Source of the DNA: Spirochaetota bacterium
GTDB lineage: Bacteria; Spirochaetota; UBA12135; COTS27
Length of the DNA: 64,000 nt
Direction: 5' to 3'
Assembly: GCA_965249715.1 (NCBI GenBank)
Contig: CBDFMP010000047.1
Coordinates: 51,922 to 115,921 of the forward strand
Shown here: in pieces, positions 1-64,000 of the stretch
Layout: every line of letters begins with the position of its first letter
How positions within the stretch are numbered: the stretch's first letter is position 1
Notes under the pieces: model-generated
What the model was told of the DNA's origin: nothing
What the model saw: only the letters and a program-made list of their open reading frames with translations
The model's database searches: none
Translations under genes and position numbers: made by a program

Positions 1-483
1 TAAAAATGCCTTATCATTTTTGTTTTTTTGGCTGAGTTCAGCTATGTTTAACTTTTTTCTGATGGCTAAAGCTGTATCCTTTGGGTCGTCTTTAGTGGAA
101 AAGATTTTCAGCTCTCTTTCAATTTTAAAATCAGCTAGGCTGGCAAATGTCAGCAGGGAAAGAATTTTGCCCTGCATTTGCCCCACACATTTTTTATCTC
201 CTAGTTTTAGCTGATTGTTAAACTGCTTTTTTCTGAAGAAAATGCTGGCAGAACTTCGTTTTTCAAGCTGCTGAGGATCTGTGTAAAAAGATAAACCTTG
301 TGCGAATATTTTGTCAATTTTTTTCAGGTGCGATAACTTTAGCTCACCTGTAAAAATCTCCTCGCTGGTAATTTTTTTTTGTACACCGTCATTGACGACT
401 GTTAAAACCTCATCCTCCGTTAAGTTAAAATAGGAAGTGAGATATTTAAGTCTGTCAAGATTGATCTTTAATTTCTTAATCAT
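1..483 (-). CDS. hypothetical protein, N-terminal 161 codons only (continues past window start)
   Basis: ATG at 483-481 on the minus strand. Manual translation MIKKLKINLDRLKYLTSYFNLTEDEVLTVVNDGVQKK... runs without a stop to position 1. AT-rich. Absent from the ORF track because it is truncated. Confidence 0.45.
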   Translation of the reverse strand, partial: MIKKLKINLDRLKYLTSYFNLTEDEVLTVVNDGVQKKITSEEIFTGELKLSHLKKIDKIFAQGLSFYTDPQQLEKRSSASIFFRKKQFNNQLKLGDKKCVGQMQGKILSLLTFASLADFKIERELKIFSTKDDPKDTALAIRKKLNIAELSQKNKNDKAFL

Positions 484-665
484 TGTTTCAGTGGCTTATT
501 TGAAATTTTCAAGCTGCTTACAGTTATAACAAACATAATATAAAATATTTTTTCATGAAGCTATATTTGTAAAAATCCAGAAAAAATATGTGTTTAAATT
601 TTATCTGCGAATACTTATTATTGGTCAGCTCATGTTATAACTGAAAAATAATATGACACTCACAT

Positions 666-1421
666 TCAGTGCAGTACACCCCCTCCGTCCACGACCAATG
701 TTTGCCCGGTGATCATTCGACTCCAATCGCTCGCTAAAAAAAGCACGGCATTGGCGATGTCCTCAGGCATCAGCTCCTGCTTCAATGCCTGTTTTTTCAA
801 TGTGGCAGCGAGGACTTCAGTAGTAACATAAAGCTTGCGTTGTTTCTCGGTCATCACCCACCCGGGCATGACGGTATTGACGCGAATCTTGAACTCACCC
901 AATTCTCGCGCTAATGAGCGCGTCAAGCCTATTACACCTGCTTTGGCAACGGCATAAGTAGGGTATTCTGTAACGCCATTCATGAATCCACATGAACTGA
1001 AATTAATAATGCTGCCTGAAGCTTGTTTGCGCATGATGGCAGCGGCAGCTTGCGCAGCAAAAACTTGAACTTTCAAATTAATGTCTATCAGCTTATCCCA
1101 CTGCTCGCTGCTTAGCTCGCTGAGTGTATGGCGCATGTCATTGGCGGCATTGTTGACAAGGACGTGGATGCCTTGGTGGGCTTGCGCGACTTTATTGATT
1201 GTGGCATGTAGAAGTTGGGTATCGCAGAGATCGCCCGCAATAAATGTAGGGGATACAGCAGCAGCTTTAAGCTCTGCAACAAGGTTTTCGCCAGCTTGCC
1301 GTTGAAGATCCATAAATGCGACCTGTGCACCTGCTGTCGCAAATGCCCGCACAAGCTCGGCACCAATGCCGCTGGCACCGCCTGTTATAAAAACACTCTT
1401 TCTTTTCAGCGTCGCTAACAT
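666..1421 (-). CDS. short-chain dehydrogenase/reductase (SDR) family oxidoreductase
   Basis: 251 aa. N-terminal Rossmann motif TGGASGIGAELV. YAVAKAG matches the catalytic YxxxK. Typical SDR length. Confidence 0.85.
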   Translation of the reverse strand: MLATLKRKSVFITGGASGIGAELVRAFATAGAQVAFMDLQRQAGENLVAELKAAAVSPTFIAGDLCDTQLLHATINKVAQAHQGIHVLVNNAANDMRHTLSELSSEQWDKLIDINLKVQVFAAQAAAAIMRKQASGSIINFSSCGFMNGVTEYPTYAVAKAGVIGLTRSLARELGEFKIRVNTVMPGWVMTEKQRKLYVTTEVLAATLKKQALKQELMPEDIANAVLFLASDWSRMITGQTLVVDGGGVLH

Positions 1422-1463
1422 AGAGAAATAAAAATATAAATAATAGCTAAAAGTTTATTGACT

Positions 1464-2306
1464 TCAACGTTTCTGTGCGTAACGTCCTTCTTCATTGCCG
1501 CCGCCTGCTTCATCCAATAGCTTAGGGTAGGGGTAATCAAAACCCAGCAACTGCTTGAGTAACGGCGATGCCCCCGCTAAGACGCGCTGGGAAACGCCGT
1601 TTTTTTGATCTTCCATTGGTTTCACAAACTTAGGCAAGTACTGGATAAGAATAGCGCTTCTATCAATGTCTTTGCTGGTATTGGGCATAGCAGCGTGCCA
1701 ACATAACCCATTGAAAATAACAACGTCGCCGGGCACGCCTGTCATTCTTTCACAATGTTCGTAAAAGTATTGTTCAGCGACGGGGTATTCACACTTTGTT
1801 TGTGTATGGGGAATGAAGCCTGTGGCACCGCTTGCTGGTGTGAAGGGATCGAGCATTACTGTAACCTGACAATTCAATGGAAAACTTGCATTCATGTTCA
1901 TCGGAAAACTGGAACGTTTGTAAAAATCCCAATACGGATAGTCAATGTGCGGCTCCTGCCCAGGTCCTCCCGGTAAAATCCGATTGGCAGCAATGGAACC
2001 GAGACAAAATTCATCGCCTAAAAATGCTTTCATAATAGCGATAATCTCAGGGTGTTCCAGCATTTCAATAAAAACATCGCCTTTTTCCACCAAGTTCCAT
2101 ACGCGCCGCTGCAAATTCAATTTATCTTGATGTTTGCCGTGAAAGTGTGTGACCTTCTGAGTAGCGGTCTCAGAATATTGATGAATGAGCTTACGTGCCT
2201 TAGCGATGCTCGCTTGACTGAAAGCATTGCGAATGTACACGTAACCTTTGCCGCTGAATAATTCCTGCGCTGCTTGTGCTGCAGACTTTTGTTTGTTTGT
2301 TTCCAT
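1464..2306 (-). CDS. PhyH-like Fe(II)/2-oxoglutarate dioxygenase (phytanoyl-CoA dioxygenase family)
   Basis: 280 aa. HID (HxD) iron-binding motif. Downstream VVIFNGLCWHAAMPNTS...R fits the second His and Arg of the PhyH fold. Co-directional with the SDR gene. Confidence 0.55.
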   Translation of the reverse strand: METNKQKSAAQAAQELFSGKGYVYIRNAFSQASIAKARKLIHQYSETATQKVTHFHGKHQDKLNLQRRVWNLVEKGDVFIEMLEHPEIIAIMKAFLGDEFCLGSIAANRILPGGPGQEPHIDYPYWDFYKRSSFPMNMNASFPLNCQVTVMLDPFTPASGATGFIPHTQTKCEYPVAEQYFYEHCERMTGVPGDVVIFNGLCWHAAMPNTSKDIDRSAILIQYLPKFVKPMEDQKNGVSQRVLAGASPLLKQLLGFDYPYPKLLDEAGGGNEEGRYAQKR

Positions 2307-2402
2307 AAAAGTTATTATGTTATGTTCTCAAGCAATGTTTAGCCTGTTAGTATTGTTCCAGCGAGGGTATTTGTTTAACGATAGCTGGTATTCAAATAGC
2401 TG

Positions 2403-2431
2403 TTGACAAAATAAGCTTACTACAATATAAT
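2403..2431 (+). promoter_or_regulatory. near-consensus sigma70-type promoter (TTGACA-17 nt-TATAAT)
   Basis: ttgaca aaataagcttactacaa tataat is read directly. It points toward tRNA-Thr about 300 nt downstream. Confidence 0.35.
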
Positions 2432-2738
2432 TATATACTTATGGTAAAGTTGTTTCTCAAAATTTAAATTTTTGTGATTTTTTTAGCTGGAAATGTTGTG
2501 GATTACTCTAATAGTTGCTGGTTTTTTCGTAAATTAGCTCAAGATAACGGCTGAAATAACTCAATTTCTTAAATTTTTTTTATTGTTGCGATTGTTAGTT
2601 GGTTTTTAGAGTATAATATACGTTCTAGGCTCAGCATTGATGTTTGTGTTGTGTGCGTTTGATGCTGAGCATCGTCGCAGGTAAGAAACTGCATCTGCCG
2701 AAGGAGACTGGATCTTAGGTTCTCTCATGTTCGTATCT

Positions 2739-2811
2739 GCCCACATAGCTCAGTTGGTAGAGCACTTGCATGGTAAGCAAGAGGTCAGCAGTTCGACCCT
2801 GCTTGTGGGCT
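2739..2811 (+). tRNA. tRNA-Thr (anticodon GGT)
   Basis: 73-nt cloverleaf. Acceptor GCCCACA/TGTGGGC, D-arm GCTC..GAGC, anticodon stem CTTGC/GCAAG with loop ATGGTAA, T-arm AGCAG-TTCGACC-CTGCT. No CCA is encoded. Confidence 0.9.
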
Positions 2812-2870
2812 TACTGAGTGAGCGTGAGCTTTTTGTTAAGCTGGTGTTGTCATTTGTCTAGGGTGCATTG

Positions 2871-2907
2871 CTTGTTATAACAAAATAAACCATGTTGTTA
2901 TAACAAG
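2871..2907. repeat. two copies of the perfect 12-bp palindrome TTGTTATAACAA separated by 11 nt, followed by a T-rich run (hairpin, terminator or operator-like)
   Basis: cttgttataacaa aataaaccatg ttgttataacaag tttt. The two copies together also form a 13-bp inverted repeat. Confidence 0.4.
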
Positions 2908-2963
2908 TTTTACTTTTCGGGTGTTAATTAACTAGAAGTCAAGGAACTGTCACACATAAAACT

Positions 2964-3039
2964 GGGCCAGTAGCTCCAATTGGTAGAGCCATGGACTCCA
3001 ACTCCGTGTGTTGTGAGGGTTCGAATCCTTCCTGGCCCG
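2964..3039 (+). tRNA. tRNA-Trp (anticodon CCA)
   Basis: Acceptor GGGCCAG/CTGGCCC, D-arm GCTC-CAATTGGTA-GAGC, anticodon stem ATGGA/TCCGT with loop CTCCAAC, T-loop TTCGAAT. The exact 3' end and variable-loop length are uncertain. Confidence 0.85.
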
Positions 3040-3076
3040 TTTGGCTGCATAGAATAAGGTATTATTTGTTTTCATT

Positions 3077-3376
3077 ATGAAAAAACTCATCAAATTTTTA
3101 AAGGAAGTTCGTGTCGAAATAAAAGATAAGACTACCTGGCCATCGCGTGATGACGCCCTCAATACCACTGTTGTTGTTGCAATGTCCATTGTGATTATTT
3201 CGGCGATGCTTTATTTGGTAGATATTGTTTCATCTACTGCTATCCAATTTATTGTGGTTGAGCGTGTGAATCAACTTAAGGTTTTTGTGAATGAGTTTAC
3301 GTTTATTCTTTTGGCAGCTATTATGTTGGGCAGTGTCGTTATTTATAGTCGTATCAAGGCGCGCATGTTGCGCTGA
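3077..3376 (+). CDS. secE: preprotein translocase subunit SecE
   Basis: 99 aa. KTTWPSRDD resembles the SecE K-V-x-W-P signature, followed by a single hydrophobic helix. It lies immediately upstream of nusG. Confidence 0.8.
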   Translation: MKKLIKFLKEVRVEIKDKTTWPSRDDALNTTVVVAMSIVIISAMLYLVDIVSSTAIQFIVVERVNQLKVFVNEFTFILLAAIMLGSVVIYSRIKARMLR

Positions 3377-3448
3377 GAGAAGTTATTGCAGTATATTGGG
3401 ATCACGCTGAAAAAAACTTAGTGAGTTTGATAAGGCAAAGCAGGATTT

Positions 3449-4006
3449 ATGGCAACCACGCAGGCAAGCAGTACCGCTTATAAATGGTTTGTGGTGCATA
3501 CGCAGGCAGGTAAGGAGTTTTCTGCCAAAAAATCGCTTGAGAACAGGATGCAGGAAGAGAATATAGAGGGTATTAAAGAAATCATTGTACCAGTCTATCA
3601 TGAGACGATTTATAAAAACGGTAAAAAAAAGAAGGTTGAAAAAAAATCTTTCCCAGGATATATCTGTGTGCAGATGATCATGGATGTTTTTTTAAAAAGT
3701 TTTGTTCGTGAAACTCCTTATATTACAAATTTTCTGGCTCAAGGAAGAGGCGAACCCATGCCCTTGGCGGAGAGTGAGATTAATGCCATCATCAGTAAGG
3801 GGCAGGAAGAAACAACGGAAGTTGTTTCCATGCAGATGGACTTTGATGTAGGGCAGAAAGTGTTGATTGTTGATGGGCCTTTTAATAATTTTACGGGAAC
3901 AGTGACGGCTGTCTTTCCAGATAAAGGCAAGGTTAATGTGAATATTGAAATTTTTGGACGCGAAACGCCCGTTGAAATAGATTATTATAAAGTGAAGAAA
4001 AACTAG
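3449..4006 (+). CDS. nusG: transcription termination/antitermination factor NusG
   Basis: 185 aa. N-terminal NGN domain (WFVVHTQAGKE) and a C-terminal KOW-like segment. Conserved position between secE and rplK. Confidence 0.9.
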   Translation: MATTQASSTAYKWFVVHTQAGKEFSAKKSLENRMQEENIEGIKEIIVPVYHETIYKNGKKKKVEKKSFPGYICVQMIMDVFLKSFVRETPYITNFLAQGRGEPMPLAESEINAIISKGQEETTEVVSMQMDFDVGQKVLIVDGPFNNFTGTVTAVFPDKGKVNVNIEIFGRETPVEIDYYKVKKN

Positions 4007-4023
4007 GTTGTTGGTGATGTTGT

Positions 4024-4458
4024 ATGAGTAAGCCCGTTCAGAAAAAAGTTAAATTGCAAATAGAAGCCACTAAGGCGACACCGGCACCTCCGGTGGGAAC
4101 CGCTTTAGGCCCCACTGGCATTAATATGATGAAATTTTGTAAAGAGTTTAATGAAAGGACCAAAGATAGTGCCGGCATGATCATACCGGTGGTGGTGAGT
4201 ATTTATGGGGATAAAAGTTACAGTTTTGATTTGCGTTCCCCGCCGGCGGCTGTATTGATAAAAAAAGCACTTGGCATTGAGAAGGGCTCTAATGAACCCA
4301 ATAAAAATAAGGTAGCAAGCATTACCCACCAACAGTTGGCGGACATTGCTAAACTTAAACAGCATGACCTGAACGCAAACGATGTTGAGGCTGCCTGCAA
4401 AATTATTGCTGGTACGGCACGCAGTATGGGTGTGACTGTGGTGGCAGGTGAAGCTTGA
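4024..4458 (+). CDS. rplK: 50S ribosomal protein L11
   Basis: 144 aa. The [24 protein letters not shown] motif is typical of L11. Confidence 0.95.
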
Positions 4459-5137
4459 TATGAGTAAAAAAGCAAGTAAACGTTATCGCGCGTTGCCGGT
4501 GGTTAGCGGTGAGCATGGGGTTGAGTCGGCGTTGCAGCAGGTGTTAAAACAAGCTAATGTTAAATTCGATGAAAATGTAGAAATGGCGATTGCGCTTAAT
4601 CTGCTAAAAAAACACGTTGTGCGGGATACAATGGTTCTGCCGCATAGCTTCGGTAAGGCAAAACGCGTGGTCGTGTTTGCAAAAGACAAACGTGCCGATG
4701 CGGCTAGTGCCGCGGGGGCGGATCACGTAGGTGGCGCTGAGTTGATCGATAAAATTAAGGGCGGTTGGCTGGATTTTGATGTGGCGATTGCTGCACCCGA
4801 TATGATGCGTGAGCTTGCGCGCATTGCGCAACTGCTGGGTACGCGCGGGTTGATGCCCTCGCCAAAAGCCAAAACCGTCACGCCCAATGTAGCGGAAGCT
4901 GTCAAAGCTGTCAAGGCTGGACGGCGCGAGTTTCGTGCGAATGGCGATGGGGTGCTTAATTTTGTAATCGGTAAAAAATCAATGCCCGTAGACGCTCTGC
5001 TTGAAAATGCACGTGTTTTTTACGAGGCTGTTTTGAAGGGAAAACCCGCGGACTTGAAAGGGGACTACATTCGTTCACTCTACGTGACCACGACAATGGG
5101 GCGTTCCATTAAGCTGGCTGCGCGCGCGTTGTTTTAG
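4448..5137 (+). CDS. rplA: 50S ribosomal protein L1
   Basis: 229 aa. Overlaps the rplK stop by 11 nt. L1-like sequence throughout. Confidence 0.95.
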
Positions 5138-5231
5138 CATCCGCTCGCAATTTTTTAAAATAGCGTTAAGTTTGTGGGAGTGTGCTGACCTTTGTTGTGA
5201 TTGTGTTGGATGAGGTAAAAGTTAAACTGTT

Positions 5232-5771
5232 ATGACAAAATCTACTGTAAAAGCTGAATTGGTAGCGAATTTCGCTGAGAGCTTGGCGGGCAAGTCGCTT
5301 ATCTTTTTTGACTACAAGGGTATAGATGTTTTGAGTCTTACCGAGCTGCGTCAACAATGCCGCGAGCATGGAAGTCGCATAAAGATATTTAAGAATACAC
5401 TGCTTAAACGCGCGCTCACCAAACAGAAGCTGTCCTTAACCGATGATAATATACTCAGCGGCATGACAGCAATAGTGATTGCGGACGCTGATGTGTTCAG
5501 CGCTTGCGGCAAGGCCTTGCTGGTGGCTGAAAAGCGCAAGCACCTTGTTATTAAGGGCGGGATTCATGAGGCAGCAGCTGTCGATGCCGTTGCAGTGCGG
5601 TATTTTGCAAAAATACCCAGTCGTACGGAGCTTTATGGCATGTTGGTCGGGGCATTGGAAGGTATCGTGAATAATCTGGTGGTGGCACTGACACAGGTGG
5701 CGGAGAAAAAACAAGCTCAGTCGCCTGAAACGGCAGCTGCCGTAAAGCCCGACGCCGATGCGCAGGTGTAG
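5232..5771 (+). CDS. rplJ: 50S ribosomal protein L10
   Basis: 179 aa. L10-like N-terminus. Preceded by a 94-nt leader, the usual site of L10-L12 autoregulation in other bacteria. Confidence 0.9.
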   Translation: MTKSTVKAELVANFAESLAGKSLIFFDYKGIDVLSLTELRQQCREHGSRIKIFKNTLLKRALTKQKLSLTDDNILSGMTAIVIADADVFSACGKALLVAEKRKHLVIKGGIHEAAAVDAVAVRYFAKIPSRTELYGMLVGALEGIVNNLVVALTQVAEKKQAQSPETAAAVKPDADAQV

Positions 5772-5889
5772 GAGTTTAGCTTGTGCAAAACTGTATTGTT
5801 TGCCTTTGTGGCGATTGATTTTTGGATTTAACTTAAATTTTATTTTTTATTTATTGCATGTTGATTGTATGAACAGGAGGAGAGCTTAA

Positions 5890-6258
5890 ATGGCACTCAC
5901 AAAAGAAGATTTTGTAAAAGAAATAGAAACCATGTCTGTGAGTCAGCTGCATGAGCTGGTGGAGACAATTAAAGAGCGGTTTAATGTGACAGGTGCTGTG
6001 GCAGTAGCTGCTGCTGCAGGTGATGCTGATGCTCAAGAAGCAGCTAAAAGTTCTTTTGATGTGGTGTTGAAAGAAACTGGAGCTAATAAAATTGCTGTCA
6101 TTAAAGTGATTCGTACTGCACTGAATATTGGGCTTATTGACGCGAAAAAATTGGCAGAAGAAGTAGGTGCTGTCATTAAGCAAGCTTTGGCTAAAGATGA
6201 AGCGCAGGAGCTGAAGGCTAAGCTGGAAGGCGCCGGTGCGGTTATTGAACTTAAGTAA
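5890..6258 (+). CDS. rplL: 50S ribosomal protein L7/L12
   Basis: 122 aa. Ala-rich hinge followed by the conserved C-terminal domain (KIAVIKVIRTALNIGLIDAKKLAEE...). Confidence 0.95.
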   Translation: MALTKEDFVKEIETMSVSQLHELVETIKERFNVTGAVAVAAAAGDADAQEAAKSSFDVVLKETGANKIAVIKVIRTALNIGLIDAKKLAEEVGAVIKQALAKDEAQELKAKLEGAGAVIELK

Positions 6259-6342
6259 TTGGTTTAAACTGTTCTTGCCGTTAGGGTTGGTACGGTTTTG
6301 TTGAAGCCTATTTTAATGATAGGCGCGACAGCGTGCAGCTTA

Positions 6343-6365
6343 CTCAGCGTCATGATGACGCTGAG
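6343..6365 (+). terminator. perfect 11-bp-stem hairpin in the rplL-rpoB spacer (putative attenuator or processing site)
   Basis: ctcagcgtcat g atgacgctgag. No strong U-tract follows. E. coli has a partial terminator and RNase III site at the equivalent position. Confidence 0.3.
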
Positions 6366-6453
6366 TGTTGATAACATATGATGTGGCTGGGCGTGTTTAG
6401 AAATATAATAAACTACTTGGTGGTTTAAAAAAAAACAGTCAAAGGAGGCCGTT

Positions 6454-9400
6454 TTGGAATCATTAGTTGCATCTCCTGCTGAAAAATCTAAAGTTGCCGT
6501 CAGTAGTGTGACGGTATTGCAAAAGCGTATGGCTGCCGGTTTTCCAGCTGGAGTCAATAATCGTATTTCTTTACAGAAGCGGGAAGGAAAAGACCTCCTG
6601 CCTATGCTTAATGAAACGCAGATAAACAGCTTTAAAGATTTTTTTCAGGAAGATATTCCGTTTGAAAAACGTCGGAACATTGGTTTACAGTACCTTTTTA
6701 AGTCCACGTTTCCATTTGAGTCCAGTGACGGCAAGGTGCGGCTGGAAGCTGATTATTACAAGGTTGGCAGCCGTTCCTTTTTGCCTGAAGAGGCGCTAGA
6801 AAAGGATAAAAGCTACACGGTGCAAGTTAGGGCCCTGGTTAAACTGTTTATTAAAGCCACCGGTGAGATTAAAGAGCAGGAAGTCTTTATTTGTGATATT
6901 CCTTATATGACTACGCAGGGAACCTTTATTATTAATGGTGCCGAACGTGTGGTAATCTCTCAGATTCATAGGAGCCCTGGCGTTATCTTTGATTATAATG
7001 AGCGCTTGGGGATTTATCACTCGCGGATTATTCCCGATAAGGGACCTTGGCTGGAATTTGAAATTATTCGCGATGTGTTTTATGTGCGCATCGATCGCAA
7101 AGCGCGTGTATTGCTGAGTGTTTTTCTTTCTGCATTGGGAATAGAAACGCGCGAGGATTTTATAGCCTTATTTCTTATTGCAGAAGAACAGAAAATTCCT
7201 GCTACGCTTGCCACCAAGGCGCGCGAAGTATTTATTGAAAGTTTGCTGGAACGGCGTGTTTTTACAGACTTAAAACGCTCAACAGACTCAGCTGAAGAAG
7301 AAAAACCTACGTATATTGTGCGTGCAGGCGATCGCCTGACAGAAGAACATCTGGAAGCAATTCTTGCAGCAGACTTTAAGCAACTCTCGCTCATTTCAGA
7401 GGAGAGTCTTGAAAAATATCAGTCCATTATCAACACGTTAGAGAAAGAGCCGGAATTTATGACGCAGGAAGATGCTTGTAAGTGGCTGCATCATATTATT
7501 AAGGGCAGTCATGCGGCTTCCGGCGCTGTTGCAATTAAAGAGGTTATTCCGTGTTTTCACTGCGAGACTTGTGAAGAAAAATGGCTGCAAATAAATTATA
7601 TGGATGTGAAAAAATGTCCAAGTTGCGGTAGTGAAAAATGGTTGCGCGTCGATAGATCTGTATTTTTTCATCCAGCTAACTATTCACTGGGTGAAGTCGG
7701 GCGTTATAAAATTGACAAAAAGTTTGGCAGTGATTTAGCTTCGCTTGCCATTACACTAGAAGATGTGCTCAATACGGTGCGCTACTTGCTCAATGTTAAA
7801 AACAATGAAGTTCCTGTTGATGATATTGATCACCTCGGCAATCGTCGTATTCGTTCCGTGGGCGAACAGCTGGTCAATCATCTTAAACCTTGTTTTGTGC
7901 GGATGGAGCGTTTGGCTAAGGATCGCATTACCATCCAGAATCACAGCACACTCACGCCGCAGAATCTTATTTCTGTTAAACCTATTGCCGGCGGCATTAA
8001 TGAATTTTTCGGCACCTCGCAGTTGTCACAGTTCATGGATCAAACCAATCCCTTGTCTTCTGTTACGCATAAGCGGCGCTTGAGTGCGCTGGGGCCTGGC
8101 GGTGTCACACGCGAGCGCGCCGGGTTCGAAGTACGCGATATTCACTACACACACTATTCACGCATGTGCCTTATAGAAACACCAGAAGGCCCCAATATTG
8201 GTCTCATTGTTTCACTGGCTTCGCATGCGCGCATCAATCCCTTTGGTTTCATCGAAGCACCGTATTATAAGGTGAAAGCTGGAAAGGTGACGGGGCAGAT
8301 AGAATATCTCTCAGCTATCGAAGAAGATCGTTTTGCTGTCGCGCCTATTGGCGTCCCAGTCGATGACAATGGCAAACTGCAAGCGGAAATGGTCCCTGTT
8401 AGAAAACGCGGCAATTATCCCATGCACTATGCCAAAGATGTCGATTATATGGATGTCGCCGCCAATCAAATTATATCGCTTTCAGCTTCATTGATCCCTT
8501 TTTTGGAACATGATGATGCTAATAGGGCGCTTATGGGCTGCAATATGATGCGTCAGGCTGTGCCGCTTTTGTTTCCACAGGCACCGATTGTGGGCACGGG
8601 CTTGGAGCATGTGATCGCGCGTTCTTCAGGATTTTGCAAGTTGGCGACGCGTGCAGGTACGGTAAAATACGTCGATAATGAGCGGATAGAATTGGCGGTA
8701 GGCGAGGAACTGATAGATGTTTATCGCATGAAAAAAACCAGCCGCACAAATCAGGATACGTTCTATAATCAACGTCCGCAAGTCATCCCCGGGGAAAAAG
8801 TAGAAGAAGGTAAAATTCTCTCCAGTGGTCCGGCTATTGTAGACGGAGATCTAGCATTGGGACGTAATGTTCTTGTGGCTTTCATGACTTGGGAGGGCTA
8901 TAATTACGAAGATGCCATCCTCATGAGTGAGAGCCTGCTTAAAGAAGATGCTTTTACATCTATTCATATTGAGGAACTGGATGTGGAGGCGCGTGAAACT
9001 AAACTGGGCATGGAAACCATCACGCGCGATATTCCCAATATCAGTGATGAAGATTATCGTGAGCTGGATGAGCGCGGAATTGTCAACATTGGTACGCGCG
9101 TCAAGTCCGGTAATATCTTAGTCGGCAAACTCACGCCTAAAAGTGTGACCGATACAACACCTGAATTCCGTTTGTTGTATTCTATTTTTGGCGAAAAAGC
9201 AAAAGATGCCAAAGATTCTTCCTTGCGTGTTCCCCACGGTACAGAAGGAATTGTTGTGGGTGTGCGCCACTACACGCGTGAGAATAGAGATGACCTGAGA
9301 CCGGGAACCTTGCAGAAAGTTAAGATTTATCTCGCCAAAAAACGCCGCTTGCGTGAAGGTGATAAATTTGCCGGACGCCATGGCAATAAGGGCATTGTCT

Positions 9401-10095
9401 CTAAGATCCTGCCAATTGAAGATATGCCCTATCTGAGCGACGGCACGCCTATTGATATTGTGCTCAATCCGCTGAGTGTACCTTCACGTATGAATATTGG
9501 ACAGGTCATGGAAATGGTTCTTGGTATGGTCGCTTCTAAACTCAATATACGTTTTGCCACTCCTGTTTTTAACAGTAAGGGTTATGATGTCATTAAGACA
9601 TTGCTGAAACAAGCAGAATTGCCGGAAGATGGAAAGTATGACATTTACGACGGGCGTACGGGAACGATGTTTAGAAATAAAGTGACCGTCGGCGTGATGT
9701 ACTATATGAAATTAGCGCATTTAGCGGACGATAAGATTCATGCACGTTCTACAGGTCCCTACTCACTTGTGACGCAGCAGCCGCTGGGTGGCAAGGCGCA
9801 ATTTGGCGGTCAGCGCGTGGGAGAAATGGAAGTTTGGGCCGTCGAGGCTTACGGTGCAGCTAATATTTTACAAGAGTTTTTGACAGTTAAATCTGATGCC
9901 ATAGAAGGACGCACGCGTATTTATGAAGCTATCGTTAAAGGCGACTTTGTTTCGACACCGGGTGTGCCCGAATCTTTTAATGTATTGGTTCATGAATTGC
10001 GCGGGTTAGGTTTGAATATTGAAATTTTTGATGAAGAGGATAAGGCGGTGACGATTATCCCACAGCGACGTAAGGAACAATTATTCACTAGCTGA
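6454..10095 (+). CDS. rpoB: DNA-directed RNA polymerase subunit beta, with a C4 zinc-ribbon insertion
   Basis: 1213 aa. Rifampicin cluster I ([29 protein letters not shown]) and other hallmark blocks are present. A TTG start at 6454 has a good SD (aaaggagg 5 nt upstream). Alternative ATG starts lie at 6529 and 6604. Confidence 0.93.
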   Translation: [1213 protein letters not shown]

Positions 10096-10131
10096 GCGCG
10101 TGTTTGTTATTTGTAGCAAAAAGGAATCATT

Positions 10132-13100
10132 ATGATGAATTACTCCAAGGTTAAAATAAGCCTAGCCTCCCCGGAAACCATTAAAGGTTGGTCTTACGGC
10201 GAGGTCTTGAAGCCTGAGACCATTAACTATCGCACACTCAGACCGGAAAAAGATGGGCTTTTTTGTGAACGCATCTTTGGCACCACAAAAGATTGGGAGT
10301 GTTTTTGCGGCAAATATAAAAGTATTCGTTATAAAGGGGTCGTCTGCGATCGCTGTGGCGTAGAAATTACACACGCAAAGGTGCGCCGTGAACGCATGGG
10401 GCACATTGAACTGGCTTGCCCGGTTGCGCATATTTGGTTTTATAAAGCAGTGCCCTCGCGCATTGGTTTATTGCTGGACCTTTCTATTGTTGCACTGAAG
10501 TCAATCATTTTTTATGAAAAATACATTATCACAGACCCCGGCGAGGTGCCAGGGCTCAAACTTTACGAGCTGCTCAAAGAAGACGAGTACTATGAACTCA
10601 AAGCTCGTTATCCCAATGACTTTAAGGTGGGAATTGGTGCAGATGTCATTCAGCAATTGCTTTCTGAAGTTGAAATAGAAACAGAGGCAACTACCATTCG
10701 TGAGAAGATGGCTGCTGCGCGTTCCTTGGATCGCCGTAAAATGGTGCGGCTCGCATTGATTGAAGACTTCATGAATTCTACTAATCGTCCTGAGTGGATG
10801 ATTATTAATGTGATCCCGGTGATTCCGCCAGAGCTGCGCCCCATGGTGCAACTGGATGGAGGTCGCTTTGCCACCTCAGATCTCAATGATCTTTACCGTC
10901 GTTTAATCAATCGCAATAATCGTCTTAAAAAATTAATCGCCCTCAAAGCCCCCGATGTAATTCTTAAAAATGAAAAACGCATGTTGCAAGAGTCCGTCGA
11001 TGCACTCTTTGACAATTCACGCCGTAAACGTGCTATCAGCGGCATAGGCAATCGTCCACTCAAATCGCTTTCGGATATCCTTAAAGGCAAACAGGGGCGG
11101 TTTCGCCAGAATTTGTTAGGCAAGCGCGTCGATTATTCAGCGCGTTCAGTGATTGTGGTGGGACCTGAGTTAAAGCTGCATCAGTGCGGCATTCCCAAGA
11201 TAATAGCATTGGAAATCTTTAAGCCCTTTGTTATCAATAAATTAATTGAAAAACAGATTGTTTATAATATTAAGAGCGCTAAACGGCTCATCGAGAGCGA
11301 ATATCCCGAAGTTTGGAGTATTTTGCAGGAGACTGTTGCCGGGCATCCCGTGATTTTAAACCGTGCGCCTACGCTTCACAGATTGGGCATGCAAGCTTTT
11401 GAACCCGTTCTCACTGATGAAAAAGCTATTCGTTTACATCCCTTAGTTTGTTCAGCCTATAATGCTGACTTTGACGGCGATCAAATGGCTGTACACTTGC
11501 CAATGAGCCCAGAGGCACAGATTGAAGCTTGGATATTAATGCTTTCTTCGTTAAATCTTTTTGATCCTGCAAATGGCACACCTATTGTCACACCCACACA
11601 AGATATTGTTTTGGGAACTTATAATTTGACTTCGCTGAGCGATGGTGCTGATGGTGAAGGTAAACGATTTTTCTCGACTGCAGAGGCCATCAAAGCTTAT
11701 GAAAGTGGGTGGGTGGATATTCAAGCGAAGATTCTTGTCCAGCACGATGGAAAAACGCAAAAGACTTCTGTCGGCAGGATCCTGTTTTCACAAATATTGC
11801 CGGAGGGGTTCCCCTTAGTGGATGAAGTGATTGCCGATCATAACTTAGCTCAGGTTATTCAGGCGGTTTATAAGGCTCACGGCAATTATCTTACATCTGT
11901 GATGTTGGATAAACTGAAAGATGTAGGTTTCCATTATTCCACTGTTTTTGCAGATACCATTTCGGTTGAGGATATTCTGATCCCTAAAGAAAAAGATAGA
12001 ATTGTTGACCAGACTCAGGATAAGGTCAAAAAAAATAACGAAGATTATCATGCCGGTGTGATCACTGAAGAGGAACGTTATCAGAAAAATATTTCATTGT
12101 GGACTTATGCTAATGATCAGATCACGCAGCATATGATGGACGAGCTGAAGGCAGATAAACAAGGACATAATTCACTTTATATCATGGCCACCTCAGGTGC
12201 GCGCGGCAGCAAACAGCAGATCAGACAGCTTGCCGGTATGCGCGGCCTCATGGCAAAACCCTCCGGTGAAATTATTGATATGCCGATTATTTCTAATTTT
12301 AAGGAAGGCCTCTCAGTTTTAGAATATTTTATTTCCACACACGGTGCCCGTAAAGGCCTTTCTGATACAGCACTTAAAACGGCTGATGCTGGTTATCTCA
12401 CACGTAAATTGGTGGATATTGCGCAAGACGTGGCCATCACTATGGAAAATTGCGGTACCATCCATGGTATTCAAATTTATCCCATTAAAGTAGGCGATGA
12501 GGTTATTGAAAAACTTTCCAAGCGTGTTGTCGGACGTTTTGCTGCTGATAAGCTCATTAATCCTTATAGTAATGAAATACTCTTGGAAGCAGATCAATTA
12601 GTGACCGAAGAAATGGCTGCTAAAATTGATGAATATGAGATTGAAACTGTTAAAATTCGTACAGTCGTCACTTGTGATGCAGGGCGCGGAATTTGTCAGA
12701 AGTGTTATGGTTTGAATCTTGCCAATGGCGAACTGGTCAATATTGGTGAAGTGGTGGGTATTATTGCTTCGCAGTCCATTGGGCAACCTGGGACACAGCT
12801 GACCATGCGTACTTTTCATATTGGCGGAACGGCTTCATCGGAGGTGCGCGATCCATACTTGCGTTTGTCATACGATAGTGTTCTTGTAGAATTGTCCGAA
12901 AATTTAATCCGCAACCGTGATGATCGTCTGGTGTCCCCGCGGCGCAGCTATATTAAGATTGCCACAGTGCTTGCTAAGTTTACACTTGCGAAGTTGGCAA
13001 AACTTAATGTGAAACATGGTCAGCGTGTTCAGCTGGAACAGGCGATTGGAGTGGATAAAAAAGGTGCAGAAGTGAAAGTAGGGAAGGCGGGGTATGTGTA

Positions 13101-14289
13101 TGTGAGCAAAGATAAAAGTTTGCTCTTACATACTGGCACGCCCTATCAACATCTTTTGGAAATTGGTGCTGTTTTTGAAAAAGAGATTTTTGAATTTATT
13201 GCCACCGATGAAACTATTTATACTTTTGATACCATCACCGAACCCATCATCGCTGAACTTTCCGGGACCATTTCTTATAGTGATGTCATTCTAAATCGCA
13301 CCTTGCGTGAGGAGGTCGATGAGCTGACGGGCGTGACAAATCGCCGCATTATTGCAAGCAAAGAAGACAACCTGCATCCTAAAATGATTATTGTTCCAGC
13401 AAAAGATGAGGCGGTGGCGACAGATATTCCAGTCGGCTCTAATTTGCAGGTGGTCGATGGACAAAAGGTAAAGCAAGGCGATATTCTCTCAGGACGTATT
13501 CGTTCGCTGAAACGCACAACAGATATTACTGGTGGGTTGCCGCGTGTGCAGGAATTATTTGAGGCACGTAATCCCCTCAGGACCGCAGTCGTCGCAGAAA
13601 TTGACGGTATTGTGGAGGTTGGAACGGCGTTTAAGGGCAAACGTGTTGTGGATGTGAAAAATTCGCATACTGAACTTATGGTCAAACATGTTGTTCCCTT
13701 AGCAAAAGCCTTATTGGTGCGCACCGGTGATGAAGTGCGTGTAGGCGATGCTCTCTCTGAAGGGATGAGATCTCCACACGATGTCCTGCGCGTCCATGGT
13801 GAAGTAGAATTATATCGCTTTATCCTGCGCAATATCCAAGAAGTTTATAAACGTCAAGGTGTGAGTATTAATGATAAACATATCGGCGTGATTGTCCGGC
13901 AGATGCTTCGTAAAGTGGAAGTGGTCGATCCAGGCGATACGTCCTGTATCCGTGGGCAGCTCGTGGACAAATTCAGAATTCGTAGGCAAAACGAAAGTGT
14001 GTTTAAGGAAGGCGGGCAACCGGCGGTTGTTAAAAGTGTGCTCTTAGGACTTACCAAAGCTTCGCTTAACACGGAAAGTTTTATTTCTTCAGCGGCATTT
14101 CAAGAAACCACAAAAGTGCTCACCAATGCGGCTATTAAAAATTCTATAGACGAACTTCGCGGGCTTAAAGAGAATATTATCATTGGCAAACGCATACCCG
14201 CCGGCACAGGGGACATCACGTATCAGGATGTTTCGGTGTATAAGGATATTCCAGGGGATCTGCAGCATCTCTTAGAAGTAGGAGATTAA
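10132..14289 (+). CDS. rpoC: DNA-directed RNA polymerase subunit beta'
   Basis: 1385 aa. N-terminal Zn-binding CFCGKY...CDRCG and the NADFDGD catalytic motif. 36-nt spacer after rpoB. Confidence 0.95.
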
Positions 14290-14317
14290 ACAATATTGTT
14301 AGCTGCATGGCGGGAAC

Positions 14318-15133
14318 TTGTTTGGGGTTTATACGCTGTATCAGTTGGGAGCGGATATGTTGGGTAGTACTGAAAAAAATCGCCAGATTAAAATAATTCG
14401 TATGCAATACGAAGAGCTTTCCACTAAGTGGGGCCATAATGTCAAAGAACTGGTGACACGTTTTGAAAAAAGATTTCAAGAGGCACGTAAGAATAAACAG
14501 GATATGGGAGTCTTTTTTACAGCGGAAAATGAGGCTATTAAGATCTTTGAAGAGCGCTTGCGCGATGGAGCTGATGAAGAGGAGCAAGAGCTGGAAAGGG
14601 AAGCTGAACAAAATTCCCCCGCTACTGGGCATCATGTTTCTACTATTGCTGAATATACGAATTATGAGCGTATTCATATTCATGAAAATGCATCAGCGGA
14701 GATTGAACATTTGTTTGGAGCGATGGTGGACTTCTCCAAGAAGCTTTTGCCTGTTTTGGAAGAGGTGCGTAAGCTTATTCGCGATAAAGCTTATCACAGC
14801 ATGAGTTATGAAATAGAGACTTTATTGCAAGATATCAGTCTTCAGCAGGAAGGGCGGCTGCCGAATGTATTTTCTGTTTATCGGGCAAAAGTTGTGCGCG
14901 CACGTAGCGGTGGAGAAGCTGAACGTGCACGTGCAGAGCCATTTAAGGCTATTTTAAATATTGCTCGTAAAGTCAAACGTTTGGGACGCTGGATTGAAAA
15001 TCATCATAGTAAGCTGCCCGCGTATATGCATGTCACCTACGATGGTGAAGGCCATTCGGCGCGCGAACTGGCAGTGATATCCGATGTGCAGCACATTGTG
15101 CGCAGTTTCGGATTGCAGGATTTTGCAGAATAA
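14318..15133 (+). CDS. hypothetical acidic protein
   Basis: 271-aa ORF directly downstream of rpoC with an Asp/Glu-rich middle segment. No family recognised. Its last ~55 nt seed the first unit of the tandem array that follows. Start could also be the M at 14354. Confidence 0.45.
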   Translation: MFGVYTLYQLGADMLGSTEKNRQIKIIRMQYEELSTKWGHNVKELVTRFEKRFQEARKNKQDMGVFFTAENEAIKIFEERLRDGADEEEQELEREAEQNSPATGHHVSTIAEYTNYERIHIHENASAEIEHLFGAMVDFSKKLLPVLEEVRKLIRDKAYHSMSYEIETLLQDISLQQEGRLPNVFSVYRAKVVRARSGGEAERARAEPFKAILNIARKVKRLGRWIENHHSKLPAYMHVTYDGEGHSARELAVISDVQHIVRSFGLQDFAE

Positions 15134-16245
15134 AAACGTCTAGCTTGGCAGTGCGGTTGTGCTTTGCGTGCTGGTCGCGCTTAGCGGCTGAGCCAGCTTT
15201 TCCAGCATTCGCCAATAAGTGTGCCTCCCACGGCGATGGCAATGACTGCAGGTGCAGCTGGAATATCTGACTATATGCTAAAAAAGATACCAAATCCTAT
15301 ATAAAATATATTCAGCAGGCTAGCGTAAACCATGGCACTGAATAAACTACGCGCGAACAGGAGCCGCAGTAGCGGCACCCAGCGCGCAAAAAGCGCGATG
15401 ATGAGGGTTATCCCTACTGCCTGAATGAGCGTGACAATGGCACAGGCACACAATAAGAGCAATCCCAGATGCAGGCGTTTAGTGGGAACTTTTTGTTAAG
15501 CTGATATCCGATGTGCAGCACATTGTGCGCAGTTTCGGATTGCAGGATTTTGCAGAATAAAAACGTCTAGCTTGGCAGTGCGGTTGTGTTTTGCGTGCTG
15601 GTCGCGCTTAGCGGCTGAGCCAGCGCTTTTCCAGCATTTGCCAATAAGTGTCCCACGGCGATGGCACTGAATAAGCTTACGCGCAAACAGGAGCCACAGT
15701 AGCGGCACCCAGCGCGCAAAAAGCGCGATGATGAGGGTGATCCCTACTGGAATGAGCGTGACAATGGCACAGGCACACAATAAGAGCAATCCCAGATGCA
15801 GGCGTTTAGTGGGAACTTTTCGTTAAGCTGATATCCGATGTGCAGCACATTGTGCGCTTCGGATTGCAGGATTTTGCAGAATAAAAACGTCTAGCTTGGC
15901 AGTGCGGTTGTGTTTTGCGTGCTGGCCGCGCTTAGCGGCTGAGCCAGCTTTTCCAGCATTCGCCAATAAGTGTGCCTCCCACGGCGATGGCAATGACTGC
16001 AGGTGCAGCTGGAATATCTGACCATACGCTAAAAAAGATACCAAATCCTATATAAAATATATTCAGCAGGCTGGCGTAAACCATGGCACTGAATAAACTA
16101 CGCGCGAACAGGAGCGCAGTAGCGGCACCCAGCGCAAAAAGCGCGATGATGAGGGTTATCCCTACTGCCTGAATGAGCGTGACAATGGCACAGGCACACA
16201 ATAAGAGCAACCCCAGATGCAGGCGTTTAGTGGGAACTTTTCTGA
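15077..16245. repeat. complex tandem array of three units (about 427, 327 and 415 bp). Each unit is the last ~55 bp of gene 14318..15133 plus the spacer plus the last ~300 bp of the permease gene (minus strand)
   Basis: Units begin with atatccgatgtgcagcacattgtgcg at 15077, 15504 and 15831. Copies differ by transitions, small indels and a ~100-bp internal deletion in unit 2. Only the last permease copy joins a full gene. The ORF-track pieces 15033..15293, 15271..15462, 15496..15789 and 15823..16044 are these fragments. Confidence 0.85.
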
Positions 16246-16783
16246 GAATGGCATAGTTTCGCTCGATGAAACTTAATTGCAGCTGGCGATAGCTTAAGAG
16301 AATAAAACCGATACTTGCAATGAGGACAGCTGTAATGAGTAACAGCTGAGTGTTGGTAATCAAAAAGAGTTCGCCAAAGAGCAGCGCTGAGAGGCTAGCT
16401 CCCAGCTGTTGTGTTTTTGTCAAAAAAATAATACCGCCGGCAATGCCGCTTGCCCAGAAGAGACTCAGCACAGTGTCTAATTTTGGACTTTCGCGCGCGC
16501 TCAGTACAGCAATGACAACTGCTGCACTCAGTGCTACGCTCAACGCACCCAGGAATGGGAAATTTAATGTGGCGCTCCATGTAGCTGGCAGCTGTTGATT
16601 GAGCAGCAACCCTAGGGCAATGCCGCCAAAACAGGTATGCGCTAAGCTTCCCGCCACATAAAGCAAACGTCGCGCAACAAGCAGTGTTCCCAGGATGCCG
16701 CTGAGTAGCCCCAAGGGGATGGCGCTTAACAGTGCGCGTTGAATAAAAGGTTCATTGAGATAAGCTTGCAGTTGTGTGAACAT
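15932..16783 (-). CDS. znuB: metal ABC transporter permease (ABC-3 / ZnuB-TroC family)
   Basis: 283 aa and polytopic. N-terminus MFTQLQAYLNEPFIQRALLSAIPLGLLSGILGTLLVARRL is typical of ZnuB/MntB permeases. Substrate could be Zn or Mn. Confidence 0.8.
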   Translation of the reverse strand: MFTQLQAYLNEPFIQRALLSAIPLGLLSGILGTLLVARRLLYVAGSLAHTCFGGIALGLLLNQQLPATWSATLNFPFLGALSVALSAAVVIAVLSARESPKLDTVLSLFWASGIAGGIIFLTKTQQLGASLSALLFGELFLITNTQLLLITAVLIASIGFILLSYRQLQLSFIERNYAILRKVPTKRLHLGLLLLCACAIVTLIQAVGITLIIALFALGAATALLFARSLFSAMVYASLLNIFYIGFGIFFSVWSDIPAAPAVIAIAVGGTLIGECWKSWLSR

Positions 16784-18052
16784 GGGAATGATAGAATGTC
16801 AATGTTTGTACAGGGTTGGCTGGATAATGGGCGGTGTTGAGGATGGTCTGCGGTTCTTAATCATGATAATGCGAATGGCTTAACATGGCGATTGTTTGCG
16901 GGTAGAGCTTAGCAGTACATTGTTTGTCAGGTATGCGCTAAGCTTCCCGCCACAGTAAACAAACGTCGCGCAACAAACAGTGTTCCCTGGATACCGCTGA
17001 GCAGCCCCAAGGGAATGGAGCTTAACAGAGTGCGCGTTGAATAAAAGGTTCATTGAGCTAAGCTTGCAAGTGTGCGAACATGGGAATGATAGAATGTCGA
17101 TGGTTGTACAGGATTGGCTGGATGCTGGGCGGCATTGAGGATGGTCTGCGGCTCTTAATCATGATAATGCGAGTGGTTTAACATGGCGATTGTTTGCGGG
17201 TAGAGCTTAGCAGTACATTGTTTGTCAGGTATGCGCTAAGCTTCCCGCCACAGTAAAGCAAACGTCGCGCAACAAACAGTGTTCCCTGGATACCGCTGAG
17301 CAGCCCCAAGGGAATGGAGCTTAACAGAGTGCGCGTTGAATAAAAGGTTCATTGAGATAAGCTTGCAAGTTGTGTGAACATGGGAATGATAGAATGTCAA
17401 TGTTTGTACAGGGTTGGCTGGATGCTGGGCGGCGTTGAGGATGGTCTGCGGCTCTTAATCATGATAATGCGAATGGTTTAACATGGCGATTGTTTGCGGG
17501 TAGAGCTTAGCAGTACATTGTTTGTCAGGTATGCGCTAAGCTTCCCGCCACAGTAAAGCAAACATCGCGCAACAAGCAGTGTTCCCAGGATACCGCTGAG
17601 CAGCCCCAAGGGAATGGAGTTTAACAGAGTGCGCGTTGAATAAAAGGTTCATTGAGCTAAGCTTGCAAGTGTGCGAACATGGGAATGATAGAATGTCGAT
17701 GGTTGTACAGGATTGGCTGGATGCTGGGCGGCATTGAGGATGGTCTGCGGCTCTTAATCATGATAATGCGAATGGTTTAACATGGCGATTGTTTGCGGGT
17801 AGAGCTTAGCAGTACATTGTTTGTCAGGTATGCGCTAAGCTTCCCGCCACAGTAAAGCAAACGTCGCGCAACAAGCAGTGTTCCCAGGATACCGCTGAGC
17901 AGCCCCAAGGGAATGGAGCTTAACAGAGTGCGCGTTGAATAAAAGGTTCATTGAGCTAAGCTTGCAAGTGTGTGAACATGGGGATGATAAAATGTCAATG
18001 TTTGTACAGGGTTGGCTGGATGCTGGGCGGCGTTGAGGATGGTCTGCGGCTC
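16784..18052. repeat. four extra ~300-bp tandem units between znuC and znuB. Each unit is the znuC 3' end plus the intercistronic spacer plus the znuB 5' end
   Basis: The znuC 3'-end marker catgataatgcgaatgg recurs at about 16863, 17163, 17463, 17762 and 18061 (last is genuine). The permease start cat...gaacatgggaatgatagaatgtc recurs at 16783 (genuine) and about 17080, 17380, 17678, 17977. Copies are diverged by SNPs and indels, and several pseudo-starts carry in-frame stops. Confidence 0.85.
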
Positions 18053-18937
18053 TTAATCATGATAATGCGAATGGTTTAACATGGCGATTGTTTGCGGGTA
18101 AAGCTTAGCGAGTGCATTGTTTGTGAACGCTGTTTTGGAAATGGTATGTACGGATTGTTTGACACAGAGCAGCTGATTGGAGAATTTGGGAGCTGCGTTG
18201 GTGTCATGTGAAACAATGAGAATGGTTTTGCCTTCAGCGCGCAGCTCTTGCAAAAGTTTATAAAAATGTGCTTCCGACTCTTCGTCAAGATTGGCAGTGG
18301 GTTCATCGAATAACAGGATGGGGGCATTGCTGATGAGTGCGCGTGCAATAGCGGCACGTTGCCGCTGTCCGGCAGAAAGTGTTATCAGCGGTACCGCAGT
18401 GAGTGCCTCCATTCCCACACGCAGCAAGGCCTTGTGAATACGCTCACGGCGTGCAGGCATGGCGGTGCGGATATTTTGGACAAATTGCCTAACTTGCTGC
18501 TTTAAAGACGGCAGTACAGGCTGAGCACTACGGATAGGGGATGATGGTTGTGAACGCTCAGTTTGTATGACGCCGCCCACACAACCAAGTGCAACATATT
18601 CTCCCAAACAAAGTGGAAAGGGGATGGGGGTGCCATGGCCGTAAGCAGCTGGCTGTTGTAAAACGCCATTGATGTAACGGCTGGGGAGCATGGCGGGTGT
18701 TAGCCCAGCAATATTGATGTTTCCCATTGTGGGATTGAGTTTGCCGCTGATGAGCATGAGGCACGTGGTTTTACCGCCGCCATTGGGGCCCAGTAAGGTA
18801 ACAATTTCACCTGCGGAGATGCTGAAACTAACAGCTTTAAGTGTTGGCTGGATTTGTGTGGGATAACGAAACGTGACCTTGTCGAAACACACTAGGGGCT
18901 TACCTTGCTGAGTGGTGGCGGCGGCGGTGATCGGCAT
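18053..18937 (-). CDS. znuC: metal ABC transporter ATP-binding protein (ZnuC-like)
   Basis: Walker A GPNGGGKT, signature LSAGQRQRAAIARAL, Walker B LLFDEP. Preferred start is MPITAAATTQQGKPLVCFDKV at 18937. The ORF track extends it to 19045, overlapping znuA. Confidence 0.8.
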   Translation of the reverse strand: MPITAAATTQQGKPLVCFDKVTFRYPTQIQPTLKAVSFSISAGEIVTLLGPNGGGKTTCLMLISGKLNPTMGNINIAGLTPAMLPSRYINGVLQQPAAYGHGTPIPFPLCLGEYVALGCVGGVIQTERSQPSSPIRSAQPVLPSLKQQVRQFVQNIRTAMPARRERIHKALLRVGMEALTAVPLITLSAGQRQRAAIARALISNAPILLFDEPTANLDEESEAHFYKLLQELRAEGKTILIVSHDTNAAPKFSNQLLCVKQSVHTISKTAFTNNALAKLYPQTIAMLNHSHYHD

Positions 18938-18992
18938 GGTTTTTTCAGGAGGAGCCGCTGCTGTTGGCAGTAGGCAGTAGGGATGCTGAGCT

Positions 18993-20066
18993 TTAGGGAA
19001 GCTGAAGCTTGGCAAAAGCGGTGAAGATTTTATCAAGTGTGGCAATGCCAGAGGTGCCGGTAGGATTCACTTGTAAATGGCTTAGTGAAGCAGCCACCGT
19101 TGGTGCCAGCTGGCTTTGAAGTCCGCTAAAATATTGGCTGTCATGCGGGGTGGTGATAACAAACTTATGTGTTGCGTGACTAAGAGCTGTGGTGAAACGT
19201 TTTAGCTGGCTGGGTGTTGGGGCAATGTGATCATCCTTGCTGAGTGAAATGACCTTGAGCGCTAACGGGGCATAAACATATTCCAGCTCTATTAATAGGG
19301 GATGAAGCGTGAAGAGTGTTTTTTCCTCAGCGTGGTTTATGGTCTGAACAATAAACTTATCCAGCTTGGCAATGCGTGTTTGATATTCGCTGAGCTTGTT
19401 TTGGTACAGCTGTGCATGAGCGGGCTGTTCAGCACTCAGTGCCTTAGCAACTAGCTCCGCCAGCTGCCTAAGTGAAGAGGGTGCCAACCAAGGATGAAAA
19501 CTGGCTGGAGGTACATTGTTAGCAGCAGCTTGATGGACTTCGTGCTGAGGCAGCTCTGTGGGGGGTTCATGGGTTTGATCATGATTGTTAAGGTTCAAAG
19601 CGTGCGTGTCAACGTGCGTATACTCAGCGTCATGAATAATGGCGTTATTTTGTTCGTTATAAAATGAAACGATCCGTATTTGCGGGTTCAGTGCGCGAAT
19701 TTTGGGCAGCAGTGGTTTTTCCAACTCCAGTCCTACACTTATGTATAAAGCTAAGTGTTTGAACTTTTGAATAGTCTGCGGTTTTAAGTGGAAGAAGTGC
19801 GGATCATCATTGCCATCGCTGAGCGTGATAATTTCTACGCGCTGCGGTGCAGCTTGTTGCGCGTGTTGATACTGCCACTCAGCGGCAATCGCTGCAATAA
19901 TGCTGCCAATAGCAGGGATGGCACAGCCAACCCGAAGTGGTGCAGCACTGAGTGGTGATCTCAGCAATAATACGACTAACAATCCCCAAATTATTAATGG
20001 CAATAATTGTAATTGTGAGGAGCGCAAGGAAAACATTAAATGGTTGAGCTTGTTATGGAACAGCAT
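18993..20066 (-). CDS. znuA: periplasmic metal-binding protein (ZnuA/TroA family)
   Basis: 357 aa with a signal peptide. DPHFFHLKP matches the DPHxWLxP metal-site motif. A His/Glu-rich loop (HDQTHEPPTELPQHEVH) is like the ZnuA zinc loop. Confidence 0.8.
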   Translation of the reverse strand: MLFHNKLNHLMFSLRSSQLQLLPLIIWGLLVVLLLRSPLSAAPLRVGCAIPAIGSIIAAIAAEWQYQHAQQAAPQRVEIITLSDGNDDPHFFHLKPQTIQKFKHLALYISVGLELEKPLLPKIRALNPQIRIVSFYNEQNNAIIHDAEYTHVDTHALNLNNHDQTHEPPTELPQHEVHQAAANNVPPASFHPWLAPSSLRQLAELVAKALSAEQPAHAQLYQNKLSEYQTRIAKLDKFIVQTINHAEEKTLFTLHPLLIELEYVYAPLALKVISLSKDDHIAPTPSQLKRFTTALSHATHKFVITTPHDSQYFSGLQSQLAPTVAASLSHLQVNPTGTSGIATLDKIFTAFAKLQLP

Positions 20067-20110
20067 AGAGTTTTTTTTATAGTTTGTTTACACGCTGCCA
20101 TGCACGAGTA

Positions 20111-20161
20111 TGTTACAGTGTAACACTGAAACTGTCATATCATAACATGTTATGGTGTAAC
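20111..20161. promoter_or_regulatory. cluster of Zur/Fur-family-like palindromic boxes 45-95 bp upstream of znuA
   Basis: TGTTACAgTGTAACA (20111-20125), ATAACATGTTAT (20142-20153) and TGTTATggtGTAAC (about 20148-20161). The half-sites GTTAT/ATAAC resemble the E. coli Zur box TGTTATawtATAACA. Confidence 0.5.
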
Positions 20162-20353
20162 GCGGGAATGATTTTAAGTATTTTTATGATTTTTTCAGTT
20201 ATTGCTCAATGGCAGTAGAATTAAGCGTATTTGTTTACAAAATACTTATGCAATTCTTTGAAATTCCGTTTATTGAAATGGGTAGCTGCTTTTATGGAAA
20301 ATAATTATTCAGTCATTGCATAGTATTGCCGCTAAGTTTTTAATGGGAGTTTC

Positions 20354-21559
20354 GTGGGAATAGTGATAACGCCTGCATTTTTGCTGAGGAATCTTTTATG
20401 TTTGTTTGCCGTTTGGGCAGCAATCGCTTGTTCCAAGCAGGAACCAGCAGCACAGGCGGCTGCAGAGCAGCCAGTGATTACCGTCCAACCGCTTGCAGAA
20501 CCTAAGTCTGCGGATGCAGCAGCGGGCAGCGTGATCAATAGTCTTGACGTCCCGGCAGCTTCAGCAGCAGCTGACGCCAAAGACCCCATTGCCGCCTTGG
20601 AACAGCTGTCGCAATCGCAATCCGCTGCGCGGCCAGCAGCGGCAAATTTCAACAATAAGCTAGTGAATGTGGCAGAGGTGCCGGCACGGGCACGAAGGCT
20701 CTCATCGCAAAAAATACAGCCCGGCAAGTCTGAACAGTCGCAAGCTGCCCGCAGGTCCCCGCTTGCGGAAATAAAAGAACTTTATCGCAAGCAGCAATAT
20801 GTGCAGCTGACGAAAGTGACGTTCACCAGTATGGAATTGCCGCAGCTTTATTATAAAGCAAGCGCTTATTTTCAGTTGGCTAAACAAGCGCCCCGCCGCT
20901 CGCGCAAGCAAGTGGAGTACGTGCGTTATAGTAAACAACTTTACGGACGAATTGCTGAGACCACTCGTGATGCTGAATTAAAAGCGCGCTCTTTGTTATG
21001 GTTGGCTATTTTGCGCTGGCGTTATCCTGCCTGGAGTGAAGATTTGGAAAAACAGCTTGCCTCCTTGTTTTATATTCAGCGTAAACTGAAAGCTACACGG
21101 ATTTATAACGATGCGCTGTTGTACACTGGATTTATTTATCAAAGTCATCAACGTTATAGTAAGGCGTATAGGTATTACAGAAAGTTGGCACAGACATCGG
21201 CGGACGATTGGGTCTATGATGATAATATTCGTAAATTTGTGCAACCAGAACGCGCCTCACGCTGGTATTTGGCGAAGTTGCAAGAGCAGCAGTTAACACA
21301 ATTGCTTGAACCTTCTTCACCCAATCCCGCCACGCCCGTAGCAGCCCCACGCGTTGTTGTTCCAGCTGCTCCACGCGCTGTTCCACAGCCTCCGCCAGCT
21401 GCCGCTGCCAGTGTTCCTTCCAATGTCCCCGTACTCAGTAGTGAAACCGAAACAGCAAATTATCAGCCATACCGAGAGCCTGCGGTTTTACCTGAAAATG
21501 ACGTGGAATTTAATGATCGTGACAATGCTGCAACAACAGACAGTTTTATATTTGATTAA
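20354..21559 (+). CDS. hypothetical lipoprotein with TPR-like helical region and Pro-rich C-terminus
   Basis: 401 aa. Signal peptide ending in the lipobox-like AIAC-S. Ala/Gln-rich linker. Tyr-rich helical repeats (YRYYRKLAQ...). PAAPRVVVPAAPRAVPQPPPAAAAS tail. Confidence 0.55.
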   Translation: MGIVITPAFLLRNLLCLFAVWAAIACSKQEPAAQAAAEQPVITVQPLAEPKSADAAAGSVINSLDVPAASAAADAKDPIAALEQLSQSQSAARPAAANFNNKLVNVAEVPARARRLSSQKIQPGKSEQSQAARRSPLAEIKELYRKQQYVQLTKVTFTSMELPQLYYKASAYFQLAKQAPRRSRKQVEYVRYSKQLYGRIAETTRDAELKARSLLWLAILRWRYPAWSEDLEKQLASLFYIQRKLKATRIYNDALLYTGFIYQSHQRYSKAYRYYRKLAQTSADDWVYDDNIRKFVQPERASRWYLAKLQEQQLTQLLEPSSPNPATPVAAPRVVVPAAPRAVPQPPPAAAASVPSNVPVLSSETETANYQPYREPAVLPENDVEFNDRDNAATTDSFIFD

Positions 21560-21919
21560 GTGATATGATGGTACGCATAGCTGCATGACGGCGAGCTTGC
21601 TAAGTCTGCAGACAATGTTTGTTTTTTATGTTTTTAGAGGTTTGAGAGGATGTTGAGAATATTGATTGATAAAACTAGGGTAATTTACTTTTTGCTGAGG
21701 ATGCGCTTGCTGAGCTGGCGTTTGAGAGCAGCACAGCGGCGTATGCGTATAGCCAATGCGCGTATGACTGCTCAGCTGGCTTCAAAATTCGATTAAGTTT
21801 TAAAGTGCTTAGTCCGATGATTAAGATATGGCTGGTTGTGGCAAAACTTCATAAAATTTGCAACATTATTAAAACCTGCTAAAAAAATGTTTTTTTTACA
21901 GCTTCGCCGAGAATCTGTT

Positions 21920-22354
21920 ATGAAGCGCTTTCGTTTTGCCTTAGCACCGGTTTTGCAGTATCACCAACATCAGGAACAGCTGGCATTGCAGGAATTGGCG
22001 CGACGGGTTGCGAAACTCAATGTTTTGCGTGCTGAAAGCAACGACGCACAGGAAACGCTGCGGTTGTGGCGGGTTGCTGCTGCGGGTTCGGCTCCACCTC
22101 CAATGGCAGGTGCAAATGTTTCACCGCAGCAGCACTTGCGTGCATTGTTGCGAAATTTGGCTGTCCAGGAACAGAGCTTAGTGGAAGCGGTCAAAACTGC
22201 ACAACAAGAAGTACAGCAACGCCAACAGGGCAAACGTAAATTTGAGCAGCTCAAGGAGCAAGCTTTGCTTGTTTGGCGTAAGGAAGCTGCACGGGCGGAT
22301 GAAATAACATTGACTGAGCAAATACTGAGGCGTTCTTTCCTAGGCGAGCATTAG
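21920..22354 (+). CDS. fliJ: flagellar export protein FliJ-like
   Basis: 144 aa from the internal ATG at 21920. The MKRFRFALAPVLQYHQHQEQLALQELARRV coiled-coil N-terminus matches the FliJ pattern (MKxFxFxLxxVLxxRxxxE). The ORF track's upstream extension to 21836 lacks support. Confidence 0.55.
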   Translation: MKRFRFALAPVLQYHQHQEQLALQELARRVAKLNVLRAESNDAQETLRLWRVAAAGSAPPPMAGANVSPQQHLRALLRNLAVQEQSLVEAVKTAQQEVQQRQQGKRKFEQLKEQALLVWRKEAARADEITLTEQILRRSFLGEH

Positions 22355-22426
22355 GCATAGGCAGGGTAGTTCAGTGGCTATTAGGAATATTAGGAAACTT
22401 GTTGTGAATTTGAATAAGGATGAGCG

Positions 22427-23242
22427 GTGAATTCACTGGTATCAGCATTAACGCGTATTGGGCAGTTAGAACGCCAATTTCAACAGTACTTCAGTAAAAC
22501 TGCGCCGCGCAATACGTTTACTGAAAGCAATGCTGCCTCAGCGCAGACCCCTGCTACTCCTACGGCAGCTTTATCACCATTTGCTACGTCGTTTGCCGCC
22601 ACTGATATTCTGCCGCAAAATTTATCCTCAGTGAATTTGGTTGATGGTCTAACAAATGGTCTAACCACCCAGTCTCCACTTGGCAATTTTAAGGAATTAC
22701 TTAACGCCAAGCTGCAATTAGCATCAGCGTCACCAACAACTGGCGGGCAGCAAACTGCAGTGAAGCAGCTTAAAACAAGCCCCATACAACAGGCGGCTCA
22801 GGTGCCTGTTGTACAAACAAGACAGTTAACGACTTTTCCTTTTCAGGCACAAATTACAGCTGCTGCAGAAGCCAATGGGTTGCCTGTCGCTTTGTTTCGC
22901 TCACTTGTAGCCGCTGAGTCGAATTTTAATCCACTGGCTGTATCGGCAAAAGGCGCTATGGGGCTGACTCAGCTTATGCCGCAAACGGCAGTCGCGCTTG
23001 GTGTCACGGAACCTTATGATGTGGAAGCCAATTTGCAGGGCGGCGCGCGCTACTTGCGAATGCTTTTGGATAAGTACGGCGGCGATTACGCTAAGGCGCT
23101 AGCGGCTTACAATGCCGGTGAGAAGGCTGTAGCACGTGCCGATGAGCTGAGTGGGGTCAGTGTGCCACCTTATGCTGAGACTAATCAATATGTGAAGCGT
23201 GTTTTAACAAGTTATTTAAAATATAGCGGGGTGAGTTTATGA
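22427..23242 (+). CDS. lytic transglycosylase (SLT domain) protein
   Basis: C-terminal AESNFNPLAVSAKGAMGLTQLMPQTA...AYNAG is the SLT catalytic core (ES...GLMQ...AYNAG). The N-terminal 130 aa are low-complexity. Possibly flagellum-associated, given its neighbours. Confidence 0.7.
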   Translation: MNSLVSALTRIGQLERQFQQYFSKTAPRNTFTESNAASAQTPATPTAALSPFATSFAATDILPQNLSSVNLVDGLTNGLTTQSPLGNFKELLNAKLQLASASPTTGGQQTAVKQLKTSPIQQAAQVPVVQTRQLTTFPFQAQITAAAEANGLPVALFRSLVAAESNFNPLAVSAKGAMGLTQLMPQTAVALGVTEPYDVEANLQGGARYLRMLLDKYGGDYAKALAAYNAGEKAVARADELSGVSVPPYAETNQYVKRVLTSYLKYSGVSL

Positions 23243-23862
23243 ATTTGGAACGTATTTTACGTATTGGCATATTACTGGTTGCAATTGGGTTAGGAGGATT
23301 GGTATTACTTTTTTTTATTGAGCAACAGCTGTTTATAACGGCTTATTCAAGCTTGAAAAGCAATTTGCCTGCCTTTTTGGTGAGTCAACCCAAACAAGAG
23401 CCCAGTCAGAGTGCTGAGCGTGCACGCGAATTGCAACTCTTAGCGGAAGAAGAACGTGCTAAGCTGCAAGAAAGCTTTTTTTTGCGTGAAAGCGGGCTTG
23501 CTGCAAAAGAGGCTATGCTGTTAGTTCTTGAACAGGAATTGCAAACTGAGCGTACCAATTTAATAACTGAACGTGAAGAGCTTCTGAAAATACGCGAACG
23601 TGCGGATACATTGGCGGCTGAAGCAGCCAGCTATGATAAAAAAATACAGGAGCTGGCGGAACGTTTTTATAATATGCCGCCACAAGCTGCTGCACCACGG
23701 ATTGTGGCATTGGAAGACGATATTCTTATTATCGACGTGCTTGCAGCCATGGATCTGGTCGCTGCTGAAAATGATCAACTTTCAATTGTGCCATTTCTGC
23801 TTTCATTAATGCCTGCAGAAGTTTCGGCGCGCATCATGAAAAAAGCGACAGTTGAGTTGTAA
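23239..23862 (+). CDS. single-pass membrane coiled-coil protein (FlbB/MotE-like, MgtE_N-like C-terminus)
   Basis: 207 aa. N-terminal TM helix, charged coiled coil, C-terminal IVALEDDILIIDVLAAMD...LMPAEVSARIMKK. Start overlaps the stop of the upstream gene by 4 nt. Confidence 0.4.
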   Translation: MNLERILRIGILLVAIGLGGLVLLFFIEQQLFITAYSSLKSNLPAFLVSQPKQEPSQSAERARELQLLAEEERAKLQESFFLRESGLAAKEAMLLVLEQELQTERTNLITEREELLKIRERADTLAAEAASYDKKIQELAERFYNMPPQAAAPRIVALEDDILIIDVLAAMDLVAAENDQLSIVPFLLSLMPAEVSARIMKKATVEL

Positions 23863-24813
23863 GCTGATTGTTCCCTAACCGTAAGCTTCAGGCAGCGGTT
23901 AATCACTAAAAGCTATAATCCTATAAACGCAGCAGCTTGTTTTAGCGGTTATGCTAGAATTAGGTGTTTGTTCGGCATAGTTTATTATTAAATGACCGAA
24001 CAGGTGTGACTAAATTAAACTTGTGGCAAAAAACTATCAAACACTCAGCTTTCAATTGTGCCATCTCTGCTTTCATTAATGCCTGCAGAAGTTTCGGCGC
24101 GCATCATGAAAAAAGCGACAGTTGAGTTGTAAGCTGATTGTTCCCTAACCGTAAGCTTCAGGCAGCGGTTAATCACTAAAAGCTATAATCCTATAAACGC
24201 AGCAGCTTGTTTTAGCGGTTATGCTAGAATTAGGTGTTTGTCCGGTATAGTTTATTGTTAAAGGATCGAATAGGTGTGACTAAATTAAACTTGTGGCAAA
24301 AAACTATCAAACACTCAGCTTTCAATTGTGCCATCTCTGCTTTCATTAATGCCTGCAGAAGTTTCGGCGCGCATCATGAAAAAAGCGACAGTTGAGTTGT
24401 AAGCTGATTGTTTCCTAACCGTAAGCTCCAGGCAGCGGTTAATCACTAAAAATTATAATCCTATAAACGCAGCAGCTTGTTTTAGCGGTTATGCTAGAAT
24501 TAGGTGTTTGTCCGGCATGGTTTATTATTAAATGACCGAATAGGTGTGACTAAATTAAACTTGTGGCAAAAAACTATCAAACACTCAGCTTTCAATTGTG
24601 CCATCTCTGCTTTCATTAATGCCTGCAGAAGTTTCGGCGCGCATCATGAAAAAAGCGACAGTTGAGTTGTAAGCTGATTGTTCCCTAACCGTAAGCTCCA
24701 GGCAGCGGTTAATCACTAAAAACTATAATCCTATAAACGCAGCAGCTTGTTTTAGCGGTTATGCTAGAATTAGGTGTTTGTCCGGCAGTTTATTGTTAAA
24801 GGATCGAATAGGT
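23863..24813. repeat. three extra ~270-bp tandem units between the FlbB-like gene and the AlkD-like gene
   Basis: Unit = internal fragment of the downstream gene (cognate at 24952-24990) fused to the last ~70 bp of the upstream gene, plus the spacer, plus the first ~40 bp of the downstream gene. The marker ctaaattaaacttgtggcaaaaaactatc recurs at about 24010, 24281 and 24551. The genuine junction is at 24811. Confidence 0.85.
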
Positions 24814-25545
24814 GTGACTAAAGCAGCGGAAATAACAAAAGCGTTATTACGTTATCAGAATAAGGTGAAATTAGCCTTTTTCCCGAGATATTTTAAAACA
24901 GGTAAAGGCGAATACGCTGAAGGTGATGAGTTTCTTGGCGTTACCGTGCCCAATATTAAACTTGTGGCAAAAAATTATCAAACACTCAGTTTTCCAGAGC
25001 TTAAGGAAGTTTTAGCGTCACCTAAACACGAGGTTCGTCTATTGGGCGCCCATGTCCTGGTTGCGCAGTTTGCGCGCGCGCGTACGCGTGCAGAACAAAC
25101 TGCCGTTTATCGTTTTTATTTGCAAAATTTGACAGGAATTAATCATTGGGATATTGTGGATGCCAGCACGCATAAGCTCATTGGTGTTTATGTGTTGTCG
25201 CTTACAGCGGCTGAACGCGATGCCGTCCTGGTGCCGCTTGCGGAACATTGTAATGTATGGCGCAGACGTGTGGCTTTGGTAGCAATGTATCGTTTGATCA
25301 AGGAACGCGAACTGGTTTATGTCAGCAAATTTCTCACACGTTTTGTTGCAGATGATCATCAGCTTATTCATAAAGGTTTGGGCTGGATGTTGCGCGAACT
25401 GGGTAAATATGCTCCAGAACGACTTAGTCGTTTTTTACATAAGTACCATCGCCGCTTAGCAGCGGTGACCATTTGTTACGCCACAGAGAAAATGGCGCGC
25501 TCAGAACGTGCGCTTTATTATAAACGCAAATCAAAATCAGGTTAA
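24778..25545 (+). CDS. DNA alkylation repair protein (AlkD/AlkC-like HEAT-repeat family)
   Basis: 255 aa. FFPRYFKTGKGEYAEGDEFLGVTVP...HEVRLLGAHVLV...INHWDIVD matches the DNA_alkylation family pattern. The ORF-track start is a TTG at 24778; an alternative GTG at 24814 follows aagga. Confidence 0.7.
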   Translation: MSGSLLLKDRIGVTKAAEITKALLRYQNKVKLAFFPRYFKTGKGEYAEGDEFLGVTVPNIKLVAKNYQTLSFPELKEVLASPKHEVRLLGAHVLVAQFARARTRAEQTAVYRFYLQNLTGINHWDIVDASTHKLIGVYVLSLTAAERDAVLVPLAEHCNVWRRRVALVAMYRLIKERELVYVSKFLTRFVADDHQLIHKGLGWMLRELGKYAPERLSRFLHKYHRRLAAVTICYATEKMARSERALYYKRKSKSG

Positions 25546-25550
25546 TAAAT

Positions 25551-28319
25551 ATGGACGAACGTTTCCAATCAAAAACCGCAATGACAAGCCCATCGTTAGC
25601 AGCACTTTCCGCTCCAAAGCTGCTTAACGGTAATGGCAGTTATGGCAGTGAAAGCGGCAGCCCCAGTACAGAACACATTTTTGCAGAGAAAGTCGCACTG
25701 CAATACAGGCTGTACAAGGGACTGCTCTCAGAATTGCCCTTTGCCAATTTGAAAACCTATCAGGTCATGTTGGCGCTCTTTACAGAGTTAGTGACCAAAC
25801 ACACTGAAAAGCCGCTTATTGTCAAACCTTTTGTAGAAGCTTTTTTAAAACGTTATTTGGATGGACAAACAGCGCACGAACAGCTTGGCACATTGTTTAA
25901 GTTTATTCAGTTTATTGAGCGGCAAGTCACGTTGTTTGACGCATTGGAGGAATCGGCATTTACAGAGCTTGTGGATGTGCATGGTGAAGGAACGCTTAAA
26001 CATTTGCTTGGGCGCGTCACTGCAGAATGGAAATTTAAGGACTTGCAGACGCGCTTAAAAACTTATAAGGTGCGTGTGGTCTTGACGGCACATCCTACAC
26101 AATTTTATCCCGCTTCTGTGTTGCGGATTATTTATGAACTTCATGTTGCCTTGAAAAATAATCAGCTCAGTGCTGTGCACCAGCTGCTCATGCAGCTGGG
26201 ACGCACGCCGTTCAGAAACAAGGAACGGCCCACACCGGAAGCAGAAGCGGAAAGTATCCTCATTTATTTGCGCAAAGTTTTTTATCATGTGATCCCAAGT
26301 ATTGAAGCAACACTTGTGGAACGGCTGTATCAAGATGCACCAGCTGAGACTGCGGAGCTGCCCAATATTATTGAACTGGGATTTTGGCCTGGCGGGGATC
26401 GCGATGGCAACCCTTATGTCACGGCTGCCACAACGCGCACAATTGCCCGGATGTTGAAGCGGAACATTTTACGCTGTTATCTTGAAGATACGCGTGTTTT
26501 GTGGAAAAGCTTCACTTTTAAAAAAGTTTATGAGCTGTTGCGAATAATTGAACAACGTTTGGTATTAAGCTATCGTGCAGTAGCCAGTGACAGGGCAGAC
26601 TTTTTTACATCAGAAGTGGCTGCCGTGTCTGACAAACTTTTCCCGTACGCTACTGTGGATGCACTCATTGCTGATGTTAAAGCTGTCCATGAAATAGTGG
26701 TGCGTGAACATGGCGGGCTTTTTAGTGAGAAACTAACAATTTTTATACGAAAATTGCGTGCTTTTGGTTTCCATTTTGCAACCATCGATATCCGTCAGAA
26801 TAGAAGCGTTCATCATCAATGTGTGACGGAATTGCTCAAGCGGCACGTGCCAGCAGCAGCAGCATATGCTACAGCTACTGAAACTCAGCAAATAACAATG
26901 CTCTTAGCCGCATGGGAGCAATTTTCTCAGCCGCTTAATAAACAAAAGGAACAACAACCAGCAGCGGCAGGGGCATCGCCTGAGTTAAAACAGCTATTGC
27001 TTTCATTGGAAACAGTTATGCAGGTTCAGGCGGCTAATGGCGAAAAGGGTTTAAATCGTTATATTATTTCCAATACAGAGAGTGCCTTGGATGTTTTGGA
27101 ATTGTTATTTCTTTTCCATGTAATAGGATTGCGCGGCAAGGCCCTGCGTGTGGATATTGTCCCGCTTTTTGAAACTATCAATGTCCTCAAGCGCGCAGGC
27201 ATAATTATGGAGCAACTTTATAAGTTGCCGCGCTATCGTGAGCATTTAGCGCAACGCACTAAGCGGCAACTGGTGATGTTGGGATATTCGGATGGTACTA
27301 AGGACGGCGGCTATTTGGCTGCCAACTGGGGGATCTTTTGTGCGAAGGAGCTTATGAGTGCAGGCGCTGAGCGCGCGGGCGTGCAAGTTGTCTTTTTTGA
27401 TGGACGCGGTGGACCACCGGCGCGCGGCGGTGGTGAAAGTAATCTTTTTTATCGCGCGCTTTCAGCTAAAATGGCTGCCCATGAATTGCAGTTGACCGTC
27501 CAGGGACAAACGATTAGCTCTAATTTTGCAACCGTGACGCGTGGACGTTACAATTTAGAACAACTTTTAACCGCAGGTTTGGAAAATCGTCTTTTTTTAC
27601 AACAACAGGCTACGCTTAACCCCAAGGCACGTCGTCTGCTTGCAGCCATGAGCGAGTTTGCACTCAAAAAATATGAAGCTTTAAAAGGGCACCCGAAATT
27701 TATTCCTTATCTGGAGCAAGTGACGCCGTTGCGCTTTTTTCGTTATTCCAATGTTGGCAGTCGTCCTACCAAACGCTCCTCAAAAGAGGGCATTAACTTA
27801 ACAAACTTACGTGCCATTCCTTTTGTAGCATCGTGGAACCAGCTTAAACAAAATGTGCCCGCTTATTATGGGTTTGGCAGCGCCTTAGCGTTTATGATTG
27901 AACGGGAAGGCAAGCTGGCAGAGCTTAAAGAGTTGTATCAGAATTCTATTTTCTTTCGCGCTTTGGTGGGAAATACCATGCAGGCGCTGTTAAAGACCGA
28001 TTTTTCATTCACAGTTCATTTGCAAGATGATGCAGAATTCAGTGAAATTTGGCGCTTAGCGCGTGACGAAGCCGAATTGACCAAACGGCTGCTTTTAAAA
28101 ATTTCAGGGCAGCGTGAGCTATTGGCAGATTTGCCGCTTAATCGCGAGTCTATTCGTTTTCGTGAGAGCATTGTTCGTCCACTGCTGATTATTCAGCAAT
28201 ATGCCCTGCAATGTCTCAGATCCACTAAGGAACTGGACGCTGTGCGTAAAGCCAGCTTGGAAAAGTTGGTTATTCGCTCCTTGGTGGGAAGTCTGAACGC
28301 CAGCCGCAATTCCGCGTAG
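25551..28319 (+). CDS. ppc: phosphoenolpyruvate carboxylase
   Basis: 922 aa. VLTAHPTQ (the TAHPT signature), GYSDGTKDGG and FFDGRGGPPARGGG glycine-rich loops. Confidence 0.88.
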   Translation: MDERFQSKTAMTSPSLAALSAPKLLNGNGSYGSESGSPSTEHIFAEKVALQYRLYKGLLSELPFANLKTYQVMLALFTELVTKHTEKPLIVKPFVEAFLKRYLDGQTAHEQLGTLFKFIQFIERQVTLFDALEESAFTELVDVHGEGTLKHLLGRVTAEWKFKDLQTRLKTYKVRVVLTAHPTQFYPASVLRIIYELHVALKNNQLSAVHQLLMQLGRTPFRNKERPTPEAEAESILIYLRKVFYHVIPSIEATLVERLYQDAPAETAELPNIIELGFWPGGDRDGNPYVTAATTRTIARMLKRNILRCYLEDTRVLWKSFTFKKVYELLRIIEQRLVLSYRAVASDRADFFTSEVAAVSDKLFPYATVDALIADVKAVHEIVVREHGGLFSEKLTIFIRKLRAFGFHFATIDIRQNRSVHHQCVTELLKRHVPAAAAYATATETQQITMLLAAWEQFSQPLNKQKEQQPAAAGASPELKQLLLSLETVMQVQAANGEKGLNRYIISNTESALDVLELLFLFHVIGLRGKALRVDIVPLFETINVLKRAGIIMEQLYKLPRYREHLAQRTKRQLVMLGYSDGTKDGGYLAANWGIFCAKELMSAGAERAGVQVVFFDGRGGPPARGGGESNLFYRALSAKMAAHELQLTVQGQTISSNFATVTRGRYNLEQLLTAGLENRLFLQQQATLNPKARRLLAAMSEFALKKYEALKGHPKFIPYLEQVTPLRFFRYSNVGSRPTKRSSKEGINLTNLRAIPFVASWNQLKQNVPAYYGFGSALAFMIEREGKLAELKELYQNSIFFRALVGNTMQALLKTDFSFTVHLQDDAEFSEIWRLARDEAELTKRLLLKISGQRELLADLPLNRESIRFRESIVRPLLIIQQYALQCLRSTKELDAVRKASLEKLVIRSLVGSLNASRNSA

Positions 28320-28491
28320 CGGGGTTGGTTTGTATTGTTTTGTGAACGACTCCCGTCTCTCACAGTAGCTTTTCAGTTTATAATTACAGAAAGAAATTGT
28401 AAGCCTTGGCTTTGGAATGTTTTGATGAACCAAGCTTGCGACTGAGTGGGAATTGGCACGTTGTGGATAAACCAGCTGTGCGGGAGGACTT

Positions 28492-29733
28492 GTGAAAACT
28501 GTACTTAGCGCAGGGAAGCGCCTTACGCGTAGAAAGCTGGCTGCGGCTTCAACATTGTCAGCAGGGGGGATCCGTGTGCGTCCAACCATTGCTAAAGCGG
28601 ATCTGGTTAGCGTTTTACGCTGCCTGCTTTCCGATCGCCTCACGCAAGCCGATGGCGGCACCAGTACGGGCGATTTTGAGCGTGTGTTTGCCGAGACAAT
28701 TGGAATCACTGACGCGCTTTTTGTGGTTAACGATTCGGCTGCTTGTTATTTACTGCTGCAGGCATTGAAACTTGCGCCGCAGGACGAGGTGATCGTCTCA
28801 CCGCTGATTGAACTGTCTATATGGGAAGCCATGCGCCATGCAGGTGTTAACCCAATATTTGCTGACCTTGCAGCAAATCGGCTGACCTTTAACGAAAAAA
28901 CGCTGCGTGCAAAAATATCACCGCGCACGCGGGCAATTATTGTGTCACATGCTTTTGGCATAGCCGTAGCGGAAACAGCTGAGCTTATAAGCAGTTTTAA
29001 ACGTTCGCATCCGCAACTGGTGATCATCGAAGAAGCTTTTGCTGGATTGGGCGCACGTTATGGGGCAACCAAACGTTCGCCTCATGTAGGCACACTGGGC
29101 GATTATGGTTTGTTCTCGCTTGCCAGCAGACGTATGCTCACTAGCGCAAAAGGAGCGATTATTGTGGCGCGCACACCTGAGGATTTGGCACGTCTGCGCA
29201 TGTTGCGCGCGCCTGAGGATGTGACAACAGCAATGGCCGCACGCACAAAAAAATTGCCTGCCGCTAAAGTGGTTCCGCCGCCGCATGATTTTGCGCGTTT
29301 GGAGCTATTGCCGACGGAATTGGAAGCGGCGTTGGGACTTTCTCAGCTTAAACATTTGCCGCGCATTCACGCACGCCAACGCGAAGTGGCTGAGGACTTA
29401 ATGCAGGCACTGAATAAACGCAATAAACAGGTCACACCTCTGCTGCCGCAAAAGGTGACACCCAGCTATCAGTTTCTCCCGCTTATTTTTACTGAAAATA
29501 AGGCCGTGGCGGAAGCGGCATTGGCACGTGCAGGGATGACCAATCTTACCCTTGCTGCCCATACGCTTTATGGCTGTTTGGCGCGGCAACACTACTCAGC
29601 GATTTATGATTTGACCGCTAAAGCTTACCCGGTCACACAAGACCTGCATCGCCGCACTTTGCTTATTCCGCTTTACGCAACGGTTAGTGAAGACGAGCTC
29701 ACTGCCCTCAAGAATATGTTAGGCAGCTTTTAA
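28492..29733 (+). CDS. DegT/DnrJ/EryC1/StrS-family PLP-dependent sugar aminotransferase
   Basis: 413 aa. The family's N-terminal block and the SLASRRMLTSAKGAIIV segment carrying the PLP-lysine are present. Confidence 0.8.
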   Translation: MKTVLSAGKRLTRRKLAAASTLSAGGIRVRPTIAKADLVSVLRCLLSDRLTQADGGTSTGDFERVFAETIGITDALFVVNDSAACYLLLQALKLAPQDEVIVSPLIELSIWEAMRHAGVNPIFADLAANRLTFNEKTLRAKISPRTRAIIVSHAFGIAVAETAELISSFKRSHPQLVIIEEAFAGLGARYGATKRSPHVGTLGDYGLFSLASRRMLTSAKGAIIVARTPEDLARLRMLRAPEDVTTAMAARTKKLPAAKVVPPPHDFARLELLPTELEAALGLSQLKHLPRIHARQREVAEDLMQALNKRNKQVTPLLPQKVTPSYQFLPLIFTENKAVAEAALARAGMTNLTLAAHTLYGCLARQHYSAIYDLTAKAYPVTQDLHRRTLLIPLYATVSEDELTALKNMLGSF

Positions 29734-29761
29734 GCTGCAGCAGCAATCATGAAACTCACTT

Positions 29762-30985
29762 GTGCTTAGGTCACTGAGTGGCAGGATGACTGAGTACAAG
29801 GGTGTTAAGCGGGTGCCGCCGGTTACGGCGGGCATCATTGGGCTTGGACGCATTGCTTCTGGTTTGGAGGCGGATCTTTTGCGTGAAAAACCTTGTACGC
29901 ATGCTGGTGCCATGATGGCGGCTAAAAATGTTAATTTGGTGGCAGGCGCAGATCTTGCCAGTGCTGCACGTATGCGGTTTACGCAGCAATGGAAAGGGCA
30001 TAAGGAACTGCGTGTTTATCCTAGCGCAGCGGCGTTATTGCGCGCCCAGCGGCTGCAGCTTTTGCATATTGCCACACCGCCACACACACATTTAGCTATT
30101 TTAAAACAAGCTGTGCGGGCAGCCGTGCCTGTTGTGGTTTTGGAGAAGCCCATTGCCCCCACGCGTTTGGCTGTGGAACGGTTTTTGCAAACGTATTTGC
30201 GCGCAGATGGCAGCTTGCCGCCTACTTTTCCGCGTATTCTTATCAATCACGAACGGCGTTTTGCCAACGATTACCGGGCAGTCCGTGAGCTTATGCGCAC
30301 TCAGGCTTACGGAACATTGCTGAGTGTGACAGCACAGTTTTATAGCCGAACGCCTGCACGTGTTTTGGATTTAATGCTGCATGACGGTACACATCTTGTG
30401 GATGCTGTATTTTATTTCTTAGAAGCTGATGCTGCCAAAGCGGAAGCCGCTCGTCTCAGAAGTTTTGCGGGTACGGGGAAATGGTTATTGCCTATTCGGG
30501 ATTGGAAGACACTTGTCACTTCTGAGCGCCCGCGTGCAGGCAAACACTTCTCCGCCCAGCTCACGCGTGGCATAAAAGCTGCTGCCGCTAAAACTCAGCG
30601 TGCTGAGACACTTAATATTACTTTCAGCTACAATACACAACCAGCACACAAAAAACAATTGTGGGTGCCTGTTCATTTGGAATTTGGCAGCGGACGTGAG
30701 TATTTTCATTTTAAGGTGACGCTTAATTGCAGCCAGGGACGACTGCATATTGGCAATGGCATTCTTCAGGCTGAGCGTGCAGCTCCCAGTCCGTATTATG
30801 AAGGATTTCAATCGCTCAAAGCAGCTCCGCGACCGCTGCGGACACGGCGCACACAGGCTTTTGCCAATATGCTGCAAAGCGCTGTAACACTTGTACGCGA
30901 TGAACATGCCCCAAACCCGGCACCGCTGACCAGCGGCTGTTTGCCGCTTTTACTTAAACACACAGTAGAACGCGTATTGCAGTAG
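29762..30985 (+). CDS. Gfo/Idh/MocA-family NAD(P)-dependent oxidoreductase
   Basis: N-terminal Rossmann AGIIGLGRIASG. EKP motif (VVLEKPIAP) typical of this family. Likely real start is the ATG at 29786 (MTEYKG...). Confidence 0.75.
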   Translation: MLRSLSGRMTEYKGVKRVPPVTAGIIGLGRIASGLEADLLREKPCTHAGAMMAAKNVNLVAGADLASAARMRFTQQWKGHKELRVYPSAAALLRAQRLQLLHIATPPHTHLAILKQAVRAAVPVVVLEKPIAPTRLAVERFLQTYLRADGSLPPTFPRILINHERRFANDYRAVRELMRTQAYGTLLSVTAQFYSRTPARVLDLMLHDGTHLVDAVFYFLEADAAKAEAARLRSFAGTGKWLLPIRDWKTLVTSERPRAGKHFSAQLTRGIKAAAAKTQRAETLNITFSYNTQPAHKKQLWVPVHLEFGSGREYFHFKVTLNCSQGRLHIGNGILQAERAAPSPYYEGFQSLKAAPRPLRTRRTQAFANMLQSAVTLVRDEHAPNPAPLTSGCLPLLLKHTVERVLQ

Positions 30986-31052
30986 AACGCGTGTTGCGTT
31001 TTGTGTGACCGCTTGAACCATTGTGATGACACGTTAAGCTTCGGGAGTACCC

Positions 31053-31898
31053 ATGACAGACGCAGCTGATGATGGAACAAATGTCCCGCTTGTCCCGCTG
31101 CCAAGTACTTTGCGCCGGCAGCTTGAGCAGCTGGCAGCTGAGCTCCGCGCGTGTACTGGAGGGCGTGTACTTTTTATAACAGGCGCTGGTGTTTCGGCAG
31201 AATCGGGTTTGCCCACTTATCGCGGCACGGGCGGACTTTACAATCAGACTGTTACAGCAGCTGGGCTTCCTATTGAAACCGTGCTTTCTGGAACGGTTAT
31301 GCAAACACAACCTGCGCTGACTTGGAAATATTTACAGGCAATGGAACAGGCTGCGCGCGGAAAACAACCCAATGCAGCACATATTGCCATTGCGCAGTTT
31401 GAAGCGTTTTTTACAACCATTGTTCTGACGCAGAATATTGACGGGCTGCATACTCAGGCTGGTTCAGCTGCGGTTATTGAAATTCATGGCAGCCTTTACC
31501 GCTTGCGTTGTACGGCTGCTGCATGTCCATGGGAAGCGACGGTTGCCAATTATGCGCACTTAGCGCCGCTGCCGCATTGCCCACGTTGTGATGCACTTAT
31601 GCGTCCCTGTGTGGTTTTATTTGGTGAAATGCTTCCCGCAGCTGCGCTGGAACAGCTGGAGCAGGCGCTGGCGGAGCCTTTTGCAGCTGTTTTTATTGTG
31701 GGAACGACGGCTGTATTTCCTTATATTCGTGCACCGCTACTTGCCGCACAACAAGCCGATATTTTAACGGTTGAAATTAATCCAACTCCCACTGAGCTTT
31801 CCGCTGTATGCAAGTACAGTTTGCGAGCGCAAGCAGGAGCCGTCCTCAGTGCGCTTCATGCAATGCTTGCGGCGGGGGAAGAACAGCATGAAAAGTAA
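31053..31898 (+). CDS. cobB: NAD-dependent protein deacylase (sirtuin, CobB-like)
   Basis: 281 aa. GAGVSAESGLPTYRG, TQNIDGLH, catalytic HG, and Zn-binding CTAAAC...CPRCD pairs. Confidence 0.85.
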   Translation: MTDAADDGTNVPLVPLPSTLRRQLEQLAAELRACTGGRVLFITGAGVSAESGLPTYRGTGGLYNQTVTAAGLPIETVLSGTVMQTQPALTWKYLQAMEQAARGKQPNAAHIAIAQFEAFFTTIVLTQNIDGLHTQAGSAAVIEIHGSLYRLRCTAAACPWEATVANYAHLAPLPHCPRCDALMRPCVVLFGEMLPAAALEQLEQALAEPFAAVFIVGTTAVFPYIRAPLLAAQQADILTVEINPTPTELSAVCKYSLRAQAGAVLSALHAMLAAGEEQHEK

Positions 31899-32329
31899 AA
31901 AGCGGCAGCGAACGTTTACACCCTGCACGCGCTGTTCAACTTAGCTTGGCAATACTTGTTTGAGCGTGTTGAGCAGCTCCTTATTCGCGTTGTTATGCGC
32001 TTATGCGCCCTGTGTGGTTTTATTTGGTGAATGCTTCGCAGCTGCGCTTCATGCAATGCTTGCGGCGGGGGGGAAGGACAGCATGAAAAGTAAAAAGCGG
32101 CTGCGAACGTTTACACCCCGCGCGCGCTGTTCAACTTAGCTTGGCAGCAAGCACTTGTTTGAGCGTGTTGAGCAGCTCCTTATCCGCGTTGTTATGCGCT
32201 TAAGGCGTCCCTGTGTGGTTTTAACTTTGGTAGAACTGCTTCGCGCAGCTGCGCTGCAACAGCAGGAGCCGTCATCAGTGCGCTTCATGCAATGCTTGCG
32301 GCAGCGAACGTTTACATCCCGCGCGCTGT
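31899..32329. repeat. two extra ~195-bp tandem units between the convergent sirtuin and GT9 genes
   Basis: Each unit contains the sirtuin 3' end (gcgcttcatgcaatgcttgcggc), an internal sirtuin fragment (cognate at about 31585-31640, CDALMRPCVVLFGEMLP) and the GT9 3' end. The marker cttagcttggca recurs at about 31941 and 32136. The genuine copy is at 32331. Confidence 0.8.
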
Positions 32330-33532
32330 TCAACTTAGCTTGGCAGCAAGCACCTGTTTGAGCGTGTTGAGCAGCTCCTTATTTTGGTATTGTTTCATGC
32401 ACTGAATGTCATTGGGACAGTTTTTATTCAGACACCTATACGATGTGCGAATGGGCGCTTTTTTTATGTAAGGACAATCATAAGCTGCCATGAGCGCAGC
32501 ACTGTGCCTGCTGCGGGCAGTGGCTGCTAGTGCTTGAGCATAAACAGGACTTTGCCGTTCTCTGTTGGTGGGCCCAAAGCAGGTAATAACGGCTTTGCCC
32601 ATTAGCTCGGCAATATAGGCTGGCCCGCTGTCTGCTGCAATGACAAGCTGGGCAAGGCCGATGAGCGCAAACAATTCGCTCAGTGTGGTGGGCGGTGCAA
32701 GGATGATTTTTTGCGGATAGCTGCGCTGGACAGCCTGTGCCTGCGCAGCGTGTGCCTTGTGGGCACTGAGGATAAGCGGACTTTGGGTATGCGCATAAGT
32801 GGCATTGATGATGAGAGCCAGCAGCTCAGTGCCCAGGTCACGTGTATAAAAGGTGCTCCATGGGGCAAGGACAATGACACGTTTGAGGCCTGCTTGTTTG
32901 ATGAACTGGCGCATATGTTTGAGTGCTGCTGCGGCAAACTGAAAGCGAATGAGTGCATTCTGGAGCGCAGGCACTTCTCCTGCTGCTGCTGCAGCGGGTA
33001 CGCTTGCTGGGGTGTGCGGGGTTGTTGCTGGGGCTAGGCTGTGGTGCAGGGAGCTATGGATGCCAAGTGGTTTCAGCAACTCAAGATTTTTATCAATAAT
33101 GTTTAGCGCCTGCCCGCGCACGCGTGTACTGTACCACCAGTGACTGCCTTCACGGCTTTCTGCGGCACTAAAACCAATGTGCTTAACACCGCGCATGAGC
33201 CGCGCAATGATCGCCGATTTTAAAAGTCCCTGCGGATCAATGATGGCGTCATAATAACGGGCACGCAGACGATGTAAACAGCGTTCGCGTTTGAAGTGGC
33301 TGAGACTGCGGAAGCTACTTCGCAATGTGACTTTTTGTGGCAGCGGGATGCTGATGATTTCATCGACAGCACTAAAATGCGCCACCACCTCAGCAAATGC
33401 CTCAGCGACTACCCAGGTGATAAATAGCTGCTCGCCGCGCTCCCGATGATAGCTTTCCAGACGACTGAGCAGGATACTGCTGTGGAGGATATCGCCCATA
33501 GAAGAAAGGCGGACGATTGCGTAACGGATCAT
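32330..33532 (-). CDS. glycosyltransferase family 9 (ADP-heptose:LPS heptosyltransferase-like)
   Basis: 400 aa. N-terminal IVRLSSMGDILH is the hallmark GT9 motif (compare WaaC/WaaF). Confidence 0.8.
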   Translation of the reverse strand: MIRYAIVRLSSMGDILHSSILLSRLESYHRERGEQLFITWVVAEAFAEVVAHFSAVDEIISIPLPQKVTLRSSFRSLSHFKRERCLHRLRARYYDAIIDPQGLLKSAIIARLMRGVKHIGFSAAESREGSHWWYSTRVRGQALNIIDKNLELLKPLGIHSSLHHSLAPATTPHTPASVPAAAAAGEVPALQNALIRFQFAAAALKHMRQFIKQAGLKRVIVLAPWSTFYTRDLGTELLALIINATYAHTQSPLILSAHKAHAAQAQAVQRSYPQKIILAPPTTLSELFALIGLAQLVIAADSGPAYIAELMGKAVITCFGPTNRERQSPVYAQALAATARSRHSAALMAAYDCPYIKKAPIRTSYRCLNKNCPNDIQCMKQYQNKELLNTLKQVLAAKLS

Positions 33533-33622
33533 TGTTGCTGGCGGTACAATGTTAATAGGTGTGCTCTGAACGATTGTTTGGGTTGAACCAGCGTTGCTGT
33601 GTCCGCTGAGCGTGGTGATGAT

Positions 33623-34984
33623 TTAGTGGCTTTTAATACTTTGCTGGATGGGAGGGTGGGGGGTTTGGCGAAAACGAATTGCCCTCAGTGGCGTGCGATT
33701 GCCGAAGGAGTCGCTGCTGTAATAATACACCGTTCCACTTTCACTGAGCTTAAGCGGTGCGTTTAGCAGCTGCAGCTGCGGGGGAAGTTTGTGAACGGCA
33801 GCTTGCGGCTGGAACAACGCGTAAAGCTTAGCCGCTGGTGCATGGGCGTCTATGGCGCGCAGACTGAGCTGCAACTGCCCGCTGAATGATAGCGGTGTTT
33901 GCAGCAGGGCAGCCTGCTGTAACTGGCGCGTGGTTAGGGTTACCGCGGCTGCAGGTGGCGCTGGTATGGTTTGCGCGGAGAGCTTGATGACAGGAGCTGT
34001 ATTGTCAACAATGAACGTAAAAAAATAGCTGGCAACATTGCCAAGGGCATCGCTTATTGTCATCTTTAATTGATTGCTGGCATTGCGGTGGAGTGGGATG
34101 TCGCGCAGCGGGCTTCCGCGCACGCGGGCGTGCAAGTCAAGCGCCGCTGCTTTTTCGGCTGGAGTAAGCTCTAGCTGTGCACCGCCCTGTGTTGTTTTGG
34201 AAACCACAGGCGGCGGCGCGTCCATTAAAAAATAATAAGCGTAACGTTCTTTCACAGCAGCAGGAGTCTTGCCTGCAGCTGTTTTACTTAGTGGTGTGCT
34301 GGTGAGCTGAAGCTTGGCATGCTGCACAGCACTGCCTGCATCGCTGAAAATGAAACTGATGCTGGGTGTGGCAGCTGCCGATAGCTTGCCGTCCAGTACG
34401 TATGGGGTATGTTTGGAGTATTGCCCAAGAGCTGAAGCGGGCGCGTCAAGCTTGACAGCATTGGCGGGAAGCAGCGGCCATACGGCGCCGGGCTCTTCGT
34501 CAATATGAATATTTAAGCGGCGCGGCAATAGCTTTGCGGCTGGTTGCATTTGTCTGGGGCTAAGTGAAAACTGCTGCGCGTTTGTGGTGACAAAAACATG
34601 GAATGTATTGATGTAGAGACGGTTTTTATTGCTGAGCAACATGCCGCCATGGGCTTGTTGGCTTGTTTGGGCTAAGGCAGCAAGCTCAATTTTTACTAAG
34701 GTATTTTTTTTTACGAAAACATCAATTGTTGCTGCAGTTTGGCGCGTGACAACTTGATGATTTCTCTGCTGATAACTGAATGCGGAAATAATAACCGTTT
34801 CCTGTTGAACTTGCGCGGTTGTGCTTTTGCCGCCTGCTGGGATGAACGTATTTGTGAATGTGACGAAACTTAGTTTGGCTTCATCTGCACTCAGTGTTTT
34901 GGCAGCGGAAAGGCTTGTGGCGGTCTGGTAGTACGGCAGCTGTATAAAAAACAAACACAATCCCGTTAACAAATAGCGGCTCAT
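33623..34984 (-). CDS. secreted hypothetical protein
   Basis: 453 aa. N-terminal signal peptide (MSRYLLTGLCLFFIQL). No recognisable catalytic motifs. Confidence 0.5.
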   Translation of the reverse strand: MSRYLLTGLCLFFIQLPYYQTATSLSAAKTLSADEAKLSFVTFTNTFIPAGGKSTTAQVQQETVIISAFSYQQRNHQVVTRQTAATIDVFVKKNTLVKIELAALAQTSQQAHGGMLLSNKNRLYINTFHVFVTTNAQQFSLSPRQMQPAAKLLPRRLNIHIDEEPGAVWPLLPANAVKLDAPASALGQYSKHTPYVLDGKLSAAATPSISFIFSDAGSAVQHAKLQLTSTPLSKTAAGKTPAAVKERYAYYFLMDAPPPVVSKTTQGGAQLELTPAEKAAALDLHARVRGSPLRDIPLHRNASNQLKMTISDALGNVASYFFTFIVDNTAPVIKLSAQTIPAPPAAAVTLTTRQLQQAALLQTPLSFSGQLQLSLRAIDAHAPAAKLYALFQPQAAVHKLPPQLQLLNAPLKLSESGTVYYYSSDSFGNRTPLRAIRFRQTPHPPIQQSIKSH

Positions 34985-35001
34985 GACAATGTGATAATCT
35001 G

Positions 35002-35802
35002 TTAGCTCAATGCTGTGGAAGGAGGTTCCATAGCAGCGCTGTATTCGGCATAATTGCTCTGAACAGCGGTTTCAATGGCTTCCATCAGCTGAACTTTTGC
35101 AGTATTGGTGAGTTTATGCGGAACAACGGAAAGCGGCTTGCCAAAAACAACGGTCACGCGCGCAGGAGTAATGCGTAAACTGCCTTTGCGATGAATGGTG
35201 CGTGTGTTAATAAGCGCAGTTGGTACCAGCTGCACCGCGCGCGCCGATTGACGTGCAGCACTTGTTGTGTCTTCATTTGCGGCAATGACGCGTAAAGTGG
35301 AGAGCTTGAAAGGATTGAGACTGCCATCGCGGCTGCGTGTGCCCTCAGGGAAGACGATAAGCGAACGTTTGCCGCTGAGCACGGCATGGCGTACACATTG
35401 TAAATCACTGAGCGCGCGGCGTTTATGCTTGCGTGTTATGCTAAAATGTCCCATTTCACGCATGGCCCAGCCAAAGAGCGGGAGCTTAAAGTAAAACGGT
35501 TTTGAGAGGAAGACAACGGGAACAGGTATGACCGCCATCAGTGTGAAAATATCAAAACTGGACTGATGGTTGGCATAAAACACATAAGTGGCACCGGGCT
35601 CAAGGTGCTGAGTGCCGTGTGTGACAATGTGCGCACCGCTTGCACGCAGCATGGCTTGTGCCCAATTTTTTTCCAAGCGATGCAAGGCTTGCTGCCGTGT
35701 TTTACCGGCAGGCGTTATTGTCCGCAGCCATAAAAGCTTGAGCGAACCCATCACCACATAGGCTACGAGATAAAGATGCCAATAAAGACCCCGGAGATTC
35801 AT
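35002..35802 (-). CDS. plsC: 1-acyl-sn-glycerol-3-phosphate acyltransferase
   Basis: 266 aa. HxxxxD box (NHQSSFD) and the VFPEGTRSRDG motif. Confidence 0.8.
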   Translation of the reverse strand: MNLRGLYWHLYLVAYVVMGSLKLLWLRTITPAGKTRQQALHRLEKNWAQAMLRASGAHIVTHGTQHLEPGATYVFYANHQSSFDIFTLMAVIPVPVVFLSKPFYFKLPLFGWAMREMGHFSITRKHKRRALSDLQCVRHAVLSGKRSLIVFPEGTRSRDGSLNPFKLSTLRVIAANEDTTSAARQSARAVQLVPTALINTRTIHRKGSLRITPARVTVVFGKPLSVVPHKLTNTAKVQLMEAIETAVQSNYAEYSAAMEPPSTALS

Positions 35803-35855
35803 GGTTAGTAAATTTGGGCAGCTGAGTGCTGGCTGTGTTTTGGTGTACGCTGGTT

Positions 35856-36521
35856 TTAAATTTTGTAAACAGCTTTTTCGGTGATGACAATGTGGAGTTG
35901 TTCATCGTGCGATGCCAGCGGCAGCTCTGCCTGAAGCTGAAAATCAAAACAGACGCCAACCAGTAGCGGCAGTCTTTTTTGGGGGGTAGCCTTGCAGGCG
36001 GCAATGAATTCATCGTAATAACCTCCACCGCGTCCCAAGCGATAACACCTTGTATCAAAGAGCAGCCCAGGCACAAGGATGCACTCTATGTCCGCTAAGG
36101 GTAAAGGTTGTCCGTTAACGGGCACTGGAATATTGTAGCGTCCTGGCTTGATTTGTTCTGCCAGCAAAATTGTTTTGTTGGGGACGATGGGACTGAGCCG
36201 TGGGAAGGAAGGAGACATTGCAGCAGCCTCGGATTTTTTTAGAATCTGCGGCAATGCCAGCGTTTGGCTGGGATTGTGATGGATGGCAACGAGGACTGAG
36301 TGGATATTGACTTCGCTGCCAAAAGGATAATATCCCATGATGCAGTCAATGCTGTTTTTTTCGATAAATTTTAAGATCTGTGTGGCAATGGCGGAAGAAG
36401 TGCTTTTGTGAGCTTCGCTCTCTTTTGTGGCAAAAGCTTCGCGTTTAGCGAGGGCAGCTGTACGCAGAGCTGCTTTGTTATTTTCGGTTGACATGGCGAT
36501 GTCTGTGTTGGGGGCGTTCAT
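35856..36521 (-). CDS. 5-formyltetrahydrofolate cyclo-ligase
   Basis: 221 aa. ILVPGLLFDTRCYRLGRGGGYYDEF matches the MTHFS GxGxGYYD signature. C-terminal ...HDEQLHIVITE fits the family. Confidence 0.7.
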   Translation of the reverse strand: MNAPNTDIAMSTENNKAALRTAALAKREAFATKESEAHKSTSSAIATQILKFIEKNSIDCIMGYYPFGSEVNIHSVLVAIHHNPSQTLALPQILKKSEAAAMSPSFPRLSPIVPNKTILLAEQIKPGRYNIPVPVNGQPLPLADIECILVPGLLFDTRCYRLGRGGGYYDEFIAACKATPQKRLPLLVGVCFDFQLQAELPLASHDEQLHIVITEKAVYKI

Positions 36522-36600
36522 CAGTGTACTCCTTGATCAATAATAATGGCTGGGATTATTTTCGGCTTATACTTATTTTAAACTTAAAATCACTTTATGT

Positions 36601-37467
36601 TTAGCTTTTACGGGAATGTACTGTTTGTATGAATTTTATGCACATTGCAGCGAAAGCAGCTGGCTGCTCAACGTGCAGGAGATGGCTGGTGGCGGGCAAT
36701 GTTTGCAGCTGATAACGCGGGAAATAAGCACCAAGCTTGGCAGTTTCACGCGCGCCCATGTAGGGGCTGTTTTCAGCGCGGATAAATAACACGGGCAATG
36801 TAGCGATGGCACTGGTGCTAACGGGCTTTGGAATGGCGGCGATAACTTCAGCGCGGCGTTCATAAAGCACTGGCAGATTGCATTGCCAACTGAGCTTGAT
36901 GGGTCCGTTTTTGTGCGCTGGAAGAATTTTTAAATTTTTAAGCAGGAAATTTATCATGATAGGGCTTTTGATCACTGATGTTAAGTGTTTGGCTACAGCA
37001 GCGCGCGAATTAAAAGTGTTCAGCTTGAGCGCGTAAAGTGCTTTAACATAAGGTTCGCTGTAAGCACTGGCGTAGGCACAGGGAGCTATATCGCCAACGA
37101 TCACACACTGCAGCTTTATCTGTGCGCGCGCGGCAACAGCCATCGCCACTTTCCCGCCCATAGAATGACCGATGAGGATTGGCCGGCTTAGTTTGTGAAT
37201 ACGGATGAATGTTTCGATGTCTTCTGCCATAGCGGAATAACTCATGTCATCGGCATGCGGTGACATGCCGTGATTGCGAAGCTCTACCAAATAAAAATGT
37301 GCGCGTCCAGTACTGATGTGCAAACTGATGGCATTTTTCAGCCCCAGCATATTGCTGTGCGATGCCAGATAACCATGCAGCAAGATAAAATTTGCAGCTG
37401 TGGGCGCTGTAGCGGCGGAGTTTTGTGCTGTTATGCTAAAGTGTTTATAAAAAAGGCTCAGTGCCAT
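36601..37467 (-). CDS. alpha/beta-fold hydrolase
   Basis: 288 aa. Nucleophile elbow GHSMGG. Confidence 0.75.
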   Translation of the reverse strand: MALSLFYKHFSITAQNSAATAPTAANFILLHGYLASHSNMLGLKNAISLHISTGRAHFYLVELRNHGMSPHADDMSYSAMAEDIETFIRIHKLSRPILIGHSMGGKVAMAVAARAQIKLQCVIVGDIAPCAYASAYSEPYVKALYALKLNTFNSRAAVAKHLTSVIKSPIMINFLLKNLKILPAHKNGPIKLSWQCNLPVLYERRAEVIAAIPKPVSTSAIATLPVLFIRAENSPYMGARETAKLGAYFPRYQLQTLPATSHLLHVEQPAAFAAMCIKFIQTVHSRKS

Positions 37468-37487
37468 AGTATGACAGAGGGATGCGC

Positions 37488-37612
37488 TTAGTGAAGTGAG
37501 CTTAGTGAAGTGAGCTTAGTGAAGTGAGCTTAGTGGAGTGAGCTTAGTGAAGTGAGCTTAGTGGAGTGGGCTTAGTGAGTGGGCCTGGTTAGTGAGCTTG
37601 GTGGTGGGGGGG
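37488..37612. repeat. about seven tandem 14-bp units (gcttagtgaagtga) degenerating into a G9 homopolymer
   Basis: The tract lies between the yejF stop (37616) and the hydrolase start (37467), within ~100 bp upstream of the hydrolase gene. Confidence 0.85.
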
Positions 37613-37615
37613 GGC

Positions 37616-39283
37616 TTATGGTGGCGTTTTGGATAGGAATGCTGCAGCAAGCAAGCTTGCTGTGTAGGGATCTTTGGGTGTTTTAAAAATGTTTTTTGTG
37701 CTGCCCTGCGCACGGATAATGCCGTTTTGCATAACAATAATGTTATCGGCTAGTGCGCGAATAACGCGTAAATCATGCGATATGAACAGGTAGGCAAGTT
37801 GTGTTTCAGCTTGAATATTGAGCAAGAGGTCAATAAGTTTTTGTTCCAATGAAACATCCAATGAAGAGGTGGGTTCATCGAGGATGAGCAGCACGGGTTT
37901 AAGGATAAGCGCGCGTGCAATCGCCACACGCTGGCGTTCGCCGCCCGAAAATTCGTGCGGGTAGCGATTTTCCATCTTGCGGCTGAGTTCCACTTGTGCC
38001 ATGACGGCACGCACTTTCTGACTGAGCGCAGTGCGTGTGAGTGTGGGAGCATGCAGCCGCAGCCCTTCACTGATGATGTCAAAAATGGTCAGCCGCGGTG
38101 AAAGCGAGGCGAAAGGATCTTGAAAGACCACTTGCATGGTGCGCCGCAACGCACGCAGCTGCGCACCGCGTGCCTGGTGCAGCGGCGCGTCCGCCAATAA
38201 AATACTTCCACTGGATGGAATTAGCCGCAAAATCGCTAATGCCAATGAGCTCTTACCGGACCCGGATTCACCGATGACACCAAGTGTTTGCCCCGCCGCT
38301 AAACTAAAACTAAGCTCTTTAACGGCGTGAATACTTCCCAGCTGGCGTCTGAGCACAGCGGACTTAAGCGGATAATGGACATTGAGCTGAGCAACCTTGA
38401 GGACGGGCGATGCCAAGTTTTGATGTTTCAATACCCTGCGTGTGAGCGGCTTAGGCGAAGCATTGAATAATTCCCGTGTGTAAGCGGCCTTGGGGTTGGC
38501 GAGGACGGTTGCGGTGCGTCCTTGTTCAACAATTTTGCCGTGCCGCATGATCGCGACGTCGTCTGCAAAGTGGCGAACAAGATTGAGATCATGGGTGATG
38601 AAAAGATAACTGAGTTTGAAGCGTACTTGCAGCTCTTTGAGCAATTTTAAAATTTCAGCTTGTACCGTAACATCCAGCGCTGTCGTGGGTTCATCGGCAA
38701 TGAGCATTTCGGCTTTACCGGCAAGCGCCATGGCAATCATCACGCGTTGGCGTTGGCCGCCTGAGAGTTCGTGCGGGTAGCGCATGGCGAAGGCTTTTGT
38801 GGCGGGCAGCTGAACTTGTGTTAGCAGCTCTAAGCTGGCATCAAGGTTTTTACGCGCATGTTTGGTATTGCTGCCTTGGCGGATGTTTTCGGAGAGCTGT
38901 GCGAAAACGGTTTGCAATGGGTTGAGGGAAGTCATCGGGTCTTGAAACACATAGCTGATGCGTTTGCCGCGCAGGCGGCACAGCGCGCTGATGGGAATGT
39001 CTAGAATTTCCAGCTCGCCAAAACGAATACTGCCGCTCAGTTCCGGAAGAATGTGCGGCGGAATCAACCGTGTGAGCGCCAGCGCACTAAGCGATTTGCC
39101 CGACCCGGACTCGCCTACCAATGCCAGTGTGCGTTGACGTCTCAGTTTAAAGCTGATGCCGCGCACAACCTCGCTGCGCTGACCGTCAGAGGTAATGTTG
39201 ATGCGTAAATCCTTAACGGTGATGAGGGTTTGATCGCCTTTTATCTGTGACAATTGGGGGGAGTCAGCATGGGCGGTGTTCAT
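37616..39283 (-). CDS. yejF: peptide/microcin-type ABC transporter, fused double ATP-binding protein (YejF-like)
   Basis: 555 aa. Two complete ABC cassettes: GESGSGKS twice, plus [15 protein letters not shown] and [15 protein letters not shown]. Confidence 0.85.
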
Positions 39284-40359
39284 GACTGGGAAGTTGAGGA
39301 ACTGCTAGCTGCGGCTGTTTGGCGGCTGGCGCGGAAAGTTTTTTGATAATCAAAGGCGTCGCGAATGGCTTCACCTGCAAACATCAATAACGAGAGCATG
39401 GACGCAAGAACAAAAAATCCTGTCAATCCCAACCAGGGCGCGTTGAGATTGTTTTTGCCCTGATAAATGAGTTCTCCCAGCGAAGCGGTGGGCGGCGGCA
39501 GACCAAACCCTAAAAAATCCAATGCTGCCAGTGTTGTGATGGCGGAGGAGAGATTAAATGGCAGGAAGGTAATGGTCGCAATCATAGCATTTGGCAGGAC
39601 ATGGCGCAGCATAATGCGTGAATGGGAAAGACCAAGTGCTTTGGCTGCGCGGACATAACCCAAATTGCGTGTGCGCAGGAATTCGGCACGCACCACTCCC
39701 GTATAACCTATCCACGAAAAAAGCGAGAGCAACAAGAGGAAATAACTGAAAGACGGTAGAATAATGCTGGAAAGGATGATCAACAGATAGAGTGTAGGGA
39801 TCGATTCCCAAATTTCAATGAAACGCTGGAAAAAAAGATCCAGCCAACCGCCAAAATAACCCTGGACGGCGCCTGCGCTGACACCAATCACCATGGTAAT
39901 AGCCGTGAGCGCAAGACCAAAAAACGTTGAGAGGCGAAATCCATAGACAACACGTGCCAGTACGTCGCGTGCCTGATCATCGGTGCCCAGCCAATTATCC
40001 CAACTGGGGGGTGAGGGTGCAGGACGATCAAGCGCGGTTATTATAGTATCGTAGCTGTAAGGAACGGGGGGGAAGAGTAGCCAGCCGTTTTGTTCAATGA
40101 TGTCTTGCAGATAAGGATCCAGGTAATCCGCTTCGGTTGCAAACTCTCCGCCGAAACTTTGTTCGCTGTATGTTTTGAAAATGGGAAAATACCATTTGTT
40201 TTGATAAGAAACGATGAGCGGTTTGTCGTTGATGAAAAGCTCGGCACAGAGCGAAACAATGAAGAGCAGACTGAAGATCCATAGTGAATAATACCCGCGT
40301 TTATTTTCACGCAGATTGTTCAGTCGGCGCTGCCAGAGCGGCGATAATTTTACGATCAT
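39280..40359 (-). CDS. yejE: ABC transporter permease (OppC/YejE-like)
   Basis: 359 aa and polytopic. Overlaps the yejF start by 4 nt. Confidence 0.8.
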   Translation of the reverse strand: MIVKLSPLWQRRLNNLRENKRGYYSLWIFSLLFIVSLCAELFINDKPLIVSYQNKWYFPIFKTYSEQSFGGEFATEADYLDPYLQDIIEQNGWLLFPPVPYSYDTIITALDRPAPSPPSWDNWLGTDDQARDVLARVVYGFRLSTFFGLALTAITMVIGVSAGAVQGYFGGWLDLFFQRFIEIWESIPTLYLLIILSSIILPSFSYFLLLLSLFSWIGYTGVVRAEFLRTRNLGYVRAAKALGLSHSRIMLRHVLPNAMIATITFLPFNLSSAITTLAALDFLGFGLPPPTASLGELIYQGKNNLNAPWLGLTGFFVLASMLSLLMFAGEAIRDAFDYQKTFRASRQTAAASSSSTSQS

Positions 40360-40399
40360 TAATGTTTAGCCATGGTCCTTGTATGCGATTACGCAGGCA

Positions 40400-41485
40400 T
40401 TACCCTTCACGTCTTTCAAAATCAATGCGCGGGTCAATGATAACATAAAGGATGTCGGAAACTAGTTTTAAAATGAGTCCCAATAAAGAGAAAAAAAACA
40501 AACTGGCAAACATCACCGGGTAGTCATGACGAATGGTTGCTTCAAACCCTAAGAGCCCAAGTCCATCCAAGGAAAAGATCACTTCAATAAGCAGTGACGA
40601 TGTGAACAAGAGTCCCACTAAGATACTTGGAAAAGAAGAGATGATGAGCAGCATGGCATTTCTAAATACGTGGCGCATAAGGATTTGCCCTTCACTCAGA
40701 CCTTTTGCCCGCGCGGTGATCACATAATGTTTATGAATTTCATCAATAAAGGAATTTTTGGTGAGCAGGGTGAGCCCGGCGAAACCGGAGATGGTCATGG
40801 CTAATACGGGGAGGGCGAGGTGATGAAAATAGTCGCCGAGCTTGCTCCAAAAGGAGAGCTCGGCAAAATTTTCACTGACCAATCCGCGCAACGGGAACCA
40901 CTGAAAATATTCACCGCCCGCAAAAACGATGATCAGAAAGATGGCGAAGAGAAAATTGGGAATGGCATAACCAATGGTGATCATGGCACTGCTTGTCAGG
41001 TCAAAACGGCTGCCATCGCGTACTGCTTTGCGGATGCCCAAGGGGATGGAGATAAAATAAATGATGAGAGTCGTCCAGATGCCAAGCGAGATGGAGACAG
41101 GCAGTTTTTCAATGATCAACTCCACCACGCTGCGATCACGATAAAAACTTTCGCCAAATTGAAAAGTAAAATACCTTTTAAGCATACCCATAAACCGTTC
41201 CAACGGCGGTTTATCAAGACCGTAGAGGGCCGTCAGTTCAGTGCGCAGCTCAGCCTCCAGTCCGCTTGCGCCCCGGTAGCTCGATGCACCGCTTGAAAGG
41301 TTTTCGCTGCCGCCTTCGCTTGTAAGGCGCGCCAACATGCCGCTATCGCCGCTGTGGCTGAGGCGCGCCATCATGTCTTCTACAGGGCCGCCGGGGACAA
41401 ACTGGATGACAAGGAAGTTTATCGTCATAATCCCGACGAGTGTTGGAATGATGAGCAGGAGGCGTTTAATGATGTAAAGTGTCAT
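40400..41485 (-). CDS. yejB: ABC transporter permease (OppB/YejB-like)
   Basis: 361 aa. N-terminal TM helix, then the conserved permease core. Confidence 0.8.
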
Positions 41486-41578
41486 CGTGATGCACTGATA
41501 CGCTTGCAGGATTATGCGTGCTGAGCCGCTGGTTTATACTGGGATGCAAGAGGGCTAAACTGACTGATGTAAGCCATT

Positions 41579-41720
41579 GGCAGTTGGCGCAGTTGGCAGT
41601 TGGCAGTTGGCAGTTGGCAGTTGGCAGTTGGCAGTTGGCAGTTGGCAGTTGGCAGTTGGCAGTTGGCAGTTGGCAGTTGGCAGTTGGCAGTTGGCAGTTG
41701 GCAGTTGGCAGTTGGCAGTG
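41579..41720. repeat. heptanucleotide microsatellite (GGCAGTT)n, about 20 units, one variant unit
   Basis: Near-perfect array in the 266-bp spacer between yejA and yejB. Confidence 0.95.
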
Positions 41721-41751
41721 TGGGGTATTGCTGTGAGGTATCCGTGTAAGC

Positions 41752-43719
41752 TTAGCGTGTGAAGGAGAACTGGGCACTGAGCGCACGAGCTTTTTCTGCA
41801 TCAATCCACCATGCGGTGAACGGCACGCCATAAGGCGGAGCTGTCTTGGGTTTGCCAAAGCGTTCCCAGTACAGGACGCGAAAAGAGGCAATGTACCATT
41901 GCGGGATAATGTAATGTTCCCAGCGCAAGATCCTATCCAAGGCACGCGTATGGGCTAGCAGCTCAGTGCGTGTACGGGTGGCAATCAGTTTTTCAACAAC
42001 TTCATCAATAACAGGATTTTGAATGCCGATGAGATTGCGCGACCCCGGTGTTTGTGCGGCTTGCGAGCTCCAGAAATCGCGTTGTTCGTTGCCCGGTGAA
42101 CTGGACTGACCAAATGTGCCGATGATCATATCAAAGTCAAATTTTTGCACAATATTCTCATATTGCGCAGTATTGATGGTGGCAACCTGAACCTTGATGC
42201 CCAATTTTTTCATATTTTGCACAAAAGGATTGACGATGCGTTCAAAGGCAGCGAGTACAAGGAGGATTTTAAATTCCATGCGCTTGCCGCTTGTGTTATG
42301 GACGCGCATGCCGTTTTGGACAGTCCAGCCTGCTTCATTGAGCAGGGCTGTAGCTTTACGTAGGTTCGCGCGGATATTGCCGGAGCCGTCTGTTTGTGGG
42401 GGCGTGTAAACCTGGGTGAAGACTTCATCGGGAATGCGCCCTTTATACGGCTTAAGGATTTTAAGTTCGGCGGGACTGGGCAGTCCTTTTGCCGATAACT
42501 CACTATTGTTGAAATAGCTGTTTGCGCGGGTGTAGGCATTGTAAAAAAGCACGCGGTTAGACCACTCAAAGTCAAACGCATAAGCTAATGCTGCGCGTAC
42601 ACGTCTGTCTTTGAAGATGTTTTTGCGGATATTGAAGACAAACCCCTGCACGCCTTGTGGATTTTTATCGGGAATAAGACTTTTTTTGAGCAGCCCGTTT
42701 TTGACGGCAGTAATATCGTAGCTGGTTGCCCAGGCCTTGGAATTGTTTTCGTTCAGAAAGTCAATTTTCCCGGAGCGCAGTGCTTCGCGGATGATGTCCA
42801 AACTCTTGTAGTAGTCGTAACGAATTTCATCAAAATTGTCAAAGCCTTTTTTGATCGGGACGTTGCGCCCCCAGTAGTCGGGCATACGTTCATAAGTAAT
42901 AGATTTACCAGGGCGCACATTTTTTATTTTATAAGGACCACTGCCTAGCGGCGCTTTTAAGGTGGTTTTACTGAAGTCGCGGGTGGCCCAATAGTGTTTG
43001 GGCAGGATCACCAATTGACCAAGGATGAGGGGGAGCTCGTGATTGGCTGTGGAGAAGTCAAAGCGCACCACGCGCGGGGCTGTTTGTGTGACACTTTTTA
43101 CATTTTTATAATAAACGCGATAAAACGGCGCGCCTTTTTCTACAAGCGCGTTAAATGTCCAGATCACATCGGCAGGTGTGACAGGTTTGCCATCATGCCA
43201 GCGCGCTTCTTTACGCAAGGTAAATGCCACCCAGCGCCGTGTATCGTCGTAATGAATACGCTCTGCCAGCAGTCCGTACTCGACGCTTTTTTCATCCAGC
43301 GTGCTAGCGGTGAGCGTATCGTAAATATTGCCGATGCCATCCCCGCTTTCGCCTTTAATAATAAACGGGTTCAGGTTATCGAAACTGCCCAATGCACCAA
43401 GTACTACTTTGCCGCCCTTGGGCGCATTGGGATTCACGTAAGCTAAATGTTTAAAATTGTCTGAATACTTCGGTTTGCCGTGTATGCTAACGGCATGCGA
43501 ACCGGTTTTGCTGCTTTGTGCCAGAAGGTTGAGACTTAGTAAGCTGAGTACAAGTAAGAGTGATTGCCAGAATAGTGCTGGCGGGTGTTTATCCGCTAAG
43601 CGACTGAATAGTTGAAAGGGAGTTTTAAATTTTATAATCATCTTGACCTTCTTTTGATAGTTTGACTTTTGAATTGTAAATGATTGTTGTTTGCACGGAG
43701 CAGTTTTAAGGTAAACCAA
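41752..43719 (-). CDS. yejA: ABC transporter substrate-binding protein, family 5 (YejA/OppA-like)
   Basis: 655 aa with a signal peptide. First gene of the yejABEF-like operon. Confidence 0.8.
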
Positions 43720-43742
43720 TTGAAGACTTAGTGCTTGGGAGG

Positions 43743-44684
43743 TTAGGGACTGCTGTTTTGTGCAGCAGCAGGTGTTTGTGTTTGTGTTTTGGAGTGAAAT
43801 GCACTGGGGGAGACAATCGCTTCACCGCGCAGGCGCAGGACAATTTGCGCGACCGCTAGACAGTCTTGCTCGCAATACTCGTAAATGTTTTGCATTGCCC
43901 GTTTATGGTAGTATAACTCGTGAATCATGCTTCCGTCCACTGATTCGGCTGTGCCTGTTGTTTTGGGCGATGGAAATTCCAATGTTTGCGCGATTAATTC
44001 CAATGAAGCGTAATTTTTTGTCCCCATAAACTTCCATAACTCCATTGTGTCCAAAAGCCAGTAAGTATTCCAAGGTTTCTTTTGCAACAGTTGCAATGCA
44101 GGCGGGAGCGTAAGTGCATGAATAATGCTGCGCCGACAGATAAAGGGGTAGTCAAAATTAAAACCATTGTGTGCACAAAGGTAAAAAGTCGATTTTCTTT
44201 CAAGAAGCTTATGGAACTGAGTGAGGATTGTTTTTTCATTATCCCCATAAAACGATTTGGCTAAAAACTTGTACGTGGCGGCGGCATTGTTTGATGAAGA
44301 GCTTTCTTCTGGAGTAAGATATCCCACCGAAATACAGACAATCTTTGCGAATTCACTGTGAATACCGGCTTCGGTTAAATAAAGCGCTTCTGCTACATTG
44401 GGCGGGACGATGGCATTGCGAGCTAGGTAATCACGGATAGCTTGTGCGGAGGCTGTGGGTTGCGGTACAGGGTTTAAGGCATTACGCAGCGCGGCATATT
44501 TGTTTTGAAATGCAATAAGTGAGGCAGCTTTTTTTTGCCAGCGTTTTTGGGCACTGCCGGTTAATTCATCAAATGCAGCCGCCTTTGCCACTGTTTCAAT
44601 GTCAATAAACAAGATCTGCTCAAGTTTGAGCTTGTTAAAATCATGATAATTGATGGGGTGATTCACGTTTTCAGCAGTAAACAA
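43743..44684 (-). CDS. predicted 3'-5' exonuclease, RNase H-like fold (PolB-exonuclease-related)
   Basis: 313 aa. LFIDIETVA (Exo I-like DxE), HNGFNFDYPFI and YCEQDCLAVAQI (YxxxD) motifs. It diverges from rpmH. Confidence 0.5.
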   Translation of the reverse strand: MFTAENVNHPINYHDFNKLKLEQILFIDIETVAKAAAFDELTGSAQKRWQKKAASLIAFQNKYAALRNALNPVPQPTASAQAIRDYLARNAIVPPNVAEALYLTEAGIHSEFAKIVCISVGYLTPEESSSSNNAAATYKFLAKSFYGDNEKTILTQFHKLLERKSTFYLCAHNGFNFDYPFICRRSIIHALTLPPALQLLQKKPWNTYWLLDTMELWKFMGTKNYASLELIAQTLEFPSPKTTGTAESVDGSMIHELYYHKRAMQNIYEYCEQDCLAVAQIVLRLRGEAIVSPSAFHSKTQTQTPAAAQNSSP

Positions 44685-44784
44685 CGGAGCTGCAATAATT
44701 GTTTACAAGTTAGCAGCCAAGCCGTTAAAAATTATTGACAGGATTCATGAAGTATTATATAATATAATCGTATGGAATCAGTAT

Positions 44785-44929
44785 AATGAAGAAAACCTAT
44801 CAACCCAAGCGTTTAAAACGAGCACGCAAGTTTGGCTTCAGGTGTAGAATGTTTAGCAAAAGCGGGCGTGCCATTATTAATGCACGAAGACGTAAAGGAA
44901 GACAAAGGCTCACATCTGCCGACGAATAG
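44785..44929 (+). CDS. rpmH: 50S ribosomal protein L34, reading frame broken by an apparent +1 indel near 44818-44822
   Basis: [12 protein letters not shown] is in frame 1 from the ATG at 44785. [35 protein letters not shown] continues in frame 2 and ends at the tag at 44927-44929. Together they give a canonical 47-aa L34. As written, frame 1 stops after 20 codons. Confidence 0.7.
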
Positions 44930-45284
44930 CTCCAAACAGCGCAATGGCCGTATTCATGCAAAGGACTACAAGCAACTTTTTGTTAACAGTAGGAAAATCT
45001 ATGCTGGTTATTGTGTTTTTTATTATAAGCAGCAGCAACTGGCTAAAGTAATTAAGGCATCTGCTAGTAAGAAATCTGGTAAAGCGCATCAAAGAAACTA
45101 TTACAAGCGTCGCATACGGCATATCTTGCGACTGCTTCCTCTGCGCCATGATGTTTTTTTGCTTGCAATTGTTCTAAAACCACATCGGATGGCTTTTAAT
45201 CATGAAAAAAGTTATTTGGCTAAGAAATTGCGACCTTTATTTAGCGAAAGCAAGTCAGTTTCTTATCAGGCTTTATCAATATAG
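44880..45284 (+). CDS. rnpA: ribonuclease P protein component
   Basis: [22 protein letters not shown] matches the RnpA K-K-x-x-x-A-V-x-R-N-R-x-K-R-x-x-R motif. The ATG at 44880 overlaps the rpmH 3' end by ~50 nt in another frame. Confidence 0.7.
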
Positions 45285-45456
45285 CTTAGCGCCGCATTTT
45301 CCGCCAACTTGTCGTTTTCTGCCCACCTGTTCTGCTTATGCTTATGAGGCTTACGGGACATGGGGCTTTTGCAAGGGATCTTATTTGGCGGTAAAGCGAA
45401 TCTTGGTATGTCATCCGTTTAGCAAACCGTGTGTAGATAATGTTCCGAAAGTTTGA
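45202..45456 (+). CDS. yidD: membrane protein insertion efficiency factor YidD
   Basis: 84 aa. [53 protein letters not shown] is the YidD signature. Overlaps the rnpA 3' end by 83 nt. Confidence 0.8.
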
Positions 45457-45773
45457 ATGTTTATTCTTCCTGTCCTTAACTTATAAGGGATGCCAGACTT
45501 TATTCTGTTAGAATGGAGTATGGTTGCGCGTTTGTTAAGGGTTGAGCAGTTTCTTTTGTGTTGATGTTCGGGTTTAGCTTACTTAGTGAAGCTTGGCTTG
45601 GCGTTGACTTTTCCATACTCGAACAAGTGGGCAGTTTTTTACTGCTTGCTATGTTATAGTTTTTTGCGGGGTGCTGAGTACTGTAAATGGTTGGTGTTTG
45701 CCTTAAGCTGAGCGGATCAAGCTGGGACTTTGTTAGGTATGTGAGGTTAGGATGAATATTCAGGAGTGTATGT

Positions 45774-47585
45774 TTGGTGATAGAAACTGAGAATCGTTTT
45801 GACAAATTACGTTACCCCTTGGCGGTTGGGCTGTCAACGGGGATTATTTTATTATGGTATTTTGTTTATAGTCCTAACCCAAAGGTGCCCGAGGACGCAG
45901 GCGGCAGCAATGCTGAGACCAGCGAACAAACCGCAGCGCCTATGGCTGATGAACTGTTGCCAGAAGTAACATCAGCTGATGATGTGCTCTTAAACGATTT
46001 GCCGCAAGCGGCAACTGCAGCGGATACAGCGGTGCCGCTAAACGATGCTGTGGAAACGGTTGTTTTAAGTAATGCCGTGATGAAGTTGCAGTTCAGTACG
46101 GATGATGCTGTCGTCACAGCTGCTGAGGTTTTAAATGGTACGAATGAGGAGGCGCAAGCTGCTGGTGTTTGGAGTGAAGATTTTGAGGCAATGGGGCTGC
46201 CGGGATTTTTCACAGGTAAAGTGTTTTTTAGCGAAACCTTCCCCAGTCTAAGTAGTGCCAGCGTTCAACGAATCATTTACACTGTTGTGGCTGTAACGGA
46301 AAACAGCGTCACCATGCAAACACAGCTTAAAGGGCAGCGTGGGATTGTGACCGTTGAAAAATATTACGAACTCAACGATGCTTTTGAATTAAAACTGCGC
46401 ATTCGCTTCAGCGATGAGCAGGGACGCCCGGTGCGCGTGCCTTATCATGTGTTAAATGGTGCCAATTTAGGTGATGCGGCGGGTACGAAGAAAAGTCCTT
46501 TTGATATTAAACGTTTGTCTTATCAGCGTGGCAATGACAATGATACAATCCTCGATGCTTCATTTTTTGGCAGCGATCAGACTTTTAGCGAAATAACAGG
46601 CGCGGTGGATTGGTTGGCCTTGGATAATCGTTTTTACGCACGTGTGTTAAAAGCTGCTCAAGATGTTCAATTGGATAAAGCCGTTTTTGCTAAACGCAGT
46701 ACGGTGCAGTTCGATGGGCGTGAGGATTTTTATATGGCGGGAGCATTGCAGGTGAGCGGCGATGGCGACGATGAGTTTACGTTTTATTATTTCCCTAAAA
46801 ACCGTGCAGTATTAAATGATTATTATGAGCGGACGCAGGAACATTTCTTCAGCTTGTTTCATCAATTTTCGTTTATGCGTATTCTTTCTTCAATTATGTA
46901 TTGGTTATTGCAGCAGATTAACATTGTGTTGAACAGTTATGGTTGGTCTATTTTAGTGATGACAATCTTGGTGAAACTCGCAATCCTCCCGCTTACGCAC
47001 AGGGGGATGCGTTCAATGTACAGAATGCAGCAACTCAGTCCTAAACTTGAAGCAATTAAAGCACAATATAAGGCACATCCGCAAAAATTGAATGCTGAGA
47101 TGATGCTTTTGTACAGGAAAGAGAAAGTTTCTCCATTGGGGGGGTGTTTGCCAATGTTGCTGCCCATTCCTATTTTTATTGCATTGTACTCGTTATTTCA
47201 GAATATGGTGGAGTTGCGCGATGTTTCGTTTTTTTGGATCCGCGACCTTTCAATACCAGACACCATTTATAAATTTAGTTTTGATCTTCCGCTTTTGGGC
47301 AATGAGCTCAATCTTTTGCCAATCTTGATGACGACTACGGCTTTAGGGCAGGCATTATTGCCAAGCAGTCCTCAGCAGAGCAAAGCCAAACTAAGTAGTG
47401 CTTCGCCTACGGCACAGAGTATGCAGAAGCAGATGATGATGATGAAATATATTTTTCCGGTCATGTTCTTTTTTATTTGCTGGAATTTGCCGAGCGCCTT
47501 AGTCTTTTTTTGGACTATTCAAAATGTTTTTTCATTCTTTCAAGCTCTTTATACAAGAAAAGCTCTTAATTTTAGCGGAGGGTAA
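45774..47585 (+). CDS. yidC: membrane protein insertase YidC
   Basis: 603 aa. N-terminal TM, large periplasmic domain, then the conserved C-terminal five-TM core. Confidence 0.9.
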   Translation: MVIETENRFDKLRYPLAVGLSTGIILLWYFVYSPNPKVPEDAGGSNAETSEQTAAPMADELLPEVTSADDVLLNDLPQAATAADTAVPLNDAVETVVLSNAVMKLQFSTDDAVVTAAEVLNGTNEEAQAAGVWSEDFEAMGLPGFFTGKVFFSETFPSLSSASVQRIIYTVVAVTENSVTMQTQLKGQRGIVTVEKYYELNDAFELKLRIRFSDEQGRPVRVPYHVLNGANLGDAAGTKKSPFDIKRLSYQRGNDNDTILDASFFGSDQTFSEITGAVDWLALDNRFYARVLKAAQDVQLDKAVFAKRSTVQFDGREDFYMAGALQVSGDGDDEFTFYYFPKNRAVLNDYYERTQEHFFSLFHQFSFMRILSSIMYWLLQQINIVLNSYGWSILVMTILVKLAILPLTHRGMRSMYRMQQLSPKLEAIKAQYKAHPQKLNAEMMLLYRKEKVSPLGGCLPMLLPIPIFIALYSLFQNMVELRDVSFFWIRDLSIPDTIYKFSFDLPLLGNELNLLPILMTTTALGQALLPSSPQQSKAKLSSASPTAQSMQKQMMMMKYIFPVMFFFICWNLPSALVFFWTIQNVFSFFQALYTRKALNFSGG

Positions 47586-47590
47586 TTCCT

Positions 47591-48217
47591 ATGTTGTACG
47601 TAGATTATGAAGCAAACACAGTTGATGAGGCTGTGGTTAAGGCAGTTGAAAAACTGGGGGTCAATAAGGCGGATATCACGACGGAGGTTTTGCGCGAAGC
47701 CAAGCGGGGTATCTTTGGGATCGGGCAGAAGGCTCTTGCGAAAGTGCGCATTTATTACAAAGAGAAAAACGATATTGATGCAGTCTTAGCAAATGTAAAA
47801 GGATTGGTTATGCATTTGGATGAAGAGGCGAAAATCAATTTCCGTAAACTCTCAGAAACGCGCTACGATGTTGTCATCAATAGCCAAAATATTTCGCATA
47901 TGATCGGTAAAAAAGGGAAGACGCTTAAAGCTATGCAGACACTTGTGAATAGCTTTTTGCAGAAGTACAATAACCCCTGTAGTATTATTGTTGATATCGA
48001 TCATTACAATATGAAGCGCGAAGAACAGTTTTCACGATGGGCGGAAGGACAAGCGCGTGAGGTGTTGAAAACTAAACGTTCCATTGTTTTGAAGTCCTTG
48101 AATTCTTATGAGCGCCGAATTATTCACTTAGAAATTACAAAATTTAAGGATATCGTCTCAGAGTCCAAGGGAAAGGGGCGCATTAAAAACATTAAGATCA
48201 AGTACGTCGGCAGTTGA
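47591..48217 (+). CDS. jag: Jag/KhpB-like RNA-binding protein (KH + R3H domains)
   Basis: 208 aa. R3H-like YERRIIHLEI near the C-terminus. Conserved position after yidC. Confidence 0.8.
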   Translation: MLYVDYEANTVDEAVVKAVEKLGVNKADITTEVLREAKRGIFGIGQKALAKVRIYYKEKNDIDAVLANVKGLVMHLDEEAKINFRKLSETRYDVVINSQNISHMIGKKGKTLKAMQTLVNSFLQKYNNPCSIIVDIDHYNMKREEQFSRWAEGQAREVLKTKRSIVLKSLNSYERRIIHLEITKFKDIVSESKGKGRIKNIKIKYVGS

Positions 48218-48285
48218 ACTTGTGTTGCCACAGCTTGTGTTTAGTGGCGGATGGCTTTGTTGCCGTCAATTTAAATGAACCTGCT

Positions 48286-48308
48286 GATTGCGATTGCGAT
48301 TGCGATTG
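48286..48308. repeat. hexanucleotide repeat (GATTGC)x4 in the jag-mnmE spacer
   Basis: gattgcgattgcgattgcgattgtg. Confidence 0.7.
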
Positions 48309-48354
48309 TGTGAGCTTGGCTAGTGCGCTAAGCCGTGAGCGCGTGTAAGCGTTA

Positions 48355-49998
48355 TTGGGGGCGGGGGTGCCAATGGATGTTCTGACGCGTATGGACGCCA
48401 CCATCATCCAATTGCTTACCCCGCGTGCACCGGCGGCGGTGCATATTATCCGTCTTTCCGGGCAGGAAAGTCTTTCATTTCTACGCGCGCACACGCGTTT
48501 GCAGTCCAAGCTCAGTGCGCGGCGTATGTATTATACGCCGTTTTTTGCAGCGCCGCAGACAGCTGATGAAGTAGCTGGGGCTGTCCAAGCGCTCGATCAT
48601 ATTCTTTGTGTGTATTTTAACGCGCCTTATTCGTTCACGGGCGAAGCAGTGGTGGAATTGCATTTGCATGGCTCGCTTTTCATTGTAGATGAAGTGTTGC
48701 GTGCGGGATTGCGTGCGGGATTGCGGTTGGCAGAACGCGGTGAATTCAGCTATCGCGCATTTCTCAACGGCAAACTCACAAGCGAACAAGCTGAAGCTTT
48801 GGATGCACTGATCCATGCACGCAGTGTTTACACACATCGCAATGCCATTAACCTCCTCCAGCAGCAGAGCTCTTTTGCATTTGCTGACTTGCAGCATAAA
48901 TTATTGGCGATGCTGGCAACACTGGAGAGCGCGATTGAATTTCCCGAAGAAGACATTCCCGAGTTAGAGCTTGATAAAACAACACTTTACAGCCGTTATG
49001 AAAAACAATTGACCGAGCTGCAGCTGAGTTTTCAGCAGCTGCTTGCCAATTACCAACGCGGGCAAAAGTTGGAAGCGGGGCTCCGCGTTGTGATCCTGGG
49101 CGCGCCGAACGTAGGAAAATCCACCCTGCTCAATGTTCTATTGAATACCGAACGCGCTTTGGTCTCTGAACATGCAGGCACCACGCGTGATTACATTGAG
49201 GCGAACTTGGAGCTTGGCGGTACGCGTTTTATCCTCACAGATACCGCAGGACTGCGCGCAGCAGACGATGCAACAGAACGTGCAGGCATCGCCAAGACTG
49301 CTGAGGTGACCGCACACGCCGATGTTATCATTCTGCTGCTGGGTTTGACGGAAGGTTCAGGCGAGCAGCAATACGCTGAGCTGCGTGCGCAATGTGCCAC
49401 ATTGCTTGAGCTTGAGGAATTGAAGCTGGCGGAACGGGAAGCGATTGCCGCGCGCGCATCCAATGCTGCCGCTCCCCATGCAAAAGCCAATACACATCGC
49501 AATCATACAGGTGTGTTAGGCCTCAGTCCGCAGTTTTTGCTGTACTGGAACAAGTCCGATTTATGTCCAGCTGCTGTCTGGGATGAGTTATGTGTAAAAT
49601 TGCAAGCCGATGTTTCCTTTCAACGCCTCTTCCGCTTGGTACATTTAGTGGGGGGGATTGAGGCGCTGGACGTTAACCAGCGATTTTCATTGACACAGGA
49701 CGCAGCGGCAGCCATTGACAATGTGCAGGCAGCATTGCAACGCTGTGCAGTATCGATAAGCGGTGCGCGTGCTGATGGGCATTCCCTTGCCTTGCTCAAT
49801 GTCAGACAGGCGGCGATCACTGAGCGATTGCTCGCTGGTTTTGCGCGTGCATTGGAACTGGTGCGGGTGGGGGAGAGTGAGGAGATCTTAGCAGAGGAGT
49901 TTCGCACACTTGGCGACTACTTTAGCGAATTGGGGTTCTCTACCCACAATGAAAAACTTTACGATACGCTTTTTAAGCAGTTTTGTATTGGTAAGTGA
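48355..49998 (+). CDS. mnmE: tRNA modification GTPase MnmE (TrmE)
   Basis: 547 aa. G-domain GAPNVGKSTLLN, DTAGLR, NKSD. C-terminal FCIGK motif. About 35 extra Ala-rich residues lie between G3 and G4. Confidence 0.9.
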   Translation: MGAGVPMDVLTRMDATIIQLLTPRAPAAVHIIRLSGQESLSFLRAHTRLQSKLSARRMYYTPFFAAPQTADEVAGAVQALDHILCVYFNAPYSFTGEAVVELHLHGSLFIVDEVLRAGLRAGLRLAERGEFSYRAFLNGKLTSEQAEALDALIHARSVYTHRNAINLLQQQSSFAFADLQHKLLAMLATLESAIEFPEEDIPELELDKTTLYSRYEKQLTELQLSFQQLLANYQRGQKLEAGLRVVILGAPNVGKSTLLNVLLNTERALVSEHAGTTRDYIEANLELGGTRFILTDTAGLRAADDATERAGIAKTAEVTAHADVIILLLGLTEGSGEQQYAELRAQCATLLELEELKLAEREAIAARASNAAAPHAKANTHRNHTGVLGLSPQFLLYWNKSDLCPAAVWDELCVKLQADVSFQRLFRLVHLVGGIEALDVNQRFSLTQDAAAAIDNVQAALQRCAVSISGARADGHSLALLNVRQAAITERLLAGFARALELVRVGESEEILAEEFRTLGDYFSELGFSTHNEKLYDTLFKQFCIGK

Positions 49999-50101
49999 GC
50001 CACTAATGATTGAGCATGATGATCAATGATGCAGCTTGATTTATAGATTTTGGGTGGAATATGTTATAATGAGCTGCAAACTTTACACGAGGGGATGAAT
50101 A

Positions 50102-51838
50102 ATGGCAATTGGTAATGTTGATTTTAACGGTAATCATGATTTGGCAATGGTATTTCGTAATGGGGCTATTTATGATGTCCCATTTTTCCAACGCAGCTAT
50201 TCATGGGAAGCGGAGCAGTGGGAGGAACTATGGGAAGAGCTTGTCGCTTTATTAAACAAAGAAACGGATTATCATTACATGGGCTGTTTGGTACTGCAGC
50301 CCAGTCAGCGAGAGAAAAAAAAAGCATTTCGTATTATTGACGGTCAACAGCGTCTCGCAAGCTTTAGTATTATTATTCTTGCAGTACTCAGCCGCTTAAA
50401 TGCAATTATAAACGGACAAACCAATGATGCCGCAGCTGGAAATAAGGATCGTTTTGAAACGTTTGAAAAACAATATATTGGTTCAAAAGATCCCGTTAGC
50501 TTAGCATATTATACTAAGTTAAAACTTAATAAGGAAGATAATAATTTTTATTGCGATAGTCTGGTTCCGTTGAAAAAACCGGCATCAAGGTTTCCTAAGT
50601 CTTATTCACAACGTTTATTAGATAAAGCACTTAAATGGTTTGAACAAAAGCTGGAGGCACTGTACCAAAGTGACGGGGAAGCGTTGGCGAAATTTGTTGA
50701 AACCATTGCAGAAAAGACGTTTTTTACGGTTATTCAAGTTGATGATGAATCAGAGGCATTTGCTGTTTTCGAAACACTCAATGCACGCGGTGTTCAGCTG
50801 GCGCCAACAGATTTGCTAAAAAACTATTTGTTTTCAATAGTTAACAAGGAACCCGATACAACAGCTGCTAAAAAATATCTTAAAATAATGGAGGAAGCTT
50901 GGGAAGGTATGCTCAGTACACTTGGAGCTGATAAAGTCATGGACTTTATCAGAGCGTATTGGAATAGTAAACATGAATTGCCAAAGGGACGTAACTTATT
51001 TAAAACTATACGTCCTAAAGTTAAAATGCCCAAAGAGGCGTTTGATTTAGTCGCTGATTTAAAATTTAACGCTGGTATTTATGCTGTGTTAAGAAATCCT
51101 TATGATCGTAAGTGGGAGGATTTGGGTCAGAAAGATAAATTTGAAAAATATCTTAACGAATTAAAACTTTTTAGCAATATAAAACGGCCATTTCCGTTAT
51201 TATTAGCTGTTTATCGGAAGTATGCAGATACAGATGTCAATAAGCTTTTAACCTTTTTAAGATATGTTAGTATCATTACGTTTCGTTATAATGTCATTTG
51301 TGGTCTTGAGACGCGAGAACAGGAAGCTGTTTACAATAAAGCAGCACTAGCAGTTAATGAAAATAACTTAGACGATGCAAAAAGATATTTGCGAACATTA
51401 TATGGTAAAGTAGAAGATTCCACTTTTAAAGAGGCATTTTCAACGAAAGATATTAAGCGTGAAAAAATGACTAAATATATTCTTGCTGAATTAGAAAAAG
51501 ATGAGAGCGAGGGGCAAGGGAACTTTGAAGTTCCTGCTAGTGTTACGGTTGAGCATATATTTCCTCAGGGAGACACGCATTGGGATGACTGGCCAGCTAG
51601 TCCTGATTTAAAAGAGCATATCTTTCGTTTGGGTAATCAGACCTTGCTAGATGCCGGCGATAATCGAAACTTGGATAATAGTTCTTATGATAATAAAAAA
51701 GCTGTGTACCGCAACTCTCAATACAAGCTCACTTCTTCAATCCCCGATGAATTTCCTGAATGGAACGTTGAAAACATTAATGCACGTCAAAAAAATATGG
51801 CTAAACGTGCCGCTCAGCTCTGGCGCATCGACTTTTAA
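50102..51838 (+). CDS. GmrSD-like DUF262 (ParB-like, DGQQR) plus DUF1524 (His-Me finger) nuclease, a type IV restriction-like defence protein
   Basis: 578 aa. N-terminal FFQRSYSWE and IIDGQQRLAS motifs. C-terminal EHIFPQ and GNQTLLDAGDNRNLDNSSYDNKK (H...N...N) motifs. Own promoter-like tataat at 50065-50070 and an SD gagggga. Confidence 0.8.
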   Translation: MAIGNVDFNGNHDLAMVFRNGAIYDVPFFQRSYSWEAEQWEELWEELVALLNKETDYHYMGCLVLQPSQREKKKAFRIIDGQQRLASFSIIILAVLSRLNAIINGQTNDAAAGNKDRFETFEKQYIGSKDPVSLAYYTKLKLNKEDNNFYCDSLVPLKKPASRFPKSYSQRLLDKALKWFEQKLEALYQSDGEALAKFVETIAEKTFFTVIQVDDESEAFAVFETLNARGVQLAPTDLLKNYLFSIVNKEPDTTAAKKYLKIMEEAWEGMLSTLGADKVMDFIRAYWNSKHELPKGRNLFKTIRPKVKMPKEAFDLVADLKFNAGIYAVLRNPYDRKWEDLGQKDKFEKYLNELKLFSNIKRPFPLLLAVYRKYADTDVNKLLTFLRYVSIITFRYNVICGLETREQEAVYNKAALAVNENNLDDAKRYLRTLYGKVEDSTFKEAFSTKDIKREKMTKYILAELEKDESEGQGNFEVPASVTVEHIFPQGDTHWDDWPASPDLKEHIFRLGNQTLLDAGDNRNLDNSSYDNKKAVYRNSQYKLTSSIPDEFPEWNVENINARQKNMAKRAAQLWRIDF

Positions 51839-51860
51839 TACTTAATATTCATCATTCACC

Positions 51861-53813
51861 ATGCGATACAACTTCGACGTCGTTGTTATTGGGGCGGGAC
51901 ATGCAGGGCTGGAAGCCGCGCTGGCTGCTGCTAAATTAGGACAGTCAACCGCGCTGATCACCATCAATACCGATCACATTGTTTATATTTCCTGCAATCC
52001 GTCGATTGGCGGCTTGGGGAAAAGCCATATTGTCAAGGAGCTGCACGCCCTAGGGGGTGCAATGCCCGCACTCGCCGATCGCTCCGCTCTGCAATATAAA
52101 CTACTCAATAAATCGAAAGGCATGGCTGTTTGGTCATTGCGCGCGCAGATTGATAAATATCAATATTCCCGCTGTGCAAGTGATGCTGCTCTTTCCTGTC
52201 CCAAGCTTCAAGTCATCCAGGATCGCATTGACGAGCTGATTATTGATAAAAGCGGGGGAGGCAAGACAACCGCGCGTGTCCTGGGAGCAGTGGGGGAGCG
52301 CGGCACGGAATACCGTGCTCAGGCTGTCATCCTTGCTACCGGCACTTTTCTTGGCGGGAAGCTTTACATTGGCGACCACACCATACAGGGGGGGCGCCTT
52401 GGCGAGCTCAGCTCCACCAAGCTGGCGGCAGCACTCAAACAGTTTAACTTTAAGCTGGAACGATTGAAGACTGGGACTCCCGCGCGGGTACATAAGGATA
52501 GCATTGACACAACAGAGCTGGCCGTGGAGTGGGGCGATAACGATGAACCGTTGGCATTCACCGATGATTTCTCACTCAATCAAAACCCGCGCCTGCCGTG
52601 TTACATCACCTACACCAATGAAGCCACGCACGCTGTCATTCGCAACAATAAGGCGTGTTCGCCGATTTATTCAGGAAGCATTACCGGTACAGCGCCGCGT
52701 TATTGTCCATCCATTGAGGATAAGGTCTTTCGTTTTGCAGGAAAAACCAGCCACCAACTTTATTTGGAACCTGAAAGCGCGCACACAAAAGAAGTTTACA
52801 TTAATGGTCTCTCATCCAGTATGCCTGAGGACGTCCAATACGCTATGCTCCGTACCATTAAAGGTTTGGAGCAAGTGCGTGTGATCAAACCTGCCTATGC
52901 CGTAGAATACGATTACATTGAACCGACGCATATGCGGCATACATTGGAAAGCAAGCTGATTGCGGGGCTTTATTTTGCGGGACAAGTTAACGGTACATCG
53001 GGTTATGAAGAAGCTGCCGGTCAAGGGTTTATGGCCGGGGTCAACGCTGCCCGTAAAATTGCCGGTGCTGAGCCCTTCACGCTCAGTCGCACTGAAAGCT
53101 ACATTGGTGTCATGATAGACGATTTGGTCCTTAAAGGTGTGCGTGAACCTTATCGCATGTTCACCTCGCGTGCCGAACATCGCCTTTCGCTGCGTTTGGA
53201 TAATGCCGATCTTCGCCTCTTGCATTATGGTGTTCACTTAGGACTGGTGAATGCCGAGCGTGAAGCTGCGTTTAAGGAGCGCTTAAAAACATTGAAAACG
53301 CTTAAACAGCAACTTGCCGTGACAACACTGCCTGCTGATGAGCTTGCCGCCTGTTATGGCGATACGGCGTTGCCCGAGCATAAACTTTCCTATTTGCTTA
53401 CACGCGGAGATACTCCTTTTAGTAAATTACTGAGGCTCAGCGCCCCCCTGCTGCAACCCAACTTCAGCACCGCCTCCCCCGCCAGTAAAGCCCAACTCCT
53501 TCGCAATCTCAGTACCGCCGCTTGTGATATTAAATATCAAGGCTACATTTCCAAACAAGCCAAAGAACAAGCACGCCTGCACAAACACCTCAACCATAAA
53601 CTTCCGCATGGCTTTGATTATGCTGCCATCAGTAGTCTTAAATTAGAAGCGCGTGAAAAGTTACAGTGCATTCAGCCGTGTACACTGCTGGAAGCCTCGC
53701 GCATTCCCGGTGTTAAATCCAGTGATCTGGAAATTCTCCTCTGGACCCTCACCAAAGCTCGTCGCAATAAACCCGCTGCCGCCGCAACGTCCATCGCAAA
53801 ATCCAATAGCTAA
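51861..53813 (+). CDS. mnmG: tRNA uridine 5-carboxymethylaminomethyl modification enzyme MnmG (GidA)
   Basis: 650 aa. N-terminal FAD-binding [23 protein letters not shown] and GidA-typical blocks throughout. Confidence 0.95.
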
Positions 53814-54091
53814 GCTTGTACAAGTTCTTCTAAGCTTAAAGGTAAAGGCGTTGTGCGAGTGATTTTTAACGTTTGTTTGTGTTGTCTGCTGAAGCCTGCT
53901 TAACAGACGCTGACTTTATTAACACTGCGAGCCTTAGCGGTACTACTAAGAGGTTTTTTATTGTTTACATTGATTATGTGCTTGTTTTTAATGTTATACT
54001 TCATAAAATATGTTTAGTACCAACATTTTAATGTGAAACTATGGGATGATAACTTAATTTTAACTTTCAAATATTATTAAAGAAATTAACT

Positions 54092-57000
54092 ATGAAAATT
54101 ACTGATTTTATAAGCTTAAAAAGTGCGTTACTTTTACCTCTTGCATTTACTGCGTGCAGTGTTGCCGATGATGCCAGCATACGCACGCTCACATTTGAAG
54201 AAATGTTAGAACCTGCAATCACTCTCACCGATGCTAACGGGGAAGAGTTTTTCGGCGCTTCTGTCAATATTGAGTTTAATGACGATACGACTGGCGAGTC
54301 TACGGACGGCACTATTTTCGTTAACGGTTTTACGAATGTTTGTTCCAATCCGCCCTGCACGGACGCTGAGCTGCAGGAGCCCATCGGCCGCCTTACCATT
54401 ACTGGAATGTCCGATACTTTTACCCTCGCAGAGGACGCAGCAAGTAATGTCATCGACATACCTGATCAGGAAGGCGCTGCCAGCATCTCAGGTAACTTAG
54501 GCAACATTGTCATCACACGCACAAGTGACAAGGCGCTCCGCACCTATGCTGTCATTGTTCAGTACAGTGGGACGCTTGTCACTGAAATTGTCGACAATGC
54601 CGGAGGCTTTGTGAATGTCATTTCCCCAGCTATGGCACCTATGGCTAGCGCTACTTTGGGCTACCAAGCGACAACAACTGCTGTATGGGACGAAGAGGTA
54701 TTAGTCGTCACTGATATGGTGAACCTACCCGGTGATACCGCAATGGGAACGGTTTCTGTTACTGCCAGCGAACTTCCTGCTGGCTACTATGTCATGCCTT
54801 ACACCTATACCGACCCTGCCGGCACAAAGGCTGTCGCACTTATGGGTACACTTACCATTGCTGAAGGCGATGAAAATACACTAAGCGTAGCTTATGAGAA
54901 CCAAGCTTCTTACGACAACCTGCGCATTGAGCTAACTGAAGCGCCTGATCTTGCAATCACTCCCCAAGACCTGATCATCTCAGTAACGAATACGCTCAAC
55001 AACGATATCGTCCTTGACGCTGGGCACTTCGTTATTAATTACAACCATTTTACCGTTACCATCACTGACGCTACTATTTTTCACAATTTAAACGGAGCTG
55101 AGTTAAGTTTAAGCAGTGGTTCGCTTAGCCTTAGCGGAACAGAAAATAGCGCTTTTGATATTGATGCCGCAAATATAACTACCGTGTTTACGGATCCCAT
55201 CGGTACTGAAGCTATCACTACCAACCTCAATACTTTCAGCGTAACAAAAGATGCTATTTCTATTGACTACTCGCTTTATTTGACGTTTGCAAGTACTTAT
55301 AACTTCGAGCTGGATAGTGAGGTCATTGCTGACATGGAAACAGGTGTATCCGCTCCTTTTGTTATTGCAGCTTGCGATAACCCAACCAGCTCTATCTTCA
55401 CTATCGCCACTGACGGCACGACCAACTATTTTGCTAATGTGAGCGGACGTGTTAATTATTATTATAATAGCGCGATAGATGCTAATAACACCAATACCAT
55501 TGTCCTTACGGCTGATGATGGCAGTAGTTTGGATTTTACAGGAGCCATTGCTGTACAGAAGTGCGACAGTTTTGCAGGCGGCGATGGCAGCGCTGGCAAT
55601 CCCTGGCAAATTGATAACGATATGCAATTAGACCTTATGAGCCGCCTCATTAATAATGATGATGCCGCTACAGCTACATATAGTGACTACGGCGATGATG
55701 CCTACATCCTCACTGCGAACATCGATATGAGCATTCCCGAAGCGCCATGGGCAGAAGGTAGTTTGCACCCCAATGCAAATACAAACGGCTTCATACCCAT
55801 TGGCAAGAGTGTTAATCCTATCGGACTCTCAGTCTCACATCAAAGCAACAGCTTCAAGGGACAGCTGAACTGTGAGGCTAACAACACCCGCTATGCTATT
55901 GCGAATTTATACATTAACAATACAAATGACACTGCAGCTGAGAATACTGAGGGAGTTTTTATCGGTCTTTTCAGCGTTCTCACTAATGGCGCTGTGATTA
56001 CAAACTGTACATTGGAAAATGCTTCTATAACTGGATACCAAATTGTAGGAGGCATAGCAGGATATGCGTATAGTTCAAATAATGAGAATATTAGTATTGG
56101 AAGTAATATCGTTGCCAATAGTAGTATCACGGCTAATAGTAGCCGCGTAGGCAGTATTGTGGGAGTTATTTATAGTGTACAAAACAGCAGCATTGTTATC
56201 AGCAGCAATGCCGTTACAAATGGCAATGTTTCAACTGGCAATAGCTACGCAGGCGGCATCATAGGAGCTTCCACTAGTTCAGGCACCAGTACTAATACTA
56301 TCAGTGGCAATACCGTTACTGATGGAAGTATCACGGCTGACAATGACAACGCAGGCGGCATCACAGGGTATGTGGCTAGTTCCGGTGGTAATACTATTGT
56401 CAGCATGAATACTGTTACTGGCGGTAGCGTCACGGTAAACGATGATAACGCAGGCGGCATTGTGGGATATATTCATAGTTCACAGGACGCAAACAGTACC
56501 ATAAGCGGTAATACTGTTGCAAACGGCAATATCACCGCTAGCAACAATTTCGTAGGCGGTATTGCAGGATATATGTATAGTGGAGAGAGGGGCGGCGGCA
56601 CCCTCAGTAATAATGTTGTTACAAATGGCACCATCAGCGTAAGCTTCTATGATGCAGGCGGCATTGCAGGAGTGATGTATAGCACATCCTTTGGCAGCAA
56701 TGCCCTCAATGACAACGTCGTTACAAATAGCAGCATCACAGCTGATAATACAGCAGGCGGCATTGTGGGAGATGTGTATAGTTTAGAAGATGGCAGCAAT
56801 ATCATCAGCACGAATAACATTAGTGGCGGTAGCATCACGGCTAACATAAGCAACGCAGGCGGCATCGTGGGATTTATGTATAGTGAAAATGCCAGCAAGA
56901 GCAATGTCATCAATGCCGCGTTTGCCGCCACAACCATTACTGCCAGCAATGGAAACGCCGGCGGAGTAGTCGGGTACATTCTTCAGGGAGGCATCACTAA

Positions 57001-57445
57001 CAGCTTTTTTATGGGAACCATTAGTGCTGATAGCGGTACAGTTGGCGGTGTCGTGGGTTTTGTGACCGATACCACGTCCACTATCACCAACTCTTATGCG
57101 GCGGCAATTGTAACGGGTATTCCTGATACTAGCTATGGATTGGTGCCCACCAGCGTTACGGTCAACCATAGCTACTACAATAGCACATTGCACACAGGCG
57201 CAGCCGACAGTGCTGAGGGAACAGTCGCGCAAAGCCATGACGTGCTGCGATACCCCAGGGGCAGTAGAGGCATTTATGCGAACTGGGATGAAGCCAGTTG
57301 GGATTTCGGCACTGACGATCAGTACCCCATGCTGAGAGGATTGCCACTTACGGCTTCCGAGCAGTGCGGAGTTGCCGATGCTGCGCTTACCAGTGTGACG
57401 TTTAACTGTGGAACGGGTACGGGCGATACTGGTTACGATGATTAA
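54092..57445 (+). CDS. giant surface lipoprotein with an N-terminal Cys-x-x-Pro-Pro-Cys module and ~13 tandem GLUG-like 29-aa repeats
   Basis: 1117 aa. Lipobox LAFTAC-S. N-terminal module CSNPPCTDAE...IPDQEGA is paralogous to modules in 58617..63817. Repeats have consensus N-x-V-T-N-G-x-I-T-A-x-N-x-N-A-G-G-I-V-G-Y-x-Y-S. Ends ...NCGTGTGDTGYDD. Confidence 0.7.
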   Translation: MKITDFISLKSALLLPLAFTACSVADDASIRTLTFEEMLEPAITLTDANGEEFFGASVNIEFNDDTTGESTDGTIFVNGFTNVCSNPPCTDAELQEPIGRLTITGMSDTFTLAEDAASNVIDIPDQEGAASISGNLGNIVITRTSDKALRTYAVIVQYSGTLVTEIVDNAGGFVNVISPAMAPMASATLGYQATTTAVWDEEVLVVTDMVNLPGDTAMGTVSVTASELPAGYYVMPYTYTDPAGTKAVALMGTLTIAEGDENTLSVAYENQASYDNLRIELTEAPDLAITPQDLIISVTNTLNNDIVLDAGHFVINYNHFTVTITDATIFHNLNGAELSLSSGSLSLSGTENSAFDIDAANITTVFTDPIGTEAITTNLNTFSVTKDAISIDYSLYLTFASTYNFELDSEVIADMETGVSAPFVIAACDNPTSSIFTIATDGTTNYFANVSGRVNYYYNSAIDANNTNTIVLTADDGSSLDFTGAIAVQKCDSFAGGDGSAGNPWQIDNDMQLDLMSRLINNDDAATATYSDYGDDAYILTANIDMSIPEAPWAEGSLHPNANTNGFIPIGKSVNPIGLSVSHQSNSFKGQLNCEANNTRYAIANLYINNTNDTAAENTEGVFIGLFSVLTNGAVITNCTLENASITGYQIVGGIAGYAYSSNNENISIGSNIVANSSITANSSRVGSIVGVIYSVQNSSIVISSNAVTNGNVSTGNSYAGGIIGASTSSGTSTNTISGNTVTDGSITADNDNAGGITGYVASSGGNTIVSMNTVTGGSVTVNDDNAGGIVGYIHSSQDANSTISGNTVANGNITASNNFVGGIAGYMYSGERGGGTLSNNVVTNGTISVSFYDAGGIAGVMYSTSFGSNALNDNVVTNSSITADNTAGGIVGDVYSLEDGSNIISTNNISGGSITANISNAGGIVGFMYSENASKSNVINAAFAATTITASNGNAGGVVGYILQGGITNSFFMGTISADSGTVGGVVGFVTDTTSTITNSYAAAIVTGIPDTSYGLVPTSVTVNHSYYNSTLHTGAADSAEGTVAQSHDVLRYPRGSRGIYANWDEASWDFGTDDQYPMLRGLPLTASEQCGVADAALTSVTFNCGTGTGDTGYDD

Positions 57446-58432
57446 TACCCAACGTACATAACCCTTGCTTTTGCGGGGACGCGGGGCATAGTGGGGAAGG
57501 CTTGCCATGCTCCGCCTGTTAATGTTTTTAATTGCCGTTGCCCATAAAATCAGCGGCGGCGGCTTTTTCTTCCAGCAGCTCACGGCGGGTGGCGTTCAAC
57601 TTCTTCTGAGCAAGGGTGTCATGGGCACTGGCAGCGGATGAAGAGCCGCGCGCCTTGAATGAGCGTTGCGCCGCCGTTGCTGAACATTGTCGATAAACTC
57701 GCCGCGCAGCCAGCTTTCGTTGTCAATGACAGTCGTGACGGGTTTCGTGTCAATGGTGCCGGTGCTATTGGCAAACTATTGGCAAAATCGAAAAATTGGG
57801 TGCTGGAATGCCAGTAGCTGGGATTTCGGCGCTAATGACCAGTACCCCATGCTGAGAGGACTGCTGCTTACAGCTTCAGAGCAATGCCAAGCCGCGGATG
57901 CTGCGCTTACCAGTGTGACACTTAACTGTGGAACAGGTACGGGCAATACTGGCTACGATGAGTAAGGCACACTAAAACTCACCGCGCCGCTTGCGGGAAC
58001 GCGGGGCATAGTGGGGAAGGCTTGCCATGCTCCGCCTGTTAATGTTTTTAATTGCCGTTGCCCATAAAATCAGCGGCGGCGGCTTTTTCTTCCAGCAGCT
58101 CACGGCGGGTGGCGTTCAACTTCTTCTGAGCAAGGGTGTCATGGGCACTGGCAGCGGATGAAGAGCCGCGCGCCTTGAATGAGCGTTGCGCCGCCGTTGC
58201 TGAACATTGTCGATAAACTCGCCGCGCAGCCAGCTTTCGTTGTCAATGACAGTCGTGACGGGTTTCGTGTCAATGGTGCCAGTGCTATTGGCAAACTATT
58301 GGCAAAATCGAAAAATTGGGTGCTGGAATGCCAGTAGCTGGGATTTCGGCACTGACGATCAGTACCCCATGCTGAGAGGATTGCCACTTACGGCTTCCGA
58401 GCAGTGCGGAATTTCCAATAGCTAAGCTTGTA
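57446..58432. repeat. two ~520-bp tandem units, each a ~290-bp segment of unknown origin plus a copy of the last ~55 codons of the lipoprotein gene. The array ends in a 26-bp copy of the mnmG 3' end
   Basis: C-terminal copies at 57800-57965 and 58320-58405; genuine at 57280-57445. tccaatagctaagcttgtacaagttc occurs at 53801-53826 and at 58407-58432. ORF-track 57687..57965 and 58207..58425 are the copied fragments. Confidence 0.75.
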
Positions 58433-58616
58433 CAAGTTCGCATAAATTTAGCGGTATTGTACGGTTGATTTTTTTAGTTTTATTTGTTAAATAAAACAAC
58501 CCAAATTGCTAATCTGTGTTATTATTTAACCTAAGATACTTTAACTGTATATAAGACACTAACACTTCCGCATGAAAAATAAAAGTGGAATAGTTTAGCT
58601 TTTCAAATTAGGAGCC

Positions 58617-61600
58617 TTGATTATGAAATTCACTCAAACAACTTCAACAAAACACTTCACCCCGCCCAAAAAAATACCTAAATTTGTTTTTGCTTTCCTC
58701 ATAAGCATCTTATTCTCCGTTTTCACGGCATGTACCACCGCCGATGACAGCACTTCCACTCGCTTAACGTTTGAACGGGCATTGGATGACGCTATCGCAC
58801 TTAACAATGTTGACGGCAGTAGCTCACTTCAGGGTGCTATTGTTCGCTTTGAGCATACAACCAATGATAACGGTGAAACCACCGGCGATGGTACTATTAT
58901 TATTGAAAATATCACCAATATCTGCTCCAGCCCGCCTTGTGGGGTTGCTGAAACTGCCGATATCGGTACGCTTGTGCTGTCTTATAATGACAATTCTTTT
59001 ACCATCGCCAATAATCCAGCTTTCACCATTACTGACACAGCAGCTTCCCTGTCTATCCCAGACCAAGACGGCGCTGTTGCTGCAAGTGTTACATTAGCTA
59101 CCATTACCATCACCAGGAACAGCGATGCAATGGACTTCAACTACGACATTATCGCCGATTACAATGGAACTCCTGTCGCTAATATTATTAATGCCATTGT
59201 CTCCACTCCTGCTGATATTACAAAAATTATCAATGCCACCTTTGATGCTGTTGAACTGGAAGCAACCTTAGATGCTGCTTCCGCTACTATCGCCCTCAGC
59301 GGCATCAACCGCGTCAATGGCAGCGGTGTTATCAGCATTAATGACAACGACGACGGCACGCTCCCAGCTGGCTTCGCGGTCACTAAACCTGACGGCACAG
59401 CTTACACTTTCGCCGATCCCGATGATGCCGACATTACCAATTATGACGCCACCCCGCTAGCTGAAGGCATGCTGAGCATTGCTGAACGTGTGGATAATGG
59501 CGACGGCACCTTCGGCGATGTTGTGGGCGGCAATGAAGCCAGGTTCACGGTTACATTCGCCTTAGCCGAACTCAGCGGCTTCGGTAAAACTTTCCTCAGC
59601 ATCGCTGACCCAGACGGTAATGACCTCAACGGTTATGACATCACCGTGACAACAAACGACGCCACTACTGGTACCATTGCCATTAGCGGTCTTATAAATG
59701 CCTGTGCCACGCCGCCCTGTATGAACGCAGGAGGCGCCATCGGTACACTCATCTTTACTAAAGAGAATGCCGCTTTCATCATTACTGCCGATGGAGACTT
59801 CATCGACGCCGGTACAACCGTCACCCGTAGTGTCCCCGACCAGGACGGTGCCGGCGCTATAGCAGCTGTTGCCTTGGGCAACATTACTATCTCTAACATT
59901 GATGACGCTGATGAAATCAGCTATGCCGTTACTGCCACTTACACAGGCACACCCGTTAATGACATCATTGCCAACGCAGCAGGCGGCATCGCTGACCTCA
60001 TCACCGCTACGTTTACTTACGGTACTTTCACCAGTCAAACACTCACCCCAAGTTTGAACGCCGAGTTTGATACCATCACCCTTGCAGGTACCAATACCTA
60101 CTCGGGCACAGGCGCTATCAATGGCATTGACACTGTCCTCCCAGCTGGTTTCACCGTCTCCACCCCAGACGACACGGACTTTACTTTCAGCGACCCCGAT
60201 GATGGTGCCATCACTGAAACCAATGCCACCTTAACTACATCGCTCACCATTGCTGAAACGGGTACGGATAACAGCAATGATTACAGCATTATGCTGGACT
60301 TAGCCGCACTCACCTTGTTTGATGAAACGTTCCTCAGTCTCAATGACGCTGACGGCAACACCGTCACCGCTGATAATGCCATCATCGTAGCCACAACTGA
60401 AGACCCTGACCCAGCTGTCAGCTCAGGCGCCATCACGCTTAGTCAAATCACAAACTTGTGTACCGCCCCGCCCTGCAGTGATGCTGAATCGGATGCTGTT
60501 GTCGGTACGCTCATTCTTACTAAGGATAACGCTTTTAGCTGTTGCGTTCAGCGCCACTTTCAGCCGATGACGACACCACCGCCACACTCAGTCTCCCCGA
60601 TCAAATTGGTGCGACAAATACAAACGTTGATTTTGCTGCTGCAACCAATATCACCATCACGCGCGGCGATAATGCTGTCATCACTTATACCCTCAGTGCC
60701 GCTTACAGCAGCACTGCTGTCGCTGACATCATTGCCAATGCCGTAGGCGGCGTGCCTGCCCTTATTAAGGCTACATTCAGTGGACGTGACCTCATTGCCG
60801 AGCTCAGCGCTGACGGCAGCACCATCGCACTCAGCGGCACCAATGCCGCAACACCCGTCGACGCCGACCCCCCAGCAGGTGCCATTAACGCCAGCAGCAT
60901 GCTCCCAGCTGGCTTCTTCGTCACTAAAATTGACGGCACAGCTTATACAGCTTATACCTTTGCTGACCCTGACAATGAAAATACCAACGATTATCTCGCC
61001 ACTACGCTGACTGAAGGCATGCTGAGCATTGCTGAACGCGCGGATAACGGCGACGGCACCTTCAGCGATGCTGTGGGCGGCAATGAAGCCACTTTCACGG
61101 TTACACTTGCCTTAGCTGAACTCTTAGAACTTAACCAGGTAAATTTTAGCATCAATGCCCCAAGCGGCACTCCGCTTGGCACGGATGTTTATTCCATTGA
61201 CGTGACAATAAACGATGACGCCACCGCCACCGGCACCATCGCTATTAGCGGTCTGACTAATGCCTGTGCCACGCCGCCCTGCATGAACGCAGGTGATGCC
61301 ATTGGCACGCTCGTTCTCACTAAAGATGCCGCCGCTTTCACCATTACTGCCGATGGAGACTTCACCAATGACACCGACACCGCCACCGCCACCCTCAGTA
61401 TCCTAGACCAGGACGGCGCCGGCGCTGCAGCAGCTGTTACCTTGGGGAACATTACCATCTCTAACCAAGGCGCTGATGAAATCACCTATACCGTTACTGC
61501 CACTTACACAGGCACACCCGTTAATGACATCATTGCCAACGCAGCAGGCGGCATCGCTGACTTCATCACCGCTACGTTTACTTACGGTACTTTCCCCAGT

Positions 61601-63817
61601 CAAACACTCACCCCAAGTTTGAACGCCGAGCTTGACACCATCACCCTTGCAGGTACCAATACCTACTCGGGCACAGGTGCTATCAATGGCATTGACACTG
61701 TCCTCCCAGCTGGTTTCACCATCACCCCAGTAGGCAGTACGGATTTCACCGACCCCGATGGTGATGACATCACTGAAACCAATGCCACCTTAACTACATC
61801 GCTCACCATTGCTGAAACGGGTACGGATAACAGCAATGATTACAGCATTATGCTGGACTTAGCCGCACTCACCTTGTTTGATGAAACGTTCCTCAGTCTC
61901 AATGACGCTGACGGCAACACCGTCACCGCTGATAATGCCATCATCGTAGCCACAACTGAAGACCCTGACCCAGCTGTCAGCTCAGGCGCCATCACGCTTA
62001 GTCAAATCACAAACTTGTGTACCGCCCCGCCCTGCAGTGATGCTGAATCGGATGCTGTTGTCGGTACGCTCATTCTTACTAAGGATAACGCTTTTAGCGT
62101 TGCGTTCAGCGCCACTTTCAGCGATGACGACACCACCGCCACACTCAGTCTCCCCGATCAAATTGGTGCGACAAATACAAACGTTGATTTTGATGCTGCA
62201 ACCAATATCACCATCACCCGCGGCGATAATGCTGTCATCACTTATACCCTCAGTGCTACTTACAGCAGCACTGCCGTTAATGACATCATCGCCAATGCAG
62301 GCGGCGTGCCTGCCCTTATTGAGGCTACATTCAGTGGACGTGACCTCAGCGCCGAGCTCAGCGCTGACGACAGCACCATCGCACTCAGCGGCACCAATGC
62401 CGCAACAGCCATCGACGCTGACCCCCCAGCAGGTGCCATTAACGCCAGTAGTCTTCTGCCAGCTGGCTTCGCGGTCACTAAAACTGACGGCACAGCTTAT
62501 ACCTTTGCTGACCCTGACGGTGAAAACACCAATGATTATGACGCCACCCCGCTAGCTGAAGGCATGCTGAGCATTGCTGAACGCGTGGATAATGGCGACG
62601 GCACCTTCGGCGATGTTGTAGGCAATAATGAAACCAATTTCTCCGTTATGCTGACATTAGAAGAATACAGCGACTTCGGTATGCTTTTTTTCACCATCAA
62701 TGATCCAGCCGGTAATGAACTCACAGGCGCTTCACTCAGCGTAACAACAGCCGCCACCACCGGCACCATCGCCATTAGCGGTCTTACTAATGTCTGTGCC
62801 GCCCCGCCCTGCGCGAACGCAGAAGCGAATATCGGCACGCTCGCTCTTAGTAATGATGCTGTAGTGTTCACCGTTACTGACTTCGGAGATTTTGCCAATA
62901 ACGACGGGACCGCTACCCTTATCATCCCAGACCAGGTCAGCGCTACCCAGCTGCTGAGTGTTGCCTTGGGGAACATTACCGTCGCCAATATTGGGGCTGA
63001 CGCCATTACCTATACCATCACCGCCGCTTACAGCAGTACTCCCGTTACTGAGCTTATCGCTAATGTTGGCGGCATATCAGCACTGCTGCCGCCGGCAGCA
63101 GCAACCGTCACTTTGGGCAGCAGTGGAGCAGGTGATAATGCCATACTCAGCTGGGAGAATGATGTTTTAACCATCGTAAACATCCCCAACCTCAGCGGCA
63201 ACACTGAAGCGGGAATGGTGACACTGCCTACTCCCAGCTTATTGCCCGCAGGATTTTACATTAGCTCGACAAGTTACCCCTTTACGGACCCAGTCGGTAC
63301 GGATGACGCCAACATAAATGATGATGCTGCCTTTACCATTGCTGAAGGTGATCCAGGCGATGGTACTGAACAAAACCCGCCCACCATAACCGATAACAAT
63401 AGCAATGTTTATGGTCTGAACATTAATTTTGGCGCAACTCCTCCTGTTATTCTTAGTGCTACAGACCTGAGTATCATCGTTACGGATACGCGCGGCATTG
63501 ATCACAGCATCGCTTCAGCTCAACTGCGCGTTGTCCAGTATGATGCGAATCCCAGCGTGACCATCACTGCCGTTGCTGATATTCGTAACTTTAACGAAGC
63601 AATAACTGCACTTGGGTTACGTGATGGAACAGTTATGCTTGCTGCTGCAACGGGCAGCAGTATTTCCATTGATATAACAGACATCGAAACTACCTTTGTT
63701 GATGCCGCTGGCACGGAATCCATCACGCTTGACCTTGGCAGTTTCAGCGCAACAGAAAATTCTAGTTCCACTACTTATACGTTTATGCTTTACGCTACTG
63801 ACAGCTTATGGCATTGA
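58617..63817 (+). CDS. giant modular surface lipoprotein (paralog of 54092..57445), reading frame interrupted near 60535-60575
   Basis: ORF-track pieces 58617..60746 and 60542..63817 are one gene. The segment 60000-60540 is nearly identical to 61530-62100. The break has two 1-nt insertions relative to the internal paralogous copy at about 62095. Lipobox FTAC-T. About 8 modules start at ISGLTNxCAxPPC...LPDQDGA. Confidence 0.6.
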
Positions 63818-64000
63818 AGTGAACATTGAGCTAGGTGGTAGTGCTGACTATTCGCTGACATGGAAACAAGCAGTCCCATCAGCATCCGTTCATACTATTA
63901 CTCGCTTGCACATAAACCAGCCCGCCGTTGCTTTCACTATTACTGCTGACGGCACGACCAACAATCTCAATGACGTGACCGTAAATATTAACTATTATTA
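63797..64000 (+). pseudogene. continuation or fragment of a paralogous lipoprotein module in a shifted frame
   Basis: After the tga at 63815-63817, GSADYSLTWKQAVPSASVHTITRLHINQPAVAFTITADGTTNNLNDVTVNINYY continues in another frame. It is homologous to the 55300-55460 region (ELDSEVIADMETGVSAPFVIAACDNPTSSIFTIATDGTTNYFANVSGRVNYYYN). Confidence 0.4.

What the first reader, a model, noticed from the sequence alone, without database searches (positions are those of the whole stretch)
53801..58432. First giant lipoprotein gene bracketed by 26-bp direct copies of the mnmG 3' end, with its own C-terminus duplicated
tccaatagctaagcttgtacaagttc is the end of mnmG (...AKSNS*). It recurs 4.6 kb downstream, fused in-frame to a truncated third copy of the lipoprotein C-terminus (...SEQCG-ISNS*). 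In between lie the 54092..57445 gene and two ~520-bp units, each carrying its last ~55 codons (NWDEASWDFGTDDQYPMLRGL...) plus a ~290-bp segment not derived from neighbouring genes. That segment reads on the minus strand like the C-terminus of an unrelated protein (...ELLEEKAAAADFMGNGN*). The direct repeats make the whole 4.6-kb block look like an insertion or duplication that could be lost by recombination. This would generate presence/absence variation for a surface protein.
Basis: partly seen in the sequence, partly recalled or inferred. Interest (0 to 1): 0.6.

Follow-up and report, generated by a model that had tools for sequence, protein, structure and literature searches.

The report
Recombination scars around a lipoprotein gene
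The repeats around this giant lipoprotein gene are real, but they look like leftovers of sloppy DNA duplication that also killed a neighbouring malate dehydrogenase gene, in a genome that makes such duplications at many gene borders, not like a purpose-built switch for a surface protein.

Summary
An exact 26-bp repeat sits at 53802-53827 (last 12 nt of mnmG plus 14 nt) and at 58414-58439. It brackets the intact 1117-aa lipoprotein gene and 2.2 tandem 520-bp units.

The "foreign" ~290-bp segment is not foreign. It is a decayed 3' fragment of a convergent malate dehydrogenase gene. It has two frameshifts, an 11-nt duplication and a ~57-codon deletion, all shared by both copies.

Each unit therefore holds the lipoprotein 3' end, a terminator and the mdh 3' end, joined at a 7-nt microhomology. 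At least four more arrays of the same build (periods 199-430 bp) lie on other gene borders in this window. Together they cover about 8% of it.

The 26-bp repeat is the best-kept part of a duplicated mnmG terminator hairpin. It abuts a truncated third lipoprotein C-terminus at an illegitimate junction.

No recombinase, inverted repeats or foreign composition were found. The two lipoprotein genes are not sister copies.

My best reading is non-functional scars of duplication-prone illegitimate recombination.

No close relative exists in any collection, so presence/absence variation cannot be tested. Interest is modest; the genome-wide habit of border duplications is the more notable point.

The parts
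51861..53813 (+). mnmG (650 aa). Its last 12 nt, including the stop codon, form the start of the left repeat.
   Evidence: ORF. Relatives at 40-51% identity align to residues up to ~632-638. It lies in the cluster rnpA-yidC-jag-mnmE-(GmrSD)-mnmG.
53802..53827 (+). Left copy of the exact 26-bp direct repeat. It contains the perfect palindrome CTTGTACAAG.
53814..53880 (+). Terminator-like hairpin after mnmG. The 5' arm GCTTGTACAA (53814-53823, inside the repeat) pairs with TTGTGCGAGT (53851-53860), followed by GATTTTTAACGTTTGTTTGT.
   Evidence: Folds (about -13 kcal/mol; z-score not significant). Function is inferred.
54092..57445 (+). lipo1, an intact giant lipoprotein gene (1117 aa). It has a signal peptide with ...AFTAC, N-terminal modules, about 10 GG(I/V)xG repeats of ~33 aa, and the C-terminal motif WDFG..QYPML.
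   Evidence: (repeat families D2, D3, D5). No curated domain matched.
57284..57445 (+). CtA, the last 53 codons plus stop of lipo1. This is the part that recurs in units B and C.
57446..57470 (.). Spacer A, unrelated to spacer B (9/25 identical).
57471..57527 (.). G+C-rich hairpin (GCGGGGCATAG...CCATGCTCCGC) with a T-run, lying between the convergent lipo1 and mdh ends. First part of the 99.4% identical core.
57528..57810 (-). mdh relic, copy 1. It matches codons equivalent to ~186-248 and ~307-331 of cytosolic-type malate dehydrogenase. Stop codon at 57528-57530. Lesions: two +1 frameshifts (~57651-57684), a ~57-codon deletion (~57620-57632) and an 11-nt tandem duplication (57765-57786).
   Evidence: (MDH chains, E 1e-12).
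57799..57824 (.). Junction J1, copy 1: GGTGCTGGAATGCCAGTAGCTGGGAT. The antisense mdh reading (..HSSTQ) and the lipoprotein reading (W-N-A-S-S-W-D) overlap in TGGAATG.
   Evidence: and direct reading of the sequence. Identical in both copies.
57804..57965 (+). CtB, a promoterless copy of a lipoprotein C-terminus (53 codons plus stop). It is 81-90% identical to CtA, with no indels, and carries family-consensus residues.
57966..57990 (.). Spacer B.
57991..58330 (-). Hairpin plus mdh relic, copy 2 (stop codon 58048-58050). It carries the same lesions as copy 1.
58319..58344 (.). Junction J1, copy 2, identical to copy 1.
58324..58413 (+). CtC, a third lipoprotein C-terminus copy truncated after 30 codons. 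From TGGGAT onward it matches CtA at 74 of 75 positions.
58408..58419 (.). Junction J2 (GGA ATT | TCC AAT). The lipoprotein C-terminus is fused in frame to the copy of the mnmG end. Similarity on both sides is only patchy.
58414..58439 (+). Right copy of the 26-bp direct repeat.
58426..58492 (+). Second terminator-like hairpin (arm in the repeat, TTGTACGG arm, then TGATTTTTTTAGTTTT). It shows in-register similarity to the first.
58623..64000 (+). lipo2, a paralogous lipoprotein gene that runs off the window. It is interrupted by at least three frameshifts and built of three ~1.55-kb internal modules.

Best explanation
The locus is a set of recombination scars, not a device.

Proposed history:
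1. lipo1 once lay tail-to-tail with a malate dehydrogenase gene. The two shared a hairpin terminator.
2. mdh decayed. It acquired two frameshifts, an 11-nt duplication and a ~57-codon deletion.
3. A stretch running from codon ~1065 of the lipoprotein gene, across the terminator and into mdh codon ~186 was then duplicated head to tail. The join (J1) formed at a 7-nt microhomology, and the unit was amplified to about three copies. This left promoterless lipoprotein C-termini and mdh relics.
4. This is the same kind of event that produced at least four other arrays on gene borders in this window.
5. Later exchange among units and paralogues made the array a mosaic. The core stayed 99.4% identical. 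Unit B carries a C-terminus of another paralogue type. Unit C carries the current lipo1 type.
6. A further illegitimate join (J2) fused the third C-terminus copy to a second copy of the mnmG end-plus-terminator module upstream of lipo2. That join removed the rest of the array and of mdh. The 26-bp repeat is the part of that module that is still identical.

Consequences are only potential. Recombination could occur between the 348-nt cores, between CtA and CtC (giving a truncated ...SEQCGISNS* end), or rarely between the 26-bp copies (loss of lipo1).

Shown: the anatomy, the mdh identity, the shared lesions, the junction sequences and the other arrays. Inferred: the order of events and the mechanism.
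For: - The repeat and the units are real.
- The frameshift-corrected minus-strand reading matches malate dehydrogenases in the PDB (23 chains, best E 1.2e-12). It also matched 108 fragments carrying the MDH/LDH C-terminal domain PF02866. The alignment shows the ~57-residue gap.
- All lesions are present in both copies, which differ at 2 of 348 nt.
- J1 is identical in units B and C, so it formed once.
- CtB differs from CtA by 21 substitutions and no indels, with 9 synonymous against 8 non-synonymous codon changes. At 4 of the 8 amino-acid differences it carries the state seen in paralogues P0114, P0117 and P0132. It is therefore not a decayed copy of CtA.
- Arrays of the same build lie at 15075-16241, 16632-18124 (299 bp x5), 23775-24822 (270 bp x3.9) and 31850-32383 (199 bp x2.6). 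Each contains truncated copies of the ends of both flanking genes, intact genes at the outer ends, and relics with internal deletions or stop codons. With the 520-bp array they cover about 5.4 kb, or 8.4% of the window.
- lipo2 itself holds three 1.55-kb modules with 99% identical patches.
- No integrase or transposase appeared among the ORFs of 150 aa or more scanned against Pfam, i.e. all but rpoB/rpoC (assigned by size and position only) and two minus-strand ORFs at 35002-36521. Small ORFs in the gaps were listed but not scanned.
- The block has no long inverted repeats at its ends, no match in plasmid or phage collections and no compositional break.
Against: - No single simple event gives the observed arrangement. 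Both flanks of J2 are perfect copies of upstream sequence (74/75 and 26/26). Yet beyond the 26 bp only hairpin-arm and T-run similarity remains (banded test 36/5000 shuffles), the intergenic regions are unalignable, and lipo1 and lipo2 are not sister paralogues.
- The sharp 26-bp identity overlapping a gene's 3' end is also what a site-specific integration leaves.
- The order of events cannot be checked without a second genome.
- The right-hand intact mdh that the model predicts for such arrays is absent here. That absence has to be explained by the additional J2 event.
Confidence: 0.6

Rival explanations
1. Site-specific cassette insertion. The 26-bp repeat is an att-like core at the 3' end of mnmG. 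The 4.6-kb lipo1 block would be a recombinase-less element, moved by an integrase encoded elsewhere and inserted between mnmG and lipo2. This would resemble islands that target the 3' ends of neighbouring housekeeping genes.
For: - Exact direct repeats flank the block, and the left one restores the gene's last codons and stop.
- The repeat holds a perfect 10-bp palindrome found nowhere else in the window.
- lipo1 and lipo2 are not sister copies, so the block looks inserted rather than duplicated in place.
- SGI1 uses the last 18 bp of thdF (=mnmE), the gene just upstream in this cluster, as its attB (PMC2297512).
- The mnmE-mnmG interval here already carries a low-G+C GmrSD insertion.
Against: - No integrase or any recombinase was found in the block or among the window ORFs scanned against Pfam. 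Coverage was not complete (see best explanation).
- The right end of the block is a truncated lipoprotein C-terminus relic abutting the core. That is an unlikely att arm.
- The palindrome is the 5' arm of a hairpin whose 3' arm and T-run are also duplicated. A terminator module accounts for it.
- The block's G+C content is like its surroundings.
- The repeat is absent from viral contigs, and the block is absent from plasmid and phage collections.
Confidence: 0.08
2. Assembly artefact. The number of 520-bp units, or the join at the 26-bp repeat, was produced by the assembler threading repeats or mixing strains, and is not present in the DNA.
For: - The source appears to be a single assembly of an otherwise unsampled organism (singleton proteins).
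- The 348-nt cores are 99.4% identical and CtC equals CtA, so copy number is hard to assemble from short reads.
Against: - The units are not identical. Unit B has 21 substitutions and an unrelated spacer, which collapse or stutter would not create.
- J1 and J2 are specific chimeric sequences with in-frame joins.
- Four other arrays with 83-97% identical, individually mutated copies show that such structures are a property of the genome.
- A 26-bp repeat is shorter than normal reads or k-mers, so it would be spanned (inference).
Confidence: 0.1
3. Programmed C-terminal variation. CtB and CtC are silent cassettes that replace the 3' end of the expressed lipo1 by gene conversion, as in pilE/pilS-type systems. 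The identity of CtC with the current lipo1 end would be the trace of a recent transfer.
For: - Promoterless 3' copies lie directly downstream of an intact expression gene, separated by a conserved 348-nt spacer.
- CtB keeps its frame and its stop codon, and differs at 8 of 49 residues.
- CtC matches CtA at 74 of 75 positions.
Against: - There are only two cassettes, and one is identical to the expressed copy.
- The variable stretch is the last 49 residues, with modest change.
- The spacer is a dead mdh fragment.
- There is no homology upstream of the cassettes to resolve a conversion.
- Identical architecture occurs at housekeeping gene borders (ABC transporter, SIR2, DNA-alkylation repair gene), where variation makes no sense.
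Confidence: 0.04

Closest known systems
Large-period intergenic tandem repeats of Ehrlichia ruminantium (Collins et al. 2005 PNAS, cited in PMC3287509; its content recalled from my own knowledge, paper not held)
   Same: Both have many head-to-tail arrays with periods of 100-500 bp at gene borders, producing truncated gene-end copies. In E. ruminantium TRF arrays cover 6.3% of the genome, against 0.38% in E. coli (table in PMC3287509). Here five arrays cover about 8.4% of the 64-kb window.
   Different: The organism is unrelated; its nearest mnmG relatives are Spirochaetia MAGs at 51% identity. Only one window was seen, not a genome census. Copy-number variation between strains, which defines the Ehrlichia case, cannot be tested. 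The 520-bp array is truncated by an extra junction to a copy of the mnmG end.
Integrative islands targeting the 3' end of origin-proximal tRNA/rRNA-modification genes: SGI1 at thdF/mnmE (PMC2297512). SCCmec at rlmH/orfX is cited from my own knowledge.
   Same: Direct repeats flank the block, and the left one overlaps the last codons and stop of the housekeeping gene. The location is in the rnpA-yidC-jag-mnmE-mnmG cluster.
   Different: No integrase or ccr-type recombinase was found. One end of the block is a pseudogene relic. There is no compositional signature. The repeat is part of a duplicated terminator hairpin.
Duplication junctions formed at microhomology by template switching, and duplication-then-remodelling as described for Salmonella and E. 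coli amplifications (my own knowledge)
   Same: J1 lies in a 7-nt shared string and J2 in patchy similarity. The ABC-array junction has essentially no homology. Relic copies show later internal deletions.
   Different: Those cases are transient laboratory amplifications of kilobases to hundreds of kilobases. Here the units are short, fixed and old enough to have diverged by 3-17%.
Silent-cassette antigenic variation (Neisseria pilE/pilS, Borrelia vlsE, Treponema tprK; my own knowledge)
   Same: An expressed surface-protein gene is followed by promoterless partial copies.
   Different: There are only two copies covering only the extreme C-terminus, with little diversity. The same architecture occurs at non-surface genes.

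Membership tests
Border-spanning tandem duplication array (Ehrlichia ruminantium type) | Head-to-tail units of about 100-750 bp that span an intergenic region and contain truncated copies of the ends of both flanking genes | tested here: met
   Each 520-bp unit holds the lipo1 3' end, a spacer, a hairpin and the mdh 3' fragment.
Border-spanning tandem duplication array (Ehrlichia ruminantium type) | Intact copies of the flanking genes are kept at the outer ends of the array | tested here: inconclusive
   lipo1 is intact at the left end. No full-length mdh lies at the right end, because the third unit is cut by J2. The other four arrays in the window do keep both genes.
Border-spanning tandem duplication array (Ehrlichia ruminantium type) | Many such arrays in the same genome | tested here: met
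   Four further arrays lie within 64 kb.
Border-spanning tandem duplication array (Ehrlichia ruminantium type) | Copy number varies between strains | not testable with these tools
   No genome or contig closer than 51% mnmG identity exists in any collection.
Site-specific integrative element (att-flanked island, SGI1/SCC-like) | Direct repeats at both ends, one overlapping the 3' end of the target gene | tested here: met
Site-specific integrative element (att-flanked island, SGI1/SCC-like) | Integrase or recombinase gene in or next to the element | tested here: not met
   The block encodes only lipo1 and the relics. No recombinase domain appeared among the window ORFs of 150 aa or more scanned against Pfam. 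Four such ORFs and the small ORFs in the gaps were not scanned. A trans-acting enzyme elsewhere in the genome cannot be excluded.
Site-specific integrative element (att-flanked island, SGI1/SCC-like) | Empty site in relatives, or an excised circular form | not testable with these tools
   No relatives and no reads are available.
Site-specific integrative element (att-flanked island, SGI1/SCC-like) | Foreign composition or similarity to known mobile DNA | tested here: not met
   G+C is 0.42-0.54, like the flanks. No plasmid, phage or viral-contig match was found.
Transposon or IS insertion | Terminal inverted repeats, a transposase and a short (2-15 bp) target duplication | tested here: not met
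   No inverted repeats at the block ends, no transposase, and the repeat is 26 bp.
Malate dehydrogenase (LDH/MDH superfamily, C-terminal domain PF02866), for the minus-strand segment | Sequence match to the MDH C-terminal domain, including the H-S-(S/A)-T-Q and VQQRGAxxIKARGxSSAxSA motifs | tested here: met
Malate dehydrogenase (LDH/MDH superfamily, C-terminal domain PF02866), for the minus-strand segment | Complete, uninterrupted reading frame (a functional gene) | tested here: not met
   The N-terminal ~185 codons are missing. There are two frameshifts, an 11-nt duplication and a ~57-codon deletion. It is a pseudogene relic.
Silent-cassette antigenic variation system | Several to many diverse promoterless cassettes with conserved flanks on both sides of a variable region | tested here: not met
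   There are two cassettes, one identical to the expressed end. No lipoprotein homology lies 5' of codon 1065 in the cassettes.

The most novel reading that the evidence does not exclude
The 26-bp palindrome-bearing sequence at the mnmG stop codon is a recombination site at which whole lipoprotein cassettes are inserted or exchanged by a recombinase encoded elsewhere. That would make this origin-proximal position a cassette dock for giant surface proteins in an unsampled spirochaete-like lineage. The border-spanning arrays would then be by-products of the same unusually active recombination machinery.
Probability: 0.07. Interest if true: 0.7.

Novelty: new member of a known kind. Interest (0 to 1): 0.33.

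Why it matters
For the finding itself the stakes are modest. It shows how a surface-protein gene cluster is remodelled by illegitimate joins, and how a metabolic gene (mdh) was lost as collateral. It also cautions against reading direct repeats at a gene's 3' end as a mobility signature.

The wider point is more useful. This little-sampled genome carries large-period tandem duplications on about one gene border in seven within this window. That density is comparable to Ehrlichia ruminantium, the textbook oddity for this trait. If it holds genome-wide, it marks a second, unrelated lineage in which to ask what makes border duplications so frequent and so tolerated.

Tried and rejected
- **Strain comparison.** Exact-protein look-ups for mnmG, lipo1, P0002 and P0117 returned nothing on record. 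The genome contigs and metagenome scans with mnmG gave nothing above 51% identity. The metagenome scan with the lipo1 N-terminal half found nothing. None of the 21 loci fetched carries a lipoprotein or mdh relative near mnmG.
- **Source of the mdh segment.** No intact mdh lies in the window. The homologue search returned only short MDH fragments at 63% identity or less, so no donor copy from the same genome was seen.
- **Paralogue C-termini.** The third homologue search, with the last 151 aa of lipo1, returned nothing, not even lipo1 itself. It appears to favour candidates of similar length, so it was uninformative. The representatives search recovered the family instead.
- **Simple 4.6-kb tandem duplication.** Rejected, because the intergenic regions and gene starts are unalignable and lipo2 is closer to P0114 and P0117 than to lipo1.
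- **Homology beyond the 26 bp.** An unrestricted local alignment was not significant (186/2000 shuffles). An in-register banded test was significant (36/5000).
- **Terminator scan.** The consensus scan did not flag the hairpins, because their loops exceed 8 nt. Fold z-scores were not significant.
- **RNA genes.** Rfam and tRNA scans found nothing in the locus.
- **Domain searches.** Pfam and NCBIfam gave no curated domain for the lipoprotein family, only a sub-threshold Peptidase_M26_N hit.
- **Structure.** The AlphaFold single-sequence model of lipo1 residues 493-1117 had pLDDT 44. It was not used, and no fold search was run.
- **GCTAAGCTT as a junction hotspot.** The motif is enriched (13 hits against 1.13 expected, about 6 independent). 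It lies near only two of the junctions, so this stays an observation.

Full report
**1. The observation**

The 26-mer TCCAATAGCTAAGCTTGTACAAGTTC occurs exactly twice in the window, at 53802-53827 and 58414-58439. No shuffle reached that count.

The first copy spans the last three sense codons and the stop of mnmG (51861-53813...AKSNS*) plus 14 nt downstream. The second copy follows in frame on a truncated lipoprotein C-terminus, so ORF 58207-58425 ends ...LTASEQCGISNS*.

Between the two copies lie the intact 1117-aa gene 54092-57445 (lipo1) and head-to-tail units of 520 bp. These are A 57283-57802, B 57803-58322 and a partial C 58323-58413.

Segment-by-segment identities show a mosaic:

| Segment | Comparison | Identity |
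|---|---|---|
| Core 57471-57818 vs 57991-58338 | A vs B | 2 mismatches in 348 nt |
| Lipoprotein-derived piece | A vs B | 81-90% |
| 25-nt spacer after the stop codon | A vs B | 9/25 (unrelated) |
| Lipoprotein piece from TGGGAT onward | A vs C | 74/75 |
| 61 nt to the left of that piece | B vs C | identical |

**2. What the "foreign" segment is**

On the minus strand the core reads in three frames as pieces of one protein:
- ..HSSTQFFDFANS..
- ..TGTIDTKPVTTVIDNESWLRGEFIDNVQQR..
- ..GATLI.. and ..KARGSSSAASAHDTLAQKKLNATRRELLEEKAAAADFMGNGN*

Joined together, this peptide matches malate dehydrogenases in the PDB. There were 23 chains, best E 1.2e-12. Residues 3-63 align with residues 186-248 of pig cytosolic MDH, and residues 64-88 with 307-331. 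The peptide also matched 108 protein fragments that all carry the MDH/LDH C-terminal domain PF02866. An alignment with six of them shows an internal gap of about 57 residues.

The segment is therefore a pseudogene relic of an mdh gene that converged on lipo1. Its features are:
- Stop codon at 57528-57530 and 58048-58050.
- Two single-base insertions.
- An 11-nt tandem duplication (CTATTGGCAAA, at 57765 and 57776).
- A ~57-codon deletion.
- Loss of everything upstream of the catalytic His codon.

Both copies carry all of these lesions, so the decay preceded the last duplication or homogenisation. G+C content is like the neighbourhood, and no intact mdh lies in the window. Between the lipo1 stop and the mdh stop lies a G+C-rich hairpin followed by a T-run, which is a plausible shared terminator.

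**3. The junctions**

*J1.* The string GGTGCTGGAATGCCAGTAGCTGGGAT occurs at 57799 and at 58319.
- Read antisense, it ends the mdh fragment (CAA ACC AGC TCC CAT = Q T S S H).
- Read sense, it begins a lipoprotein C-terminus (TGG AAT GCC AGT AGC TGG GAT = W N A S S W D).
- The two readings share TGGAATG, a 7-nt microhomology.
- The W-N-A-S-S-W version resembles paralogues (P0114 has W-D-A-S-N-W) more than lipo1's own W-D-E-A-S-W.
- J1 is identical in units B and C, so it arose once.

*J2.* At 58413|58414 the sequence ...GAG CAG TGC GGA ATT joins TCC AAT AGC TAA. The flanks show only patchy similarity to either parent.

*Unit B's C-terminus.* It differs from lipo1's by 21 substitutions, with no indel and the same stop position. 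There are 9 synonymous and 8 non-synonymous codon changes. At four of the eight amino-acid differences it carries the residue found in P0114, P0117 and P0132. It is therefore a piece of a once-functional paralogue type, not a decaying copy of the present gene end.

**4. The 26-bp repeat in context**

The repeat contains the perfect palindrome CTTGTACAAG, found only at these two places in the window.

In both copies this sequence forms the 5' arm of a hairpin, and the 3' arm is followed by a T-rich run:
- Copy 1: arm TTGTGCGAGT at 53851-53860, then GATTTTT...
- Copy 2: arm TTGTACGG, then TGATTTTTTT....

Tests of similarity beyond the 26 bp gave mixed results:
- An unrestricted alignment was not significant (186 of 2000 shuffles).
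- An in-register banded alignment was significant (36 of 5000 shuffles, and 7 of 380 real intergenic controls).

I read the repeat as the best-preserved part of a duplicated module of about 75 nt, namely the last 12 nt of mnmG plus its terminator-like hairpin. Only the left boundary of the second copy (J2) is a clear breakpoint. Terminator function is inferred; the fold energies alone are not better than shuffles.

**5. Why a simple 4.6-kb gene duplication fails**

- The two intergenic regions and the gene 5' ends are not alignable as DNA.
- lipo1 and lipo2 share 32-35% protein identity.
- lipo1 is 40-41% identical to P0117 and P0118, whereas lipo2 is 57% identical to P0114 and 52% to P0117.

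The two neighbours are therefore not sister copies. Yet both flanks of J2 are perfect copies of upstream sequence. I could not find a one-step history. A short conversion tract at the edge of an old duplicated module would fit, and so would a multi-step template switch. One genome cannot decide between them.

**6. The decisive context: the same architecture elsewhere in the window**

A whole-window scan found further large-period arrays, all on gene borders.

| Array | Period and copies | Flanking genes |
|---|---|---|
| 16632-18124 | 299 bp x5.0, 95% | ABC ATPase and its permease |
| 23775-24822 | 270 bp x3.9, 96% | ORF 23239-23862 and a DNA-alkylation-repair gene |
| 31850-32383 | 199 bp x2.6, 83% | Convergent SIR2 and glycosyltransferase genes |
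| 15075-16241 | Three copies of ~320-430 bp | Convergent ends of ORF 14318-15133 and the ABC-3 permease |

Reading them shows the same build in each case:
- Each unit holds a truncated end of one flanking gene, the intergenic region and a truncated end of the other.
- Intact genes sit at the outer ends of the array.
- Junctions have little or no homology. The ABC array reads ...CATACCTG|ACAAACAATG...
- Relic copies carry stops or internal deletions. The 270-bp unit lacks 132 nt of the downstream gene, and the middle copy at 15.5 kb lacks ~90 nt.

With the 520-bp array they cover about 5.4 kb, or 8.4% of the window. For scale, TRF arrays cover 6.3% of the Ehrlichia ruminantium genome and 0.38% of E. 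coli K-12 (table in PMC3287509).

lipo2 itself contains three ~1.55-kb modules with 99% identical patches. It also has at least three frameshifts, two of them single-base insertions relative to its own repeat copy.

The 520-bp units are thus one product of a general, duplication-prone process rather than a feature of the lipoprotein.

**7. The genes and the organism**

lipo1 has a signal peptide ending ...AFTAC, N-terminal modules, about ten ~33-aa GG(I/V)xG repeats, and the C-terminal motif WDFG..QYPML.

No curated domain matches; there was only a sub-threshold Peptidase_M26_N hit.

An exhaustive profile-free search found 1463 relatives at E of 0.001 or less, and 65 at 1e-30 or less. The top hits are full-length lipoproteins at 39-46% identity. 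All those checked are singleton proteins on other NCBI/ENA contigs, whose DNA I could not retrieve.

The locus lies in the origin-type cluster rnpA-yidC-jag-mnmE-mnmG, with a low-G+C GmrSD restriction gene inserted between mnmE and mnmG.

The closest mnmG sequences are Spirochaetia MAGs at 51% identity. mnmG and lipo1 are singleton clusters among ~15 billion proteins.

**8. Rivals**

*Site-specific insertion (about 0.08).* Repeats that restore a gene's 3' end are what integrases leave. SGI1 uses the last 18 bp of thdF/mnmE as its attachment site (PMC2297512). Against this:
- No recombinase appears in the block or among the window ORFs scanned against Pfam. Four ORFs of 150 aa or more and the small ORFs in the gaps were not scanned.
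- One end of the block is a pseudogene relic.
- There is no compositional break.
- Viral, plasmid and phage collections gave no match.
- The palindrome is accounted for by the hairpin.

*Assembly artefact (about 0.1).* This is unlikely because the units differ by specific substitutions and the junctions are specific in-frame chimeras. Four other arrays show individually mutated copies.

*Silent-cassette variation (about 0.04).* This does not fit two cassettes covering 49 residues. It also does not fit an architecture shared with housekeeping gene borders.

**9. Consequences (inferred, not shown)**

- Recombination between the 348-nt cores would change the unit number without touching lipo1.
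- Recombination between CtA and CtC (74/75 identical) would delete 1040 bp and give lipo1 the truncated end ...SEQCGISNS*.
- Homeologous exchange with CtB would swap eight residues.
- Recombination between the 26-bp copies would delete 4612 bp, remove the only intact lipoprotein gene of the pair, and leave mnmG unchanged. From general knowledge of bacterial recombination, a 26-bp identity 4.6 kb apart is near the lower limit for RecA-dependent exchange and far apart for slippage, so this should be rare.

**10. Verdict**

The locus is best explained as non-functional scars of illegitimate and homologous recombination in a lipoprotein paralogue cluster, which destroyed a convergent mdh (confidence about 0.6).

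It is a new member of a known kind. The more interesting lead is the density of border-spanning tandem duplications in this unsampled lineage.

Noticed in passing
window 16632-18124: Tandem array of 299 bp x5.0 (95% identical) between the ABC ATPase gene (18053-19045, minus) and the ABC-3 permease gene (15932-16783, minus). Each unit holds the ATPase's last ~70 nt, the intergenic region and the permease's first ~150 nt. The relic permease starts carry a stop codon. The junction reads CATACCTG|ACAAACAATG.
   Followed up: partly
window 15075-16241: Three tandem copies (~320-430 bp, 93-97% identical) spanning the convergent 3' ends of ORF 14318-15133 and the ABC-3 permease. The middle copy lacks ~90 nt.
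   Followed up: partly
window 23775-24822 (and 24955-24994): Tandem array of 270 bp x3.9 (96% identical). Each unit holds the last 88 nt of ORF 23239-23862, a promoter-like spacer, the start of the DNA-alkylation-repair gene, and a 40-nt piece of that gene's interior. It creates three nearly identical 53-aa ORFs (23964, 24234, 24504).
   Followed up: partly
window 31581-32383: Older array of 199 bp x2.6 (83% identical) between the convergent SIR2 (31053-31898) and glycosyltransferase-9 (32330-33532, minus) genes. It includes a copied piece of the SIR2 interior (31581-31662).
   Followed up: partly
window 58623-64000: lipo2 is broken by at least three frameshifts. Two are single-base insertions near 60540 and 60565 relative to its own repeat copy, and another lies near 63800. 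It consists of three ~1.55-kb modules with patches 92-99% identical. It is probably a pseudogene, and it runs off the window.
   Followed up: partly
window 50102-51838: A GmrSD-type restriction endonuclease gene (both Pfam domains) with G+C of 0.31-0.39 is wedged between mnmE and mnmG, whose G+C is about 0.5. It looks like a horizontally acquired insertion. No flanking repeats were found.
   Followed up: partly
window 41577-41719: The heptamer TTGGCAG is repeated about 20 times (97% identical) between the oligopeptide-binding-protein gene (41752-43719, minus) and the permease gene (40400-41485, minus). Possible slippage-prone tract; a GCTAAGCTT site lies right next to it at 41748.
   Followed up: no
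window 37486-37603: A 14-nt unit GCTTAGTGAAGTGA is repeated 8.6 times between a hydrolase gene (36601-37467, minus) and an ABC ATPase gene (37616-39283, minus).
   Followed up: no
window, 13 sites (e.g. 53809, 58421, 16641, 18101, 33824, 41748): The 9-mer GCTAAGCTT occurs 13 times against 1.13 expected from shuffles, about 6 independent occurrences once repeat copies are collapsed. It lies inside both 26-bp repeats, and as an inverted pair around the junction of the 299-bp array. AAGCTT itself occurs 59 times. This was noticed after the fact.
   Followed up: partly
window 25551-28319: A phosphoenolpyruvate carboxylase gene is present. The organism can therefore make oxaloacetate although this mdh copy is dead, so another malate dehydrogenase may exist elsewhere in the genome.
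   Followed up: no
window 57768-57796 and 58288-58316: A sigma-70-like match (TTGGCA, 17-nt spacer, AAAAAT) was created inside the 11-nt duplication of the mdh relic. It points towards the promoterless C-terminus copies and the chimeric ORFs 57687-57965 and 58207-58425.
   Followed up: no

Follow-up and report, generated by a model that had tools for sequence, protein, structure and literature searches.

Among described surface proteins, the closest analogy to the locus analysed here is offered by the outer-membrane proteins LigA, LigB and LigC of Leptospira, which carry an N-terminal lipoprotein signal. The Lig proteins are long tandem arrays of beta-sandwich domains (12-13 Big domains) with a variable C-terminal part behind the repeats, the paralogues have a highly conserved N-terminal portion in common, and some serovars carry one of them, ligC, as a pseudogene. 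The repeats of these proteins bind Ca2+ (PMC3012076). Within the window, by which we mean the whole 64,000-nucleotide stretch analysed, we find a giant lipoprotein gene that shares these traits of layout, comes from the same phylum (its host is an uncultured Spirochaetota bacterium) and would follow the same stalk logic. For the RpoC of this host the best non-self matches are 82% and 70% identical, and a Spirochaetota label is borne by the 82% match and by several of the named matches further off. The gene differs from the Lig proteins in having no match to Big_2 or any other Pfam family, in repeating a 255-aa unit of two domains that carries an invariant C-x-x-P-P-C motif in place of a 90-aa single domain, in the GLUG-like or metzincin-like heads of its relatives, and in belonging to an uncultured lineage and not to Leptospira. 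We lean, modestly, towards a lipid-anchored giant surface protein in which six modules would form a stalk for a C-terminal head, the copy in the window being a recently inactivated pseudogene.

The window holds the first 5.4 kb of the gene on the + strand, from ATG 58623 to the window end at 64000 (Table 1). Two long ORFs on this strand (58617-60746 and 60542-63817) cover most of it, and a third frame is then open up to 64000. The AGGAG sits 8 nt upstream of the ATG; TTG 58617, given as the start in the ORF list, lies in frame two codons before it. The encoded N-terminus reads MKFTQTTSTKHFTPPKKIPKFVFAFLISILFSVFTAC, with the Cys37 codon (TGT) at 58731-33, and by pattern it combines the charged n-region, hydrophobic core and lipobox cysteine of a signal peptidase II substrate, so that Cys37 would provide an N-terminal lipid anchor. 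The residues following it, TTADDSTS, belong to an acidic tether, C-[STA][STA]-A-[DE][DE]-S, that is kept among family members. A comparable signal, cysteine and acidic tether opens about 20 of the 41 family ORFs by pattern match (the tether pattern scored 22, with P0003 counted on an upstream cysteine and P0013 missed). The mature protein is strongly acidic (D+E 224 versus K+R 30). A scan of the spacer upstream of the gene for promoters and terminators gave nothing better than shuffled sequence. An earlier reading of the DNA had taken the gene for that of a giant modular lipoprotein, a paralogue of its upstream neighbour, and the signal, lipobox, RBS and modules bear this out.

The body of the protein consists of six modules of 250-268 aa (about 255 aa), each with a single C-x-x-P-P-C pair, and not of about eight modules of about 170 aa as first estimated. 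The recurring motifs described in that estimate, ISGLTNxCxxPPC, IGTL, PDQ.GA, GNITI and ATYTGTPVNDII, are all present. Profile matches of 179-291 bits apiece show that the array is not a chance resemblance. The match to module 3 is split across two frames at 60563 because of two 1-nt insertions, discussed below. The second domain of module 6 is of a terminal type and aligns with that of the single module in the upstream paralogue. The post-module spacer runs past the window end, and a GLUG-like head would be expected beyond 64000, as in the paralogue and relatives.

Table 1. Positions of the giant lipoprotein gene, its modules, frame breaks and neighbouring family members in the window.
Feature	Position	Strand	Remarks
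Intact upstream paralogue (P0015), 1117 aa	54092..57445	+	lipobox LAFTAC, one module 54305-55003, spacer, head, conserved C-terminus
Pair of relic 3' ends from other paralogues	57803-57965, 58323-58425	+	sequence comparison
RBS AGGAG (58610-14) and start codon ATG (58623-25)	58610..58625	+	sequence inspection
Lipoprotein signal peptide (predicted)	58623..58733	+	Lys-rich n-region, hydrophobic core FVFAFLISILFSVF, lipobox-like FTAC, Cys37
Module 1 (C-S-S-P-P-C)	58887..59663	+	module HMM on six-frame translation, 290.7 bits
Module 2 (C-A-T-P-P-C), opens super-repeat copy A	59667..60407	+	module HMM, 274.5 bits
Duplication copy A	59880..60980	+	pairs with 61445-62535, 96% identity
Module 3 (C-T-A-P-P-C)	60423..61213	+	module HMM, 33.5 + 179.5 bits, frames 2 and 1
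First insertion, T in AGC[T]GTTGCG	60540	+	versus copy B 62098/62099
Second insertion, one C of CC in CAG[C]CGATG	60564..60565	+	versus copy B 62121/62122
ORF1 stop codon	60744..60746	+	after 68 out-of-frame codons (…SCCVQRHFQPMTTPPPH…)
Module 4 (C-A-T-P-P-C), opens super-repeat copy B	61229..61966	+	module HMM, 265.1 bits; modelled with AlphaFold
Duplication copy B	61445..62535	+	pairs with 59880-60980, 96% identity
Module 5 (C-T-A-P-P-C)	61982..62758	+	module HMM, 284.6 bits
Module 6 (C-A-A-P-P-C)	62759..63496	+	module HMM, 243.4 bits
Post-module spacer	63497..64000	+	homologous to paralogue 55004-55464 and P0002 residues ~560-724
Third break, extra T within TTT run	63789..63791	+	colinearity with P0002
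Conserved nucleotide block GCTGACATGGAAACA	63854..63868	+	encodes ADMET in paralogue and relatives, here out of frame as LTWKQ

The AlphaFold model of module 4, from a run with 40 sequences, is all-beta and comprises two tandem beta-sandwich domains (pLDDT 90.8, pTM 0.80); it supersedes a mediocre model from 12 sequences (pLDDT 69). The top Foldseek matches of the model are tandem cadherin EC domains, at TM 0.2-0.3, E ~1e-3 and 9-13% identity. Each module is thus predicted to be a pair of beta-sandwich domains whose cadherin/Ig-like topology is ordinary, and the resemblance is generic only. It aligns with cadherin and protocadherin EC domains as two consecutive Greek-key beta-sandwiches over ~250 columns; the protein is likewise very acidic, with conserved D/E/N residues in loops at strand ends. 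In contrast to those domains, the module has neither a Cadherin Pfam match nor any other match in sequence, and cadherins lack its cysteine pair. Exactly two cysteines, both invariant, are present in 53 of 54 non-redundant modules, and in the model they lie in a loop (residues 11-23) between the first two strands of the first domain. This fits the suggestion that the pair closes a small disulfide loop, and the C-x-x-P-P-C motif is probably a small disulfide staple.

The sequence-only reading had recognised no named domain in the module and proposed structure prediction as a check. At the sequence level the module indeed lacks a named family, but its modelled topology proved to be an ordinary one. 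Pfam returned no family for ORF1 or ORF2 at E<=0.1 and none for the relatives P0002 and P0003 at E<=10, and NCBIfam returned none across the five proteins searched; Big_1/2/3 or another named repeat domain was considered as the identity of the module and discarded, there being no curated-profile match in either collection. The module is very rare: searched exhaustively with HMMER, 1.84 billion proteins yielded just 42 cluster representatives. Word-indexed protein search was nearly blind to this low-complexity family (3 matches and 1 match), whereas the exhaustive search succeeded. Genome-contig scans with P0003 (over-specific patterns) and with alignment A4 found no relative. Across 40 modules N11, C13, C18, D60, A64, Y93 and N201 are invariant. 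As a sequence family the module is new, but its kind is a familiar one.

The proposed role of the modules draws on the layout of the paralogue and relatives. P0003, P0015, P0023 and P0026 all have the order lipobox, modules, spacer, GLUG-like repeats and conserved C-terminus, and in the head of the upstream paralogue xAGGIxGy (GLUG-like) repeats come after a FAGGDGSAGNPWQIDND… stretch. P0006 bears a metzincin-like domain (HEMGHNLNLHH) where the others have the GLUG-like head. In metagenomes, scanned with alignment A4, only loci with the GLUG-like head were returned; the head alone is widespread and the modules are not. The xAGGIxGy repeats align weakly with the N-terminal GLUG-repeat domains of the Bacteroides protein 3N6Z and streptococcal IgA1 protease (3n6z E 0.002 and 6xjb E 0.03 with a three-sequence profile), and Peptidase_M26_N scores under its threshold for the heads of the paralogue and relatives. 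All head matches fall below curated thresholds, however; moreover, the M26 catalytic domain of the IgA1 protease is absent from the paralogue and relatives, and their GLUG-like domain is C-terminal in a lipoprotein rather than N-terminal in an LPXTG protease. Literature on GLUG yielded nothing informative. Because relatives and paralogue place modules, spacer and C-terminal head in this order, the modules most likely serve as a lipid-anchored stalk displaying a C-terminal head. With six modules, the rod here would be twelve beta-sandwich domains long, followed by the spacer and by a head that is usually GLUG-like and metzincin-like in one lineage, and the rod would keep a binding or catalytic head off the membrane.

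The array contains a duplicated two-module super-repeat with ~96% identity across 1.1 kb. The near-identical internal duplication reported earlier thus exists, although it is longer than the 540 bp first assigned to it. Its perfect core spans 331 nt (60209-60539 = 61768-62098), and the copies are still 98% identical for more than 100 nt beyond the frame break. Compared by codon position, the copies differ at 39 synonymous and 82 amino-acid-changing codons, with no clear sign of selection. The array probably grew as two modules at a time were duplicated in tandem, and recent recombination has probably homogenised parts of it. On another contig tandem paralogues occur, broken members included, and four of them show mosaic identity of 60 to 98%.

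Three uncompensated 1-nt insertions interrupt the reading frame relative to the internal copy and to P0002. Both insertions that had been proposed in the 5' copy relative to the 3' copy were recovered, and the further break suspected near 63815 lies just ahead of the ORF2 stop (63815-17) and was placed at the TTT run, where TTYTFML/TLLTAYGIEVN aligns with TTYTLSLLLVPAYGIELN of P0002; past this point homology runs on in the start codon's frame. Around the ADMET block further downstream, the loss of frame points to a putative compensated pair of small indels. Deleting three bases restores 1791 codons without a stop, colinear with the 57%-identical relative P0002. Since the three insertions destroy the frame found in intact homologues, the copy has most likely become a pseudogene by recent inactivation, the alternative being consensus error during assembly of a repeat. 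At best the broken copy would yield a truncated lipoprotein of 2.2 modules. It stands in a paralogue cluster with relic gene ends, each preceded by the same 357-nt insert, and the other genes of the window appear intact. In the shifted frame the 1074 codons of ORF2 contain no stop, whereas the two alternative frames hold 34 and 117; inactivation must therefore be very recent, or not real.

This last possibility deserves real weight, although we think it somewhat improbable: the gene would be intact in the organism and, as the earlier reading had allowed for, encode simply a very long repetitive lipoprotein, the insertions being consensus or polishing errors in a repetitive gene. The T at 60540 abuts the end of the 331-nt identical tract exactly and the second insertion follows 24 nt on, where assembler errors would cluster, but the T extends no homopolymer. 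The frames are fully open between the breaks, and all indels between copies A and B are multiples of 3 nt except these two. The 3' cluster (63789-63868), by contrast, lies in unique sequence that is only ~75% like the paralogue and is therefore not explained by repeat confusion. Broken family copies also occur on a contig of 5x coverage, and in other (probably metagenomic) assemblies a dozen or more of the 41 family ORFs have out-of-frame tails, which could equally mean systematic assembly trouble. Against this, no breaks are seen in the neighbouring genes, among them those of the 1213- and 1385-aa RNA polymerase subunits, and genuine relic gene fragments are found at the same locus. We favour recent inactivation.

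A functional account of the breaks is harder to sustain. The broken copy and relic fragments could be silent donor cassettes from which gene conversion into an expressed paralogue varies stalk length or epitopes, a recombination-based variation like that of the spirochaete vls and tprK systems; we regard this as very improbable. The 331-nt perfect tract lies within repeats otherwise 88-98% identical, relic 3' ends adjoin the gene, and both the mosaicism among the four tandem paralogues and the amino-acid-changing differences between copies A and B would suit such exchange. Ordinary concerted evolution also gives mosaicism, however, no dedicated expression site was recognised, and the gene, in contrast to promoterless cassettes, still has an RBS, start codon and signal peptide of its own. 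The broader proposal that the module is an undescribed extracellular stalk family whose broken and relic paralogues form a gene-conversion system in uncultured spirochaetes, possibly also in Bacteroidota, with the broken copy as donor, is to our mind just as unlikely; if true, the broken copy in the window would be a sequence donor and not simple junk. Least credible of all, to the point of being nearly negligible, is that slipped-strand phase variation switches expression or that programmed ribosomal frameshifting rescues the breaks. The three shifts do sum to +3, returning the first and last segments to one frame, but frameshifting would require two distinct +1 skips at a spacing of 24 nt, the starting-frame stop at 60744 follows, and no slippery heptamer is evident. 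A phase-variable contingency gene was likewise set aside: no simple-sequence repeat is found at AGC[T]GTT, CAG[C]CGA or GC[T]TTA, the only run being the TTT at 63789. The sequence context of the break sites thus speaks against both programmed frameshifting and slipped-strand phase variation, and we rejected them.

Taken as a lipid-anchored stalk in a recently inactivated gene copy, the module leaves general concepts unchanged, since rods of beta-sandwich repeats on a lipid anchor are already familiar, from the Lig proteins among others. To the known bacterial surface-stalk domains it adds a confidently modelled repeat that is absent from Pfam and NCBIfam, and heads of at least two types, GLUG-like and metzincin-like, occur on this stalk. 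A profile of the module would let annotators recognise about forty 'hypothetical' giant ORFs and fragments as pieces of lipoproteins, and would mark the family as prone to frame breaks.

In addition to two overlapping open reading frames (ORF1 and ORF2), the frame-broken lipoprotein gene has a third frame, open from the 63815-17 stop of ORF2 as far as the end of the window. ATG 58623, 8 nt downstream of AGGAG, is the most probable true start and gives the N-terminus MKFTQTTSTKHFTPPKKIPKFVFAFLISILFSVFTAC. Here charge, hydrophobic core and lipobox cysteine are arranged as in a lipoprotein signal, and an acidic Ser/Thr-rich tether (TTADDSTS) follows the cysteine. The intact gene upstream (54092-57445, 1117 aa) has the same type of start (…LAFTAC-SVADDAS) and is a paralogue. 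The ORF2 frame contains no stops in 1074 codons (the two alternative frames contain 34 and 117), and acidic residues greatly outnumber basic ones in the mature protein (D+E 224, K+R 30, pI about 4). Within 58001-64000 the GC skew is negative over the gene (-0.09 to -0.22), while almost all of the remaining window is positive; the change of sign is in keeping with the repeats' preference for ACC and GCC as Thr and Ala codons rather than with a replication feature.

With two inserted bases removed, translation is continuous and contains exactly six C-x-x-P-P-C motifs (residues 101, 361, 613, 881, 1132 and 1391). A module profile built from 12 modules gave six full matches in the gene, of 179-291 bits each. 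The sequence-only reading had counted about eight modules of ~170 aa, whereas motif count and profile matches give six of 250-268 aa. The motifs it quoted were confirmed, every one falling within the first half of the module, and the second half has conserved motifs of its own (LSGTN, LPAGF/Y, F.DPDG and L.IAE…N). At a higher order the modules repeat in pairs of about 1.55 kb, modules 2-3 (copy A) matching modules 4-5 (copy B). The proposed near-identical internal duplication is present, but rather than 540 bp it extends over 59880-60980 versus 61445-62535 (96% identity), with a longest perfect run of 331 nt (60209-60539 = 61768-62098). The array expanded through duplication of the two-module unit and was homogenised by recombination.

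Between the two copies all indels are of 3, 6, 9 or 12 nt except two of 1 nt. These jointly shift the frame by +2, after which ORF1 reads 68 nonsense codons up to a stop at 60744-46. Translation across the third break is colinear with P0002, the closest relative (TTYTFML|TLLTAYGIEVN versus TTYTLSLLLVPAYGIELN), and removing all three extra bases yields 1791 stop-free codons up to 64000. The breaks noticed earlier, two 1-nt insertions in the 5′ copy and another near the 63815 stop, were thereby borne out. The block GCTGACATGGAAACA is read out of frame in this gene, pointing to two small indels that offset each other.

Features of the two lipoprotein genes and the segment between them
Feature	Position	Strand	Basis or remark
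Single module of upstream paralogue	54305-55003	+	module profile match
Relic paralogue 3′ end 1	57803-57965		encodes …WNASSWDFGANDQYPMLRGLLLTASEQCQAADAALTSVTLNCGTGTGNTGYDE, then stop
Relic paralogue 3′ end 2	58323-58425		truncated
ORF1	58617-60746	+	709 codons
Module 1	58887-59663	+	module profile match
Module 2	59667-60407	+	module profile match
Module 3	60423-61213	+	module profile match, split over two frames at 60563
First insertion, T	60540	+	exact end of 331-nt perfect run
ORF2	60542-63817	+	1091 codons; overlaps ORF1, different frame
Second insertion, C	60564/5	+	copy A versus copy B alignment
Module 4	61229-61966	+	module profile match
Module 5	61982-62758	+	module profile match
Module 6	62759-63496	+	module profile match
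Third break, one extra T in TTT run	63789-91	+	colinearity with P0002
Block GCTGACATGGAAACA	63854-68	+	codes for conserved ADMET in paralogue and several relatives

AlphaFold modelled the module with pLDDT 69 from 12 sequences, and with pLDDT 90.8 and pTM 0.80 from a 40-module alignment. The model is all-beta, with one domain at roughly residues 1-118 and a second at 119-215. Its final 25-30 residues are uncertain and are likely to go with the following module. The invariant cysteines 13 and 18 lie in a loop (residues 11-23) joining strands 1 and 2, and 53 of the 54 non-redundant modules have no other cysteine; both observations support the small disulfide loop suggested earlier, although they do not prove it. 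The best Foldseek matches in the PDB were tandem cadherin/protocadherin EC domains (E about 1e-3, TM 0.2-0.3, about 10% identity). As modelled, the module is a generic beta-sandwich pair without a specific known relative. Conserved D/E/N residues are located in loops at strand ends, and Ca2+-stiffened junctions, by analogy with cadherins and Lig Big domains (PMC3012076), are plausible.

Neither ORF nor the full-length relatives matched Pfam or NCBIfam, in agreement with the sequence-only reading, which did not recognise the module as a named domain. A word-indexed search of 5.8 billion proteins returned only the gene itself and two relatives, and with the module profile an exhaustive HMMER run against 1.84 billion cluster representatives yielded 42 proteins at E<=1e-3 (39 at E<=1e-10), the weakest of which, P0042, is an unrelated repeat protein. 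On inspection, family members share one architecture: a lipoprotein signal with a C-[STA][STA]-A-[DE][DE]-S tether; one to four or more modules; a spacer (…ITAAAGIxNFNE…FTDPxGTE…ADMET…C…SVFTIAADGTTN…); the stretch FAGGxGTxxxPWQIDNDxRLDLMSRL, with many xAGGIxGy repeats after it; and a conserved end (…YxxWDxxxW(D/N)FG…QYPxLKGLPLTxxEQC). P0006 has four modules and a different C-terminus with HEMGHNLNLHH and weak metzincin matches. In P0005 (2511 aa) four modules precede two successive spacer and GLUG-like head units, so the whole head cassette can also be duplicated. Whole-protein alignment in a metagenome scan gave 36 loci, all matching the head part only (23-31% identity); rarity is thus a property of the modules, whereas the head is widespread. 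Profile search of PDB sequences weakly linked the head to GLUG-containing N-terminal domains of IgA1 proteases (3n6z, E 0.002; 6xjb, E 0.03). Many family ORFs in other assemblies end out of frame in tails rich in Arg, His, Cys and Trp, or begin inside a module (P0012 versus P0009, which resemble orthologues broken at different places; P0007, P0016-P0020, P0028, P0035, P0037, P0040, P0041). This could mean an unusual tendency to genuine frameshifts in the family, or its systematic mis-assembly.

On an unrelated ENA contig, ctg1012048_5x_l (ERZ26222911; L001 4734-25145 and L038 10001-12763), five family members stand in a row. Four are tandem paralogues of ~5.2 kb with four modules each, a metzincin-like C-terminus and mosaic identity of 60-98%, two of them frame-broken; P0008, the fifth, comes after them. 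A 1546-aa CHU_C (type IX secretion) protein encoded nearby hints at a Bacteroidota rather than a Spirochaetota origin of this contig, and the family may therefore reach into Bacteroidota. For the window itself, RpoC is 82% identical to its best non-self match and 70% to the next, and no RNA polymerase in the PDB is markedly closer to it than the others; the 82% match and several more distant named matches carry the Spirochaetota label. From these comparisons we take the host to be an uncultured spirochaete lineage. No breaks are apparent in the neighbouring genes (rpoB/C, ABC transporters, yidC, jag, mnmE, GmrSD nuclease, mnmG). The GmrSD-type (type IV) restriction endonuclease gene (50102-51838), between mnmE (48355-49998) and mnmG (51861-53813), is probably a horizontally acquired defence gene because the 2 kb in which it lies have the lowest GC of the window (0.379 versus 0.47 overall). 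Between the two lipoprotein genes (57446-58485), each of two relic paralogue 3′ ends follows a copy of the same 357-nt insert (57446-57802 = 57966-58322, 99% identical); the two ends resemble leftovers of deleted array members.

We favour, by a little over even chances, the view that the frame-broken gene is a recent pseudogene. An assembly error, in which the single-base breaks do not exist in the organism, is a less probable though serious competitor: the first two insertions lie at the edge of a perfect repeat, every frame between breaks is still completely open, and many family ORFs in other assemblies are broken too. However, elsewhere the window is clean, the 3′ break cluster sits in unique sequence, the first inserted T is not a homopolymer error, and the locus holds undeniable gene relics, all of which support real breaks. 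Use of the broken copy as a donor cassette is possible but unsupported, and we consider it improbable. We regard phase variation and programmed frameshifting as very unlikely, since the break sites have no repeat tracts and decoding would take two separate +1 events at a distance of 24 nt.

The observation that opened this analysis was real and its description largely right. The anatomy argues for a lipid-anchored stalk, in which twelve beta-sandwich domains would present a C-terminal head. The nearest known system in function and architecture is the Leptospira Lig family, which likewise has long arrays of beta-sandwich repeats, paralogues with conserved N-terminal parts in common and one pseudogenised member; the product is nevertheless not a Lig member, because Big profiles do not match. 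The result serves annotation, but it is no surprise and decides no open question. The gene represents a new sequence family and module design inside a familiar class of bacterial surface proteins.
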